DNA of 64,000 bases from an uncultured virus (IMG/VR IMGVR_UViG_3300030104_003374) (taxonomy: Duplodnaviria; Heunggongvirae; Uroviricota; Caudoviricetes): IMG/VR virus record IMGVR_UViG_3300030104_003374; one strand, given 5' to 3'. Below are positions 1 through 64,000 of this stretch, in pieces. Under the pieces are notes generated by a model. The model did no database searches. It was not told the DNA's origin and saw nothing but the letters and a program-made list of their open reading frames with translations. The position numbers were made by a program, and so were the translations under genes. Numbering within the stretch: the first letter of the stretch is position 1; each line of letters opens with the position of its first letter.

Positions 1-58
1 GGGGGTCTAATATATAATACCCACTACAACTTATCACACATTATTTTTCCATATACCG

Positions 59-86
59 TTGTATCTAAAAAAAGTTATTATATTTG
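59..86 (+). promoter_or_regulatory. Bacteroidota sigma70-type promoter (-33 TTG / -7 TAnnTTTG)
   Basis: TTG at 59-61, TATATTTG at 79-86. Confidence 0.5.
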
Positions 87-148
87 TGTTGTTCAAATAT
101 ATTTTCATATTCTTCCTGAAGGGCTGCTCTAGTTAGTGGCCCTTTTTC
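87..148 (+). ncRNA. candidate ~60-nt small RNA
   Basis: promoter at 79-86 and terminator at 119-147 with no ORF between; contains TTTTCATATTC (anti-start-codon). Confidence 0.35.
119..147 (+). terminator. intrinsic terminator
   Basis: AAGGGCTGCT-CTAGTT-AGTGGCCCTT stem (two G-U pairs) followed by T run. Confidence 0.7.
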
Positions 149-180
149 TATGATAGTGTATGGGGAAATATTAAAATTTT

Positions 181-192
181 TTTTGTATATTA
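181..192 (+). promoter_or_regulatory. putative phage late promoter motif TTTTGTATATTA
   Basis: identical 12-mer upstream of genes at 233, 1904, 3372, 7176. Confidence 0.6.
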
Positions 193-232
193 GTATATAT
201 ATACGTATTTTAATAACTAAAAAAAAGAAATT

Positions 233-790
233 ATGCCAAGAGGTAAAGGAACATATGGATCTAAAGTAGGTAGACCATCCAAAAAAAAGAAAATGTACGG
301 AGGCGGTTCAGCTAAGTCTATGGCTAAAAACCTAGCTCCTATGAAAAAAGGTGGTGCCAAAAAGAAATTAAAGAAAGCTCAACCGGGTATTATAGCAGGA
401 GCAGCTCCAGCTGTAGGTTCAGCATATGATTCGGCTTTAAGAGCATTAGGCTTAGGAAAAGGAAAAGGAGCCGCAGGTGCAGGCGCAGGTGCATTTAAAA
501 AAGCTATAAGTAGCCTAGGAAAAGCAGCACTGCAACAAAAAAAGTTAAATGATGCCAAAAAAAAGGCAGCTATTATGAGTGCTACAGGACAGTTTGACAG
601 TGGTTCAGATAATTTAATGGAGCTGGAAATGTTGGCTGGAAAAACTCTTGATGGTACTATTGTAGATAACTTTGAAGGAAAAAGAGGGATTATAGAAGAT
701 TCACCTTCACAAGAAGTTAAAAGAAAGGGTGGTTCAGTAACACATGCTAAGAGTTACAGAAGCTCTAGAAAAAGTAATAGAACTTATTAA
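233..790 (+). CDS. Lys-rich basic protein, putative internal virion/DNA-condensing protein
   Basis: 185 aa, N-terminus MPRGKGTYGSKVGRPSKK paralogous to 22823 ORF; several xxxGG motifs. Confidence 0.65.
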   Translation: MPRGKGTYGSKVGRPSKKKKMYGGGSAKSMAKNLAPMKKGGAKKKLKKAQPGIIAGAAPAVGSAYDSALRALGLGKGKGAAGAGAGAFKKAISSLGKAALQQKKLNDAKKKAAIMSATGQFDSGSDNLMELEMLAGKTLDGTIVDNFEGKRGIIEDSPSQEVKRKGGSVTHAKSYRSSRKSNRTY

Positions 791-800
791 ACAGATAACT

Positions 801-1241
801 ATGGCAAGGTTAAAAAAATACCAAAAAGGTAAAGGTAATTCTCTTGACTTTTGGGGGGCTTTTACGGCTGGACCTAAAGCTGTTTATAGCGCAATTAAGA
901 AAGCTCCTAAAGCTATTGCTGACGATTATACAAAAGCTTATAATTACATTAATAAGGCAATTAAAGACGAATACGGAACTAAAAAAACAACAAGTAATAA
1001 TAGTAAGGGAGGTAAATTTAATTACCTTCCTAAAAATACTTATATAAGAAATCAAAAAGGAGGTATGGCAATGACAAATAAAGATCTTAATAAGATCCAA
1101 GCAGCAAATGAGAATAAAAATGTTATGTTCGGCATAATGAAAGATGCGTATAATAGACGTAAAAAGAAAAGAGGCGGTGCTACAAAAATGGGAATGGGCG
1201 GATCTTGTGGTAAAGTAATACTTGGTAAGAATCTAAGATAA
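801..1241 (+). CDS. basic protein with xxxGG motifs, hypothetical virion protein
   Basis: start moved to ATG 801 (MARLKKYQKG) to avoid overlap with upstream gene; NQKGG, KKRGG, MGMGG. Confidence 0.6.
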   Translation: MARLKKYQKGKGNSLDFWGAFTAGPKAVYSAIKKAPKAIADDYTKAYNYINKAIKDEYGTKKTTSNNSKGGKFNYLPKNTYIRNQKGGMAMTNKDLNKIQAANENKNVMFGIMKDAYNRRKKKRGGATKMGMGGSCGKVILGKNLR

Positions 1242-1465
1242 TGGGATTGTTTAACCCAAAGTGGAGACGTAAGTTAGATGTGCTCACATCATTAGCAACT
1301 GTAATCCTGGCATCTGTTTGTTTAGGGTTTTATATATATTGTTTAGTTACTGATCAATATTTACATAGTTGGTATTTAAAGATCGGTGTAGGTATAGCAT
1401 GTATTGGAGCATTAGGAGGAACTATAGCTCATGAACTAGATTATTATAAAAGAAAAAAAGATTAA
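1241..1465 (+). CDS. small two-TM membrane protein
   Basis: 74 aa, two hydrophobic stretches, basic C-tail, TAATG coupling. Confidence 0.65.
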   Translation: MGLFNPKWRRKLDVLTSLATVILASVCLGFYIYCLVTDQYLHSWYLKIGVGIACIGALGGTIAHELDYYKRKKD

Positions 1466-1467
1466 AA

Positions 1468-1845
1468 ATGGAATTGTTAATGTTTTTCCTAGCTGGCGTA
1501 GCAGAGGCTCATATGGATACATTACAGTTTCATTTTTATAGATCTAGATTTAGTTCATTCAATCACGCTTTTTGGAATCCGGAAATATCTTGGAGAAATA
1601 AGTACAAGCTTAATGATCCTAGATACGGAGCTAAGTTTCCAGGTTCTACTACAATATTTGTATTTTTAACGGATGCATGGCATCTAATGAAGTTCTTTAG
1701 AAATATCTTTTTATTTGTTGGATTGTTCTTTACATTAGGAGAAAACTATGGAAATCTTGGAGATGCTATTATAATAACTATAGTGTGTAGAGCTGTATAT
1801 GGTTTAGGTTTCTCTGCATTTATGAACAGATTACTTAGAAATTAA
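1468..1845 (+). CDS. membrane protein of unknown function
   Basis: 125 aa, hydrophobic segments, W/H-rich motifs (FWNPEISW, TDAWHL). Confidence 0.65.
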   Translation: MELLMFFLAGVAEAHMDTLQFHFYRSRFSSFNHAFWNPEISWRNKYKLNDPRYGAKFPGSTTIFVFLTDAWHLMKFFRNIFLFVGLFFTLGENYGNLGDAIIITIVCRAVYGLGFSAFMNRLLRN

Positions 1846-1852
1846 AAATATT

Positions 1853-1864
1853 TTTTGTATATTA
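1853..1864 (+). promoter_or_regulatory. putative phage late promoter motif TTTTGTATATTA
   Basis: exact 12-mer, intergenic, upstream of ATG 1904. Confidence 0.6.
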
Positions 1865-1903
1865 ATATTAGTATACTAATTGAGAATTTATAAATTTAAA
1901 AAA

Positions 1904-2500
1904 ATGGCACTTAAAAAAATAATTCCTTCTTCCCCAAATGCAAACCTTTTGAAGGGAGAAGATATGACTCCTTTAAAAGTAGGAGATTGGAACAACGATT
2001 TAAAAGCACAGATAGCAGCAGAGTTAGCAACAAAAGCTGATTCAGCATCACCTACCTTTACAGGAACAGTTACACTATCAGCTCTAACAGACTTAACACC
2101 AACTCTTGAGGTTAAGACTACTAACTTTGCAGCAGAAGCTGGAGTTGAGTATATTGTTAATAAAGATGATGGAGCAGCAATAACTCTACCAGATGCATCA
2201 GCAGGCGCAAGAATAACTATCTTACTAGGAGCTAAAGTAACTAGTAATACAACTACTATTACTGCAAATTCAGGAGACTTACTTAAAGGTTATGGAATGC
2301 TTAATAGTCATGTAGGCGGAGGAGACGCTATATCTTATTTTGCTCCAGATGGAACTGATGATTTAATTATCACATTAAATGGTACTACAACTGGAGGACT
2401 AATCGGTGATAGAATTGAGTTAGTAGGTATTTCTGATACAGAGTGGAGAGTACGTGCAGAATTAGGTCATTCTGGTACTGCAGCAACTCCATTCTCATAA
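1904..2500 (+). CDS. putative fibre/decoration structural protein
   Basis: ATG 1904 preferred to TTG 1880; ASPTFTGTV and ITLPDASAG motifs typical of phage fibre proteins; T/G/A-rich beta content. Confidence 0.55.
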   Translation: MALKKIIPSSPNANLLKGEDMTPLKVGDWNNDLKAQIAAELATKADSASPTFTGTVTLSALTDLTPTLEVKTTNFAAEAGVEYIVNKDDGAAITLPDASAGARITILLGAKVTSNTTTITANSGDLLKGYGMLNSHVGGGDAISYFAPDGTDDLIITLNGTTTGGLIGDRIELVGISDTEWRVRAELGHSGTAATPFS

Positions 2501-2530
2501 TCTAATTAAAAACATTATAAATTTAAAAAA

Positions 2531-3241
2531 ATGGAAAAGTATTTTCAATTTCAGCTAAGACCTGAAGCATCTAGCCCTCCTGTATTTCAACTTGTAAATA
2601 TGAGTGATGTTAAATTTCTTTGGGTAAAAGATTCTACACACTTATTTTTTATAAGTAACAATATTGATAATTCAGCAGGATTAGTCCTTACAGGATCTTT
2701 AGAAAACAGTGCTGAGTATATTAAAGTTTATCTTGAAAGAGAGTGGCAGCAATTAATAAATTCAAATGATAAAATAAGAGTTATACCATCTATATTACCT
2801 GTTACTGTACCAGTAGATGGTGGAGATTGTGCACTTAATACTTGGGAGTTATGGGAACTACTACCTACTTTTGGTGAAGGACCTGAAGGATGTGCAACAA
2901 TATTAGATGTAGCAATTGCAGAAGTTAGTGGAGGAGAAGGTACTATTACTATTGGTTCTCCAATTGCAATAGAAGGTGTTACAGGATTTTTTGCTCAAGC
3001 AACAGATACACCATGCGGGACTCAAGATATAGCATTTATTACAGGTGTAGAATGTGGAGATAAAGGAGATGAAGTACCTCTTCCAGGACTTGAAAACTAT
3101 AGATTTACAGGTACTAAAATAACTTGTACAACTGAAGGAGGAGATGAGGTTAACTATTGCTTAATAGCAAAACCAGTAGCTGGAGAAGCTACCACAGGAA
3201 CTCCTACAATTACTCTTAGTATACAAGAGGTGTTAAGATAA
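2531..3241 (+). CDS. hypothetical acidic beta-rich protein, probably structural
   Basis: 236 aa ORF, G/T/E-rich C-half with several Cys. Confidence 0.55.
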   Translation: MEKYFQFQLRPEASSPPVFQLVNMSDVKFLWVKDSTHLFFISNNIDNSAGLVLTGSLENSAEYIKVYLEREWQQLINSNDKIRVIPSILPVTVPVDGGDCALNTWELWELLPTFGEGPEGCATILDVAIAEVSGGEGTITIGSPIAIEGVTGFFAQATDTPCGTQDIAFITGVECGDKGDEVPLPGLENYRFTGTKITCTTEGGDEVNYCLIAKPVAGEATTGTPTITLSIQEVLR

Positions 3242-3284
3242 CTTTATAATAAAAAGCTCATAATTAATAATTTAATTGGTTATC

Positions 3285-3314
3285 AAGGCCCTGGATGTAT
3301 TTCCGGGGCTTTTT
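3285..3314 (+). terminator. intrinsic terminator
   Basis: AAGGCCCTGGA-TGTATT-TCCGGGGCTTTTT. Confidence 0.75.
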
Positions 3315-3330
3315 GCATATATAGAAAGTT

Positions 3331-3342
3331 TTTTGTATATTA
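3331..3342 (+). promoter_or_regulatory. putative phage late promoter motif TTTTGTATATTA
   Basis: exact 12-mer directly after terminator, upstream of ATG 3372. Confidence 0.6.
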
Positions 3343-3371
3343 TAATATATATCATCTGAAAAAATTATAAC

Positions 3372-4130
3372 ATGTCTATTGGTAACGTAAAAACAACAGG
3401 TAGTAAAGGAAGTAACTGGCCATGGCAATATGCCATGATAAAAACATTAAATAGCATCTCTTCTAGTCTAGGTGCGAGTACAGAGTTTGAATCTAGACTG
3501 GTGAGATTAATTGCCTCTCCGTATACATTATACTTAGAGGTAAGAGTTTGGGATGTAGATAGTAATGCTTGGGATGGTACTCCAAAGTATTATGAAGTAG
3601 GGAGTAATACTCCTGTAGCTTTAAATCCTGCTGATGTACAATATGCTGATGAAGATAACGCTTTAGTATTAGAAGCAATTAAAACTGCATGTGAAACTAC
3701 AGCTACTGAAACTACTAGTATTGATACAAGCAATGCTGCTATATTAGCTATGAATACAGATATTCTTGCAAAGAATACTGAAATAGAAGTTGATACCTCT
3801 GCTATTGATACATCAACTGCAACTACAGCTGCTAATACTACAGCTATAGAGCTTGATACACGTTCTCTTAATGATACTACGGCACTGCCCTCAATTTCAA
3901 GATCTGGTACATCAGGTTTAGTAACAATTGCTGCTTCTATGAAGTCTGTATCTTTTTATAATGCAGGTACTCCAAATGCACATGTTTTAGGAATAGTTCT
4001 TAAACCAGGAGAGACTGTAAATTTTGATGCGGGTGGTAATATGAATAAGTTTGCCGCAAGTACTTTTGACTATGATCCAGATCCAGGAGCATTAGGTGGA
4101 GGAGATCTTTTGGTGATATATGTAGCATAA
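3372..4130 (+). CDS. putative fibre-like structural protein
   Basis: 252 aa; Thr/Ala heptad-like stalk (TSIDTSNAAI, TSAIDTSTA) and beta-rich C-terminal domain. Confidence 0.55.
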   Translation: MSIGNVKTTGSKGSNWPWQYAMIKTLNSISSSLGASTEFESRLVRLIASPYTLYLEVRVWDVDSNAWDGTPKYYEVGSNTPVALNPADVQYADEDNALVLEAIKTACETTATETTSIDTSNAAILAMNTDILAKNTEIEVDTSAIDTSTATTAANTTAIELDTRSLNDTTALPSISRSGTSGLVTIAASMKSVSFYNAGTPNAHVLGIVLKPGETVNFDAGGNMNKFAASTFDYDPDPGALGGGDLLVIYVA

Positions 4131-4133
4131 GTC

Positions 4134-5867
4134 ATGCCTGTTTCTATTAACACACATAAAAGTCTAGGGGTAGGTGTACATACTCATATTGTACCTCCTT
4201 CCACACCTACTCATGATTCTGCTTTAATATTAAAGTACACAACTACAACTCCTTCTGAAAGTATTGAGATAAGATCTCGTACTACCAATAACTATGATGT
4301 AGACTGGGGAGATAGTTCTCAAGATACAGGCGTAACTGCAACAACAAAAACTCATACATATGCAGCAGCAGGAACATATACTGTAAAAATTACAGGATCA
4401 TTTCCTCAACCTTATTTCGGAGACATGTCTGCTGCTAATAGAGCAAAACTTGTTGAAATGTCTAATTGGGGAGATATTCAATATACCTATTTATGGGATA
4501 CATTTAAGAACTGTTCTAATATGCAATATACTGCTACAGATGCTCCTGATCTTTCAACAGCTCCTGCTAATACATCTAGTATGCTTAGAGGACTTTTTCA
4601 AAATTGTGATGGTATAACAGGAGCTGTAGATTTAACAAATTGGACTGATTTAGAATGTGTAGGAAGTTTTGGATTATATCAAATGTTTAGAGGTTGTCAT
4701 AATATAGATTCTATAAATTTATCAGGATGGACTTTAACTCACGGTGATGATTGCAGAGAAATGTTTTATCAAGTTGGAACAGGAACAACTAATGGATGTA
4801 CTTTTATATTAGATAATATGACTTGGTCTGACAATAGTAGTTTTCAAGCTAATTGGCAATTAGCTAAGATTAATACTATAAGTTTAGATAATTGGGTATT
4901 AGATTCTGTATCATCAGTTGTTTTAACTGCTATATTTAAAGAGTCAACTTGTCCACATGCTACTTTTACAGTAGATTTATCAAGTTGGAGTAATACTTCA
5001 CGAATATCTAAGATAGCTCAAGCATTTTGGGGTTCTGACATTACTTCTATTAATACTACAGGTTGGGATACAAGTAATATAACAGATATTTCTTTTGCTT
5101 TTTATGAAGCCTACGATTTAACAGAAATAGTAGGATTAAGTGGTTGGAAAGGAGATAGTATTACAACTATGAGAGCAGCATTTCAAGATGCTCAAAGATT
5201 AAGTTTTGCCACTCATAACTTTGATTCAACTTTATGGGGTGCATCATTAACAAATTTAACAAATCTTCTTAGTACTTTTAGAAACTGTTCACTACTTGTA
5301 GGTGGTCCACCAATGAATGTAACAGGTTGGGATACATCTAATGTAACTACTATGGAAAGTACATTTTTTACTACTGTTTTTTCAGGAAGCATTGATGTAT
5401 CATCTTGGGATTTTTCTTCAGTTACCACTTTAAAAGGTTTTATGAGGTCAAATTCTGGAACAACAAGTGCAACCTTTAGTAATCTTTCTAGCAGTTGTAC
5501 AACTTTTGATACAATATTTTTTGGGGCAGTTTCTGTTCAAACTGTAATATTTGATAGCTCATGTGATTTAAGTGGTGTAACAACTTGGAGCAACGGGTTT
5601 AACCTTGCTGCTTCATTAACAACATTAACTCTTGATGCAAGTGCAAGTATTGCAGGAACAACAAATATGACAGCAGCATTTAATACGGCACCTTTAAGCA
5701 TAACATCATATGATAACTTTTTAATTAGAGCCGCTGCAACAAATACTAATAGTGTAACATTAGGTGCAAACGCTTCTTCATTTACATGTGCTCCATCTGC
5801 AGCAGCTACAGCAGAAGCTACATTATTAGCAGCAGGATGGACTATAACAGATTTAGCTTGTACATAA
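4134..5867 (+). CDS. PKD domain plus BspA/DUF285-type repeat protein, candidate adhesin/receptor-binding protein
   Basis: VDWGD..THTYAAAGTYTVKITG (PKD-like) then WDTSNITDISFAF, WDTSNVTTMESTF, WDFSSVTTLKGF repeats. Confidence 0.75.
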   Translation: MPVSINTHKSLGVGVHTHIVPPSTPTHDSALILKYTTTTPSESIEIRSRTTNNYDVDWGDSSQDTGVTATTKTHTYAAAGTYTVKITGSFPQPYFGDMSAANRAKLVEMSNWGDIQYTYLWDTFKNCSNMQYTATDAPDLSTAPANTSSMLRGLFQNCDGITGAVDLTNWTDLECVGSFGLYQMFRGCHNIDSINLSGWTLTHGDDCREMFYQVGTGTTNGCTFILDNMTWSDNSSFQANWQLAKINTISLDNWVLDSVSSVVLTAIFKESTCPHATFTVDLSSWSNTSRISKIAQAFWGSDITSINTTGWDTSNITDISFAFYEAYDLTEIVGLSGWKGDSITTMRAAFQDAQRLSFATHNFDSTLWGASLTNLTNLLSTFRNCSLLVGGPPMNVTGWDTSNVTTMESTFFTTVFSGSIDVSSWDFSSVTTLKGFMRSNSGTTSATFSNLSSSCTTFDTIFFGAVSVQTVIFDSSCDLSGVTTWSNGFNLAASLTTLTLDASASIAGTTNMTAAFNTAPLSITSYDNFLIRAAATNTNSVTLGANASSFTCAPSAAATAEATLLAAGWTITDLACT

Positions 5868-5879
5868 AACATAAAAAAT

Positions 5880-6176
5880 ATGCCAGCACAATTTAACATA
5901 AATGAAATAACAATTAATAATCCTAATAGATGGTTCTTTGTAATGAATGGTGAAGGAGAAGCAGGTCTTGTAGTATTTGGTTATGCAGGAGATCAAGGAG
6001 CTACAAGAGTTAGAACAGGTCAACCTACTATTAATGCTTTTTTAACTGAAGATGAGTTAGAATCATTTGTAAATGAAGATGTGGGTATTGATGACTATTA
6101 TAAGCTACAAGCAGAAACTTTAGGTAATAAATTTCAAGGACCTTCAAGTAAGTATACTCCTACTCCACCTGAATAA
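5880..6176 (+). CDS. hypothetical protein
   Basis: 98 aa ORF with A-rich start context. Confidence 0.55.
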   Translation: MPAQFNINEITINNPNRWFFVMNGEGEAGLVVFGYAGDQGATRVRTGQPTINAFLTEDELESFVNEDVGIDDYYKLQAETLGNKFQGPSSKYTPTPPE

Positions 6177-6197
6177 AAGAAATTAAAAAAAAGAAAA

Positions 6198-7112
6198 ATG
6201 AAAATAATAGAACATGCTTCTAACATCCACGAAATTGTAATGGATGGGAAAGAGGCTAAAATTGCTATGCTTAGTGATATACATTGGGATAATCCTAAAT
6301 GTGATAGAGCATTACTTAAAAAAGATTTAGAATATTGTAAAGCTAACAATATACCAATACTAATAAATGGAGACATGTTTTGTCTCATGCAAGGAAGAGG
6401 TGATAATAGAAAGAATAAGTCTGACATAAGACCTGAACATAATAATGCTAAATATTTAGATTCAGTTGTAAATACTGCAGTTAAGTGGTGGGGTCCTTAT
6501 GCTCATTTAATTGCAGTAATAGGTTACGGTAATCATGAAACAGGAGTTCTTAAATGGCAAGAAACTGATATACTAGCTAGATTTGTAAAACTTTTAAATT
6601 ATGAAAATAATACAGAAGTTAAAGTAGGTGGTTATGGAGGATGGCTTGTTGTAAACCAAGCTTTATCAAGATTTAGTACTGAAGAGGGATCAGAAGAAAA
6701 AGAAAAAGGTGGTAGCAGTAAATCAGCATTAATTAAATACTTTCACGGATCTGGTGGTGGAGGTGTAGTGACTAAAGGTGCACTAAACCTTACTAGAGCT
6801 TTAGAAAAGTATGAAGACTTTGATGTATTTACTATGGGTCACATACATGAGAACTCTGCAAGAAATGATGTAAGAGATACTATATTAAGAGGTAGAAGTC
6901 AATATAGACATTTACAAAAACAGCTTCACTTAATGGTTACAGGTACGTATAAAGAAGAATATGCTGATGGTTCTAAAGGTTGGCATGTTGAAAGAGGTGC
7001 TCCAGTTAAGCCACTAGGCGGTAGAATATTAAAGATAAGCTATAAAAGAAAACGCAATGGTGGAGTTGACCGTTATGACAGAAGGATTGATAGTTCAAAG
7101 TTCCCTTTGTAA
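6198..7112 (+). CDS. calcineurin-like metallophosphoesterase
   Basis: motifs SDIH, NGD, GNHE, FHG, GHIH in canonical order. Confidence 0.85.
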   Translation: MKIIEHASNIHEIVMDGKEAKIAMLSDIHWDNPKCDRALLKKDLEYCKANNIPILINGDMFCLMQGRGDNRKNKSDIRPEHNNAKYLDSVVNTAVKWWGPYAHLIAVIGYGNHETGVLKWQETDILARFVKLLNYENNTEVKVGGYGGWLVVNQALSRFSTEEGSEEKEKGGSSKSALIKYFHGSGGGGVVTKGALNLTRALEKYEDFDVFTMGHIHENSARNDVRDTILRGRSQYRHLQKQLHLMVTGTYKEEYADGSKGWHVERGAPVKPLGGRILKISYKRKRNGGVDRYDRRIDSSKFPL

Positions 7113-7132
7113 ATTTCTATAAGTTAAATATA

Positions 7133-7144
7133 TTTTGTATATTA
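7133..7144 (+). promoter_or_regulatory. putative phage late promoter motif TTTTGTATATTA
   Basis: exact 12-mer upstream of lysis cassette (ATG 7176). Confidence 0.6.
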
Positions 7145-7175
7145 TAGTATATTTATTTATTTATAAGAATGCGAG

Positions 7176-7499
7176 ATGGAAATTACAAGTATGCAGATAG
7201 GTTTTGACGCTTTAGTGTCATTACTTTCAGCTTTAATAGGAGCTTTAACAGTATGGTATAGTCTAAAGAATAAAGTTGCTATCCAGCAAGTAGTCTTAGA
7301 AAATCTTAAGCAAGACATGGAAGAGATTAAAGCAACTAAAAAAGAGTCACAAATAACACTGCATAAAAGAATTGACATCTTAAAAGATCAGGTAGAAGAA
7401 AACAGATCTAAGAATGAAGCATCTATTTCAGAACTTAAAACTGAAATGGGTCAAATGGAACTTAGAATTATTCAAGCTATACATGCAAGTAAAAAGTAA
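7176..7499 (+). CDS. single-TM coiled-coil protein of lysis cassette (holin/antiholin-like)
   Basis: N-terminal TM ALVSLLSALIGALTVWY then heptad coiled coil. Confidence 0.55.
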   Translation: MEITSMQIGFDALVSLLSALIGALTVWYSLKNKVAIQQVVLENLKQDMEEIKATKKESQITLHKRIDILKDQVEENRSKNEASISELKTEMGQMELRIIQAIHASKK

Positions 7500-7953
7500 A
7501 CATATAATATTTAGTTTACTACTTTTATTAACACTTATTTCTTGTAGTCCAAAAGCAAGATTTACAAGACTAGTAGAAAAACATCCATATCTATTAACTA
7601 TAGATAGTGTAGAAGTAGTAGATACTGTAAGACTTACTGTAGAAAAGGTAGAACATGATACAGTATTCTCTCAACATTTCTGGACTGAGATTAGAAAAGA
7701 TACTTTAGTTATAGAAAAGGAAAGACTAAGAATTGAAATATATCATGATACTATTCATGATTCTGTTTATATCAGTGGTAAATGTGATACTGTAACAGTA
7801 GAAAAGATTATAGAAAGAAAAATACCTGTAAAGTATTATGAAAAAACTCCTAAGTGGAAACAACTTATAAATAAAGGAATATATCTATCTTTAATATTGT
7901 TGATCTTATATGGCATATATAGATTATGCAAATTCTTAAAAACTAAATTATGA
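7483..7953 (+). CDS. putative unimolecular spanin (lipoprotein with C-terminal TM)
   Basis: start at ATG 7483: MQVKSKHIIFSLLLLLTLIS-C lipobox; beta-rich DTV/DSV/DTI repeats; C-terminal TM GIYLSLILLILYGIY; in lysis cassette. Confidence 0.6.
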   Translation: MQVKSKHIIFSLLLLLTLISCSPKARFTRLVEKHPYLLTIDSVEVVDTVRLTVEKVEHDTVFSQHFWTEIRKDTLVIEKERLRIEIYHDTIHDSVYISGKCDTVTVEKIIERKIPVKYYEKTPKWKQLINKGIYLSLILLILYGIYRLCKFLKTKL

Positions 7954-8177
7954 AAATTTTCTTTAAACAATTATTAAGTGATGAGTCAGGAAATTACTCA
8001 TCTAAGAGATTATCCGGATTAATATGTATATTTGCTCTTGTAGCGTGTTTAATAGCTAATACGTTTAGTCCTGAAGAGATCAGACCAGCTGAGTATCTAG
8101 TAGATGCTGTAGCTTTATTTGCATTTGGTGCATTAGGTCTTACATCAATGGATAAATTTAGTAAAACAAAAAAATGA
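7950..8177 (+). CDS. holin
   Basis: 75 aa, SSKRL then two TMs, basic C-tail, directly upstream of endolysin. Confidence 0.7.
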   Translation: MKIFFKQLLSDESGNYSSKRLSGLICIFALVACLIANTFSPEEIRPAEYLVDAVALFAFGALGLTSMDKFSKTKK

Positions 8178-9052
8178 TGTTAATCAAACAAGGAAGTAAA
8201 GGATCTCTTGTAGAAGATATACAAGAGTATCTAGGTATTAGTGCTGATGGGATCTTTGGACCCAAAACAAAAGAAGCAGTAATAAAGTTTCAAAAAGAAA
8301 ATAATCTTTGGGGAGACGGTATAGTAGGACCTAAGACTATGAATGCAATGGGTATACTAGATACTGATCAAAAAGAAAGAAAGATTATAGAAGGTAACTT
8401 AGTTATAAATAAACATTATTTATCTCCTGATGAATATTTTGGAGGAGATAGAAGTAAACAGTGGATATTCTTACATCATACTGCAGGATGGAATAATCCT
8501 TATAATACAGTAGATCACTGGAACAATGATAGAAGAGGTAGAGTAGCTACAGAATTTGTTATTGGTGGACAGAATATTAAGAACAATGATTCTAAATATG
8601 ATGGAGAAATAGTTCAGTGTATGCCTGAAGGAGGATACGGATGGCACTTAGGTACTGGTAACTCAGTAATGCATAGACATTCTGTGGGTATAGAAGTTTG
8701 TAACTTTGGATATATACGTAATGGAAGAACATATGCGGGTACTATACCGCATGAGAATCAGGTAGTTACACTAAAAGATAAGTTTAGAGGTTTTAAAGAG
8801 TGGCATAAATACTCTGATGAGCAACTAAGATCTTTAAGAAACTTAATTCTATACATAGCTAATAGAGATAGTATAGATCCTAGAAAGGGCTTAGTAGATT
8901 TAATAAAAGAAAAAGGCGCAGAAGCTTTTGATATATGTAGTGTATCTATGTGTACAGAAACTAAAGGATTATGGAATCATACAAATTGTAGAAAAGGTAA
9001 GTTTGATATGGCTCCTCAACAAGAATTAATTGATATGTTATTAAGTCTATAG
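8174..9052 (+). CDS. endolysin: peptidoglycan-binding domain plus Zn N-acetylmuramoyl-L-alanine amidase
   Basis: QGSKG..V..IQ..LGISADGIFGPKT and DGIVGPKT; amidase_2 motifs LHHTAG, SVGIEVCN, H..RKGKFD. Confidence 0.88.
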   Translation: MMLIKQGSKGSLVEDIQEYLGISADGIFGPKTKEAVIKFQKENNLWGDGIVGPKTMNAMGILDTDQKERKIIEGNLVINKHYLSPDEYFGGDRSKQWIFLHHTAGWNNPYNTVDHWNNDRRGRVATEFVIGGQNIKNNDSKYDGEIVQCMPEGGYGWHLGTGNSVMHRHSVGIEVCNFGYIRNGRTYAGTIPHENQVVTLKDKFRGFKEWHKYSDEQLRSLRNLILYIANRDSIDPRKGLVDLIKEKGAEAFDICSVSMCTETKGLWNHTNCRKGKFDMAPQQELIDMLLSL

Positions 9053-9054
9053 TT

Positions 9055-9213
9055 ATGAAGATAAGAAATGGTTGGAATGCAAGAAATAAACAATGGGATA
9101 AAGTTATTATAAAACTTAGAATCTCATCTCTAGATATATTTGCAATTGAAATAGATCTTTCCCGTGAGTTTTATTTAATCACATTATTAAACTTTACGCT
9201 AAAAAATAGATAG
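9055..9213 (+). CDS. small hypothetical protein (52 aa, not in ORF track)
   Basis: MKIRNGWNARNKQWDKVIIKLRISSLDIFAIEIDLSREFYLITLLNFTLKNR, fills gap between endolysin and terminator. Confidence 0.6.
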   Translation: MKIRNGWNARNKQWDKVIIKLRISSLDIFAIEIDLSREFYLITLLNFTLKNR

Positions 9214-9231
9214 TGTAATTATGTGTGTTAT

Positions 9232-9262
9232 AAAGTCTCTTCAGCAATGGGGAGACTTTTTT
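9232..9262 (+). terminator. intrinsic terminator ending lysis cassette
   Basis: AAAGTCTCTTCA-GCAA-TGGGGAGACTTT, GNRA loop, T run. Confidence 0.8.
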
Positions 9263-9273
9263 ATGTTTAAATA

Positions 9274-9305
9274 TTTGATGTTTAAACTTTAAATGTATAT
9301 ATTTG
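9274..9305 (+). promoter_or_regulatory. Bacteroidota sigma70-type promoter
   Basis: TTTG (9274-9277)-N20-TATATTTG (9298-9305), matching the -33/-7 consensus. Confidence 0.65.
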
Positions 9306-9326
9306 TTTAAATTCAAATTATATATT

Positions 9327-9605
9327 ATGATGACAGCAGAACCAACAGAACAAGAAATGGAGCAAATGTCTCCAGAAGATCTAGCAAAAAAGAAAAAAGA
9401 AATGCTAGAGTTTTATACTGAATCATTACCTTATTTAGAAGCTCAACATAAGTATGAAGAAATTCTTATGAGAATAGATGAAGTTAGATTTAAAAGATCT
9501 CAAATTCAAATGCAATTTGCAATGATGATGAATCCACCTGAAGAAACAGAAGAAGAATCTCAAACAAAACCTCAGCCTAAAAAAAGAACACTTAAGAAAA
9601 AGTAA
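9327..9605 (+). CDS. hypothetical helical protein
   Basis: ATG 9327/9330 preferred over TTG 9303 (which lies inside the promoter). Confidence 0.65.
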   Translation: MMTAEPTEQEMEQMSPEDLAKKKKEMLEFYTESLPYLEAQHKYEEILMRIDEVRFKRSQIQMQFAMMMNPPEETEEESQTKPQPKKRTLKKK

Positions 9606-9964
9606 TGGCTGTTGTAAATCAGGTACAAAAACGTGTAGTGATGTCTAAAAAAGATATCATTAAATATCAGATATTAACTCACTGTTATATAAATAAAATA
9701 ATGGTGAGTAATTCTGAACTAGAATGTTTGACATTATTAAGTGAATCAGGACCTATTGAACTTACTGATTTTTGTTATGATGCAGCTGAGGAATATAAAA
9801 TATTTAAATCACAACAAACAGTAAGGAACTGTATTAATAAATGTGCAAAGAATAGATTAGTAAAAAAAGATAGAAAAAATAAAAAGATTATTAGCTTAAA
9901 TAAAAAGTTAAAAATACAAACAGATGGAAGTATTTTATTAGATTATAAGTTTTTAGCAAAATGA
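9605..9964 (+). CDS. putative winged-HTH DNA-binding protein
   Basis: SNSELECLTLL..KSQQTVRNCINK..LVKK..basic wing pattern. Confidence 0.5.
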   Translation: MAVVNQVQKRVVMSKKDIIKYQILTHCYINKIMVSNSELECLTLLSESGPIELTDFCYDAAEEYKIFKSQQTVRNCINKCAKNRLVKKDRKNKKIISLNKKLKIQTDGSILLDYKFLAK

Positions 9965-10347
9965 TTCCTAAAAAGTATAAAGATATTTATAAAGATTTAT
10001 CTGAAGATTTAGACTTAAAAGAAAAATATATAGCTGACTGTGTTGAATTTTATTATATAAACTTAAGGTCTTGTTTAACAGATTTAGAATATTTAAATAT
10101 TAATTGCCCAGGTTTAGGTCATTTTTATATTAAAAATAATACAGTAAAAAAAGATATAGTTAGATTTAAAAAGATAATAGAAAATCATAAAACATATACT
10201 TTAAGAAGTTATCAATATCATAAACAAATAAAAGGACTTATAGTAAAACTTGAAGAAATAAAGAAAAAGAAAGAACAAGAGGATTTAAATAAAAAAAGTT
10301 TTAATAAAAAAAGAAATGTTAAATCTAAAAGAAATATGGAAAAATAG
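9961..10347 (+). CDS. HU/IHF-like DNA-binding protein
   Basis: helical N-terminus then INCPGLGHFYIK (I.GFG.F-like motif); basic. Confidence 0.6.
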   Translation: MIPKKYKDIYKDLSEDLDLKEKYIADCVEFYYINLRSCLTDLEYLNINCPGLGHFYIKNNTVKKDIVRFKKIIENHKTYTLRSYQYHKQIKGLIVKLEEIKKKKEQEDLNKKSFNKKRNVKSKRNMEK

Positions 10348-10606
10348 AAAAAAGATTTTAGAAGGAATTAAAAACTCTGTAATAAGAGATGAGTTTGTAG
10401 AAACTATTGCAAAAGAAAGATGGGCTATTTGTAAACCTTGTAAATCTAATGGAGATAACTGCGCTGTTCCAGGGACAGGACCTTGTTGTGGAGAATGTGG
10501 CTGCTCTTTAGGTTTTAAAATGAGATCTTTATCTAGTGACTGCCCTTTAGATAAATGGAAAGCAATAATGACACAAGAAGAAGAAGATAAACTAAATGAA
10601 TTATGA
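10316..10606 (+). CDS. Cys-rich zinc-binding protein
   Basis: R..ICKPC, CCGECGC, CPLDKW. Confidence 0.65.
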   Translation: MLNLKEIWKNRKKILEGIKNSVIRDEFVETIAKERWAICKPCKSNGDNCAVPGTGPCCGECGCSLGFKMRSLSSDCPLDKWKAIMTQEEEDKLNEL

Positions 10607-11436
10607 GTATAATATTTAATGCTGAAGATCATAGTTATAAAAGCATAGATGCTGAAGAAAAGATTAATTGGATTAGTGTAACTACTCTTATATCTAAATT
10701 TAAAAATCCTTTTAATGCAGAAAAAGTAGCTATTAAAGTTTCTAAAAAAAAGAATTCAAAGTGGTTTGGTCTTAAACCTAAAAAGATTCAAGAAATATGG
10801 AACAATGAATCTATACGTGCAATGACTTTAGGAACTTTTTACCATGATCAAAGAGAAAAAGACATTTGCAGTTTGAGCTCTATAGAAAGAGAAGGTTTTA
10901 CTATTCCTGTATTTGCTCCTAAAGGAGAAGAAGAAGGAATTAAAATTGCACCAAGTCAAAAATTAGATCCGGGAATATATCCTGAACATATGGTATATTT
11001 AAAATCTGCAGGTGTTTGTGGACAAGCAGACTTAGTAGAAGTAGTTGATGGAAAAGTAAATATCATAGATTACAAAACAAATAAAGAAATAAAAACAAAA
11101 TCATTTAAAAATTGGGAAGGTAAATCAGAAAGAATGGTTGCACCATTATCTCATTTAGATGATTGTAATTTTAATCATTATGCCTTACAACTCAGTATTT
11201 ATATGTATATTATAATAAAGCATAACCCTAAACTTAAACCAGGAAAAATACATATACATCACGTTAAATTTGAAGAAGAGGGTAAAGATGACTATGGCTA
11301 TCCTATAACTAAATATACTCTAGAAGGAGATCCTGTTATAAAAGAAATAATACAAATGCCTATTGATTATTTAAAAGATGAAGTAATAAGTATAGTTCAT
11401 TGGTTATATGATAATAGATCAAAAATTAAAAAATGA
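10603..11436 (+). CDS. PD-(D/E)XK exonuclease-family nuclease
   Basis: SVTTLI, GT..H, E..V, GQADL, IIDYKT, QLSIY motifs. Confidence 0.85.
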   Translation: MSIIFNAEDHSYKSIDAEEKINWISVTTLISKFKNPFNAEKVAIKVSKKKNSKWFGLKPKKIQEIWNNESIRAMTLGTFYHDQREKDICSLSSIEREGFTIPVFAPKGEEEGIKIAPSQKLDPGIYPEHMVYLKSAGVCGQADLVEVVDGKVNIIDYKTNKEIKTKSFKNWEGKSERMVAPLSHLDDCNFNHYALQLSIYMYIIIKHNPKLKPGKIHIHHVKFEEEGKDDYGYPITKYTLEGDPVIKEIIQMPIDYLKDEVISIVHWLYDNRSKIKK

Positions 11437-11948
11437 TTGTAAGACTATTTGATGTAGAAAATAATACTGTAGTACCTACAGAACATTGTTATACACTAAA
11501 GACATTAAAAAAAATAATGGATGATTATCCTGATGATTATTTAAAGATATATCAGTATATCTTTTATATGACATACCCTAATCCAGAAGAGAATCCATTT
11601 TTTCATACTCCAGAAAGAGATAAAGAAGAACTAATACTTCAAGAAATAGAAGCAGAGTTTTCTACAGAAGATGGTGCTGTTAGACATGCTTTAGCTTTTT
11701 GTGAAGAAATGTATACTACACCTACATCAAGAGCTTATAAAGGAATTAAATCCATGCTAGATAAGTTAGCAAGATATATGGAAACCGTTCCTATTGAGCA
11801 CGGTAGAGATGGTAATATAAATTCACTAGTTAATGCAGCTGCAAAATTTGAATCAATAAGATCATCTTTTAAAGGAGCATACAAAGATTTACAAGAAGAA
11901 CAGCAAAGTCAAGTCCGTGGTGGACAAGGTCTTGCATATGACAGTTAA
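11433..11948 (+). CDS. helical protein upstream of terminase, candidate small terminase-like
   Basis: 171 aa, helical C-half ending VRGGQGLAYD; position only. Confidence 0.4.
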   Translation: MIVRLFDVENNTVVPTEHCYTLKTLKKIMDDYPDDYLKIYQYIFYMTYPNPEENPFFHTPERDKEELILQEIEAEFSTEDGAVRHALAFCEEMYTTPTSRAYKGIKSMLDKLARYMETVPIEHGRDGNINSLVNAAAKFESIRSSFKGAYKDLQEEQQSQVRGGQGLAYDS

Positions 11949-11951
11949 GAT

Positions 11952-12593
11952 ATGGCACACATAGAACACAATTTTTTTCCAATGAAAGTATTCTTAAGAA
12001 ATGAATACTTATACCAAGACAAGAAAGGTCATGGTGAATTTACTGAAGGCGTAATTATATCTGTTAGGTGTATGCCTGGACAGGTAGCATTATTTCAAGT
12101 ACTTCTTGATAATGGAGTTCTTAGAGATAAACTTCCCTCACATGCACTGTTGACTGAACCTAAAACACCTACTCCTGATTTACCTTTTGATTATTTACAG
12201 ATATGGAATTGTTTTTCTTATAATTTTACTTTAGTTCAACTATCTTATCTATATGACACTCCTGTATCAGTTTATATGAAAGATAAAAAGTGGTATGATG
12301 GTGTATACTATGCTACAATTAACTGGGGTAGCAATGATTCTAATTGTGATTTAACATTATCTGAAGATCCAATGGAACATAAAAGTCATCATATTATATT
12401 ACTTGATAATGGACAAATTGCATTACAGCCAAATAATAGAATTAGATGGACTGAACCTAGTTTTGTAACAAAACCTTTTCCGGCAAAACCTGATTATCTA
12501 GTATGTAAAGATTATTATAATGCTGAAGGATATGAGAAGTGGCACACTGAAGATTCAGATAGAATGTTTTATGATAATACAGATGTAGAATGA
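11952..12593 (+). CDS. hypothetical phage protein
   Basis: 213 aa with REYLY-like, LQIWNCFSY, EHKSHH, QPNNRIRW motifs. Confidence 0.65.
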   Translation: MAHIEHNFFPMKVFLRNEYLYQDKKGHGEFTEGVIISVRCMPGQVALFQVLLDNGVLRDKLPSHALLTEPKTPTPDLPFDYLQIWNCFSYNFTLVQLSYLYDTPVSVYMKDKKWYDGVYYATINWGSNDSNCDLTLSEDPMEHKSHHIILLDNGQIALQPNNRIRWTEPSFVTKPFPAKPDYLVCKDYYNAEGYEKWHTEDSDRMFYDNTDVE

Positions 12594-13027
12594 AACAAGA
12601 GTTTGATCCAGAATTGTTTAATTTGCTATGCAAAAAGTATAAGGATACTTTAAAAGCTAGAGAGAAACATGATCAAATAAAAAATAGTATAATGAATAAA
12701 CAAATAAAACTAAGAGGTGTATTACTTTGTATTGGAGTTACAGTAGTTCTTACTTTATTGTTTACAATTTTATTAATAAAAAAGGAACCTGTAAAAGTAG
12801 AAAAGAATACTGTATCCTTAAAAGAGTATAAGCTTTTAGAAGAAGAGGTTGAAATAATTAGAAAAGATGCGGGAGATATACAATATGATTTATACCTTAC
12901 AGAAAAAGAAAACAGAAGACTTCTTGAAGAAAATAAAGTACTTGGATCATTACTTGGAGAAATAGAAAATACAGAGTGTGGTTCTAAATTATTAAAGAAG
13001 TTTTGGGACCAACAAGGATATGAGTGA
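12590..13027 (+). CDS. membrane-anchored coiled-coil protein
   Basis: TM GVLLCIGVTVVLTLLFTILLI then heptads; alternative start at MNKQ. Confidence 0.55.
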   Translation: MKQEFDPELFNLLCKKYKDTLKAREKHDQIKNSIMNKQIKLRGVLLCIGVTVVLTLLFTILLIKKEPVKVEKNTVSLKEYKLLEEEVEIIRKDAGDIQYDLYLTEKENRRLLEENKVLGSLLGEIENTECGSKLLKKFWDQQGYE

Positions 13028-15221
13028 AATATATGAAGATATACCTACATGGGAAGATGGAGAAATAACTTTAACTTCTTTTAAATCTAGAGATGAATTT
13101 GGAGAATATCTCATCAGTTTATTTAAATTACCAGGTCAATATAACTTTGATAAAACATCAGAAGAATTTATTAAAGAGGGTGTAAAGTTTACTCAAGAGA
13201 ATGTATACTGTAATTCACCTTTTAGATCAAAAGACTTTATTAGATATTGGGATGGTGAAAAGGCTAAATGTAGAAAAGGTCTAATTGTAAAATCTGGAGA
13301 TAGTAGTTGGTACATTACAAGAGACTATTATATGTTTCTTAATTTCCTTCCTATATTTGATAAAGAAACACAAAAGTTTGGATTTCCTAAATTAAGAGAT
13401 GCGCAGTATCATATGGCTTTATATGAAATGCTAGCAGAGATATATTATAGACATTGTGCAATATTAAAGAAAAGACAGTTTGGATCTTCTTACTTTCATA
13501 TGGCTAAACTTATAAATCAGCTTTGGTTTGAAGAAGGTATTACTTTAAAAATAGGAGCTGCTTTAAAAGATTATATAAATGAAAAAGGATCTTGGAAGTT
13601 TTTAAATGAGTATGCGGGATTTTTAAATGAACATACAGCTTGGTATAGACCTATGAATCCTGAAAAGGTTATGATGTGGCAGCAAAAGATTGAAGTAAGA
13701 AAAGGAGGTAGAAAAACTCAAGTAGGCTTAAAAGGTACTATACAAGGAATGTCTTTTGAAAAAGATGCTACAACCGGAGTAGGGGGACCAGTTAAGTTCT
13801 TCTTTCATGAAGAGGCAGGAATTGCTCCTAAGATGAACACTACATATGAATATCTAAGACCTGCAATGAGAGCAGGACTAGTTACAACTGGTGTGTTTAT
13901 AGCAGCAGGTTCAGTAGGAGACTTAGATCAATGTGAACCATTAAAGGATATGATACTTAATCCTGAAATGAATGATATTTATTCTGTACAAACTAATCTT
14001 ATAGATAAAAAGAATACAGAAGGAAGATCCGGATTATTTATTCCCGAGCAATGGTCTATGCCACCATTTATAGATGAGTATGGTAACTCTCAAGTTGAAG
14101 AGGCGTTAGAAGCTTTAAATGACCAATTTGAAAAATGGAAAAAAGAACTTAGTCCTGAACAATATCAGTTAAGAATATCTCAGCATCCTAGAAATATAGA
14201 AGAAGCTTTTGCTTACAGAAAAGAATCATTGTTTCCTCCTAATTTAGTAGCAGCTCAGTTAAAAAGAATAGAAGAAAAAGAATATGCTTATGAACTATTA
14301 GATTTAACCCGTGATGAAAAGTTTAAAATAAAAGCTAAAGAAACTAATAAACAACCAATAAAAGAATTTCCTATATCTAAAAGATCAGAGAATAAAGAAG
14401 GAGCGCTGGTAGTATGGGAAAGACCAGTAAAGGATCCTAAGTTTGGAACTTACTATGCTTCTATTGACCCTGTCTCAGCTGGTAAGACTACAACATCAGA
14501 GTCTCTCTGTTCTATTTATGTTATGAAAGCTCCTGTAGAAGTAACTAAATTAAATGATGCGGAACATGAAAGTTATATAGAACCAGATAAAATTGTAGCA
14601 GCATGGTGTGGTAGATTTAATGATTTAAAAAAGACGCATCAAAAACTTGAGATGATAATAGAATGGTACAATGCCTGGACAGTAATAGAGAATAATATAT
14701 CTTTATTTATTCAGTATATGATATCACAAAGAAAGCAAAAGTATTTAGTCCCAAAGAATCAAATTTTATTTTTAAAAGAGTTAGGTTCTAATACTAATGT
14801 ATACCAAGAATATGGATGGAGAAATACAGGTAATCTGTTTAAAGGACATTTGCTTAATTATTCTATTGAATACTTAAGAGAAGAGTTAGATGTTGAAACT
14901 AAAACAGATGGCACAATAGTAAAAACTAAATATGGAGTAGAAAGAATTCCAGACCCAATGCTTTTAAGAGAAATGAGAGAATATCAACCAGGAGTCAATG
15001 TTGACCGTTTAATAGCATTCACAGCTCTTATAGCTTTTATGACAATACAAAGTTCTAATAGGGGTTATAATAAAAGAACTATCACAGATGACGTTAATAA
15101 AAACTTGCAAAAGTCAGATAATTTGTTTAAATTAAAACATAGTCCTTTTCGTAATATGGGGAGAGGAAGAATGATTAATGGCAAGGTTTTTAAGAAGTCA
15201 GCTTTTAAAAATTTAAAATAA
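13020..15221 (+). CDS. terL: terminase large subunit
   Basis: Walker A-like KKRQFGSS, Walker B FFFHEEAG, nuclease SIDPVS / IENN / NVDR; precedes portal. Confidence 0.92.
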   Translation: MSEIYEDIPTWEDGEITLTSFKSRDEFGEYLISLFKLPGQYNFDKTSEEFIKEGVKFTQENVYCNSPFRSKDFIRYWDGEKAKCRKGLIVKSGDSSWYITRDYYMFLNFLPIFDKETQKFGFPKLRDAQYHMALYEMLAEIYYRHCAILKKRQFGSSYFHMAKLINQLWFEEGITLKIGAALKDYINEKGSWKFLNEYAGFLNEHTAWYRPMNPEKVMMWQQKIEVRKGGRKTQVGLKGTIQGMSFEKDATTGVGGPVKFFFHEEAGIAPKMNTTYEYLRPAMRAGLVTTGVFIAAGSVGDLDQCEPLKDMILNPEMNDIYSVQTNLIDKKNTEGRSGLFIPEQWSMPPFIDEYGNSQVEEALEALNDQFEKWKKELSPEQYQLRISQHPRNIEEAFAYRKESLFPPNLVAAQLKRIEEKEYAYELLDLTRDEKFKIKAKETNKQPIKEFPISKRSENKEGALVVWERPVKDPKFGTYYASIDPVSAGKTTTSESLCSIYVMKAPVEVTKLNDAEHESYIEPDKIVAAWCGRFNDLKKTHQKLEMIIEWYNAWTVIENNISLFIQYMISQRKQKYLVPKNQILFLKELGSNTNVYQEYGWRNTGNLFKGHLLNYSIEYLREELDVETKTDGTIVKTKYGVERIPDPMLLREMREYQPGVNVDRLIAFTALIAFMTIQSSNRGYNKRTITDDVNKNLQKSDNLFKLKHSPFRNMGRGRMINGKVFKKSAFKNLK

Positions 15222-15225
15222 TAAT

Positions 15226-17967
15226 ATGCAGGTCCTCAACGCAATGCAGCTCAAAAATGGAGCTAAAGCAGAACATAATAGAATAGGAAATATAACACAA
15301 CCTCTTCAGTTTTTATCATCTAAAGATAAAGATGGAGAATGGGCCGCATGGAACATTGACTGGTTAGAGTGGAATGGACTAAAACAAATCAAAAGAAATG
15401 CAAGAAGATTTTCTAAAAATTATAAACTTGCAAAAGGTATTATAGATAAAACAGATTATATTGTTGAAGAAGACAATGAGTATGCTGATATTATAGATAT
15501 GCTTACTAAAGAAGATACTACAGCATTAGAGTTAAAGTTTTATCCTATTATTCCCAATGTAGTAAATGTACTTGTTGCAGAATTTGCAAAGAGAGCAACT
15601 AAACTTACTTATAGAGCTGTAGATGATGTTTCATATAATGAAATGCTAGAACAAAAAAGACAAGCTGTTGAAGAAGTTCTAATGAAAGATGCACAAGTTA
15701 AAATTGGAACAGCTTTATTAGAGCAAGGATTAGATCCTAATGCTCCAGAAGCTCAAGAACAACTTGCTCCAGATGCTCTTAAAAAATTACCAGAAATTGA
15801 AACATTCTTTAAAAAAGATTATAGGTCTATGGTAGAACAGTGGGCTTCTCATCAACATGAAGTAGATGTTGAAAGATTTAAGTTAGATGAACTTGAAGAA
15901 AGAGGTTTCCGTGACATGTTAATTACAGATAGAGAATTTTGGCATATGAAGATGATGGAGGATGACTATGAGGTAGAGCTATGGAATCCTGTTGTTACAT
16001 TTTATCATAAATCTCCTGATGTTAGATATATATCTCAAGGTAACTGGGTAGGTAAAATTGATATGATGACCGGTGCTGATGTAATTGATAAGTATGGTTA
16101 TCTTATGTCAGAAAAACAATTAGAAACACTAGAAGCTGTTTATCCTATGAAAGCAGTAGGATATAATATGGGAGGTTATCAGAATGATGGAACTTTTTAT
16201 GACGCAACTAAATCTTATGAATCTAACGTAAATATGCCATCTTTAGCTTGGAGATCTTTAGCATCTTCTGAAGCAATGTATGGAGATGATGTTATTGATA
16301 AGTTACTTTTGCAAGGACAAGAATATTATGTAGATGGAACAAATGATTTATTAAGAGTTAGCACTGTTTATTGGAAGTCACAAAGAAAAGTGGGTCATCT
16401 TACTAAAGTAAAAGAAAATGGTGAAGTTATAAATGAAATTATTACTGAAGCATATAAAGTTATAGATAAACCTCAGTATGATACTAGACTGTTTAAAAAT
16501 AAAACTAAAGATAATCTTATATACGGTGAGCATATAGATTGGATATGGATCAATGAGGTATGGGGTGGTATTAAAATTGGCCCAAACATTCCTAGTTATT
16601 GGGGTATGAATAATCCTGAAGGAATAAATCCTCTTTATATAGGAATAGATAAAAAAGAAATAGGTCCTCTTAAGTTTCAGTTTAAAGGCGATTCTTCATT
16701 GTATGGTTGTAAACTTCCTGTAGAAGGTGCTGTATTTTCAGATAGAAATACAAAATCTACTGCATTAATAGATTTAATGAAACCTTACCAAATAGGATAT
16801 AATATTGTAAATAATCAAATAGCTGATATACTTGTTGATGAATTAGGTACTATAATAATGTTAGATCAAAATACTCTACCTAGACATTCATTAGGAGAAG
16901 ATTGGGGTAAAGGTAATTTAGCTAAAGCTTATGTGGCTATGAAAGATTTTGGAATGTTACCTTTAGATACTTCTATTACAAATACAGAAAATGCATTAAA
17001 TTTTCAGCATTTCCAAAAACTTGATTTAGATCAGACTAATAGGCTTATGTCTAGAATTCAATTAGGTAATCACTTTAAACAACAAGCTTATGATGTTGTA
17101 GGAGTTAATCCTCAAAGAATGGGACAACAGATAGCTCAGTCTACAGCAACAGGAGTAGAGCAAGCTGTAAGTGCATCATATGCTCAAACAGAAGTATTCT
17201 TTATGCAACACTGTGATTATCTTATGCCAAGAGTTCATCAAATGAGAACTGACTTAGCTCAGTATTATCAATCTACTAAACCATCTTCAAGATTAACTTA
17301 TATTACTACAGCTGCTGAAAAAGTCAATTTTGAAATTAATGGTACTGATTTATTAATGAGAGATTTAAATATCTTCTCAACTACTACTGCTAATCATAGA
17401 GCTGTTTTAGAACAACTTAAACAAATGGCTATGACTAATAATACTACAGGAGCTAGTATTTATGATCTTGGTAAAATTGTTCAATCTGATTCTATTGCTG
17501 AACTAAATAGTGTACTTAAATCTACAGAGCAAAAACAAGAAGAGCAAAAACAAGCTGAGATGCAACAACAGCAACAAATGCAACAACAGCAGATTCAAGC
17601 TAAATCTGAAGAAGAAAAACTTAAGAGAGAGTATGAAGAAGGTAGAGATGAGAAAGATAGACAAAAAGATATTCTTATTGCAGAAATTAAAGCAGCTGGT
17701 TATGGATCAATGTCTGATATAAATCAGAATCAAATGAGTGACTATAGAGATGCCATGTCTGATATTAAAAAAACAGAACAATATAGAACTCAAACTCAAA
17801 TAGCAAGAGAAAAAGAAAACACTAAACAAGTTCAGAATAATGAAAAGAATTCTATAGAAAGAGAAAAGCTACAAGTTCAAAGAGATGTAGCAGAGACTCA
17901 GTTGCAAATTGCTAGAGAGAATAAGAATAAATACGATAAAGGCAAATCCGGAAAAGAAAAAGAGTAA
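15226..17967 (+). CDS. portal protein
   Basis: 913 aa after TerL; FYPIIPNVVNVLVAE, GVNPQRMGQ, ATGVEQAV, Gln-rich C-terminal coiled coil. Confidence 0.88.
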   Translation: MQVLNAMQLKNGAKAEHNRIGNITQPLQFLSSKDKDGEWAAWNIDWLEWNGLKQIKRNARRFSKNYKLAKGIIDKTDYIVEEDNEYADIIDMLTKEDTTALELKFYPIIPNVVNVLVAEFAKRATKLTYRAVDDVSYNEMLEQKRQAVEEVLMKDAQVKIGTALLEQGLDPNAPEAQEQLAPDALKKLPEIETFFKKDYRSMVEQWASHQHEVDVERFKLDELEERGFRDMLITDREFWHMKMMEDDYEVELWNPVVTFYHKSPDVRYISQGNWVGKIDMMTGADVIDKYGYLMSEKQLETLEAVYPMKAVGYNMGGYQNDGTFYDATKSYESNVNMPSLAWRSLASSEAMYGDDVIDKLLLQGQEYYVDGTNDLLRVSTVYWKSQRKVGHLTKVKENGEVINEIITEAYKVIDKPQYDTRLFKNKTKDNLIYGEHIDWIWINEVWGGIKIGPNIPSYWGMNNPEGINPLYIGIDKKEIGPLKFQFKGDSSLYGCKLPVEGAVFSDRNTKSTALIDLMKPYQIGYNIVNNQIADILVDELGTIIMLDQNTLPRHSLGEDWGKGNLAKAYVAMKDFGMLPLDTSITNTENALNFQHFQKLDLDQTNRLMSRIQLGNHFKQQAYDVVGVNPQRMGQQIAQSTATGVEQAVSASYAQTEVFFMQHCDYLMPRVHQMRTDLAQYYQSTKPSSRLTYITTAAEKVNFEINGTDLLMRDLNIFSTTTANHRAVLEQLKQMAMTNNTTGASIYDLGKIVQSDSIAELNSVLKSTEQKQEEQKQAEMQQQQQMQQQQIQAKSEEEKLKREYEEGRDEKDRQKDILIAEIKAAGYGSMSDINQNQMSDYRDAMSDIKKTEQYRTQTQIAREKENTKQVQNNEKNSIEREKLQVQRDVAETQLQIARENKNKYDKGKSGKEKE

Positions 17968-18239
17968 TGGAATTCTTTGATATACTTACACAATACGGAG
18001 TACTTGGTGTTTGGGTAGTATATGCTATTACAAGAGAAAGATGGTTACTCAGAAAGATTGAGGAGATATCAGCCAGATCAACTAAAGAACGTGAGATATG
18101 GCATAAAGAACGTGAACAGTTCATGAATCAGTGTCATATTGAAAGAGAAAATTTTATAAAAGAGATAGCTTTAGTTAGATCAGAAGAAAGAAATTTTTAT
18201 ATAAAAGAGCTTGAAAAGATAACTAAAAAGAAAAGTTAG
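17967..18239 (+). CDS. BhlA/UviB-like single-TM protein (second holin candidate)
   Basis: LTQYGVLGVWVVYAI TM followed by KERE repeats. Confidence 0.45.
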   Translation: MEFFDILTQYGVLGVWVVYAITRERWLLRKIEEISARSTKEREIWHKEREQFMNQCHIERENFIKEIALVRSEERNFYIKELEKITKKKS

Positions 18240-18298
18240 CCATATAGTGTCATTTTTTATTATAATTTTTTAAATTTCTTAAGTTTATTTTAAAGTTA

Positions 18299-18310
18299 AT
18301 TTGTATATTA
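18299..18310 (+). promoter_or_regulatory. putative phage late promoter motif (ATTTGTATATTA)
   Basis: 11/12 match, upstream of scaffold-MCP operon. Confidence 0.6.
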
Positions 18311-18338
18311 ATAGTAACAGTAATTTAAAACCAACAAA

Positions 18339-19607
18339 ATGAGTGAAGAAACTAATAATGTGGAAACACAAGATACTACAACGGTAGGTCAGGTAGATGT
18401 AGATATTGATGCAATCTTTGGAGCAAGTCCTGATGCAAGCAATGTAATGCTACCAACAGAAGAAGAAACTGAAAAACCAACAAATGTCTTAGCGACTGAA
18501 AAGCCCTTTGACACAGAGTTCATTGACAAACCTGCAAAGACAGAAACTGAGACAGAAGAAAAGCCTGTTTCAGATGAAGTAATAGCAGAACAGACAGAAG
18601 AAGCAATCGCTGAGTTAGATGATTTAATATCTCAAGAAGAGACTGCTGAAGATAGAGGAAGACCTAAACTTGATAAAAGCGGTCTTATGGATCTAGCATC
18701 TAAAATGATTGAAGAAGGTTCTTTAATGCCTTTTGATGATGAAAAGCCTATGGAGGATTATTCAGCAAAAGATTTTAGAGAATTATTTGAGGCAAACTTT
18801 CAGCAGAGAGAAGAAAAAATTAGACAGGATACACCTAAAGAATTTTTTGAAGCTCTTCCTCAAGAACTTCAGATAGCTGCAAAATATGTAGCAGATGGAG
18901 GAACTGACATGAAAGGATTATTTAGAACTTTATCTCATGTAGAAGAAGTAAGAGAATTAGATCCTTCTAATGAACAACATCAAGCTGAAATTGCAAGGCA
19001 GTATTTAACTGCTACTAACTTTGGTAATCCTGAAGAAATAGAAGAAGAAATAGAAACTTGGAGGGATATTGAAAAGCTAGAAAAGAAAGCTAATCAATTT
19101 AAACCTAAGTTAGATAAAATGCAAGAAGAAATTGTTGCTAGACAACTAGCTAAACAAGAACAAATGAAGAGTCAGCAAGAACATGCAGCGAAAGCTTATA
19201 TGGATGATGTATATAATACATTATCTGTAGGTCAACTTGGAGATGTTAAGTTAGATAAAAAGACACAGGGTCTTTTATATACAGGCTTAGTTCAACCTAG
19301 TTACCCTTCTATGTCAGGTAAACCTACTAATTTATTGGGACACTTATTAGAAAAGTACCAATATGTAGAACCAAGACATGACCTCATTGCTGAAGCACTT
19401 TGGTTACTAGCAGATCCTCAAGGATATAGAACTAAGATTCAAAGTCAAGGTAGTAATGAAGCAAACAAAAAAACTGTAAGGATGTTGAAGACAGAATCTT
19501 CAAGAAAGATTACATCCTCAGTAGCACCAGAAAGAAAGAAACCTTCTAGAAGCACAAAGAAAAAAACAGTTTCTAGAAAACAACAAAATATTTTTAAACG
19601 CTTTTAA
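18339..19607 (+). CDS. capsid scaffold/assembly protein
   Basis: acidic disordered N-terminus, coiled coils, basic C-tail; directly upstream of MCP. Confidence 0.7.
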   Translation: MSEETNNVETQDTTTVGQVDVDIDAIFGASPDASNVMLPTEEETEKPTNVLATEKPFDTEFIDKPAKTETETEEKPVSDEVIAEQTEEAIAELDDLISQEETAEDRGRPKLDKSGLMDLASKMIEEGSLMPFDDEKPMEDYSAKDFRELFEANFQQREEKIRQDTPKEFFEALPQELQIAAKYVADGGTDMKGLFRTLSHVEEVRELDPSNEQHQAEIARQYLTATNFGNPEEIEEEIETWRDIEKLEKKANQFKPKLDKMQEEIVARQLAKQEQMKSQQEHAAKAYMDDVYNTLSVGQLGDVKLDKKTQGLLYTGLVQPSYPSMSGKPTNLLGHLLEKYQYVEPRHDLIAEALWLLADPQGYRTKIQSQGSNEANKKTVRMLKTESSRKITSSVAPERKKPSRSTKKKTVSRKQQNIFKRF

Positions 19608-19628
19608 TAACAAATAAATAACAAACAA

Positions 19629-21245
19629 ATGGCAACTCCAGTTTTAAACAATGGGATCTTTATGAGAGACACAGCTTACCAAGCTTCGTCACATTTGGAT
19701 TCCTATCACCTTAGAAACATGTTGCAAGATGCAGAACCTATGGATATGGGTCCAGTGGACTTATGGGCTATGGCTCAAAAAGTAGAGATGCCTCTTTATC
19801 AACTAGCCTCTTTTGGTGGTAAAAACACAATCATGGTAGACAATGCCCGTGGTGAGTATAAATGGCAGACTCCTGTTAATCAGGATCTTCCTTATATCAT
19901 TGAGGACATTGAAGCTGCTAACACATCTAAAGGTATTGACGGTACTACCTTTAAGATTAAAATTAACAAACGTGAATTTGGTCACGGTGACATCATTACT
20001 TATGACAAGTATAACGGTGCTGAACTTTATATTACAGCAGACGATATACAACCTCTTGGTGATGGATTCATCTATACTGTTCAGTTAGTTAATAATGATA
20101 GTACTAAATTTCTAGACAACAAGTATCTTGCTAATGGAACTAAACTTTTTAGAAAAGGTTCTGCAAGAGGTGAGTATGGAGAGAGATTTTCTGATATCAT
20201 TACTAACACTGGTTTCCGTGAATTCTACAATTATGTAGGAGGAGCAGAAGCTCACGTTCACTATTCTATTTCTTCTAGAGCTGATCTTATGATCAAAGGT
20301 GGAATGAATGCAGATGGTACTATTCCTGTTACAGAGATCTGGAGATCTTTTGACAAGAATCTTAATCCTTCTGTTTCTTCTATGGAAGACATGGTTAAAA
20401 TCATGGGTAAAGATGCAGTTAAAAAAGCATTTGATAACGGAGACTTATCAAGAAGCTTCTTAACAAATATGGAAGCAGCTCACTTAACAAAAGTAGCTAC
20501 TGACATTGAAACTTACCTAATGTGGGGTCATGGTGGTAGAGTTAGACAAGACGGTCCAGATGATGTAAGATTATCTGTAGGTCTTTGGAAACAGTTGGAT
20601 AACTCTTTCAAAAGAGTATACAACAAGAATAACTTCAACCTTGATTTATTCCGTGGAGAAATCTTTAATTTCTTTAATGGTAAAGTTGACTTTACTGGAC
20701 CAGATCCATCACGTCAACTGATTGTACAAACAGGTATGGGTGGTATGAGAATGGTTAATGAGGCTATTAAATTAGAAGCTGTAGCTTCAGGTCTTACTAT
20801 TCAAGCTGCTGATATAGGTGCAATTACTGGTAAAGGAATGGACCTTAACTTTGGATTTGCATATACTTCTTATGTAATTCCTTTCTTAGCAAACGTGAAG
20901 TTTGTAATTAATCCTGCGTTTGACAATGTTCATACTAATGACATTGAGAACCCAATCATTGATGGATTCCCATTATCATCTTATTCTTTCATCATCTTTG
21001 ATGTAACGGATAATTCTAATGACAACATCTTTATGTTGAAATTATCTTGGGATAATCAATTGAAATGGTTCTACCAAAATGGAACTATGGATTATCAAGG
21101 AAGAACTCAAGGCTTCCAAGGATCAGGACAGTTTAACGGTTACCGTGTATACATGTCACAAACAATGCCTGCAATTTGGGTAAAAGACCCAACCAAGGTA
21201 CTTAAGATTGTGATGCGTAACCCAATCACTGGCGGATCATTCTAA
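19629..21245 (+). CDS. major capsid protein
   Basis: 538 aa after scaffold, followed by strong terminator; YLMWGHG and GLWKQL motifs; codon bias (CGT, AAC, TTC) of a highly expressed gene. Confidence 0.85.
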   Translation: MATPVLNNGIFMRDTAYQASSHLDSYHLRNMLQDAEPMDMGPVDLWAMAQKVEMPLYQLASFGGKNTIMVDNARGEYKWQTPVNQDLPYIIEDIEAANTSKGIDGTTFKIKINKREFGHGDIITYDKYNGAELYITADDIQPLGDGFIYTVQLVNNDSTKFLDNKYLANGTKLFRKGSARGEYGERFSDIITNTGFREFYNYVGGAEAHVHYSISSRADLMIKGGMNADGTIPVTEIWRSFDKNLNPSVSSMEDMVKIMGKDAVKKAFDNGDLSRSFLTNMEAAHLTKVATDIETYLMWGHGGRVRQDGPDDVRLSVGLWKQLDNSFKRVYNKNNFNLDLFRGEIFNFFNGKVDFTGPDPSRQLIVQTGMGGMRMVNEAIKLEAVASGLTIQAADIGAITGKGMDLNFGFAYTSYVIPFLANVKFVINPAFDNVHTNDIENPIIDGFPLSSYSFIIFDVTDNSNDNIFMLKLSWDNQLKWFYQNGTMDYQGRTQGFQGSGQFNGYRVYMSQTMPAIWVKDPTKVLKIVMRNPITGGSF

Positions 21246-21254
21246 TATATATAT

Positions 21255-21296
21255 GAAAACGGGGAGTAGACATTGCTCCCCATTTTCTTTTTTTTT
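21255..21296 (+). terminator. intrinsic terminator after MCP
   Basis: GGGGAGTA-GACAT-TGCTCCCC plus long T tract. Confidence 0.8.
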
Positions 21297-21315
21297 AATT
21301 TTTAAAACCAACATT

Positions 21316-22323
21316 ATGTCATTTACACAAGTAATCACAAAAACAAATAAGAAAACACAAGTAAGAATTAAACCTTACTTTGATCCAACTGTCTCAAATA
21401 TGGGATTAGAAGATTATGGGATCACAATGTTTGACGGTGTCAAGCATATGGAACAACTAGCATGCATTGAAAAAAACGGTATTGTAAGATATGTTACCGG
21501 ACTTAATGAATTTGCACCTGCAGTTAAACTATTAACTGGTGAAGCCAAAGAAGCTAAGGTGACACAAATTAGAACTACAGTTGCAGAGCTAGAAAAAGAA
21601 TTAGCATCAAATGTTATTGATGTAAAAGATAAAGACTTTTGGAATAAAGTAACTTTACTTAAACCTAACAATTCAGAATTCTGGAATAAGATTGAAATTA
21701 AATGCGGTAATGAGCCCGTATATTTAGATATGAAAGATCCTTATGATAGAATTAAATTTTATGCAATTGAAGCAGGAGGATTTTCTCTAGTTGCAAAAAG
21801 TTATGATGATGCAAGATCACAAGCAGTACCACCTAAGTTTTATTTAGATAAAGAAGAAGATACTGCAATGATAAGAACAGAGTATAAGAAACTAAGAAAC
21901 AAAGCATACTCTGAATTACAAAAATTATTTGATAAGAATAGCAGCAAGTTATTTTATATTGCTAAAGTAGTAGATACTCATAGTACACAGTATAAGAAAG
22001 ATACTCCAAATGATATTATATATGATAATATGGATATCTATATTAGTGGTCAAGGTATTGAAAGTAATAAAGAAAGAGCAGCTAATTCATTCTTAAGCAC
22101 ATGTAAAATGGATATGGAAACATTAAAAATTAAAGCAATTGTTAAAGATTCCGTATTTTTTAAGTATATTGTTAATAAGAGCGATGGTTATATTTATCAC
22201 AATGATACAAATGCAGCTTTAGGTAGAAATGTTACTGATGTTGTTGAGTATCTTAAGAATCCTTTACATGAGGATATTCTTGGTGATTTAAATACTAAAT
22301 GTGAAAAGTTTTGGAATAGTTAA
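21316..22323 (+). CDS. conserved crAss-like protein downstream of MCP (assembly factor)
   Basis: start moved to ATG 21316 (21253 lies within terminator); LGRNVTDVVEYLKNP C-terminal motif; synteny. Confidence 0.6.
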   Translation: MSFTQVITKTNKKTQVRIKPYFDPTVSNMGLEDYGITMFDGVKHMEQLACIEKNGIVRYVTGLNEFAPAVKLLTGEAKEAKVTQIRTTVAELEKELASNVIDVKDKDFWNKVTLLKPNNSEFWNKIEIKCGNEPVYLDMKDPYDRIKFYAIEAGGFSLVAKSYDDARSQAVPPKFYLDKEEDTAMIRTEYKKLRNKAYSELQKLFDKNSSKLFYIAKVVDTHSTQYKKDTPNDIIYDNMDIYISGQGIESNKERAANSFLSTCKMDMETLKIKAIVKDSVFFKYIVNKSDGYIYHNDTNAALGRNVTDVVEYLKNPLHEDILGDLNTKCEKFWNS

Positions 22324-22325
22324 AA

Positions 22326-22556
22326 ATGGCAACTAAGCGAACATTGAAAAGATCTTCTTCTAAGAGAAAGAGTACTTCTAAGAGAAAGAAAAGTACTGTT
22401 AACTCCTCTGGTAATTATACAAAGCCTTCAATGCGTAAAAGATTATTTGAGCGTATTAAAGCTGGTAGTAAAGGAGGAAGACCTGGTCAGTGGTCTGCTA
22501 GAAAGGCGCAGATGCTAGCTAAACAATATAAAGCTAAAGGAGGAGGATATAAATAA
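22326..22556 (+). CDS. small highly basic protein
   Basis: NYTKPSMRKRLF..IKAGSKGGRPGQWSARKAQMLAKQYKAKGGGYK. Confidence 0.75.
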   Translation: MATKRTLKRSSSKRKSTSKRKKSTVNSSGNYTKPSMRKRLFERIKAGSKGGRPGQWSARKAQMLAKQYKAKGGGYK

Positions 22557-22798
22557 TGGGACTAACTAAGAAACAGAAAAGTTTAAAAAGATGGACTAAA
22601 CAGAAGTGGAGAACTCCTTCCGGTAAGAAGTCTTCTGAAACTGGTGAAGTCTATGCTCCTTCTAAAACTATTGCAAAATTAAAAAGCACTAAGAAAGGCA
22701 GAAAGAAATTAGCTGCCGCTAATAAAAAGAAAAGAGCTGCTACTAAAGCAGGTAAACAGCATGCTAAACATGGTTTACATAAAAAGAAAAAAAGATAA
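22556..22798 (+). CDS. small highly basic protein
   Basis: QKSLKRWTKQKWRT..GEVYAP; TAATG coupling. Confidence 0.75.
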   Translation: MGLTKKQKSLKRWTKQKWRTPSGKKSSETGEVYAPSKTIAKLKSTKKGRKKLAAANKKKRAATKAGKQHAKHGLHKKKKR

Positions 22799-22822
22799 TT
22801 ATTAATATTAAAATTTAAAGTT

Positions 22823-22990
22823 ATGCCTCAAGGACCAGGAACATACGGATCAAAAAAGGGAAGACCTTCAAAAAAGGGTGGGATGAATACCGCTAAGTTA
22901 AAAAAGATTTCAGCAGAATTAAAAAAAGCTTCTGCTATGCATAAAGGACAAGCAGCTAAAATTGATGCTATGCTTAAAAGTATGAAGTAA
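22823..22990 (+). CDS. small basic protein (55 aa, not in ORF track), paralog of 233-790 N-terminus
   Basis: MPQGPGTYGSKKGRPSKKGGMNTAKLKKISAELKKASAMHKGQAAKIDAMLKSMK; stop overlaps next ATG. Confidence 0.75.
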   Translation: MPQGPGTYGSKKGRPSKKGGMNTAKLKKISAELKKASAMHKGQAAKIDAMLKSMK

Positions 22991-23283
22991 TGGCTGCTAA
23001 AAAAAGAGATAGTAGATTAGTAAGAGCTGGTGTATCAGGTTATAATAAACCTAAACGTACTCCTGGTCATCCTAAAAAGTCTCATATAGTTGTAGCTAAA
23101 GTTGGAGATAAAATTAAAACTATTAGATTTGGTCAACAAGGAGCTAAAACTGCAGGTAAGCCAAAGGCAGGAGAAAGTGATAAGATGAGAAAAAAACGTA
23201 AATCATTTAAAGCAAGACATGCTAGAAATATTGCAAAAGGAAAAATGTCCGCAGCCTACTGGGCCAACAGAGTCAAATGGTGA
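22990..23283 (+). CDS. small highly basic protein
   Basis: YNKPKRTPGHPKKSHIVVAK..IRFGQQG..FKARH..SAAYWANRVKW. Confidence 0.75.
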   Translation: MAAKKRDSRLVRAGVSGYNKPKRTPGHPKKSHIVVAKVGDKIKTIRFGQQGAKTAGKPKAGESDKMRKKRKSFKARHARNIAKGKMSAAYWANRVKW

Positions 23284-23310
23284 TGATCTTATTTTTATAT
23301 ACTGGGAGTA

Positions 23311-23517
23311 ATGGCACAGAAGAAAAAATTAAATATAAAAAAAGCAATTAAGAAACCTGGAGCTTTAACTGCTTCTGCTAAAAGAGCAGGTGCTGTTAAA
23401 AAAGATGGAACAATTAAAAAGTCTTGGATTAATAAGATGGCTAAGAAAAAAGGTAAAATTGGACAACGTGCTAGATTTGCTAAGACTCTAGCTAAACTAA
23501 GAAAGAAAAAGAACTAA
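23311..23517 (+). CDS. small highly basic protein
   Basis: IKKAIKKPGAL..RARFAKTL. Confidence 0.7.
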   Translation: MAQKKKLNIKKAIKKPGALTASAKRAGAVKKDGTIKKSWINKMAKKKGKIGQRARFAKTLAKLRKKKN

Positions 23518-24215
23518 TGTTAAATAGTACTATAACAGTTAAGGTAAAACAGCGTCTAAATAAACTAGACAGTAACGACTATGATAATATAGAATGCTGG
23601 ATGATTGTTGAGGCTTTTAATAAGGCACAGGTAGAATGGGCCCGTAGACAGCTTCATGGTGTTAATATGATGAAGGAAGGTGATGAACAATCTACAAGAA
23701 GAATTGATGACCTTCAAGCGCTATTGATGAGTGATAATTTAATACTAACTGATAAGGTTGATTATTTTTCTGCTGCTGTTCCTACTGACTATTTACAATG
23801 GAAAAGAGTTGATGCTTTTGCCAAAAAAGGATGTTGTGAAAATAGAAGAATGGTTGTGTACTTAGTTGAAGAAGCTAATCTTAATTTACTTTTAAGAGAT
23901 AAATCAAAACAGCCTAGTTTTGAATGGTCAGAAACATTTGCTACTCTTCAAGGAAATAAACTAAATATTTTTACTAATCAGGATTTTGAAATTGATAAGA
24001 GTGAGTTTGTCTATTATAGACAACCACGTAAGATTCAGATTAAAGGTTGTGTTGATCCCTATACGCAAATACAATCAACAACAGATGTTATATCTGAATT
24101 TAAAGATGATATAGTTGAATTAATTATTGATGAAACAGTTAGTGTATTAGCTGGAGATATTGAGTCTATGGGTCAATTCTCAAGAGGTAGTGAAACAGCT
24201 GAAAGAAATAATTAA
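23517..24215 (+). CDS. head-tail adaptor/ring protein
   Basis: 232 aa; FNKAQ helix, RRIDDLQAL, YYRQP, IVELIIDE pattern of ring proteins; synteny. Confidence 0.6.
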   Translation: MLNSTITVKVKQRLNKLDSNDYDNIECWMIVEAFNKAQVEWARRQLHGVNMMKEGDEQSTRRIDDLQALLMSDNLILTDKVDYFSAAVPTDYLQWKRVDAFAKKGCCENRRMVVYLVEEANLNLLLRDKSKQPSFEWSETFATLQGNKLNIFTNQDFEIDKSEFVYYRQPRKIQIKGCVDPYTQIQSTTDVISEFKDDIVELIIDETVSVLAGDIESMGQFSRGSETAERNN

Positions 24216-24238
24216 ACTATTTTGATATTATACTAAAA

Positions 24239-24256
24239 TTTATTATATTATAGTAT
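24239..24256 (+). promoter_or_regulatory. variant late promoter motif
   Basis: TATATTATAGTAT identical to the core at 7138-7150. Confidence 0.5.
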
Positions 24257-24313
24257 CTATTTATTTATAAACAAAAAAAAGTCCTCTGAATAAAATAGGA
24301 GGCAATTTAAAAA

Positions 24314-25912
24314 ATGAGTTATTTTAATCACGCTTTTAAAAAGACTATGCTGGGAAGTAAGGAATTTACTGAACTTAGCAAAGGTACTTTAGGAACAGCT
24401 AACAATGTTATGGCAAAAGGTCAGTTTGGCTTTGTTGACAAAAATTGGCAAGTTGTTGATATTGGTTCAGCACCAACAACCTGTTGTCCTTTAACATTAG
24501 TCTCAGGTTCACTTTATGCAAAAGATAGTATTGGACCATTTCACGGAGGTTACAAAGAAAGTAACAAATCCAAACTTATTAATCCTAAATTTGTACACAA
24601 ATTCTATAGAGTAGATGACTGTGCTGCACAAAACCATGTTATTGCTCTTGGATATACACCTGATACAATTGGTTTACTAGTTACTCAAGCACTAACAATT
24701 GTGGCAGACGGTACGGGTAGTATGACAAACGGTACTTATACTAATGTACCTGTTGTTGGTAAGAATGCATCATCTGTTGCAATTTCTTCTAGCGCATTAG
24801 CTACTGTTGTAGTTGCTGCTGGTGTTGTTAGTAGTGTTACTATTACATCTGCTGGTCAAGGATATGGTCTACCTAGTGGAACACTTGAGTGGGAAATTAC
24901 TTCTGCTTCTATGGTAGCTGCAGGTTCTGTTGCACCAGGTGGTCCCATTAATGGTACTTATACATCTGCAATGACACAAGCTGTTGCAGATTGTTGTCAA
25001 GATTTCCTTTGTGACGAAACTTACTCTTTAAGAGTAGACGTTAAAGGAGAGGCTGCATTAGAACTTCTTGCACATAATGCATACTTAACAGTAGAGCATT
25101 ATACAGGATGTTGTGCAGATCCTACATCTCCAGTAGCAGTAGATAGTACACTTGTATATATTGAGTGGGCTAAACAACTTAGCACAAGTCCAATTATGAA
25201 AGACTTCCTTGAAATAGTTGTTACTGCTGAAAATAATACATTATGGTATGCTGATGGTGTTGATACTTCTGGTATTACTCCTCCAACTGGATTTACAATT
25301 GGTGGTAACTGGAAAGATTATGTTTCTCCAGGTCACTCTACAGGTGAATGTGCTGGTATGTCAATTCAAGCTTGTTACGTAAGTACTGACTTTGGAGATT
25401 GTTCATTCCAATATATAGATGGATATAACTATCAACCACTTAAGATTTATGCTTCTGAAGTAGACTATACAGGTTCTCCATGTAACTTTACTGGTATCTG
25501 TGTTGTTGATGTATGTCCACCAGTTTCTCCAATGGGTCTTGGTGAATCAGTTGTTAGAGACTTGATTTTATCAGAGTCTTATGGTCAAAACCATTTTGCA
25601 ACTGATATCAGAATCCGTGAGATTACTCAAGGAAATGAAATACTTGAAGATCACAATCAAGCTTCAATTAGAAGTAGAGATACTTGGGTACGTTACCAAA
25701 TCTTACACACTGTTCCACGTTATAATAATCCAACAGGAGTATTTGACAATGATCAATACTTACTTGAAATTATAACAGCAGGTGATAATAGTGATTTTGA
25801 GGACTTCATGGCTGCTTGGTTAGGAGGTTGTGCAGATTGCCCAGTTTCATTGGAAGTAATTTCATGTGATACAGACGCATGTACAGAACAAACACCATTT
25901 GTCTGTGCGTAA
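24314..25912 (+). CDS. abundant structural protein (auxiliary capsid protein candidate), Cys-rich
   Basis: own promoter and terminator like MCP; CC pairs; Ala/Ser/Thr beta insert. Confidence 0.55.
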   Translation: MSYFNHAFKKTMLGSKEFTELSKGTLGTANNVMAKGQFGFVDKNWQVVDIGSAPTTCCPLTLVSGSLYAKDSIGPFHGGYKESNKSKLINPKFVHKFYRVDDCAAQNHVIALGYTPDTIGLLVTQALTIVADGTGSMTNGTYTNVPVVGKNASSVAISSSALATVVVAAGVVSSVTITSAGQGYGLPSGTLEWEITSASMVAAGSVAPGGPINGTYTSAMTQAVADCCQDFLCDETYSLRVDVKGEAALELLAHNAYLTVEHYTGCCADPTSPVAVDSTLVYIEWAKQLSTSPIMKDFLEIVVTAENNTLWYADGVDTSGITPPTGFTIGGNWKDYVSPGHSTGECAGMSIQACYVSTDFGDCSFQYIDGYNYQPLKIYASEVDYTGSPCNFTGICVVDVCPPVSPMGLGESVVRDLILSESYGQNHFATDIRIREITQGNEILEDHNQASIRSRDTWVRYQILHTVPRYNNPTGVFDNDQYLLEIITAGDNSDFEDFMAAWLGGCADCPVSLEVISCDTDACTEQTPFVCA

Positions 25913-25939
25913 TCACTAATTACGTTGAATAATAAACCT

Positions 25940-25980
25940 AAAGGGAGAGGTTAGAGTTATCTTTCCTCTCCTTTTTTTTT
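25940..25980 (+). terminator. intrinsic terminator
   Basis: AAAGGGAGAGG..CCTCTCCTTTT plus 9 T. Confidence 0.8.
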
Positions 25981-25989
25981 AAAAAAATT

Positions 25990-26532
25990 ATGGCAAATCA
26001 CGTATTAAGTTTAGAAGTACCTACAGTTATGAACTCATGTATAATGAGAGTTGTGGATACAAGTGTTTATTCAAGTTTAATTGATGTAAATTGTACATAC
26101 CTGAACATTACTGTTCCGGGATATGGATACTCTACACAAATTAATGTAACTGAAAATTTTACTAAAACTATAACTGCTTGTGAATTGCAACTACAGACAG
26201 AAGACTGTGGTGAAAAATATGGAAATCTCCCTGACGGAGTATACATTATAAAGTATAGTGTATCACCTAATGATGTAGTATATGTTACTTACAATCATTT
26301 AAGAATTACTGACGCATTAATAAAGTATAATAAAATATTATGTGATATTGATGTATCTGCTTGTGATCCTCCAGCTGATGTAAAGAAAAAGCTAGAGCAA
26401 TTACGTTTAATCAAGATGTATCTTGAAGCAGCAAAAGCTAAAGTAGAATATTGTCATGAACCTCAGAAAGGCATGACATTATATAATTATGCGTGCAAAT
26501 TACTAGGAAAGATGAATTGCACTAATTGTTAA
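25990..26532 (+). CDS. tail hub-like structural protein
   Basis: LPDGVYIIKYSVSPN motif, helical Cys-containing C-half; synteny. Confidence 0.55.
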   Translation: MANHVLSLEVPTVMNSCIMRVVDTSVYSSLIDVNCTYLNITVPGYGYSTQINVTENFTKTITACELQLQTEDCGEKYGNLPDGVYIIKYSVSPNDVVYVTYNHLRITDALIKYNKILCDIDVSACDPPADVKKKLEQLRLIKMYLEAAKAKVEYCHEPQKGMTLYNYACKLLGKMNCTNC

Positions 26533-26552
26533 ATAAATAAAACCAACAAATT

Positions 26553-26711
26553 ATGGGATCAGCAAAATGTCCAAACTGCGGAGCAGCATTAGGTTGCAGC
26601 TGTCAATTAAGAAATGCATCAGACGGCAAACAAGTATGCAATAAATGTGCAAGCAAATATGAAAAAGAATTAGAAGTAAAAAGAATTAAAAGAAGAGAGG
26701 AAACAACTTAA
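26553..26711 (+). CDS. small Cys-rich zinc-ribbon protein (52 aa, not in ORF track)
   Basis: MGSAKCPNCGAALGCSCQLRNASDGKQVCNKC..; AACCAACAAA leader. Confidence 0.7.
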   Translation: MGSAKCPNCGAALGCSCQLRNASDGKQVCNKCASKYEKELEVKRIKRREETT

Positions 26712-26717
26712 GATAAA

Positions 26718-28565
26718 ATGTCAACAAACTCCATAAGATATTACACATTAACAGATTGTTGTGATCCATCAATTCAATTTAATGTAAGACTAGATAAATC
26801 TAGTTGGAATCCTTTTTGGGGTCCAGATGTTGTATGGTTATACGCAGGTCCTACTACTAATTATGTAGCTACTGATGGATCAATTAAACCACTTGAAAAT
26901 AATAAGTGTTATCATGTTGAAGGAAAACAAGCTGATATTGCAGTAGTTTTAGGATATGATGTTTTACAAGATACTAGTTTTTTCTATACTGGTAAAACAG
27001 TATGTGAAGATAAACAACCTTTAGATGCTGATTATGCAATATGTCCTACTTGTGTAACTCCTTGTTTTAAATTAACAAACTGTGATGGTGATACGTTCCT
27101 TACAATAACTGATCTTTCAGCTTATGTAAATACATTTATAACAATTGATTCTAATGCAGATTGTTGGTTTGTAGAAGAATCACCAAATGAATGTTCAGGA
27201 GTAACTACTACTGTAACTTATGTTTCTGCTTGTAGTGCTTGTACATGTAATTGTTATACAGTTACGGGAACAGGAACAATTAGTTATATTGGTTGTGATA
27301 ACGTACCCTATTCAGGAGTATTAGCTCCGGTTCAGGTCTGTGCTCTAACTAAACCAATTTTTGATTCAGATGGTTCTGGAACTATTACTACAAGTAGTGG
27401 TTGTGTAGATGGTGAATGTCCTGAGATTTGTTATATACTTACAGAATGTACAACAGGTGCTATAATAAACAGTAAGTCTCCTTTATTATTTGCTTATATA
27501 GGTAGTGTAGTTACTATAGAAGGTCAAACTGGATGTTATACTGTAAGCACTAGTGATCCTGATTATGAGTGTGATTGTCCAATTGACGTTATAGTTAGGT
27601 TTGATTATGTTGATTGTACCGCTTGTGAACCTACAATAGCTTATAGATTAACTTCTTGTGATAATGAAGAACAAATAATATATACTACTCAAGATTTATC
27701 AGAGTATAAAAATAAAGTAGTAGAGTTAGAAGATCCTTGTGGATGTTATACAGTTGAAGAAATTAATATTGTACCTCCTAGTGATACCACAGTAGTTGTT
27801 CAAGCAGGTGGTTTTGATACTTGTACAGAGTGTAAAACAACATATTATAAACTTACATCATGTGATGGTCTTGATCCTATAACTTATACAAGTACAGATT
27901 TATCTGCTTATGTAGGAAGAGTAATACAGCTGGTAGGTTGTGAAAAATGTTTTACCGTTTCTGAATTTATAGGAGTCCCTACAAATCCAGTTGGAGTAAC
28001 TTTTTATTCTCAACATACTGATTGTGCAGCATGTTTAAAAGACTTTGCATGTAGATGTTCTACTATATATAATGAAGGTGATAGAGAAGATACTTTTACT
28101 TATATAGATTGTAATGGAATTAACCAAATTACTGCGCCTGTTGCAGCTAAATCTAGAAGTGAAAGATATTGTGTAATTAGATGGACTAGTGGAACATTAC
28201 CTTTATACCATGGTAACTGTACACAAAGAGATACTGATTCACCATGGACATGTCCTGTTCAAACCTATCCTGTTAAGAGTATTAAACCAGGATATAATAC
28301 ACCATCTTGTTCAATAGAAAAATATGAAAAAATATCATGTAACTTTGGAGAACAACTTTATAAATCTGTAGTACAAAAAAGATATGGTGTATCTAATTGT
28401 TGTCCAGAAGAAATTGATAAGTGGACCATTAAAAAAGAATTAATTGAGCTTCAAGCATTAGTGGATCCTAACTATACATGTTCTACATCACCTAGCACTT
28501 GTGGTTGTAATAGTAGTAACTGTACAACATGTAATTGTTCTACCCCTAAGACTTGCAGTTCTTGA
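26718..28565 (+). CDS. Cys-rich repeat structural protein (hub/fibre)
   Basis: about 52 Cys in 615 aa; five modules beginning (Y/F).LT.C, several ending C..C. Confidence 0.65.
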   Translation: MSTNSIRYYTLTDCCDPSIQFNVRLDKSSWNPFWGPDVVWLYAGPTTNYVATDGSIKPLENNKCYHVEGKQADIAVVLGYDVLQDTSFFYTGKTVCEDKQPLDADYAICPTCVTPCFKLTNCDGDTFLTITDLSAYVNTFITIDSNADCWFVEESPNECSGVTTTVTYVSACSACTCNCYTVTGTGTISYIGCDNVPYSGVLAPVQVCALTKPIFDSDGSGTITTSSGCVDGECPEICYILTECTTGAIINSKSPLLFAYIGSVVTIEGQTGCYTVSTSDPDYECDCPIDVIVRFDYVDCTACEPTIAYRLTSCDNEEQIIYTTQDLSEYKNKVVELEDPCGCYTVEEINIVPPSDTTVVVQAGGFDTCTECKTTYYKLTSCDGLDPITYTSTDLSAYVGRVIQLVGCEKCFTVSEFIGVPTNPVGVTFYSQHTDCAACLKDFACRCSTIYNEGDREDTFTYIDCNGINQITAPVAAKSRSERYCVIRWTSGTLPLYHGNCTQRDTDSPWTCPVQTYPVKSIKPGYNTPSCSIEKYEKISCNFGEQLYKSVVQKRYGVSNCCPEEIDKWTIKKELIELQALVDPNYTCSTSPSTCGCNSSNCTTCNCSTPKTCSS

Positions 28566-28596
28566 GAATTATAACTATATTATAAATATAAAGACT

Positions 28597-30447
28597 ATGA
28601 AACCTATTAACGCTGATAACGCTCCTTGCTCACCTCAGTCCTCTAACTGTGTTATTTGGGCTGGACCAGATATATCATGTATAAATTTATGTACAGGGGA
28701 TACTATATCTGATACTGTTAGTAAATTAGCTACTGAGCTTTGCACAATAATGACTACATTAAAAGTAAGCAGTTATGATCTTTCTTGTTTTAGTTTAGCT
28801 ACATGTCCTCCAGCAAAGTTTGAGGAATTAATTCAATTATTGATTAAAAGAATTTGTGCTTTAGAAAATGTAAGCACAACAGATTCTACAACATCATCGG
28901 GTGATTGCCCTACAGGTTGTATTATGAAAATTGAATCTTGTTTAATTACAGGAGAAGAAACTACAATGAATCTTACTGATTATGTAACTCTAATTGCTAG
29001 AAAAGTATGTTCATTAGTAAGTGATATAAGCTTACTTCAAAATCAAATTAATAGTTTAGATATTAGAGTTGATGCCTTAGAAAATGCAGCAGCTCCTACA
29101 TTTACTATGCCTAGTTTTGCAGTTGGATGTGATTTAAGTTTAACTATTACATCTGGTACATCTCATACATTAACTGATATTCTTACAGCATTAGTTAATG
29201 ATTCAACATATGGTTATTGTGCTTTACGTACTCAATTAGGTTTACCATCTGCATTAGCTTTAGCTATAAGTAGAAAATGTATATTACAAGCAACAACTTC
29301 TTTAGCTTCTAGTACAGGTGCTAATATGATTACAGAGTATGTAGATTTTGTTGATGATGCTAGTAGTGATACAATAGCAGAAGCTGTTAATAATATTTGG
29401 ATTTCACTTTGTGATGTTAGGAATTATTTAGCAACATATGAAATAAAAGTAGAAGATACTAATACTATTGATTTAACAGTAACTAAAGATGCTACATATG
29501 GTGATATGGGTGTTACCCTTAGTGCTAAACTAGTAGATACTGGATGGAAAGACTTATTAGGTTTTGGTCATCAGGGTGGTACAGTTGGTGCACCTCAAGC
29601 AAGAAGAATTGGCAATGTAGTTCATTTTAGAGGAGATGTTTTTATTCCTTTATCTGATGGAGCTGGTGGAGTACAACCTATGACAAGTGTTGATAGTTAT
29701 AGAGGCGTATCAAGAGCAACCACTGCTACAGGTGCTGCTAATGGAATAACTTTTTCAAGTAATATAGGATACTTTAATCAAAATGCTTCTGTTATTCCAA
29801 CAAGTATTATGGATGGAGGAACTGCTTTACAACATGTTATTACGTTAGCTGGAGGTAATCTTATAGCAACAAGACAAGTAGCTGTAGATACAGGTACTGT
29901 TCTTATGACAGCTTTTATGGAAGTTTCTATATCAACAGATCTAAAATTATATTATAAGTCTTTAAGTGTATTAGAAAGTAATTCTGCAGATACGGCATCT
30001 TATAGACATGCTTCTTCTGCTAGTAATGTTACAACTAATACTTTAGCTTCAGCAGATGTTCCTAATTATAGTGCTAGTGCTGGAGGTGTTAGACCAGACT
30101 ATGCAAACTCAGGTACACTTGTTGTTGGTCAACTATATACAATTGTAAGTTTTGCAGCAGGTGATGACTTTACAAATATTGGTGCAGCAGCTAATGCAAC
30201 AGGACAAAGCTTTATTGCTACAGGTACAACTCCTACTACATGGACTAATGGATCATCTGTAGCATTAGGACCAGGATTAGGATTTGGTTCACAATCTGAT
30301 GGTTCAGGTGGTTATGCAGATTATCCTTTTGCTATTGATGCTGGTCAACCTGATCAAGTAGGTGGATTTAAATTTAGTTTAGATGGTGTAATGTGTTATA
30401 TAGATCCATGTACTACAGATATTCAACCATCTAAAGTATGTCCTTAA
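28597..30447 (+). CDS. tail fibre-like protein with Cys-rich N-terminus
   Basis: start moved to ATG 28597; coiled coil, DTGWKDL..RRIGNVVHFRG fibre motif, Ala/Thr/Gly beta C-terminus. Confidence 0.65.
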   Translation: MKPINADNAPCSPQSSNCVIWAGPDISCINLCTGDTISDTVSKLATELCTIMTTLKVSSYDLSCFSLATCPPAKFEELIQLLIKRICALENVSTTDSTTSSGDCPTGCIMKIESCLITGEETTMNLTDYVTLIARKVCSLVSDISLLQNQINSLDIRVDALENAAAPTFTMPSFAVGCDLSLTITSGTSHTLTDILTALVNDSTYGYCALRTQLGLPSALALAISRKCILQATTSLASSTGANMITEYVDFVDDASSDTIAEAVNNIWISLCDVRNYLATYEIKVEDTNTIDLTVTKDATYGDMGVTLSAKLVDTGWKDLLGFGHQGGTVGAPQARRIGNVVHFRGDVFIPLSDGAGGVQPMTSVDSYRGVSRATTATGAANGITFSSNIGYFNQNASVIPTSIMDGGTALQHVITLAGGNLIATRQVAVDTGTVLMTAFMEVSISTDLKLYYKSLSVLESNSADTASYRHASSASNVTTNTLASADVPNYSASAGGVRPDYANSGTLVVGQLYTIVSFAAGDDFTNIGAAANATGQSFIATGTTPTTWTNGSSVALGPGLGFGSQSDGSGGYADYPFAIDAGQPDQVGGFKFSLDGVMCYIDPCTTDIQPSKVCP

Positions 30448-30467
30448 ATAAATTAAAAAATTAGAAA

Positions 30468-31013
30468 ATGGCAAATTGTGAAAAATGTGGATGTGATGAT
30501 AAGTTTTTACCATCTCCAGCTCCTTGTCCAGAGCCAGAAGCATGTGTTGAAGATGCACAATGTTCAGAAGTAGTAGATGCAAAATGTACTAGATATACTG
30601 GTGATGAATTAGCATGTGGTACTAATGTAATAGTTCCTCAAAATACTTTTATTGATAGAGCTCTTGCAAACATTATAACATTAATATGTTCTAGTACTAC
30701 TAACAAATATGTTAAAGAATTTGATTCACTTTTAAATGATGTTAATGTTATTACTGGAGTAGAGATAACAAATTGTTTTGGATTGAAAGATGGTTGTTTA
30801 ATTCCAAAAGGAGGAGGACCAATTGTTCAATCAAGAGCAGATTTTACAATTGATGTATATAAATATGATTCTGGCACAACAACTTGGACAAATATAACTC
30901 ATGAAGCTACTACTGCTATTTCTGTAAATGAATCTACGGGAGATGTAACTATTACATTATCAGCAGCTCCTGTATTAGAACCTATTCCTCTTAGAGTTAT
31001 TTTAGTAGGATAA
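30468..31013 (+). CDS. Cys-rich fibre-associated protein, N-module paralogous to 28597 gene
   Basis: CSEVVDAKCTRYTGDELAC versus CSPQSSNCVIWAGPDISC. Confidence 0.6.
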   Translation: MANCEKCGCDDKFLPSPAPCPEPEACVEDAQCSEVVDAKCTRYTGDELACGTNVIVPQNTFIDRALANIITLICSSTTNKYVKEFDSLLNDVNVITGVEITNCFGLKDGCLIPKGGGPIVQSRADFTIDVYKYDSGTTTWTNITHEATTAISVNESTGDVTITLSAAPVLEPIPLRVILVG

Positions 31014-31015
31014 AG

Positions 31016-31088
31016 ACATGTCGCAGTTTTGTTGGTTATTGCGGCTAACAAGGATAAAGCCCTCACACAAGTGGGGGTTTTGTTTTTT
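31016..31088 (+). ncRNA. candidate 3'-UTR small RNA: seed hairpin plus terminator
   Basis: stem GTCGCAGT/ATTGCGGC with loop TTTGTTGGTT complementary to AACCAACAAA leaders. Confidence 0.45.
31056..31088 (+). terminator. intrinsic terminator
   Basis: AAAGCCCTCAC-ACAA-GTGGGGGTTTT then TTTTTT. Confidence 0.8.
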
Positions 31089-31121
31089 ATGTTATCTTTA
31101 TACTTGTTAAACTCATTTAAA

Positions 31122-31133
31122 TTTAGTATATTA
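31122..31133 (+). promoter_or_regulatory. putative late promoter motif (TTTAGTATATTA)
   Basis: 11/12 match after terminator, upstream of ATG 31147. Confidence 0.55.
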
Positions 31134-31146
31134 ATTAATAAGTAGC

Positions 31147-31722
31147 ATGGACAAACAATTTAATGAACCTGATTTGAATGCGCCAAGATACAGAAGAGAA
31201 GCGTATCAAATTATTAATAAAGATTTTTATAAAAGATTTTTTAAAAAGTATCCTCACTATAAAGGAAAAGAAACTAAAGAGATCTATAAAATAATAAAAA
31301 CCTTTAATGAATATGTTTGTCAAACTGTCATTGATAAACGGGATGGTGTTGAATTACCAGAAAGTTTAGGATGGTTATTTATTGCTACTTGTAAAGGTAC
31401 TAAAAAGAAAAATATAAATGTAGCTAAGTCTATTAAGTATGGTATGAAGGTAACAAATAAAAACTGGGAGACTGATGGAAAAGTAGCCAAGATTTTTTAT
31501 AGCAATTTTGCACCTAAGTATAAATACAAACATAGAGAGTATTGGGGATTTAAAGCTTGTAGAAATTTTAAAAGATCTGTGTCTAATACTTATCCCGATA
31601 ATTGGCCTATTTATATGGAACTAGAACCTAATAAAAGAATAAAAGCTAGGTATACTAGCAAAGTAATAAAAGATAAGCAGGCTGCTAAAGCTTTAAAAAA
31701 CTATAACGAGTTTGACATATGA
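31147..31722 (+). CDS. IHF-like protein of crAss-like tail module
   Basis: GVELPESLGWLFI, FKACRNFKR; basic; precedes ring and muzzle genes. Confidence 0.6.
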   Translation: MDKQFNEPDLNAPRYRREAYQIINKDFYKRFFKKYPHYKGKETKEIYKIIKTFNEYVCQTVIDKRDGVELPESLGWLFIATCKGTKKKNINVAKSIKYGMKVTNKNWETDGKVAKIFYSNFAPKYKYKHREYWGFKACRNFKRSVSNTYPDNWPIYMELEPNKRIKARYTSKVIKDKQAAKALKNYNEFDI

Positions 31723-32393
31723 CTACTGTAGGGCAAGTAATATCAAGAGTAAGAAATGTTCTTAAGGCAGTTAAAGAAGATCCTTTCTTAACTGATAGAA
31801 CTATCTATTATGCAATAGTTAAATATGCTCAAGCTTTAATGAAAAGAGAAGATGTTAATAATAGACTTATGAAGTTAAGTTCTATATTTAATGTTCTTCC
31901 AAATGTAGAGCTTCTTGAAGTAGATAAGATAGAAGCTTCTTGTGCAGGGATACAATCAGGATGTATTATAAAAAGATCTAGATATAAAATGCCTGGATTT
32001 CTTGATGCATTAAATGGACCTGTGATTAGAACAGTATCTTCACTTGATGGATCAATTGAACTATATAGAACTGATCCTGGTACATATACATCAATGACAA
32101 AACTAACTTCATTTAAATATAATAATAGATTTTACTTTTGGTTTTTAAATGGATACTTATATTTTCCAAACTTAGAATGGGATGCAGTTAGAGTAGAAGG
32201 AGCCTTTGAAGGAAGTATAGCTCCCTTTCTTTGTGAAGATGATCCTGCTAAATGCTCTTTAAGACAAAATGAGCAAACAGGTATCCCTGAATATTTGTAT
32301 GCTGAAGTAGAGCAGATGGTTATACAAGAGTTAACTACTACTATGAAAGTACCAGCAAATGGTGCAGATGATAATCAAAATGTTCTTAGATAA
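31719..32393 (+). CDS. tail ring/tubular protein
   Basis: 224 aa, FWFLNGYLYFPN, VRVEGAFE; synteny before muzzle. Confidence 0.65.
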   Translation: MTTVGQVISRVRNVLKAVKEDPFLTDRTIYYAIVKYAQALMKREDVNNRLMKLSSIFNVLPNVELLEVDKIEASCAGIQSGCIIKRSRYKMPGFLDALNGPVIRTVSSLDGSIELYRTDPGTYTSMTKLTSFKYNNRFYFWFLNGYLYFPNLEWDAVRVEGAFEGSIAPFLCEDDPAKCSLRQNEQTGIPEYLYAEVEQMVIQELTTTMKVPANGADDNQNVLR

Positions 32394-33364
32394 TGGATCA
32401 GAATTATACACTTAAATATAGAACCTTTGATCAGCTTATAGAAGATGTTTCAGTTGATATGACGGGACTTGCCTTAGAAAATAAGATAGAGCCTCAGCAA
32501 TTAATTAAAATGGCTAGAAAAGTAAATTATGATCTAGGTTTAAGAATTAATCAAACTAAAGAAATTATATTAGAAGTATGTCACGGAAGAGTTAAACTAC
32601 CAGATGACTTTGATACTTTTAATTTAGCTTATATATGTGGAGACTTTGTAAAGTCTGTAGGTTATAATATTGGAGGAACTAATATACAAGAGGTTCCTTA
32701 TACAGAAACACCTGCTTCAACAGATCCTTGTGCAGCACCTACTGTAAATTGTTCATCTTGTAATTCTAATCCTTGTCAAGAAACTGCTGCTGGATGTCTT
32801 CCTTCTAATGTAGATTTAAATAAATCAGTTGGTGTATACGGAGATACTTGCATTAAACCTAGAGTATTTACAAATTGCAAAGGAGATAAATATGAAATAA
32901 TTCAAATAGTAGGAGGCGGAGAAACTTATGTTTCTAGAAATCTTTTACCTCTTAGAATGAGATCTAGTAAAACAATTGAATCTAATTGTCCAAATCTTTA
33001 TGTTACTGCAACAAATGAAGGTTGGATAAGAGATGGTTTTTTATTTACTAGTTTTGATACTGGTAAGGTGTATTTAAATTATCAAGGAGAAATGGAAGAT
33101 GAAGATGGAAACTTAATGGTTCCTGATCATCCATTACTTAATGAGTATTATGAGTATGCTATTAAATCTAGAATTCTAGAAAATTTATATATTAATGGAG
33201 AAGATGTAGCTCAAAGAATGCAGTTAATAGAACAAAAGTTAAGACCTGCAAGAAATAATGCTTTATCAATAGTTAATATGCCGAACTTCAAAGAGCTTAA
33301 GGGAATATATTGGGCAAATAGAAAAGCAATGTATGCAAGATATTATGATATGTTTAAAAGCTAA
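32393..33364 (+). CDS. tail ring/tubular protein with Cys-rich insert
   Basis: GRVKLPDDF, TSFDTGKVYLNY, DEDGNLMVPDH. Confidence 0.65.
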   Translation: MDQNYTLKYRTFDQLIEDVSVDMTGLALENKIEPQQLIKMARKVNYDLGLRINQTKEIILEVCHGRVKLPDDFDTFNLAYICGDFVKSVGYNIGGTNIQEVPYTETPASTDPCAAPTVNCSSCNSNPCQETAAGCLPSNVDLNKSVGVYGDTCIKPRVFTNCKGDKYEIIQIVGGGETYVSRNLLPLRMRSSKTIESNCPNLYVTATNEGWIRDGFLFTSFDTGKVYLNYQGEMEDEDGNLMVPDHPLLNEYYEYAIKSRILENLYINGEDVAQRMQLIEQKLRPARNNALSIVNMPNFKELKGIYWANRKAMYARYYDMFKS

Positions 33365-33376
33365 TACTAATTTGAC

Positions 33377-36300
33377 ATGGCAAAGAAACGGCTTCCTAAT
33401 ACTTCTAATGTAAAAACTCATAGTTTTGTAAAGGGTCTTAATAAAGATTCTGATTTTACATATGTGCAAGATGGCATGTGGACGCATGCACGGAATGCAA
33501 CTAATAATACTATTGAGGGAAACCAAGGTACTATTTCTAATGCTTCTTCAAATCAATTATGTGCTACAGCAGGTGCTTTTATGCCTACTAATTTTGGAGA
33601 TAGAAAAATAATAGGTGCAATACATTTGTTTGCTGATAAATGGATAATTTATACAGTTGGTCATAATGCTACAGATACTGCAACAATGTCTGAAATAGGA
33701 CTTTTAGAAGATGACTCTTGTACTTATAGAACTATTGTTCAAGATGCATGTTTAAACTTTGATAAAAGATATCTTATAGATGGTGCTTCTAAAGAAATGG
33801 AAGACTGTTCTTGGCAAGTATATTGGTGTGATAATAAAAACCCTGATAGATTTTTAAATGTAGGAGATCCTAAAACTTGGCCTGATAGCACTTATAGTTT
33901 TATTGGTCAAGGAGATATAAACTATTATACTAACGGTAGTATTAAGATTCTTTGGCCCGGTGTAGAATGGAAAGAAGATTTACTTAATCCATCTACTCCA
34001 CCACCTTGCTCAACCTTTCCTGATTTAAATGAATTAGATTGCGAAAAAATAAGAATAACTAGTTTAGTACAAACTCCTTGTGTTGAGGTAACCCCAGGTC
34101 AATCAGGAGGAACTATAAATAATGGTAGTTATTCTGCTGCAATAGCTTATACTATTAAAGGTCAAAAAGTAACTGATTACTTTTCCCCTAGTAATATTCA
34201 GCCTGTATGGCATGAGGATAATGGTAAAAATTCATTAGAAATTAAAATAGAAGCGGATACTGAAAATTTTGATGAGTTTCAAATAGCTTTAATTCAAACA
34301 GTAAATTCAATTTCAACTGCAGTCATATTAGGTTTATATTCTAGTAGTACATCAAGAATTACTCTAGATGGTCTTCAAGGAGATTTTAGAGCTGAAACAT
34401 TTTTTAATCTTAATTTAATATCTGATGTATATGAGAAATCTAAACAGATTGAAAATGTAAATAGTTATTTACTAAGAGTAGCTCCTACTACATATTTTGA
34501 TTTTAACTATCAGCCATTAGCTAATTTAATTAGATCTAAGTGGGTTTCTGTAGAATATCCTGCAGAATACTATATTAATGGAGGACATAAAACAAGTTAC
34601 TTAAGAGATGAAGTTTATGCTTTTTTTATAAGATGGGTTTATAATACAGGTTATAAATCTCCTTCTTTTCATATTCCTGGAAGAGCACCTTCTGATTTTA
34701 AAATACCAACTAGTGGTGATGTAGTTTCTGAAGCTAGTAATGATGTTATTTATAATGATATAAATACATTATACACAGGAGATCATATTTTTGAAACTTA
34801 TAACACAGCTTCATTATCAACATTGCCTGGTGGTGTATCAACAACATTAGATGATGGAGGTAAAATTGTTGCTTCAGGTAATATGGGTTACTGGCAATCA
34901 ACGGAAATATATGATGATAAAAAACCTGAAGTTTGGAATTCATCTTCACACTGTTGGACAAATCAATCTGATCCAGCAAATGATTTATGTGGTGAATATA
35001 TTAGACATCATAAGTTTCCTGATAATACATTAAGTAATGAGACTATGCACTTTAAACCTAATCCTACTTCTTCTACAATTGTAGATGAAGCTAAGATTAG
35101 ATTAATGGGTGTTATATTTGAAAACATACCTTTACCAAAAGATAACTTAGGTAAAGATATACCTGGTATAGTTGGTTATGAAATACTAAGAGGATCAAGA
35201 CAAGGTAATAAATCTATAGTTGCAAAAGGAATGATTAACAACTATAGAACATTTGAGTTTAAAGGAACAAGTAAAAAAGGTAAAACAGGTTTATATGCAA
35301 ATCATCCTTTTAATACTATAAAGCCTTGGGGTAATACAAATGATCCTTCAGATTATAACTATAACTTACAAGATCCTTATATAACTCAGCAGGAAAATGA
35401 TGATGATCCTGTAGAACAAAAAATACCTTCTGATATTATATCTTTTCATTCACCGGATACAATGTTTAGAGTTCCTTATTTATCTACCACTGAGTTAAAA
35501 CTTTATGGTGTAATTAAAGGATTTTCAAATCAAAGTTTTCATGAACCTAATCAGCATCCTAAGTTTAAGTTAGTAGATAACTGGGCTTTAGTTACAATGA
35601 TTACATCAGGTTTAATACAGGCTATTATATCAATGGTACCTAGGAATACTTATAATGCACCTAATGTATTAGGAACAGGTGGTGGACAAGCTAATGCTGT
35701 TCCTGCTAATTCTGCAGCAGCTATAGCTGCAGCTGCTACAACTCAAGCAGGTATTGAAAGCTATAACGCTGCTATGGATACATACTTTGGAACTGGTCAA
35801 CCTGCATTAGATGTTGTCTTAGGACTAGTAGGTGGTTATGGAGCTACTATAGCGGCTGGTTATGAAACAAGTATTTTACTTCCTGCTTTTGCTGCTGGAT
35901 TAACAGCTGGGGCAATACCTCCAACTGCCGGATATTATACAGTAGAGTTTCCGGATTATTATTATTTAGATCCTATTAATAGAGTAGCAAGTGGATTAAG
36001 TCAACTAGCTTTTTATTTTTCAGAGGGATCTTCTTCAACATTAAGACTTATAAAAGCAATATTACCATATAGACAATATGCTTTACAAATGATGTCTCAT
36101 GGTTTATATAGTAATATGACAAGTGTTGATGTAGCAAATCCTCAAAGATTTAAAGTCCCCGATGCTTTTTACATTAAGAATAATATTCAAAACTTACCAA
36201 GATATCAAAATAATTTAGGATCAGATTTTTCATATCAAATAAATAATTTAAAGAGAAATAGAAATGTTACTCTTAGAACAGAAGCTGGACCTGTAGGACA

Positions 36301-38743
36301 TACTATAAGTAGTATAGGGCCAACGCTTTTAGATGAAGATAAGTCACTGGTTACTTTAGGAACACTTGTACAAAATGGGACACCTCCTATTCCTGCTCCA
36401 AATAGTCTGTCTGGAGATATACCTAGATTTGATGATCCTACTAATCCAGAATTTTCTTTACCTATTGCTAGTTATTATGGAGGAATTAAGTTTAGACTTA
36501 AAAACCAATATGGTAAATTAGATTCTATATTACAAACAGTTATCACACCTTGTGAGCAAAAAGATTTTAGATATGCTCCAGAAGGACCTATATGTAATAC
36601 TAATGGCACAGAAGAAGAATTATATATAAATATTATTCCTCATTCTCCTGTACTATTTGGAGGAGATACATATATAAATAGATATACTGAAAAAAATACA
36701 ATGTTATTTTTTAATCAGTGGTTATTTGATTTTCCAGATGGACAACAGTATAACTATATGTTAGATCAAATGATTCCTGAACCCAAGTTTCATTGTAATA
36801 GTCAAAGCTATGATGTGTCTAACTTGATTAATGAAATTAATATATTTGGTTCTGTTCCTGGAAATAACCAAGGTGCTTTACCAGGACAAGGACCTTTACC
36901 TACAGATTTTTATAATTTAGATCACAGAAAATATAAATATAAAACTAATAGTAAAGGAGCTTACCCTGGAATTTTTGGAGTTAAAGAATCATTCTTTTAT
37001 TTAGCAGATTCTGCAATTAGAGACTTTTATGTAGAGAGTGATGTTCTTATAGATTTTAGAGAAAATGCTCCAATAGACATGGCTACTAAACATTACGACC
37101 CTTATAGATTTACAGATTTCTACTCTATGTTTGATATGAATCCAAAAATTATAACGGCAGATAATGTATATAAATATGACTACTCTTTAAGTATTACTAA
37201 AAGTGTAAACCAAAAGGTTTCTGCTGGAGCAATGCAAAATAGAAATTATGATCCTAATGTTGCTAGCTTATGTTATACAACATATCCTAATAGAATACTT
37301 TATTCTTTACCTCAAATAAATACACTATCATATAAAGATTCTTGGAGAATATTTTTATTAGATAACTTAGTAAATTTGAGTGGAGCAATTAGTGGAGTAA
37401 AACAGTTTGGTAGAAGTGGTATATTTATTACATTTAATAATCAAAGTCCTATAATGTATCAAGGAGTAGATACATTAAAAACAGATGCAAGTAGAAAACT
37501 TACTATTGGAGATGGTGGATTATTTTCTCAGCCTCCTCAAAAAATATCTTCTGCAGAAGCTCCTTATGAATATGGCTCATGTCAAGATAATAGATCTATA
37601 AGTTCTTCTCCAGGAGGTTTTTATTATATATCTCAAAATCAAGGTAAAATATTTTCTTATGGTAATGGTATAAATGAAATATCTCAAAATGGAATGAAGT
37701 GGTGGTTTGATACTTTCTTACCATATCAACTATTACAAGATTTTCCTGACTATCCTTACTTAGACAATCCTGTATGTGGCATTGGTTGTCAGACTCTTTT
37801 TGATAATGATAATATATTATTATACTTTTCTAAGAAAGACTATAAGCTTAAGTCAGAATACATAGGACAAGTTATTTATGATTCAGAAAAAGATATATTT
37901 ACTATAAGAGATAGAAAAGCAAGTAGATTTAAACTTGGAGATCCTGAACTTTTTGATGACGCATCATGGACTATAAGTTTTGATCCTAAGTCTAAGTTCT
38001 TTATATCTTTTCATGACTGGCATCCAGATTTAGTTTTACCTGGAAAAAACAATTGGATTACAACAAAGAATAATCAGCTATGGAAACATAATGACAAGTG
38101 TAATGATTATTGTAATTACTATGGTAGAAATTATCCTTTTGAATTAGAAATACCTGTATCAACAGGACAGAACGTAACTACCTTAAAAAGTGTTGAGTAT
38201 ATTTTAGAATCTTATAAAAGAGCAGAGTTTAATTGTTTTGATCAGTTTCATGTATTAGATTTTAATTTTGATGAGGCAGTTATTTATAATTCAGAACAGG
38301 TATCTGGTTATTTAAATTTAAACTTAATGCCTAAGAACAATATTTTACTCTCTTTAGAATATCCAAAATATAATACCTCTAATCCTTCTTATGATATATT
38401 ATTTTCAAAAGAAGAAAATAAATATAGGTTTAATCAATTTTGGGATATTACAAAAGATAGAGGAGAGTTTCCTATAGGAGCTGGCTATCCACCAACAGGT
38501 CCTGTAATTCCAGGAAGCACTGTACTAGATGGTAACTATAATGAAAGACATATATGGTTAACTAAACCAAATGGATACATAAGAGAATTAAATACTACAA
38601 ATTTAGATTATCAAAAATCACAAGAACAGCGTAAAAGATTCAGACATTATGCTAACTTTATAAGTTTAAAAAGAAATATTTCAGGTCCTGTTAACATGGT
38701 TCTTAAAATGATTAATACAAAATCTCAAATATCTCAAAGGTAA
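33377..38743 (+). CDS. tail stabilisation (muzzle) protein, P22 gp10-like
   Basis: 1788 aa; FVKGLNKD..ARNA N-terminus, beta-propeller-like strands, WTISF..FISFHDWHPD; precedes cargo genes. Confidence 0.75.
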   Translation: MAKKRLPNTSNVKTHSFVKGLNKDSDFTYVQDGMWTHARNATNNTIEGNQGTISNASSNQLCATAGAFMPTNFGDRKIIGAIHLFADKWIIYTVGHNATDTATMSEIGLLEDDSCTYRTIVQDACLNFDKRYLIDGASKEMEDCSWQVYWCDNKNPDRFLNVGDPKTWPDSTYSFIGQGDINYYTNGSIKILWPGVEWKEDLLNPSTPPPCSTFPDLNELDCEKIRITSLVQTPCVEVTPGQSGGTINNGSYSAAIAYTIKGQKVTDYFSPSNIQPVWHEDNGKNSLEIKIEADTENFDEFQIALIQTVNSISTAVILGLYSSSTSRITLDGLQGDFRAETFFNLNLISDVYEKSKQIENVNSYLLRVAPTTYFDFNYQPLANLIRSKWVSVEYPAEYYINGGHKTSYLRDEVYAFFIRWVYNTGYKSPSFHIPGRAPSDFKIPTSGDVVSEASNDVIYNDINTLYTGDHIFETYNTASLSTLPGGVSTTLDDGGKIVASGNMGYWQSTEIYDDKKPEVWNSSSHCWTNQSDPANDLCGEYIRHHKFPDNTLSNETMHFKPNPTSSTIVDEAKIRLMGVIFENIPLPKDNLGKDIPGIVGYEILRGSRQGNKSIVAKGMINNYRTFEFKGTSKKGKTGLYANHPFNTIKPWGNTNDPSDYNYNLQDPYITQQENDDDPVEQKIPSDIISFHSPDTMFRVPYLSTTELKLYGVIKGFSNQSFHEPNQHPKFKLVDNWALVTMITSGLIQAIISMVPRNTYNAPNVLGTGGGQANAVPANSAAAIAAAATTQAGIESYNAAMDTYFGTGQPALDVVLGLVGGYGATIAAGYETSILLPAFAAGLTAGAIPPTAGYYTVEFPDYYYLDPINRVASGLSQLAFYFSEGSSSTLRLIKAILPYRQYALQMMSHGLYSNMTSVDVANPQRFKVPDAFYIKNNIQNLPRYQNNLGSDFSYQINNLKRNRNVTLRTEAGPVGHTISSIGPTLLDEDKSLVTLGTLVQNGTPPIPAPNSLSGDIPRFDDPTNPEFSLPIASYYGGIKFRLKNQYGKLDSILQTVITPCEQKDFRYAPEGPICNTNGTEEELYINIIPHSPVLFGGDTYINRYTEKNTMLFFNQWLFDFPDGQQYNYMLDQMIPEPKFHCNSQSYDVSNLINEINIFGSVPGNNQGALPGQGPLPTDFYNLDHRKYKYKTNSKGAYPGIFGVKESFFYLADSAIRDFYVESDVLIDFRENAPIDMATKHYDPYRFTDFYSMFDMNPKIITADNVYKYDYSLSITKSVNQKVSAGAMQNRNYDPNVASLCYTTYPNRILYSLPQINTLSYKDSWRIFLLDNLVNLSGAISGVKQFGRSGIFITFNNQSPIMYQGVDTLKTDASRKLTIGDGGLFSQPPQKISSAEAPYEYGSCQDNRSISSSPGGFYYISQNQGKIFSYGNGINEISQNGMKWWFDTFLPYQLLQDFPDYPYLDNPVCGIGCQTLFDNDNILLYFSKKDYKLKSEYIGQVIYDSEKDIFTIRDRKASRFKLGDPELFDDASWTISFDPKSKFFISFHDWHPDLVLPGKNNWITTKNNQLWKHNDKCNDYCNYYGRNYPFELEIPVSTGQNVTTLKSVEYILESYKRAEFNCFDQFHVLDFNFDEAVIYNSEQVSGYLNLNLMPKNNILLSLEYPKYNTSNPSYDILFSKEENKYRFNQFWDITKDRGEFPIGAGYPPTGPVIPGSTVLDGNYNERHIWLTKPNGYIRELNTTNLDYQKSQEQRKRFRHYANFISLKRNISGPVNMVLKMINTKSQISQR

Positions 38744-41139
38744 TGAAAAGGAAATTTAGTCAACATATAAGAAAAGGTTTACCAGGAGGAGCTAATGAAC
38801 TTAATAAGTTTACTAGAGGTGTAATTTCTACAGAAGGTTATAGAAGTGATAGTCGTGATAAAGATAATCCAGTTAATGTAATTAACTCAAGTAGTATAAC
38901 AATGACAGAGAGTGATGGAGAACCTTTAAAAAAAGGACCTTTATTTGGTATGGATAATTTAGGTAATAAACAACTAATGATGCCTGGTTTTGATTATCAA
39001 TTTCCAGGTAGTCAAGTTCTTGAAATACCAATGGCTGAAGAAGGAATAATTGTAGAAGCATCTGAAGGAGAAATAGAAATGTATAAAAGAGGTGGTTATG
39101 TAGTAGAAGAGTTACCAAATAAGGAAGGTGAATGTATAGGATGTTTAGATAAAAAACAAAAAGGAGATGCAGGTATGCCTGAATGTCCCGGAGGTTCTAA
39201 ATATGATTTTAAACTAAAATCTTGTGTTTGTCCAGCCAATACTAAATGGGATGGAGAAAATTGTGTTCAAGATATAAAAGAAACTACTATATATCAAAAA
39301 CAAGAAAGTAGATTAAAGCAACTTAAGTTAATGGATAAGCTTAAACTTCTTAAACAAGCTTATAAACAATTTCACAACAAAGGCGGATTTGGTAATATAA
39401 TTCTAGATGTAGATGATAAAACTGATAAGATACCTAAGCTTCAAAAGTTAGTTGATTTATATAAAAAAGAATTAAAAGATGTAGAAAGACAACATGCTCC
39501 TGGTTTTTTAGCATTAAAGAAATTAAAACAAGCGTATCCTGATAAATATAAAAACTTTACGCTTGCAGATGTATATGCTCCTCAAACTTTTGAAGAGTTA
39601 AGAGGATTATTTAAAGAAGGAAAACTTGGAAAAAACTCAGCGCATAATGAGCATTATTGGAGATACTTTGGTGAAACTCTTGGAAGAGACTTTGATCAAA
39701 ATGTAGCTAAAGGAACAGGACCCAATGCTACATATAGTGCTAAAGAGGCAAAAGACAATTGGATATATGATGCACAAGGATTTACTGAGGGATTAGGTAC
39801 TGCTGTAAATGCTTTAATGTTGGGTACAGCTACACTACCTTTAGGTGGATCAGGAGCAGCATTTGGAAGAGTTGCTGCTCCTGCTGCAAGAGCAGTAGGA
39901 AGAGGAGCTATGACTGTATTAAAAAATCCTTATGTTCGAGGTGCTTTAACAGGATATGGTCTTATACAAGTTCCAAGATATGCTAAAGGAGCTTATGATG
40001 CTTATAACAAAGATGATTGGCGAGGAGTGGCTGAAAATGTAGGAGGTGCAGCTATTAGTCTTGCTCCGGGGGCTATATTTAAAAATACTGGAAAAGTACT
40101 TACAGGTACAGGTAGAGCGCTAGTAAATGCCTTTGGAAAAGAAGCTGGTGCAGCGACTAAATATGCAGGTAATTTGATCACTAGTCCTTTAAGAAGAATA
40201 CCAGACTTTAAAGTTTTAGGATTAAATGTTCCTGGATATAGTAATTTTGCTTCAGGCGTTTCAAAGTTTTCAAATAAAACTAGGTCAGTACCAGGACTTC
40301 CTAATCTTAACTATAATTTAAAATTTTTAGATGATGCTATTGGTGCAGGAGCAGCTAAGCCTACATGGAATCCTTTGACAGGAGCAAAAAATATTCTAGG
40401 TAGTATGTATACAACTGGAAAAGCTCTTGCATTACCTACTACAGCTCTTACAGTAGGAAGTACACTAGGACAGGGATCAAATATAAGTTTAGATCAGGTA
40501 GGAACAATTACTTCAAAAAGTCTTGATATTGTTAATCCTATAAATAAACTAAAAGGTTTAAGTTTTCTATCCAATAATCCAATTGTAGAAAAGTATGGTT
40601 TAGCAGGTCTTCACTGGTTGGGACGAGAAGGTAAAGATATATATAAAGGTGTTACTAAACAGCTTCAAGGAGATACAGATGCTGCAATTGTAAAATATTT
40701 ACAAGCTGTTGCAGGAAGTAAAAACACAGCTGAATATCTTTTAAAAAATAATAAGAAGGCAGTTACAGATTATGTTCATGATGTTAGATTACATCCTAAA
40801 AATCTATTTAATCCTATAACTAAACCATGGAATCAATTCTGGGAACCATTAAATAAGCCATTTAAATATGACTTAAAACAACAATTTCCTGTAATTAAAA
40901 CAGATCCTGATGGAAGGGTTATTGATTCTGATATTCAGACAACAAAACAATTAGATGTTTTAGATGTTGATGCACCCAAAAATCCAGTCATGGCAGGAAA
41001 TTATGGTTATGATAGTGATAAATTTAAACTTGATAATAGTAACATACATTTAGAAAAAGGTGGTGTAGTAGAAACAGAACTTACACAAAGAGAAATAGAC
41101 ATGTTGAGAATGGGTGGATATATAGTAGAAGAAATGTAA
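38743..41139 (+). CDS. internal cargo/ejection protein
   Basis: 798 aa; N-domain ITM..G.DNLG..MMPG.DY.FPG; Ala/Gly hydrophobic helices; xxxGG motifs. Confidence 0.55.
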   Translation: MKRKFSQHIRKGLPGGANELNKFTRGVISTEGYRSDSRDKDNPVNVINSSSITMTESDGEPLKKGPLFGMDNLGNKQLMMPGFDYQFPGSQVLEIPMAEEGIIVEASEGEIEMYKRGGYVVEELPNKEGECIGCLDKKQKGDAGMPECPGGSKYDFKLKSCVCPANTKWDGENCVQDIKETTIYQKQESRLKQLKLMDKLKLLKQAYKQFHNKGGFGNIILDVDDKTDKIPKLQKLVDLYKKELKDVERQHAPGFLALKKLKQAYPDKYKNFTLADVYAPQTFEELRGLFKEGKLGKNSAHNEHYWRYFGETLGRDFDQNVAKGTGPNATYSAKEAKDNWIYDAQGFTEGLGTAVNALMLGTATLPLGGSGAAFGRVAAPAARAVGRGAMTVLKNPYVRGALTGYGLIQVPRYAKGAYDAYNKDDWRGVAENVGGAAISLAPGAIFKNTGKVLTGTGRALVNAFGKEAGAATKYAGNLITSPLRRIPDFKVLGLNVPGYSNFASGVSKFSNKTRSVPGLPNLNYNLKFLDDAIGAGAAKPTWNPLTGAKNILGSMYTTGKALALPTTALTVGSTLGQGSNISLDQVGTITSKSLDIVNPINKLKGLSFLSNNPIVEKYGLAGLHWLGREGKDIYKGVTKQLQGDTDAAIVKYLQAVAGSKNTAEYLLKNNKKAVTDYVHDVRLHPKNLFNPITKPWNQFWEPLNKPFKYDLKQQFPVIKTDPDGRVIDSDIQTTKQLDVLDVDAPKNPVMAGNYGYDSDKFKLDNSNIHLEKGGVVETELTQREIDMLRMGGYIVEEM

Positions 41140-41168
41140 ACATTATATGTTTAAACAATAAATTAAAT

Positions 41169-41180
41169 TTTAGTATATTT
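41169..41180 (+). promoter_or_regulatory. variant late promoter motif (TTTAGTATATTT)
   Basis: downstream of palindrome 41137-41153, upstream of ATG 41197. Confidence 0.5.
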
Positions 41181-41196
41181 AATAATAAGCTAAGTT

Positions 41197-44100
41197 ATGG
41201 CAAAGAAAAAAGTAAGGATATATAAAGCACCAAATGGTAAAGGTGAATATAAAAGTAAATTAAAAAACTTTTTATATATGGCACAGCCAGGAGTTGCTGT
41301 TGAAAATCAACAATTATCAAAAAATGCTGAAAATCAGTTATTACAATATATAACTGATTCAATAGAACTTGAAGGTACTGAAGTTGAAGTAATTTATCAA
41401 AGTTTATTAGAGCAGGGAATGAATCCTCAGCAAGCTCAATTTTATATTGGAGTTGCTATGGAAGATATTAATATGACCAAAGCACAAAATAAAAATGATG
41501 AAGGAGATTCTCAAGTAGATGAAACTGCAGAAATGATTCAGGCTCAATTAGATGAAGAAGAAAGACTTAATGAGGAAGCTATGGATAAAGCTCAAACTGA
41601 AGAGCTTGCTAAAAGTCTTGAACAAGAAAGTCAAATTGCCAATCAACAAGATCTAGATATGGCTAATGAATTATTCTTTGAAGATGAGCAACAAGTTGTT
41701 GAACAACGTCCAGAAGGTCCTTTGCGAGAAGATGGTTCATTTAAGTTAGGTGGTGAAAAAGAATATATAAAAAGAGGTTTAAAGAATTTTAAATATGCAC
41801 CCGGAGGAGAAGAAATAAATGATCAAACACCTGGTGCTATAAATCAAGAAGTTGGTAAAAGAGAAATTCAAAAGAATAATCTTATTAATTATTCTCAAAG
41901 CAATGTTGCAAAGAAAGAAGAAGAAGAAAGATTAAAAACTGAATATGCCAATATGGTTGCTGCACAGCAACAAAAAATGTATAATGCTCCTATGACAGGA
42001 GAAACTATTGATATAACAAATATGCAAGAAGGTATGGAATATGCTAGATTAGGTAGTGCAGGAAGTCAACGTAGACTTTTAAGAAAAGCTATGAAACCTA
42101 TGAGAAAAATGATGAGACGTGGTATGATGCCAGGAGTTACTCATATGGATGTAAGAAAGAGTGGTATCTTTGGACCAAAAGAATATAGTCTTGACTTTGA
42201 TCCTAACGTGTATGCTCAAATGATGACTCCTTATTTTACTCAACTTGCTGGTATGATGGGAGGAATGAGTGGAGGTTTTCCAGGATTTCAATCACGTAAG
42301 ATTACAAAAAGATATCCTATAGTAGATGCAGCTAAAACTGTTAATAAAGAAAATACTAAGAGCGATAAAGAACTTGAAGAAGGATACATGAGTGAGGATC
42401 CTATGCCAATGGAAACTAAAAGAAATTATTTGACAAGAACCGGTAGAGGTGATCAAGTAAAATTCTTTTCAGAAGAAGATTTAGAAACTACATGGGATGA
42501 TCAGTATATTGACCCTACTAATAGAGGAGATGCTGATGCTGATGCTGATGGTCAAACTGGACAATGGGTTAACTCATCCGCTTTATATGGTGATGGTACT
42601 ATGCATGGTACTATATTAGAAAGTAGAGATGGAACAAAAGGAACTCTACCAAATGGACAGGAGGTAGACGTAGTAACAGATGAGATGATAAAAGAAAGAA
42701 CACGTAAATTATTATATGGAAATGTTCAAGCAGGAGGTTTTGCTGATTCATCTAATCCTGACCTAACTAAATTTGTATATGGTGGTGATGAAGATATGTA
42801 TAGAGAAGGAGGCTTTCCTGATTTAACGGGTGATGGTAAAGTTACTCAAGCTGATATCTTAAAAGGTAGAGGTGTATATGAATATGGTGGTGAAATAGAA
42901 GATATTCCTATGGCACAAAGAGGTATTTTTGCTAATAGAATTGGAGGTTTATTTAGCAATATAAATCCTATATCCCGTTTTGCTGGATATAGACCAACTA
43001 GTGGATACTACAATAGAAGTACTGGTATGCCGTTTGCTATGCCATCTGGAGTAAACCCTTATGTAAAGAATGTAGATGTAACTAAATCAGGAATATTTGG
43101 TAGACCTAAAAGATATAGTGTAACATATGGTTATGGTAATAATAGTGGTAGTAATACTAGTTCAACACCTAGACAAGAAATTAAATTAAATGATACTGCT
43201 AATACAACTGCTAACACTTCTAAAAATGTAACTATTGATGCACCAGAAGAAATTGATACTAGATCTAGATTTGAAAAAAAGACTGACAGATTAATAAACA
43301 GAAAACAAAGAAGAAAGGATAGAAAAGAAGATAGAGAAGAAAGAAGAGAGGATAGACAAGATAACAGAAGAGACAGAAGAGAGGAAAGAAAGTATGAAAG
43401 AAATAGAAGAAAATCTATAAGACAGGGACTAGGAGATCCGGGATCTTACGCAGCACAACAACAAGCTATAGATACTTATGTAGATCCTGTTATAGAAGGT
43501 ACAGAAGAGGCAAACATGATGGCTAATGATCCTAGTGAATTGCAAGAAAGGCTTAATCAACCTGTTGGTGATCCTTATGCAAATGAAATAACAACAATGC
43601 AACCTAGACCAGGGGGTAGCTCTGTTGGAGAAATAAGACTAGATAATAAAACAACAAATAATGCACCTATTGCTGACGCAATGGAAATGCGTCCTTATGA
43701 TGGAATAGGTAAATCTATATTTAATGAAGGGGTTCCTCCTATTATGTATGGTGATAAATATGATAATAGAGTTTATGACTATGGTTCTTCGACACCTGAA
43801 AATCCTGCACCACGTCTTATGGGTGATGATAATATTACATTTAACCCGACAGGAACAGGCATGCCTACATTACAAAATAAAAATCCTGAACTACAAAGAT
43901 TTACTAATCAAAGAGGTGCTCCTAGCAACACTACACAAATGGGTCTTATGGAACAAGGAGTTAATGCAGCAATGGATTACTATAAAAATAATCCTAATCC
44001 GAGACCTACTCCTAGTAATACTTCACAGCTTGGACTTATGGAACAAGGTGTAAACGCAGCTCAACAATATTTTGCAGAAAATCCTGACCCTACTTTTGTT

Positions 44101-44220
44101 ACAGAGCAGCCAAGCTGGGCTAAAGCTTATGGAGGTCCAATAGTTGGAGATGAAGTTGAAATGACTGAAGAAGAACTTGAAAGATTTATACTAGGTGGAG
44201 GAGTAGTTGAATACATATAA
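41197..44220 (+). CDS. low-complexity internal cargo protein
   Basis: 1007 aa, Met/Gly/Gln-rich, many xxxGG motifs, internal repeats, R/D/E helix. Confidence 0.55.
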   Translation: MAKKKVRIYKAPNGKGEYKSKLKNFLYMAQPGVAVENQQLSKNAENQLLQYITDSIELEGTEVEVIYQSLLEQGMNPQQAQFYIGVAMEDINMTKAQNKNDEGDSQVDETAEMIQAQLDEEERLNEEAMDKAQTEELAKSLEQESQIANQQDLDMANELFFEDEQQVVEQRPEGPLREDGSFKLGGEKEYIKRGLKNFKYAPGGEEINDQTPGAINQEVGKREIQKNNLINYSQSNVAKKEEEERLKTEYANMVAAQQQKMYNAPMTGETIDITNMQEGMEYARLGSAGSQRRLLRKAMKPMRKMMRRGMMPGVTHMDVRKSGIFGPKEYSLDFDPNVYAQMMTPYFTQLAGMMGGMSGGFPGFQSRKITKRYPIVDAAKTVNKENTKSDKELEEGYMSEDPMPMETKRNYLTRTGRGDQVKFFSEEDLETTWDDQYIDPTNRGDADADADGQTGQWVNSSALYGDGTMHGTILESRDGTKGTLPNGQEVDVVTDEMIKERTRKLLYGNVQAGGFADSSNPDLTKFVYGGDEDMYREGGFPDLTGDGKVTQADILKGRGVYEYGGEIEDIPMAQRGIFANRIGGLFSNINPISRFAGYRPTSGYYNRSTGMPFAMPSGVNPYVKNVDVTKSGIFGRPKRYSVTYGYGNNSGSNTSSTPRQEIKLNDTANTTANTSKNVTIDAPEEIDTRSRFEKKTDRLINRKQRRKDRKEDREERREDRQDNRRDRREERKYERNRRKSIRQGLGDPGSYAAQQQAIDTYVDPVIEGTEEANMMANDPSELQERLNQPVGDPYANEITTMQPRPGGSSVGEIRLDNKTTNNAPIADAMEMRPYDGIGKSIFNEGVPPIMYGDKYDNRVYDYGSSTPENPAPRLMGDDNITFNPTGTGMPTLQNKNPELQRFTNQRGAPSNTTQMGLMEQGVNAAMDYYKNNPNPRPTPSNTSQLGLMEQGVNAAQQYFAENPDPTFVTEQPSWAKAYGGPIVGDEVEMTEEELERFILGGGVVEYI

Positions 44221-44229
44221 ACTAATATT

Positions 44230-47025
44230 ATGAATAAGCGTAAAGTAAGAATAAAAAAATTACCAAATACTAAACGTAAAGTAAGGATAATAAAAAATCC
44301 TTCTACAGATTATACTTTACCTAGTAATGTAGGATATGCTGGAGCAGTGTACCCTGTATTTGCTTATGGAGGTTACTTACCTATACACCAAACTCAAGGA
44401 GTAGTAGGAGGTGTAAATACTCCTCATGATAAAAGTATAGTAGGAGCACTAACAGGTAACTTAGGTAATCCAATAGATATTCAAGCTCAAGATAATATTA
44501 CATTTAATCCTACTGGTACTGGTATGCCTACTAATCCTTATGCTTTAGATGGTTATACATCTACTGGAGTTAATACCGGAGAAGATCCTTCATATATGAC
44601 TAATATAAAGATTAGTGATTCTGCAATTGATGAACAAGAAGAAAAAATGCAAGATGAAGAAGAAAGTGGTGAGTATACTCAAGACTTTAGAGCTGTAAGA
44701 GATTTTGATGGGAATGCTTATAATTTAAAAGTAAATAGATTTAAAAATATTGGATCAGGAATAAAAGAAAGAAAAGATGAAGGTGAGGTTATGGCCGCCT
44801 TTAATGCTGGTAATTATGATAGATCTAGTAAAGATGAAGGTTCTGATACTTTAGATCCAGGAGATTATCAAAGTAATACTGGTGACTTTAGACTAGATAG
44901 TAAAGGTCCTAAGTATCTTGGTAGAAATGTAATGGGTCAAGGACAAATGGGAGGATCTTTACCTAAAGCTCAAACTGGTCTTCAAGGTAAAGCAAAAAAG
45001 AAATATGATCAAGGAGTAGTTACCCGTACTAAGGATAAGTCAAGAGTTAAGAATATGACTAAACTAGAAGGTACAGACAATGTTTACTATACTGGTAAAG
45101 AAGGTACAGGTAGAGAAATTAAAAGAAGTTCTGGCACTTCTAAATTTCAAGGAACAGATGATCAGTACTCTAAAAACATTTGTGAGGCCATGAAGAATGG
45201 TGTTTATAAAAATGTAACTGCTGAAGAAATGGCTAAGAAAGGTAAGATAAGTACAGGACGTATTGCAGAATTTAAAGCTTGTGAAAATATAGAACCGGAT
45301 AAAGTTGATGTTGTTGAAATATTTGAAGAAGAAGTAACAACTGATGATACTCCAAAAACTACTGAAAATTGTAATTGTCCTAATGATGCGGAAGGTGAAG
45401 CAACAGGTACTATAGTTACTAATGAAGACGGTACTGAAGAATGTGAATGTGAAGAAACCACAACAGATGGAATGGCTCCTAAACAGTATAGTGAACCAGG
45501 TTATCTTTTGCAAGATAGTATGGGTACAACTAATGCTGCTATTAATAAAAGTAAGCTTAAAACATTCTTGCCTACACTGAATCAAGTAGATCTTAAAGAA
45601 AAAGAAGGTGTCTTTTTAGATGATTTGGAAGCACAACGTAGAAATCAAGCTTTAACACAAGCAACACAAGATGTAATAGGTAGTCAAGCAGGTAATAATA
45701 CTAGTAGATTAATTGCTACACAAGCTGCTGCTGCGGATAACGCTGCTAAAATTGCTGGTGATGTAGCAAATAAAAATGTTCAAATAGCAGGTAATATTTT
45801 AGCAAGTAATGTTGACACTGACAATAAAGAGACAATGTTGAATGCTCAAAATAGAAAGCAGTATATAGATGATTATACTAGATCAATGCAAGCAGGAATA
45901 AATGCTGACATAGCTTATAGTGGTGCATTAACAGCTAAGCAACAGCAAGCTTTAGATACTAAGTGGAAGATTGATACAATGAATCAACGAGATGAACAGT
46001 TTAATATGGACCCTGTTGCTGGTGGAAGAGTCTATGGTACTGGTGTAGAAAGAGCTCCTTCTCCTGAAAGACCAACTGATTTAACAGACTCACTAGAAAA
46101 GTATGGTAGGTATGTAGACGATGATGCTGCAGTTAGACTTGCTATTTATGAAGATAAGAAAAGAGCTGGTCAACAAGGATATGGTGGAAATGATCTTTCT
46201 GGATTTATGGGCATGTATAACCGAGGTAACCGAAGTAGCCAAAAAGGTGGTCCAATATATGAACATGGTGGACAGCATAAAATGCCTTTTGGCACTACTA
46301 ATGTAAATCAAATACTTCCTCCTGGGTATTCTGATTATTATAACGGAGGTGATGTTGTACCTAATGCTAGTCAAACTACTAGAACTATAGGAGCTGTCCC
46401 AAGAGAAGATGCTAACTTAGAAGCTGAAGGTGGAGAAGTTGTTTATGGAGATATTAATGGAGATACTTTTCCTGAAGTTAATACTATAGTAGGTCCTAGA
46501 CATGCTCAAGGAGGAGTTCCTTTAAATCTTCCAGATGATACATTTATATTTAGTGATTATAAAACAGGAGGTATGAAAATATCAGATCCTGAAATATTAA
46601 AAATGTTTGGTAAATCTGGAAAGAAGAAAAAAGGTAGTCGTAAAAAACCTTCATACACTCCTGCTGAATTAGCTAAGCAATATGATATTAATAAATATAG
46701 AGCTATACTTGAAGATCCTAACTCAGATAACATTAGTAGAAGAACAGCTGAACTAATGATTGAAAATTATAATATGAAGTTGGGAGGTTTAGCAATTGCT
46801 CAAGAATCATCAAAAGGTTTTCCACAAGGTATACCTATGGTAGCTAGACCATATATGGAAGCTAATGGTATTTCTGAAGAAGATCTGATACCACCTCCGC
46901 CACAAGAACAAATGGCTATGCAAGGAGGACAGATTATGCCTCAGCAACCAATGACTGGTGCACCAGAAATGTCTCAAGAAATGCCTCAACAAGGTATGAT
47001 GAGATATGGGGGATGGCGCTATTAA
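44230..47025 (+). CDS. internal cargo protein with EAEGGE..GPRHAQGGV domain
   Basis: 931 aa; NLEAEGGEV..GPRHAQGGVPLNLP..FIFSD domain at ~46414-46560. Confidence 0.6.
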   Translation: MNKRKVRIKKLPNTKRKVRIIKNPSTDYTLPSNVGYAGAVYPVFAYGGYLPIHQTQGVVGGVNTPHDKSIVGALTGNLGNPIDIQAQDNITFNPTGTGMPTNPYALDGYTSTGVNTGEDPSYMTNIKISDSAIDEQEEKMQDEEESGEYTQDFRAVRDFDGNAYNLKVNRFKNIGSGIKERKDEGEVMAAFNAGNYDRSSKDEGSDTLDPGDYQSNTGDFRLDSKGPKYLGRNVMGQGQMGGSLPKAQTGLQGKAKKKYDQGVVTRTKDKSRVKNMTKLEGTDNVYYTGKEGTGREIKRSSGTSKFQGTDDQYSKNICEAMKNGVYKNVTAEEMAKKGKISTGRIAEFKACENIEPDKVDVVEIFEEEVTTDDTPKTTENCNCPNDAEGEATGTIVTNEDGTEECECEETTTDGMAPKQYSEPGYLLQDSMGTTNAAINKSKLKTFLPTLNQVDLKEKEGVFLDDLEAQRRNQALTQATQDVIGSQAGNNTSRLIATQAAAADNAAKIAGDVANKNVQIAGNILASNVDTDNKETMLNAQNRKQYIDDYTRSMQAGINADIAYSGALTAKQQQALDTKWKIDTMNQRDEQFNMDPVAGGRVYGTGVERAPSPERPTDLTDSLEKYGRYVDDDAAVRLAIYEDKKRAGQQGYGGNDLSGFMGMYNRGNRSSQKGGPIYEHGGQHKMPFGTTNVNQILPPGYSDYYNGGDVVPNASQTTRTIGAVPREDANLEAEGGEVVYGDINGDTFPEVNTIVGPRHAQGGVPLNLPDDTFIFSDYKTGGMKISDPEILKMFGKSGKKKKGSRKKPSYTPAELAKQYDINKYRAILEDPNSDNISRRTAELMIENYNMKLGGLAIAQESSKGFPQGIPMVARPYMEANGISEEDLIPPPPQEQMAMQGGQIMPQQPMTGAPEMSQEMPQQGMMRYGGWRY

Positions 47026-47054
47026 ACTTATAATGTTTATTAAACTTATAAAAT

Positions 47055-47066
47055 TTTAATATATTT
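47055..47066 (+). promoter_or_regulatory. variant late promoter motif (TTTAATATATTT)
   Basis: same spacing from palindrome (47023-47039) as at 41137-41180. Confidence 0.4.
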
Positions 47067-47088
47067 ATAACATAAGAAAAGATTAACA

Positions 47089-50000
47089 ATGGCAACGTAT
47101 TTACAGGGTGTAACAGATTTTATTCCGCAGTATCAACCATATACTCCGGATTTAAACTTTTTTGATCAAGCTTTAAAGACAAAACAAAATCAATATGATA
47201 GTAACTGGAAACAGTTAAATAAAATCTATGGTCAATATTATTATGCTGATTTAACTAGAGATGGTAATATTAAAAAGAAAGATGAATTAGTTAAAAATAT
47301 TGACTTTAACCTGAGAAGAATATCCGGTATGGATTTATCATTACAAAGTAATGTTGACCAAGCTGTTCAAGTGTTTACTCCTTTCTATGAAGATAATGCT
47401 CTTATGAAAGATATGGCTTGGACAAAAAACTGGAACTCAGAAAACGGTAGAGCTGAAAGTTTAAGAACTGCATATAATCCTGAAAAAAGAAAAGAGTATT
47501 GGAATACTGGACAAAAATACTTACAATATAAAAGAGAAGAGTTTAAAAATGCTTCTGATGATGCAGCAATGAGTATGGGTTCACCTGTATATACTCCTTA
47601 TTTAAATGTTCAAGATGAAGCTAGAAAGATTGCTAAAGAAGCAGGTCTTTCTATGGAAACTTTTAAGTTTAGTAAAGATGGTAGATTTATTATTACTACT
47701 AAAAACGGTCAACAGTTACAAAGACCATTATCAATGTTATTTGAAAACTCATTAGGTAATGATCCCCGTGTACAAGAGATTTATAAAACTCAATCTTATG
47801 TTAACCGTAAAGATTATGCAAAAGGAAATGCTGCTGAATTTGATGGAGATGAGGCTGCTGCAGAAATGAAGTACTTAGAAAATAATTATAACGTACTAAA
47901 AAGAAATCAACAAAAATATTATAACTCTCTTGTTACTACAGAGAATGAATATGATAAAGCAATTGCTGATCTTCAACAAAAAGTTAAAGCTAATAAAGCT
48001 AGCCCTAAAGAAGTTATTAAGTTACAAGATTTAGAATATAATAGAAAAGTAAATAATGATGCTAAGACTAGAATTGAAAAAGAATATGAAGATTTTAAAA
48101 ATGGTTCTAGTACAGCAACTACAACATCAGGATTTCAGAATCCTTATGCGGATATAAACACATTAAGATTTAAAGTAGATGCTGGTGTTGCTTCATCATT
48201 AATGAGAAAAGATTTAGGAGAAGCTGCTCAAATACATTCCATGAAAGGAATGAGACAAACTATTAAGCAAAATCCTTATGAAGTTCTACGCCAACGACAT
48301 GCAAATAGTATGGCTCAAATAAGTGCAAGAGGAAAAATACAAAGAGATAACATTAAGTATAATAATGATAGGAAACAAGCATTAGCAGAGCAGAAGTTCC
48401 TTACAAGTATAGGTGCTATTGAACCTGTTGTAAAAAAATATAAAGTAATTAGAGGTAAAGACGGTCAACCTGTTAAACTCTTTGAGGGACAATCTTATGA
48501 AGGAATAGATTATAAAGGGATTCCTGTACAAGAACAAGTTGGAATACAAGGTTATGTACCTACTGAAAATAATGTAAGAACTAAAAAAGGAGCTAAAGGT
48601 ACTACTATTGCAGATGAAAGCGGAAGGGCTAAAATAGAATCAAAAAAAGAATTTATTAAACAAACTGAACTGATTCCAATGTATAAACAAATGAATCAGT
48701 TGTTAACTAACAAACTTCCTGCGCTTTCTGCAAATAATAAAATGTCTCAAGAAAAATATAAGGAGCTAACAGAAGGAGCTAAAATAAGTAAACTTTTAGA
48801 ACAAAATACAGATGCATCTTATGAACAATTAGCTAGAATATATAATAATGTTAATAAGTGGAATTCTAAAAATGATCAGATTTTAACCGATGGTTCACAG
48901 TTTCCAGATTTATTTAATAGTGGAAAAGCTATACAACTTAATACAGCTGAGCAAGTTAGAAATGATGTTCATGACTATTATGCAAAATTTAATGATAGCG
49001 CTGGTATAAGATCATTATTCACTGGTTTAAATAACGAAGCACAAGAAGCACTTAAAATTGGAAACAGAGCACTTTTTGAATCTGCAATGAGAAACCAAGG
49101 GGGTATAGATAAATTAGGAAGTACTGCTGGTCAAGATTTTAGTCAAGGTTCTTTGGCTATAGGTGCTGATGGTAAAGTTTATGTAGAAACTAGTCAGGCT
49201 GTTAGAGAAGCAGGTATGGGTTCTGGACTTGTTTCTTTATGGAAAAAAGGCATGAGAGAATTCAATAAGCTAAGTGATGCAGATTCTGATTGGCAAATTA
49301 AAGATGAAGCTTTTGGATTTGATGTAGATCTACTTGGTGTTGGTAAAAGAATGGCAGATGGTAGATATATGGAAGATGCTGTAGATGCTTTTGATTATTA
49401 TCAACAAAGATACAGAAAACTTAACGAAGCTAATAATGGTGAAGGTGGAGTGATGCCTATATTTAAAAACATGGGACAATTTTCTGATCCTAATAATTTA
49501 TATTCAGAAGGAATGAGTGTAATAGATGTTAGAGGAAGTGGTTATGGTGAGGGTGGAAGAGCCTGGGATAACTTTAAAACAGGTGATTGGACTAAGTTTG
49601 ATAACGCTACTTGGAGATTTTCTATAAATGGTGAAGATGCAAAAAGTTATAAAGACTTTAGTCCTAGTCAAAAATTTAGTGATCTTACTAAAGGTATGGC
49701 TATAACTAATGCATGGATTGATTACCAAGAGAAAAAGAAAGTTGATTTTGAATTTGGATTTAATCCTATTGTAGAAAGCTCTGGTTTAAGAGAAGGTGTT
49801 AATATACAAATGGATCCTGAGTTTATTAAATCTATTACAGCTTCAAATAAAGAAGGAACTAATGGTATAGTAACTCAAGCAGAAGCACAACTATTACTAG
49901 CAAACGGTATGAGTATATCTGCACCAAATAACACATTTAATAATGATCTTGCAATAGGAAGTAAAATAGACCCTGTAGATTATGCTATAAGAAAAGCAGG

Positions 50001-50655
50001 AAGTGATGGGATAACTTTTGCTGCAGATAATGGTGAAGGAACAATCAATTATAAGTATGATGATAAAACAAAAGTTTATAGTTCAAGTGCTGTATATAAT
50101 GTATTTGATCCTGAAAACTTAGGTTATGAAACATATCGTTATGAACAAACATATAATGAGGGAGACTTTGAATATGATTATAATCAATTTTTACTAACTG
50201 CTAATCAGTATGAAGAGAATAATAGAACTATTTTTAATACTGTACTTACATCAGATGACGGTAAACTTTTACATGGAGGAAAGACTCCAAGAGAAGCTAT
50301 GAATGAAGGAAACTATGATGATATGAGATTTTATTTAAATGAATTTAAATATACAGATGAGGGTAGATTATATTGGAACTATGATCAAAATGTATTAAAT
50401 CCTACAAAAGTAAAAAGTTATGGGAATGAAGAGTTCCAAGATAGTGGTAGATTTGCACGTCCATCTCAAATTATGATGGCTGATGGAAATGTAAATGATA
50501 TGTCTAACAGACTAAGACAACTAGAAAGAACCTTGCCTCCAGGTGCAGAAATGTATGATAGAGCAGCTTCTTATCAAGAAGGAGGAGGTGTAGGAGATAG
50601 AATCTATGAAACAGATGTTATTGCCAATGTTACTTATGATAACTTATTAAAATAA
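47089..50655 (+). CDS. large helical ejected cargo protein
   Basis: 1188 aa, helical, no Cys seen; position in cargo block. Confidence 0.6.
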   Translation: MATYLQGVTDFIPQYQPYTPDLNFFDQALKTKQNQYDSNWKQLNKIYGQYYYADLTRDGNIKKKDELVKNIDFNLRRISGMDLSLQSNVDQAVQVFTPFYEDNALMKDMAWTKNWNSENGRAESLRTAYNPEKRKEYWNTGQKYLQYKREEFKNASDDAAMSMGSPVYTPYLNVQDEARKIAKEAGLSMETFKFSKDGRFIITTKNGQQLQRPLSMLFENSLGNDPRVQEIYKTQSYVNRKDYAKGNAAEFDGDEAAAEMKYLENNYNVLKRNQQKYYNSLVTTENEYDKAIADLQQKVKANKASPKEVIKLQDLEYNRKVNNDAKTRIEKEYEDFKNGSSTATTTSGFQNPYADINTLRFKVDAGVASSLMRKDLGEAAQIHSMKGMRQTIKQNPYEVLRQRHANSMAQISARGKIQRDNIKYNNDRKQALAEQKFLTSIGAIEPVVKKYKVIRGKDGQPVKLFEGQSYEGIDYKGIPVQEQVGIQGYVPTENNVRTKKGAKGTTIADESGRAKIESKKEFIKQTELIPMYKQMNQLLTNKLPALSANNKMSQEKYKELTEGAKISKLLEQNTDASYEQLARIYNNVNKWNSKNDQILTDGSQFPDLFNSGKAIQLNTAEQVRNDVHDYYAKFNDSAGIRSLFTGLNNEAQEALKIGNRALFESAMRNQGGIDKLGSTAGQDFSQGSLAIGADGKVYVETSQAVREAGMGSGLVSLWKKGMREFNKLSDADSDWQIKDEAFGFDVDLLGVGKRMADGRYMEDAVDAFDYYQQRYRKLNEANNGEGGVMPIFKNMGQFSDPNNLYSEGMSVIDVRGSGYGEGGRAWDNFKTGDWTKFDNATWRFSINGEDAKSYKDFSPSQKFSDLTKGMAITNAWIDYQEKKKVDFEFGFNPIVESSGLREGVNIQMDPEFIKSITASNKEGTNGIVTQAEAQLLLANGMSISAPNNTFNNDLAIGSKIDPVDYAIRKAGSDGITFAADNGEGTINYKYDDKTKVYSSSAVYNVFDPENLGYETYRYEQTYNEGDFEYDYNQFLLTANQYEENNRTIFNTVLTSDDGKLLHGGKTPREAMNEGNYDDMRFYLNEFKYTDEGRLYWNYDQNVLNPTKVKSYGNEEFQDSGRFARPSQIMMADGNVNDMSNRLRQLERTLPPGAEMYDRAASYQEGGGVGDRIYETDVIANVTYDNLLK

Positions 50656-50660
50656 AAAAC

Positions 50661-53600
50661 ATGGCTGAAGAAACACCTATAAGTCCATTAGATCCTCTTG
50701 GTCCAGAATTTGGAGGAATAGAGCCACCAAAATTAGATGCTCAAAGCTATGAACCATTTGAAGGAGATAGATTAGTAGATCCTAATCCTATCATACCTGA
50801 TATGACTTTACCTCAAGTACGTACACAAACTTATGGTCCAGGCTATCCTCCTAATAAACCACCTAAAAGAAGAGGAGGTGTAAAATCTATTTCAGAGATA
50901 AGAAAAGAATCCGCAGCTATAGGTGAAGTAGCAGCTGCTAGAATGAGTACAAAAAATAATCCAAATACTTATTCTAATATATATTCTTATAAAGATAGTC
51001 CTTCTAATGGAGACGCTTTCTATAAGCGTTATCTTGCATTGGGAGAAGAGGAAGTTCAAGAGTTAGGGTTTACTCCTTTCCGTGATAATGAAGGTCTTTA
51101 TTCAGAACATGGTAGTAAAGCGGCCCAATGGGGTAGACATCTTAGCATGTTTGGAAATATTTGGGCAGATGCTTTTGTAAGTGGACCTAAAAGTTTATAT
51201 AGAGGTTTAGTACAAGGTGATTGGGGTTCAGATCCTGATGCTGCAAGAAGACAAGAAGAATACAATGCTATTGGTCAAATAAATACTGGTGGTTGGGATG
51301 CAGGTGTATGGAATGGTATTCATGATTTTATAGGAAATACTTCTTTATCTGCAGCTTATACTATTGGTATTGCATCTGAAATATTACTAGAAGAACTAGC
51401 TATTATGGCAGCAACTCCTTTTACAGCAGGAGCCTCTCAAGCTGGGCAACTTAATGTAGCAAGAAATGTAGGAAGACTTTTTAAAGGAACAAAAGCTGCA
51501 TCTTTAAGTAATAGTGTAAGAAAAATAAATAATGCAGTAGGTGCTAATAAATATTGGCAAGCTAGTAAAGGTTTAAGAAACTTTATTAATCCTTTAGAAA
51601 ATACAGTAAAGGCTGCCCGTTCTATAAAGAAAGCAGATAACTTAAGTGATCTAGCTAAGATAAGTAGAACAGCTGGAGGATTCTATAGAGATGTTAGAAA
51701 TATTAATGCAAGTTTAGCTGAAGCTAGATTAGAAGGAGGTAGTACAGAGAACGCAACTTATGATAGACTTTATAATGACTATTGGTTTGCTAATGGAGAG
51801 GTTCCGCCTGATGATATGCAAGCTGACTTTCTTAAACAAGCAAAGCAAGCAGGTGTAGAAGCTATGCAATGGAACTTTGGACTTATATATGCAAGTAATA
51901 AAATGGTGTTTCCTAATTTATTTAGATCTGGTACAGGACTAAAAGGTATAGTAGGAAACAAAATAGATGATATCATTAATCTTAAAGATGGAAAACTACT
52001 CTTTAAACAAGCAGGTAAAGCTGGTGCAAAAGCATCCTATCAATATTTACCTAATGGTTTTAGAAGTACTATGAAATCATTTGCTAGAGATCCTCTAAGA
52101 AAATCTCTTGTAGGAGCAGCATCATATTTTAGAGCAAATGTAATGGAAGGTTTTCAAGAAGTTGGTCAAGAAACAATATCTAGCGCTCTTCAAAATTATT
52201 ATGTAGATAGTTTTAAATCTCAACGTAAATCACAATTTGATACAGGTAAAGGTATTGCTGATGCTTTAACTAAAACTGAATACTTTAAAGATGCAATGAC
52301 TGATCAATTTAGTGCACAAGGTTTTGAAACATTTGCATCAGGTTTTTTCATGGGTACTTTTGGAAAAGCTTTCAATGCTGGTACAGGAGCATTAGGAATT
52401 GGTTATAAAAAGTATTTATCTGGGAATAGAGCAGAGTATAATGACTATGTTGAAAAGAGAGCTAACTACGGAAATAGAGCAGCTCAACATCTTACTGCAC
52501 TAGCTGCTAATCCTGATGTCTTTTTTAATGCTAAAGCATTTAATTTTACAACTCAAGCAAAAGCGGCTCAAGCTCTCAAAGGAGAGAAAAATACTATGAC
52601 TGTACAGGATGTTATGAATGATGCTTTTACTCAGCATATTCAAACAACTTTAAGAGAAGGAACCTTGCCTGTATTTTTAGATCATTTAAAAGGATTTCAA
52701 GATACAAGTGTTGAAGAATTTGAAGATGCTTTTGGATTTGAAAGAGGTACTGGTGAGCAATATCAAGCACGTATACCTGAAATAGTTAAGAAAGCTGAAA
52801 GAATGAACTCCAGAAATAAATATATGCGGGAGCGCTTTCAAAATAGACCAAGAGCTTTACTAAAAAATTATAAAGAAGGTAGTCCTGAATACAGGGAGTT
52901 ACAAATTTTAGCAAGATCTTGGGATGATGCTTTAGATATGTCAGTCATATTAAATGAAAATTATGACCAGGCTCTTGAGAGAATGCAGAAGATAGAGAAG
53001 TCTTTAGTTTCTGAAGGACCTGTTAAGAATATGACTTCTTCTCAAGCAAATGTTTTACTTCAAGATGGTATTAGATTATCTGAAATAAATTTATTAAAGA
53101 ATGAAATAGAAGCTTTAAAAGAAACTGAAACAGAAGAGGGTAAGAAACTATTAAAGCAAAAACAAGATTCATTAGAAATACTAGAAGAGTTTCAACAAGC
53201 TAAAAAAGAGTATGATGAAACTTTACGTGAGACAGGTGATCCTGAAGAAGTAGGAAGAAAACAAAATGAAGCAAAGGAACGCTTAAGAGGAGTATACAAA
53301 AAATACTTAGAAGATGTTGCAGATGGTGATATTGTATTTAATGAGAAAGCTGATGATGCTTTTGATAAAATAGTTGATTATTATACTCTTGATGAAACCG
53401 GTAGAAAGATGGCAGAAGCTGTTAATCTATTACATGATCCTGAATTTTTCTTAGAACAAGTTGAAAGAAATAAAGTATGGATGACTGATATGTATAATAA
53501 TAGAGCTGAGTACTATGAACAAGAAGTACAAAGAGCCCTTAATGCTAATGTTTACAATACTTTACTAAATACTTTATGGGATAATGGATATGGTTTAGAA

Positions 53601-56600
53601 TTAAAGGATGTTAAAAATTTTATGGAAAATGATGTAGATCCTCCATACTTTATTGATGTTCAACGTAAACAAATCATACCTAAAGGAACAGATACATATA
53701 ATAGATTAATGCAAGTTCTTTATGCAGCTAAAGCTTTAACAAAAGATAATGAAACTCAAAATCAAAAGTATAGTCGTAGATTACAGCAAGAACTTGATGC
53801 TTTAAATAAACAAGAGCAAGATGAATTAGCGAGACTTCCTAGAACAGTTAAAGAATCTTTAGCCCTAGAAATTAATCCTGATCCTAATACTTCAAGTTTT
53901 AACATTTCAAAAATAAAAAACTTAACTGTTGATGGTGATAGAATAGAAGCTGTTGTTTCTCAAGATAAAAAATCAAGAAAGGTTACATATGTAAATAAAG
54001 AAGGTAAACTTTTTGAAGGAGCAGACTTAGTTGACAATGAAGATTTAGGATATACTAAAGCTCTTGTTTATAGATTTAAAGAAGACTATGAGAATCCTAA
54101 AGATGCCCAAGACATAATGGCAAAATATGAAACTCTTAGAGAAGAAGCTATTGAAAAGTATGGTGATATTAAACAAGAAGTAGATCCTGAGATAGCTAGT
54201 TTTTTTAGTCAACCTACTGCTGCTAAATTAAAAGAAATTGATCCTAACTTATATCAAGGTTTAGTTGAAATTTATCAAAAAAATAATCCAGAAGCTTTTG
54301 ACTTTATTGAAAGTGAGGACCAATTAGATAATGCGCTTGATTCTTTCTTAGCTCAAGAAATAAATACTAACTCCGATATTAAAAATTTATTAAAAGACTT
54401 AGTAGCTGAAATGGACAATGTTTCAGAACAAGTAATAATAGATAGTCCTTTTGATAGAGTAGATTTGTTTGAAGGATATTTTATTGATACAGAAGATTAT
54501 AAAGATTTTAAAAATCATGAAAAGGATATAAAAAAATTAATTGACCTTGGACAAAAATTAGATAGTGAAAATGCTACTTGGAATGTAGCAAGAAGTATTG
54601 CTGTTGTTGACGGTAGAGAAATAGTAGAAATTGAAACATCTACTGGTGATAAATTTTTAATGTATAAATCTAAAGGTGAAGGAACAGGTATTCAATCTAA
54701 AGGTGAATGGGTTCCTTTTGCTGGATTTGCAAAAAATGGATGGTTTGTAAAAACATTATATGATACTTCTACAGGAGAGTTTGGACCAACTCTTCCTGTA
54801 ACAGATGTTAATAATCCTAAGTTTAATAAGTGGGGATCAAAAACATTTGAACAAATTGCAAATGCTTTAACTGAAAAAGGAGCTCAAGCAGAACAACCTA
54901 CTGTAGAAAAAACTATGGCTTCTGCAGAAAAGATTTCAAACAAGTTTGCAGAGCAATTTAAAGAAGAAAAGAAAGATGATACAGGTTTAACTGCTAATGA
55001 AAAAGCTTTTCAAGCTAAAAATTTGGAAACTCTAGGTAAAAGAATAGATCTTTTAAATCAACAACAAGAAATTGCATCTAGAGATATAGTTCAAATAGAA
55101 GATACTTTAGCTTACTTAAATGAATTATTAGATACAACTGTTGATTTAACTAAGAATCAAATGCAAGATCTTATTAATAAGATAGAAAATCTTGATAAGG
55201 TTACTGCAGATTTAATTAAATCTAATCAAAAGAAAAGAGCAGAAAAAGTAGGGGAAAGAATTCCTGAACTAAGAAGTCAAATAAGAACTGAGTTTACTAC
55301 AGCAAATGATATTCTTGATAGAATAAATGAACTTAAAGAAGAATCTAAACAACTTGAAATAATAAAAGAAGATTTAAAAAAGCAAGCTGACTACTATACA
55401 AACTTGCTTAAAGATCCTTCTATGAAGACTTTTGGTACAGCTGACATTGAATCTAAAATTAAAAAAGTAAAAGGTAAGATATCTACCATAGAAAAACTTA
55501 TAAGAGCTGTTAAGAATGCTATATCTAAATCCATAGCTTATTTAAAAGAGTATGTAGGTATATGGAATAAAGCTGATAAAGCTTATAGAAGTGTTAAACA
55601 AAAAGCTGGAATAAGTGCTCCTACTATAATAGATCCTAAAACAGGTTTAACTAAAATAAATCCAGAGTCTGATATTAGTGTTCCTGAGACAAGAGCAGAA
55701 TTAAAGAAGTTAGAATCTGATGTACTGGAAAGTATAGAAGATATAGAAATGTTAGAAGGAGTAAAAGAAATTGAAGATAATAGACTTAATCAATTACAAA
55801 AAGCTTTAAGAAAGTATGATGATCAATTAAGATATCTTAATGATTTATTAGTTCCTGTAAAAAAAGATAAGGTATCTGATAAAGTAAAAAGTAAAAATTT
55901 ACAAGAAAAGATAAATAAATCTAAACCAAAAGTTTCAGTTACTAAAAAAGCTAGTGAGAAAATACAAAAGAAAAAAGAACAAATTACAGAAAAAATTAAA
56001 CAAGTCTTTAAACCTCAACAAAGAAGAACAGATGTAAAAGAACCAAATATTACTAGTGTAAAACTAGCTAATAATAAAACTTTATCTGATTTAACTATTA
56101 ATCAATTAATACAGGTTGAGGGTCAGTTAGAAAGAAAAGTTGAAGAAGCTAAAAAAGCAGAAGAAAAAAGTGGAGCAGATACAAGTAGAAGTGCTTTTCT
56201 TGAGAATGATTTAAATAGACTTAGAGAATATATTAAAGAAGTTAGAACTCCAGTTGAAGTAAAAACAGCCCCTGTTAAAACTAAATCTAAAGGAACTACT
56301 CAACAAGTTAAAGATATAGCTCTTACTCCAGAGTTTAAAGAAACTATTAGACAGATTCAAGCTAATAAAAACTTTGTTAAGCTTGATGAAAATGGTGAGT
56401 TTTATATTAATGAAAAAACTAATAAGAAACTTAAAAGAGTTAGTAATATAATATCTGTTAAACCTGAAGATAGTAAATTACTTAAATCTGCTCAAACTAT
56501 TGGAACTAAAGTAGATGAGTTAGTAAGAGACTTTTTTGCAGGAAATCTTAAGCAGAACTTAGCTGATTATAAGTTAACTGATAATGTTCAAGTTGTTGAA

Positions 56601-57707
56601 GATTTTCTTAAACAATTAGAAAATACCGCTTTATATAAAAAGATTAAAGATGGTTCTGAGATTATGCTAGCAAATGATATAGTTGTTTATAATGATGATC
56701 TAGGTGTTGCTGGAACAGTTGATTTACTTACCTATGATAAAAATGGAAATGTCCGTATCTATGATATGAAGACAATGAGAGGAGATAACTTTACTGAAAA
56801 GTATAAAGGAGATACTAAGAATAAATATGAAAGTACAAAGTTTGGTAAGTCTAAAAAGCAAAAGCATACTGAGCAGTTATCTATGTATAGAATATTACTA
56901 AATAATACACATGGTTTAAGAGCTAATACTTTAGGAGTTATGCCTATATCTATTATGTATAAAGAAGGTGATACTCAAACTTCTCAATTACAGTTAATGA
57001 AAGGACAGGGCTTTGCTCCGGTTGCTATAAGACAAGCTAAGTTAACTGATCCAAGAAAAATAGATACTTTAGTTAGAGAAAGAAAAGATCTTACTGGAAA
57101 AGATTTAAAAGAAATTAATGATTTTAAAAATGATATTGTAAAAGCTAATGCTGAAAGACTAGATGAATTAGAATTAGAATTAGCTATGGATGCTGATGTT
57201 AGTATTGCTGGTTTAGAAGCTTTACAAGAACTTATTAATCAAAGACGTGAGGATTTAAGTAGTGCTCCTATATATGATATAGCAGATGCTCCCCCTGTTA
57301 TAGGTAAGCCGGGGATGAAGTTTGCTGTTGTAAACCAAACTAGAATAAATCCTGCAGATAATAAGAGTGCTATGTTAGAGAAAAATGATGTGGTTACTTG
57401 GGTTAAATCAGATGCTAAATCTATTACATTAAGAAAGGATGAAAATGGGAAAAGTACAGAATATAATGTTAACTTTGATCAGATCAAAAATTATATAAAC
57501 GTGGAAGAATTAAATAAAGCAAATGCTCAAGAGGTAGAGGTAAAAGTTAAACCTGCAGAAATTAATAACTCTAATAATAATCAAGAAAATATACAGAGTA
57601 TGATTGCTGATCCTAAACAAATGGCAAAATTAGCTGAAGAAGGTAAAAACAAAACTGCTGCAGAAATAGCAGCTGAATTATTTAATGAGGAAAGCGATTG
57701 TAAGTAA
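50661..57707 (+). CDS. giant ejected protein with membrane-spanning region, coiled coils and C-terminal PD-(D/E)XK nuclease domain
   Basis: 2348 aa; hydrophobic helices with EGFQEVGQE; AGTVDLL..IYDMKT..QLSMY. Confidence 0.7.
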   Translation: MAEETPISPLDPLGPEFGGIEPPKLDAQSYEPFEGDRLVDPNPIIPDMTLPQVRTQTYGPGYPPNKPPKRRGGVKSISEIRKESAAIGEVAAARMSTKNNPNTYSNIYSYKDSPSNGDAFYKRYLALGEEEVQELGFTPFRDNEGLYSEHGSKAAQWGRHLSMFGNIWADAFVSGPKSLYRGLVQGDWGSDPDAARRQEEYNAIGQINTGGWDAGVWNGIHDFIGNTSLSAAYTIGIASEILLEELAIMAATPFTAGASQAGQLNVARNVGRLFKGTKAASLSNSVRKINNAVGANKYWQASKGLRNFINPLENTVKAARSIKKADNLSDLAKISRTAGGFYRDVRNINASLAEARLEGGSTENATYDRLYNDYWFANGEVPPDDMQADFLKQAKQAGVEAMQWNFGLIYASNKMVFPNLFRSGTGLKGIVGNKIDDIINLKDGKLLFKQAGKAGAKASYQYLPNGFRSTMKSFARDPLRKSLVGAASYFRANVMEGFQEVGQETISSALQNYYVDSFKSQRKSQFDTGKGIADALTKTEYFKDAMTDQFSAQGFETFASGFFMGTFGKAFNAGTGALGIGYKKYLSGNRAEYNDYVEKRANYGNRAAQHLTALAANPDVFFNAKAFNFTTQAKAAQALKGEKNTMTVQDVMNDAFTQHIQTTLREGTLPVFLDHLKGFQDTSVEEFEDAFGFERGTGEQYQARIPEIVKKAERMNSRNKYMRERFQNRPRALLKNYKEGSPEYRELQILARSWDDALDMSVILNENYDQALERMQKIEKSLVSEGPVKNMTSSQANVLLQDGIRLSEINLLKNEIEALKETETEEGKKLLKQKQDSLEILEEFQQAKKEYDETLRETGDPEEVGRKQNEAKERLRGVYKKYLEDVADGDIVFNEKADDAFDKIVDYYTLDETGRKMAEAVNLLHDPEFFLEQVERNKVWMTDMYNNRAEYYEQEVQRALNANVYNTLLNTLWDNGYGLELKDVKNFMENDVDPPYFIDVQRKQIIPKGTDTYNRLMQVLYAAKALTKDNETQNQKYSRRLQQELDALNKQEQDELARLPRTVKESLALEINPDPNTSSFNISKIKNLTVDGDRIEAVVSQDKKSRKVTYVNKEGKLFEGADLVDNEDLGYTKALVYRFKEDYENPKDAQDIMAKYETLREEAIEKYGDIKQEVDPEIASFFSQPTAAKLKEIDPNLYQGLVEIYQKNNPEAFDFIESEDQLDNALDSFLAQEINTNSDIKNLLKDLVAEMDNVSEQVIIDSPFDRVDLFEGYFIDTEDYKDFKNHEKDIKKLIDLGQKLDSENATWNVARSIAVVDGREIVEIETSTGDKFLMYKSKGEGTGIQSKGEWVPFAGFAKNGWFVKTLYDTSTGEFGPTLPVTDVNNPKFNKWGSKTFEQIANALTEKGAQAEQPTVEKTMASAEKISNKFAEQFKEEKKDDTGLTANEKAFQAKNLETLGKRIDLLNQQQEIASRDIVQIEDTLAYLNELLDTTVDLTKNQMQDLINKIENLDKVTADLIKSNQKKRAEKVGERIPELRSQIRTEFTTANDILDRINELKEESKQLEIIKEDLKKQADYYTNLLKDPSMKTFGTADIESKIKKVKGKISTIEKLIRAVKNAISKSIAYLKEYVGIWNKADKAYRSVKQKAGISAPTIIDPKTGLTKINPESDISVPETRAELKKLESDVLESIEDIEMLEGVKEIEDNRLNQLQKALRKYDDQLRYLNDLLVPVKKDKVSDKVKSKNLQEKINKSKPKVSVTKKASEKIQKKKEQITEKIKQVFKPQQRRTDVKEPNITSVKLANNKTLSDLTINQLIQVEGQLERKVEEAKKAEEKSGADTSRSAFLENDLNRLREYIKEVRTPVEVKTAPVKTKSKGTTQQVKDIALTPEFKETIRQIQANKNFVKLDENGEFYINEKTNKKLKRVSNIISVKPEDSKLLKSAQTIGTKVDELVRDFFAGNLKQNLADYKLTDNVQVVEDFLKQLENTALYKKIKDGSEIMLANDIVVYNDDLGVAGTVDLLTYDKNGNVRIYDMKTMRGDNFTEKYKGDTKNKYESTKFGKSKKQKHTEQLSMYRILLNNTHGLRANTLGVMPISIMYKEGDTQTSQLQLMKGQGFAPVAIRQAKLTDPRKIDTLVRERKDLTGKDLKEINDFKNDIVKANAERLDELELELAMDADVSIAGLEALQELINQRREDLSSAPIYDIADAPPVIGKPGMKFAVVNQTRINPADNKSAMLEKNDVVTWVKSDAKSITLRKDENGKSTEYNVNFDQIKNYINVEELNKANAQEVEVKVKPAEINNSNNNQENIQSMIADPKQMAKLAEEGKNKTAAEIAAELFNEESDCK

Positions 57708-57719
57708 AAAAATATAGTT

Positions 57720-60700
57720 ATGAAACTAGCTTGTGCACCAAGTGTAAAGAGAATAAAATCTCTTATACAATATATACAAAAAGGTATAGATGAAAAAGGT
57801 AAAGATATCAACCTTAATAGAACTATGCAGTTTATTTTTGATGGTAGAAAGGCAGCTCAAGATAAAGCAAATGAAAATCTTCCTGACAGTCAAAAGCTTG
57901 ATTCCACTATAGTAGCGGCTGAGTTAGTAAAGCATGTTCCGTTTATTGCGGTCAATGACTTGATGAGAAGAAATATACAAACTAATAAAATACAAGACTT
58001 TTATAATGCTCATATTCTTTTTAATAATCCTGAAACAGGTTTAGAGAATATTATAAAACAATTTACTATTGACGTAAATAGAGCACAAGCTGCTGTACAA
58101 ACTAGTAATAAAGCTGCAAATACAGAATCTCAAAATAGTACAGATCAAGCAAATGAAAAAGTAGATGTAACTCCTCCTGTAAGATTAAAAACATTTTCTC
58201 CACTGACCGGAACTATTACACCTTTTGTTAAGATAAATCCTAATAACAATCAAGTTACTATTGAGAAAGAAGATAAGAATAAAACAACTATAATAAATAC
58301 ATTAAATGCTTTAAGTTTAGAAAACCAAAAGGGAAATGGTTTATATGATTTTATATATCAAGGTACTAGACTAAAACTTAAAGCTGTTAACTTAAATAAA
58401 TTTAATAATCAAAAAGATTTTGTAGCTGATAAAAAATACTTAGATGAATTAGATAGTACTACAAGACAAGAAGTATTACGTTCAAGAAAATTAGTAGGTT
58501 CTAAAAAGAATGTTGAAGGAGTTCTTCAAGAAAATGATAGAGCTATATTAGTGGTTACTGATCAATACGGTTATCCTATTAGATTTAGTGAGGAGGGTAA
58601 TATATCTAGAGATGGTACAGGACAAATTGTATATCAATTCTTAAGAAGTGTAAAGAATGGAAAAGTTACTGATATATATGGTAGAGAAGAACAAATAGCT
58701 GATCCTTTAATAGTTTCTGAATCATTAGGTATAACATTTGAGGAAGCTAAAAAAAGAATAGATGAAGAGATTTCTGTACTAGAAAAGTTAAATGAAAGAG
58801 TAGTAAAAAATAAAGAAGATGTTATTTTAGATATAACAGGTTTAACTGAAGGAGTTTCTTCTACTCTAAGTGGTAAAAAAATTAAGATAAATAGTTTAGA
58901 AGTTTTACCAGGAATGACTGAAGCAAAGGCAAAAGGAATTGTCAAGTCAATAGAAATATCTCCAAATGATGCTATAGGTATTAAATCAGGTTTTCCTTTT
59001 GTAATGATTAATGGTAATCCATATGCAGTAGATAGACCAACAATTGAAAAAGAACTTGCAACAGAAATAGCAGAAGTCTTAACTAAAGATATACCTACTT
59101 CTGAAAGAGTTGATTTTATAGATCAGTTCTTACCTATTGCAAGTGCTAATGAATATGCAAAAGGAAGAAGGAGTTATAAATTAAATGCATCTGATAATGG
59201 TTCACTTTATTTTGAATTAAGAAATGGTCAAGTAATTAATTTATCCCCAAATAAACTATCTGATATAACTCAACAAGATAAAGATACTATTGTAGAAGCT
59301 TTAACTACTGGTTGGGAAAATAGAGGTGTAGGTAGCCCAATGAACTATAATAAAAAACTACTTAGTGAAAATAGTTATGACAGGTATGATATTAAAACGG
59401 GTAAGTTTAAAAGAGACCAAGACTATATTGAATTTTTAGGATCTCAAAATGCTGATATAACATTGAGTGATTTGGATGCAGGATTTTATAATCAGCTTAT
59501 TCAATTTGGTAATCCCGATAGTCAGATAAGTAAAGATGTAAACAAAGCTAATCAGAAAAGAGATACCAGAAGTACTAGAAAAAGAACTAAAGATAATTTA
59601 GTTGAATTTTTCCAAAACAATGAAGATACTAAAACTATACCTGTTAAGGTATCTTCACTGACTCAAGCAATGGCAAGACAAGATCAAAGAATGGCTTTAG
59701 AGAACCCTCTTACTGGTCCAATGTTGTCCACTGTTGTCCGAGATGTTAATACTCTTGTAGGAGTAGAAACAGGAGATACTGTTGAATTAAAAATAGTAAC
59801 AGAAGAAGATCCTGATTTTTATCCAGATACTATTGGTGTTTATTTTAAAGGAAATAAAATAGCTGTTATAGCTGAAACTGATTTTGATAATGCTGCTGAA
59901 AAAGAAGCTTATTTAAAAAATCAAAAAGAAGAAGAAAAAATTATAACTAAAAATTTAAATAATGAGTATATAAGTAATACTTTATTATCTAAAACAAGTA
60001 GTTCAAATACTAATGCCGCTAATACATTTAAGTCAGGTAAACATTTTAGAAGAGGTTATTCTTTAAGTAAAGTTACTCAACAGCAAATTAATGATGCTAA
60101 AAAGTGGTGGGCTAATTCTCCTTTAAATAAATACATTGAATTAGATCCACTAATTAATGCTGTTAATTCAGATCAATTTGCAAGCTTTGTTATAAATGCA
60201 GCTGCTTTGGTTGATCCTAATGCACCATTAGCAAAGGTTGGGATAACTGCTAAAGGTACAGAAGTTGATTTATATCATGAAGCATGGCATGGGTTTACAC
60301 AATTATATTTAACTCAAAAACAAAAAGATGAGTTATATGCTGAAGTTAAAAAATTACCTAAGTATAAAAATAAATCTTCATTTGAAATAGAAGAAGCTTT
60401 AGCTGAAGATTTTAGAAACTATGCTAAGAATCCTAAAATAAAAAAAGGTAGACCTAAGCGTAATACAATATTTAGAAAGATCTTAAACTTTATAAATAAA
60501 TTACTTAATAAACTTCCTGGTATTAAAATAAATAATACAGATGCTAACATTGATGTATTAAGTATACCTAGTGTAAAAGAGTTATATGATAATCTTTATC
60601 TTGCTAGTTCTGATCCTAAGTATGCAGAACAAATAATGAATAACTATACTCCTCTTGTACAGAATACTTATTGGTATGAATTAAATAGAGGTATAAGAAG

Positions 60701-63700
60701 AACAGATAATGCTAAGTTTGATGCACTAAATGATTTTGATTCTAATAAGATTGTTAATATAATTGATAGTGTTATTTCTGATATATCAAATGAAATAAAC
60801 TATGATAGACTTACTACTAATTCTGCTAATCCTAAAGCTGGAACTTTAGGTGTTATTTTAAATAAATCTGCCCGTAAAGAAACATATGATATTGTATTAG
60901 AAAGATTTGAAAATAAGTTAAAAGATTATTATAAAGAGTTAGATAAGATATCTAAGATGCCTTCATTTAATGATATTAAAACTCTTAGTGATATTAAAAA
61001 AAATGCAGCTGGTGTACTTAAAGGAGCTGAAGGAGTTAATGATAAATATATTTTTACTAGAGCTCAGGTTAATTCATTTGAAAATCTAAATGCTGATATA
61101 GAAAAAGGGGAAAGAATATTAGGTTCAAATTTTAGAGGGGTAGATATTATTAGTGATTACTATACACATACTGATGCTAAAATAAAAAATAGACCTGTTG
61201 AAATAATTGTAGTTAATAAAATAGAAGATGCTGAAAGACAGTTATACAATTATAAAAGAGTAGGAGATGAAAGTTATGTAGGAGTTACGGATATAAAACC
61301 TGTACCTACTACACAGCTTACGTCTGAACAATCTAAAATTTTAGATAACATTAGAATGTTTCAAGCAGCTATAGCTAACTGGGGTGATGAAAACTCTGGT
61401 GTTATAAAGTATCATAGAAACAAAAGTAGATACTCTATGATTAATAAGGCTTATGATCTTACTAACACTGCTTTAATAGAAGAACAACAAGAGATAGATG
61501 AGATACTTAATCCAGAAGAAAAAGATTCTAGTATTGTTCCTGATAAGAGTATAGGTAAAAAATCTTTACTACAGTTAGCTGAGAAAGAAGCTTCATATAT
61601 TATAGGAAGTTTACATAAAGTAGATATTAATGGTAATGCTGTATTTAATGAGCAAGGTTTTAGAGAACTTGCAGACTTTAATGAAAGCTTTAATGTAATA
61701 GCTAACCTTATACAAGGTGTTAAAGATCCGGCAAAAGCTTATAATATATTAAAAGAAGCATCAAAAGATTTTCCTGTATTAAAAGAACTTATACAATTAA
61801 AGTTAACTGATCCTTCATTACCAATTAATCATGAGTATGACTTTGATATAGTTAGTGCATTCTTTCATACATTTAAAAAACCAAAGATTGATTATTTACA
61901 ATTAACTGCGTTTGAAGAGGATGGTAAATATAACCTAGCAGTTACTCAATCTGATTTAGATGTAGACGGTATATTAAGAGAATATAGAGAAGGATTTAAT
62001 GCTCAACCTGAAGGTAAATATGTTAGTAAAACAATTGATAATCAATCAGTTCTTAAACTACAAGATGTTGTAAAAGATTTTACAGATTCTAAAGGAAGAC
62101 TTAAGAAAGATAAAAGTGTTGAATTTTTAAATGCTTTAGGTATTGATGTAGATAACATTAAAAGAATAAGAGAAGCATTTGATAAAGATGCTGTTCAATT
62201 CTATGGATTAAATTATATTCATGCTATTACAAAAGGATTTGCAGAGATTCAACAAGCAGATCCTAATGATCCATCTGTTTCTGTTTTACAAAAACAATAT
62301 GCAGAAGAGTTTGTAAAGAGTCCTGCAAAAGTTTTAGCTAAAAAGATTCCTGCTAAAATAATTACTAATCCTCTATTTAAAGGTAAACCTATAAATCAGT
62401 ATACTCAAGTAAAACGTATTGCAAACTTGCAAGCAAAGTATGGAGCTATTACTAAAAATACTGGTATACTAGATGCAAAAGGAAACTTAATATTTAATGT
62501 TATTCAAGATAGTTCTGCTACTTATTTAGTAGATGATGTTAACTCAATGGATAATCTATCTAATGCTTGGTTAAACAGACAAAAAAGTAATACTCCAAAT
62601 GAATTTGCTTATTTAAGTAAATTTAATCCAGAGAAAAATACTTTTACAAAAGAATCTATTTTATTAAATAGCGTATTCCGTATTAAAGATGGAGGTAATT
62701 ATAATAAAAGAAAAGATGATATAGTATTAGATCTGTTTGCTACTTCAGGTGTAAATGTATCTGACAGTGCTAAAGCAAGTAATAATACTACTAGTCTATA
62801 TAGGAATGATAAATTTTCACAAGAGTTTCATACATTTCTTTTAGACGGTGTAAAAGAATTTATAAGACATGGTGAAAAGAAATCTGCATTTGGATTAAGA
62901 GTTTTAGATTCAGGTTCAAATACAGGAAGTATAGTAAGACCTCAAAGACCGGATGGTAAAGAGTATGATAAAAGTTTATATGTTGATGTAGACATGTTTA
63001 CTCCAGAAGGAGGAGGTTCTGATTATGCAATAAACAATATGATACTTCCTTATTTACGTTCTGAGTTTACTAGAATAAAAAGATTTGGTGAGAACAGAGC
63101 TGCTTATTCACAGCTTACTAGTTATAATAAAGAATTATTTAATGGAAGAAAAGCAGGAGAATCATTTACTATGTTTGACGGAATGCTTAGAGATACCACT
63201 AAGAATGAGTTATATGCATTACCTATATCTTCTTCAGTTGATGTCATTGATTACTTAACTAACAATAAACCTGAACTAAAAGAAAAAGTAGTAAAAGAAA
63301 TAAAAGAGTACTTTGAAGAAGAAGTAAGTAAGACAAAAGAGTATGCTTTTGATAATAGTAATTATGTAGATGATGCACTAATAAAGAAATTAAATTTACC
63401 TGAGTTAGTTACTGAAGGAAAGACAGAGAATGAAATTGAACTTTTAAAAGCAGAGAGAAAAACTTTAGAAGTTAATTCACTTTTAAAGGCATATGAGTAT
63501 AATTCTTTTATTCACAATTTTGAAACAATAAATCTTATATACGGAGATCCTTTACAGTTTAACTATGTAAAAGAAGATATCACTAAACGTATTGGTGCTT
63601 CTGTAGGTGGTGGTAATAATATGATATTAGCACAAAACGCAATTAATTGGATTAATAAACAATGGGTAGGTAATAGAGATACTTATGCTTCTATAAATAA

Positions 63701-64000
63701 AAAGCCTGAATTAACTTATGGTCAAACATTCAATACAGATGTTATAGAAGATTCTATAAAAGATAGTCTTTATTTACCTATTATAGAAAAAGCAGCTAAA
63801 GAAAAGTTTGCAAAAGAGTTTCCAAAAGGAACTAAAAAAGAATTAGATGCTTTTGTTAAATCTATTACAGATGGTTATAAAGATATGGAAGAATCAGATG
63901 GTGGAGGTTATATATCATTTGATGCTTATAGAATGTTTAAGAAAGCTTCAAACAAGTGGAGTGAAAATCAAGAAGACTTATATCAAAAACTAATAAAAGG
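57720..64000 (+). CDS. giant virion RNA polymerase polyprotein with zincin domain (3' truncated, not in ORF track)
   Basis: ATG 57720, open wherever translated; in-frame HEAWH (60276-60290) plus EEALAEDF (60390); YGDP..KR and SDGGGYISFDAYR (63894) resembling the two-barrel RNAP DG motif. Confidence 0.72.
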   Translation, partial: MKLACAPSVKRIKSLIQYIQKGIDEKGKDINLNRTMQFIFDGRKAAQDKANENLPDSQKLDSTIVAAELVKHVPFIAVNDLMRRNIQTNKIQDFYNAHILFNNPETGLENIIKQFTIDVNRAQAAVQTSNKAANTESQNSTDQANEKVDVTPPVRLKTFSPLTGTITPFVKINPNNNQVTIEKEDKNKTTIINTLNALSLENQKGNGLYDFIYQGTRLKLKAVNLNKFNNQKDFVADKKYLDELDSTTRQEVLRSRKLVGSKKNVEGVLQENDRAILVVTDQYGYPIRFSEEGNISRDGTGQIVYQFLRSVKNGKVTDIYGREEQIADPLIVSESLGITFEEAKKRIDEEISVLEKLNERVVKNKEDVILDITGLTEGVSSTLSGKKIKINSLEVLPGMTEAKAKGIVKSIEISPNDAIGIKSGFPFVMINGNPYAVDRPTIEKELATEIAEVLTKDIPTSERVDFIDQFLPIASANEYAKGRRSYKLNASDNGSLYFELRNGQVINLSPNKLSDITQQDKDTIVEALTTGWENRGVGSPMNYNKKLLSENSYDRYDIKTGKFKRDQDYIEFLGSQNADITLSDLDAGFYNQLIQFGNPDSQISKDVNKANQKRDTRSTRKRTKDNLVEFFQNNEDTKTIPVKVSSLTQAMARQDQRMALENPLTGPMLSTVVRDVNTLVGVETGDTVELKIVTEEDPDFYPDTIGVYFKGNKIAVIAETDFDNAAEKEAYLKNQKEEEKIITKNLNNEYISNTLLSKTSSSNTNAANTFKSGKHFRRGYSLSKVTQQQINDAKKWWANSPLNKYIELDPLINAVNSDQFASFVINAAALVDPNAPLAKVGITAKGTEVDLYHEAWHGFTQLYLTQKQKDELYAEVKKLPKYKNKSSFEIEEALAEDFRNYAKNPKIKKGRPKRNTIFRKILNFINKLLNKLPGIKINNTDANIDVLSIPSVKELYDNLYLASSDPKYAEQIMNNYTPLVQNTYWYELNRGIRRTDNAKFDALNDFDSNKIVNIIDSVISDISNEINYDRLTTNSANPKAGTLGVILNKSARKETYDIVLERFENKLKDYYKELDKISKMPSFNDIKTLSDIKKNAAGVLKGAEGVNDKYIFTRAQVNSFENLNADIEKGERILGSNFRGVDIISDYYTHTDAKIKNRPVEIIVVNKIEDAERQLYNYKRVGDESYVGVTDIKPVPTTQLTSEQSKILDNIRMFQAAIANWGDENSGVIKYHRNKSRYSMINKAYDLTNTALIEEQQEIDEILNPEEKDSSIVPDKSIGKKSLLQLAEKEASYIIGSLHKVDINGNAVFNEQGFRELADFNESFNVIANLIQGVKDPAKAYNILKEASKDFPVLKELIQLKLTDPSLPINHEYDFDIVSAFFHTFKKPKIDYLQLTAFEEDGKYNLAVTQSDLDVDGILREYREGFNAQPEGKYVSKTIDNQSVLKLQDVVKDFTDSKGRLKKDKSVEFLNALGIDVDNIKRIREAFDKDAVQFYGLNYIHAITKGFAEIQQADPNDPSVSVLQKQYAEEFVKSPAKVLAKKIPAKIITNPLFKGKPINQYTQVKRIANLQAKYGAITKNTGILDAKGNLIFNVIQDSSATYLVDDVNSMDNLSNAWLNRQKSNTPNEFAYLSKFNPEKNTFTKESILLNSVFRIKDGGNYNKRKDDIVLDLFATSGVNVSDSAKASNNTTSLYRNDKFSQEFHTFLLDGVKEFIRHGEKKSAFGLRVLDSGSNTGSIVRPQRPDGKEYDKSLYVDVDMFTPEGGGSDYAINNMILPYLRSEFTRIKRFGENRAAYSQLTSYNKELFNGRKAGESFTMFDGMLRDTTKNELYALPISSSVDVIDYLTNNKPELKEKVVKEIKEYFEEEVSKTKEYAFDNSNYVDDALIKKLNLPELVTEGKTENEIELLKAERKTLEVNSLLKAYEYNSFIHNFETINLIYGDPLQFNYVKEDITKRIGASVGGGNNMILAQNAINWINKQWVGNRDTYASINKKPELTYGQTFNTDVIEDSIKDSLYLPIIEKAAKEKFAKEFPKGTKKELDAFVKSITDGYKDMEESDGGGYISFDAYRMFKKASNKWSENQEDLYQKLIK

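Follow-up and report, generated by a model that had tools for sequence, protein, structure and literature searches.

A conserved hairpin and terminator at the end of a phage operon, with a loop complementary to the leaders of three genes

The element and its surroundings

We analyzed a stretch of 64,000 nucleotides (hereafter the window) from an uncultured virus (IMG/VR record IMGVR_UViG_3300030104_003374). Nearly all of its genes lie on the + strand, and its G+C content is about 32%. Genes of the terminase, portal, and major-capsid PHROGs follow one another in that order at 13020-21245, and a 1788-aa protein matches PF25731 (crAss_MUZ, the Crassvirus muzzle family) with 103 bits against a cut-off of 27. 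Judged by the muzzle family and the order of the head module, the phage is crAss-like in the broad sense. The nearest cultured capsids, those of Leptolyngbya phage Lbo-JY46 and of Cellulophaga phages phi17:2 and phi4:1, are only 26–28% identical, so that any placement inside the Crassvirales would be tentative. The GenBank phage collection gave no DNA match to the window, no match to the 191-aa protein described below, and no cultured member of the group. Relatives of the phage were found in five MAG bins whose labels disagree, and thus no host was assigned.

The element described here closes a variable operon (26553-31013, + strand). The operon opens with a 52-aa zinc-ribbon-like gene (p52; its zinc-ribbon matches are all below threshold) and continues with three unannotated genes, which differ among relatives. 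None of the operon genes has a Pfam, PHROG, or PDB sequence match; from the position and variability of the three unannotated genes, we presume that these are fibre or receptor-binding genes. An invertible fibre segment of the Gin/Cin type was considered and ruled out: the long ORFs from 26553 to 31013 are all on the + strand, and the repeats are only 8–11 bp long.

Downstream from the element lies a gene for a conserved basic protein of 191 aa (31147-31722, + strand), which directly follows the element in the window and sits one gene further away in other clades. The protein has no Pfam family, and its AlphaFold model (mean pLDDT 40) is not usable. In the Atlas, it is linked only to unnamed viral clusters, with a weak lead (0.86) to PF00216. 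Between the element and this gene is a putative promoter, the block (C/T)TTG-N-TTTAGTATATTA (31103-31133, + strand). Similar TTT(T/A)GTATATT boxes occur on the + strand at 181, 1853, 3331, 7133, and 41169.

Two genes outside the operon also matter for what follows. The scaffold-like gene of 422 aa (p422, 18339-19607, + strand) is preceded by a promoter-like GTATATTA at about 18306-18313. The gene after the capsid gene encodes 335 aa (p335), and we place its start at 21316 and not at 21253 because the longer ORF from 21253 crosses a terminator hairpin at 21261-81. The predicted model of p335 is good (pLDDT 82). A Foldseek search with this model gave nothing at E <= 0.001, and in VIA-align only the last ~65 residues matched, to the RecA C-terminal domain (Z 9.8, 63 aligned, rmsd 1.9). 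A PDB sequence search found no match for p615, p335, or p422.

The element starts 6 nt past the stop codon of the gene at 30468-31013. Direct reading and RNA folding both place a hairpin at 31020-31045 on the + strand, with the loop UUUGUUGGUU at 31028-37. Its stem joins 31020-27 (GTCGCAGT) to 31038-45 (ATTGCGGC) in 8 pairs, 2 of which are G-U, and the loop, TTTGTTGGTT, is unpaired in the minimum-energy fold. After an A-rich linker (CUAACAAGGAUAAAG, 31046-31059, + strand) comes an intrinsic terminator (31060-31088, + strand) with the stem CCCUCAC/GUGGGGG (31060-66/31070-76), the loop ACAA, and then UUUUGUUUUUU; its T-run reaches 31088, and it is the top terminator-like site in a scan of the window. 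The fold in the window scores −30.6 kcal/mol (z −5.3), and none of 200 shuffles was equally good. A preliminary description of the locus, made from the sequence alone, had proposed the 8-bp stem with two G-U pairs, the loop, and the terminator at these same coordinates, which reading and folding confirm.

The linker is kept only in the window's own clade. In the fold, it can pair with the U-tract and so lengthen the stem of the terminator. We also considered a pseudoknot or switch in which CUAACAA/ACAACAA of the linker would pair with the loop. This pairing is available in the window's clade only, and we rejected it as a feature of the family because the linkers of other clades differ (TGACAGG, AAACGGG, CCCAAG).

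An Rfam search of the whole window gave no match at the gathering threshold. Below that threshold, matches did fall on the hairpin and its terminator, among them several to sRNA and leader families; the best, to MicC, reached 24.4 bits where the gathering score is 90. We take these matches as chance.

The hairpin in related phages

The 191-aa gene served as the anchor to find related loci. A word search gave 664 homologues, and a set clustered at 50% had 471 representatives. Loci were fetched in three tiers of anchor identity, with three-sequence protein alignments as queries for tiers 2 and 3; the searches behind tiers 1 and 2 yielded 311 and 332 candidates, roughly 640 contigs together. In tier 1 (anchor 52–70% identical), the hairpin, the terminator, and the promoter-like block, which is invariant in one of the alignments, stand directly upstream in 79 of 80 loci, and the 80th is truncated by a contig end. 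The gene before the element differs from clade to clade in this tier. A covariance model detected the element in 53 of the 79 tier-2 loci (anchor 41–52%), where it either adjoins the anchor gene or lies ~1.4–1.7 kb upstream because a gene of 395–438 aa is inserted. Among the tier-2 misses are two whole records (G008, G009) in which the hairpin is present just beyond the 1.5-kb flank. All 10 tier-3 loci, whose anchors are ~31–36% identical to a distant representative, carry the element ~1.45 kb upstream.

At the level of records, the element was found in 21 of 21 relatives, whole or partial, and each of the 16 that were fully scanned gave a single strong match to the covariance model. Its position is constant: it ends an operon ahead of the region of the 191-aa gene. 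The preliminary description had counted the hairpin with elements at 87, 3243, and 9214 as one family of terminator-linked RNAs. This grouping did not hold. The three other elements are plain terminators followed by promoter-like boxes, the complements that they offer are AT-rich chance matches of 8–10 nt, and the covariance model, which finds one element per genome, does not detect them.

Is the structure itself conserved? Single-sequence folds of 56 distinct sequences from relatives gave the hairpin and the terminator with an unpaired loop in 55 cases. Across 103 distinct rows aligned to the model, 95.7% of cells pair, versus 45–60% when the partners are slid; these pairing figures are flattered because the alignment was fitted to the model. 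All 18 pairs (7 in the hairpin, 11 in the terminator) change on both sides, a value that none of 500 shuffles reached. Stem covariation across relatives, one of the checks proposed with the preliminary description, is seen for all 7 hairpin pairs and also for all 8 pairs in the core helix of the terminator. An independent MAFFT/RNAalifold run agrees with a covarying hairpin. The stems are swapped wholesale among clades, with GTCGCAG/CTGTGGC, GTCACG/CGTGAC, GGAGG/CCTCC, GTTCTGTGT/ATACAGAAC, and CACTGG/CCAGTG all occurring as the two strands.

The loop hardly varies. It reads T(1-4)GTTGGT(1-4) in 92 of 94 distinct + strand rows and TTTAGTTGGTTTT in the other 2, and one further variant, AAAGTTGGTTT, was spotted by eye. 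All 94 rows have the GTTGG core flanked by T runs. Strictly invariant is GUUGGUUU, even where the neighbouring protein is only ~30% identical. We have very little doubt that the element is a real, previously undescribed structured RNA element found throughout the family.

The loop complement ahead of start codons

The loop has complements in the leaders of several genes of the window. The leader box of p422, AAAACCAACAAAA (18327-18339, + strand), ends in the A of the start codon; within it, AACCAACAAAA (18329-39) complements the loop at 11 of 11 positions and is its sole exact + strand copy, the last A being the A of the ATG at 18339. The box of p52, AAAACCAACAAA (26539-26550, + strand), lies 2 nt before the ATG at 26553 and matches 10/10 at 26541-50. 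That of p335, AAAACCAACA (21304-21313, + strand), lies 2 nt before the ATG at 21316 and matches 8/8 at 21306-13. These three matches had been noted before and are confirmed. The pairing with the scaffold start had also been described as extendable over the AUG; all that can be added is a G-U pair and a G-C pair separated by a bulge, and the stem would have to open, so this extension was not counted. A fourth leader, that of the terminase gene, carries an 8-nt match (ACCAACAA, 13008-13015, + strand) 4 nt before the ATG at 13020.

By itself, the window is evidence only weakly above chance. It contains 8 complement matches with at most one mismatch versus 3.05 expected, and 1 of 100 shuffles reaches 8. 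A complement of at least 8 nt is present in 4 of 51 leaders, whereas 300 shuffled loops found 1.2 such leaders on average, and 17% of shuffled loops match at least 3 of the 51 leaders. The composition of the two partners, a U-rich loop and A-rich leaders, favours chance complements. It is the comparison with relatives, and not the window alone, that makes the match between loop and leaders significant.

We counted all 8-mers in the −25 to +3 region of 349 + strand genes from 6 genomes. Among words that are not pure A/T, the most enriched near starts were AACCAACA (17 of its 39 genome-wide copies, 37-fold), CCAACAAA (13 of 27), and ACCAACAA (15 of 40); the loop complement AAACCAAC is the most enriched non-AT word ahead of start codons. 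In 5 genomes, the pattern AAACCAACA matched 31 times and its reversed form twice. Counted by strand, with the hairpin itself excluded, boxes are sense in 23 cases and antisense in 3.

We then asked which genes keep the box. The test covered 23 families of window genes with at least 6 orthologues, from 15 genomes, and scored a complement of at least 7 nt in leaders spanning −30 to +3. Complement-bearing leaders were found in 14 of 14 members of the p422 family, 13 of 14 of the p335 family, and 12 of 13 of the p52 family. The other 20 families together gave 11 of 269, with none above 29%. Co-conservation of loop and leaders, the other check suggested with the preliminary description, is therefore seen at these three genes. 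The terminase family scored 0 of 14; the match in the window's terminase leader is probably specific to its clade and lies outside the conserved set.

With five partial records added, AACCAA occurs in 53 of 60 leaders of p422, p335, and p52, and 2 of the 7 leaders without it are start-codon miscalls. AA stands before CCAA in 53 of the 53, and C follows in 39. The box lies about 0–20 nt before the AUG, and the rest of the leader sequence has diverged, which argues for selection on the box. Start codons, and not promoters, are what the box follows: it is preceded by a promoter-like site at variable spacing in the scaffold-like gene, a terminator in p335, and a stop codon in p52. Boxes are often tandem A/C repeats (AACCAACCAAC, AAACCAAACCAAAC), and such repeats could be an unstructured translation enhancer in their own right. 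Shine-Dalgarno-like motifs occur in 0–5% of leaders, which fits the statement, in the available text of PMC6847099, that Bacteroidia-type host ribosomes do not use Shine-Dalgarno pairing.

How well do loop and box follow each other? The invariant half of the loop, GUUGGUUU, complements the invariant half of the box, AAACCAAC. Both are frozen, and no covariation between them is seen. Three loop variants have changed U's on the 5′ side or an inserted A; their genomes keep AACCAAC boxes, so that a core pairing of 7–9 nt is retained and no matched compensatory change is seen. A full 11-bp helix within an 11-nt loop would be strained, and ~7–9 bp is realistic. The two most distant records (G022, G023) have an unaltered loop but lack the box ahead of the scaffold-like gene; of the p335 box only CAACAA is left, while the p52 leader keeps AAAACCAA directly before the AUG. 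Because its box alone is kept in the most distant relatives, p52 appears to be the constant partner. The loop persists where the other two boxes are lost, and it must therefore be constrained by more than the scaffold and p335 sites. Thus, the three sites explain the invariance of the loop only in part: a seed with several targets is expected to freeze, and a conserved protein or host partner would account for it equally well.

Possible roles of the element

We put at roughly one half the probability that the element yields a 3′-end RNA whose loop base-pairs with three virion-gene leaders in a system without Shine-Dalgarno sequences, most likely repressing them. The element would be the 3′-terminal RNA module of a late operon, the one with the variable fibre genes. 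Its short hairpin would keep the invariant loop UUUGUUGGUUU single-stranded, with the intrinsic terminator right after it, and the loop, chiefly its GUUGGUUU part, would pair with the AAACCAAC box in the leaders of p52, p335, and the scaffold-like p422. Because these genomes use no Shine-Dalgarno sequences, the duplex would cover the landing site of the 30S subunit, and translation would fall as late transcripts build up. In trans, the RNA may work as a 3′ fragment released by termination or processing. It may also act in cis on its own polycistronic mRNA, since p52 opens and the hairpin closes one operon, which their two sequences bracket. We infer from the comparison of sequences that such an RNA accumulates, that its loop pairs with the box, and that the effect is repressive. 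Of the 20 sequencing runs listed as containing this stretch, none is of RNA. Of the sRNA system first proposed for this locus, the conserved hairpin, the exposed invariant loop, and the leader tag kept at orthologous genes hold up; the wider family of terminator-linked RNAs does not.

The main rival to antisense pairing is a hairpin that serves as the site for a phage RNA-binding protein, RNA polymerase, NusA, or the ribosome, and that controls termination, read-through into the 191-aa/muzzle operon, or the stability of the mRNA 3′ end; the complementarity to leaders would then be incidental, or the box would have a separate function as an A/C-rich enhancer. We regard this as a serious possibility, if an unlikely one. 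A variable stem around a fixed loop is the usual mark of protein-bound hairpins, and a loop that stays fixed where proteins are ~30% identical and two of the three boxes are lost is what a very conserved partner would produce. Moreover, the element always touches a terminator and either adjoins the conserved basic 191-aa protein gene or lies one gene from it. However, no candidate binder was found, the 191-aa protein itself offering neither a family nor a usable model. Nor is there a conserved linear boxA-like element beside the hairpin, where the 5′ side consists of the variable end of the preceding gene and a few A-rich bases. A binding site would also leave unexplained why the top word at start sites is the complement of the loop and why it is held at the same three families. 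A different partner is assumed if the phage uses the box as an initiation signal of its own and the hairpin RNA as adaptor or competitor for it: the box may pair with a segment of host rRNA that is mimicked by the loop, or the hairpin RNA may link mRNAs with a box to the ribosome and so activate instead of repress. The leaders lack Shine-Dalgarno sequences, the box, often repeated, is placed where one would sit, and a third invariant partner would naturally freeze both loop and box. Yet one Flavobacteriales 16S rRNA, taken from a MAG that contains a related phage contig (with the link to the host unproven), has no segment within one mismatch of the loop; the best, UUUAUUGGGUU, is mismatched at 2 of 11 positions, and the best duplex between this 16S rRNA and a leader (−8.6 kcal/mol) falls at an unremarkable site. 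We consider this reading improbable.

Two further explanations do without RNA pairing. Viewed as duplex DNA, the variable genes are flanked by inverted copies of one sequence, the p52 box on one side and the loop on the other, and loop and boxes could be one 8–11-bp site in opposite orientations for a DNA-binding protein, a boundary, or recombination around an exchangeable fibre cassette; alternatively, the element could be a hairpin of single-stranded DNA that serves replication. We hold such a DNA-level role to be very unlikely because the boxes are biased to the sense strand (23 versus 3), the intervening genes are all co-oriented, GC skew has no switch near 31 kb, and the hairpin lies mid-genome in records with terminal repeats. 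The boxes also follow start codons instead of promoters, and a stem that covaries while its loop stays fixed points to a folded single strand. Lastly, an ordinary extra hairpin of the 3′ untranslated region that resembles leaders by chance would fit the weak single-window statistics and the U-rich and A-rich compositions. It is contradicted by the invariant loop, by the covarying stem in every relative examined, and by the boxes kept at orthologous genes, and we find it scarcely credible.

The antisense-pairing reading has precedents in bacteria. CpxQ, SroC, DapZ, and MicL are base-pairing sRNAs derived from 3′ untranslated regions. Like them, the element joins a seed module to a Rho-independent terminator where a protein-coding operon ends, has no conserved promoter of its own, has predicted targets at translation starts, and conserves its seed far more than its surroundings. 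Unlike them, it is encoded by a lytic-type phage and would be aimed at genes of the phage's own virion module, and it is a candidate known from sequence. Its seed lies in a hairpin loop, whereas theirs is a free 5′ end, and its hosts, in contrast to theirs, probably have neither Hfq nor initiation led by Shine-Dalgarno sequences. A phage mRNA can be the target of such an RNA: according to the available text of PMC13250501, CisR is a 3′UTR-derived sRNA that acts on CTX-phi mRNA.

Among phage RNAs, the element resembles the c4 RNA of P1/P7 and the CI RNA of P4 in that it would come from the transcription unit of its own targets and has an exposed loop facing sites in or close to ribosome-binding regions, which in those phages lie downstream or upstream in the unit. 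The c4 and CI RNAs control immunity or lysogeny genes, sit in leaders, and use two loops, whereas the element has one loop, facing three dispersed late-gene leaders, and sits at an operon end; we found no sequence or Rfam relation between them. The lambda nut boxB and HK022 put sites are likewise phage RNA hairpins with a critical loop just before a terminator. Loops of boxB differ between phages, unlike the frozen loop described here, and the element differs further in having no boxA-like partner, no identified N-like protein, and a position at the end of the operon, not near the promoter. Trans-acting sRNAs encoded by phages, which resemble the element as small phage RNAs for which regulation through base pairing is proposed, are described, in the accessible parts of 10.1101/2024.10.31.621285 and PMC12197685, from enterobacterial phages and prophages, mostly with host genes as targets. 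Within the accessible parts of the literature searched, we found no sRNA from a crAss-like or Bacteroidota phage, nor any sRNA whose conserved regulon consists of head or virion genes; papers on crAss-like phages and the Crassvirales yielded no description of this hairpin. For the crAss-like phage phi14:2, the available text of 10.1101/2020.03.07.982082 states that middle and late genes use the host RNA polymerase with a tripartite promoter, and it reports highly transcribed intergenic regions with no mention of the hairpin.

Independently of the pairing, the element defines a new structured RNA family with one copy per genome at a fixed position, and it could be used as a marker of the phage group and as an entry point to its binding partner. 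A bolder version of the pairing model, which we think quite improbable, would make the private leader tag AAACCAAC and the frozen anti-tag RNA a two-part translation code of the phage, a portable "anti-SD" in a host that ignores Shine-Dalgarno sequences, which would bridge or gate tagged mRNAs at the ribosome and set the ratios of head-assembly proteins; if true, the phage would encode an RNA component of start-site selection, beyond a mere repressor. If the simpler pairing is real, the element would be, within the literature searched, the first regulatory RNA known for crAss-like or Bacteroidota-type phages and a rare case of a lytic phage that tunes the translation of its own virion genes through an sRNA-like module, with a seed and three target sites that stay fixed in hundreds of genomes of uncultured marine phages. 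It would then offer a handle on post-transcriptional control where Shine-Dalgarno pairing is absent and the setting of output gene by gene is poorly understood.

Predicted targets of the hairpin

Among the relatives, p52 is the most constant of the predicted targets of the hairpin (stem at 31020-27/31038-45). In the window, p52 (26553-26711) is a protein of 52 residues with four cysteines, and its gene opens the operon that ends in the hairpin. Zinc-ribbon matches of p52 were sub-threshold (TFIIB-type, 20 bits versus a cut-off of 29).

A second predicted target is the p335 gene. The mechanical ORF that follows the capsid gene in the window begins at 21253 and passes through a terminator hairpin (21261-81). 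Both the relatives and the leader box, the loop complement found before predicted target ATGs, point to the ATG at 21316, giving a protein of 335 aa (21316-22323). The structure of this protein was modelled well (pLDDT 82), and no clear structural relative of the model was found. The only likeness in the model lies in the last ~65 residues of p335, of which 63 align with the C-terminal domain of RecA (Z 9.8, rmsd 1.9).

Leader words and tandem boxes

The leader box is often doubled in tandem, for example as AACCAACAAAAACCAAC and AAACCAAACCAAACCAAC (leaders in the related phages G005, G010, G012, G013, and G017). The doubling would provide two pairing registers, or else it hints at a repeat-based enhancer.

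Relatives also have another leader word that recurs, TAACCC(T)TTAA / AACCCTAAA. In the G007-G010 and G016 clades it precedes the capsid gene and the orthologue of p532, another virion gene; no counterpart was found in the clade of the window.

Surroundings of the element in the window and its relatives

Many relatives (loci L120-L199, records G007-G011) carry an extra gene of 395-438 aa, whose product has a conserved motif at its C terminus, between the hairpin/terminator and the gene for the basic 191-aa protein (31147..31722, + strand, in the window). Because of this insertion, the element lies 1.4-1.7 kb further upstream of the 191-aa gene. Three genes 3' of the element in the window is the gene for a 1788-aa protein (33377-38743) with a 103-bit match to PF25731, the muzzle family of Crassvirus.

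The MAG bins that contain relatives L277-L281 carry the labels Rickettsiales, Clostridium, Gammaproteobacteria, Pseudomonadales, and Flavobacteriales. These placements are most likely binning artefacts and thus give no host evidence. A 95-kb relative (G018, locus L130) is listed as a provirus in IMG/VR.

A TTT(T/A)GTATATT box recurs on the + strand of the window (at 181, 1853, 3331, 7133, about 18306, 31122, and 41169), with copies frequently directly 3' of a terminator. The copy 5' of the 191-aa gene, together with an upstream TTG, is invariant across relatives. The box probably represents the type of promoter that these phages use for middle/late genes.
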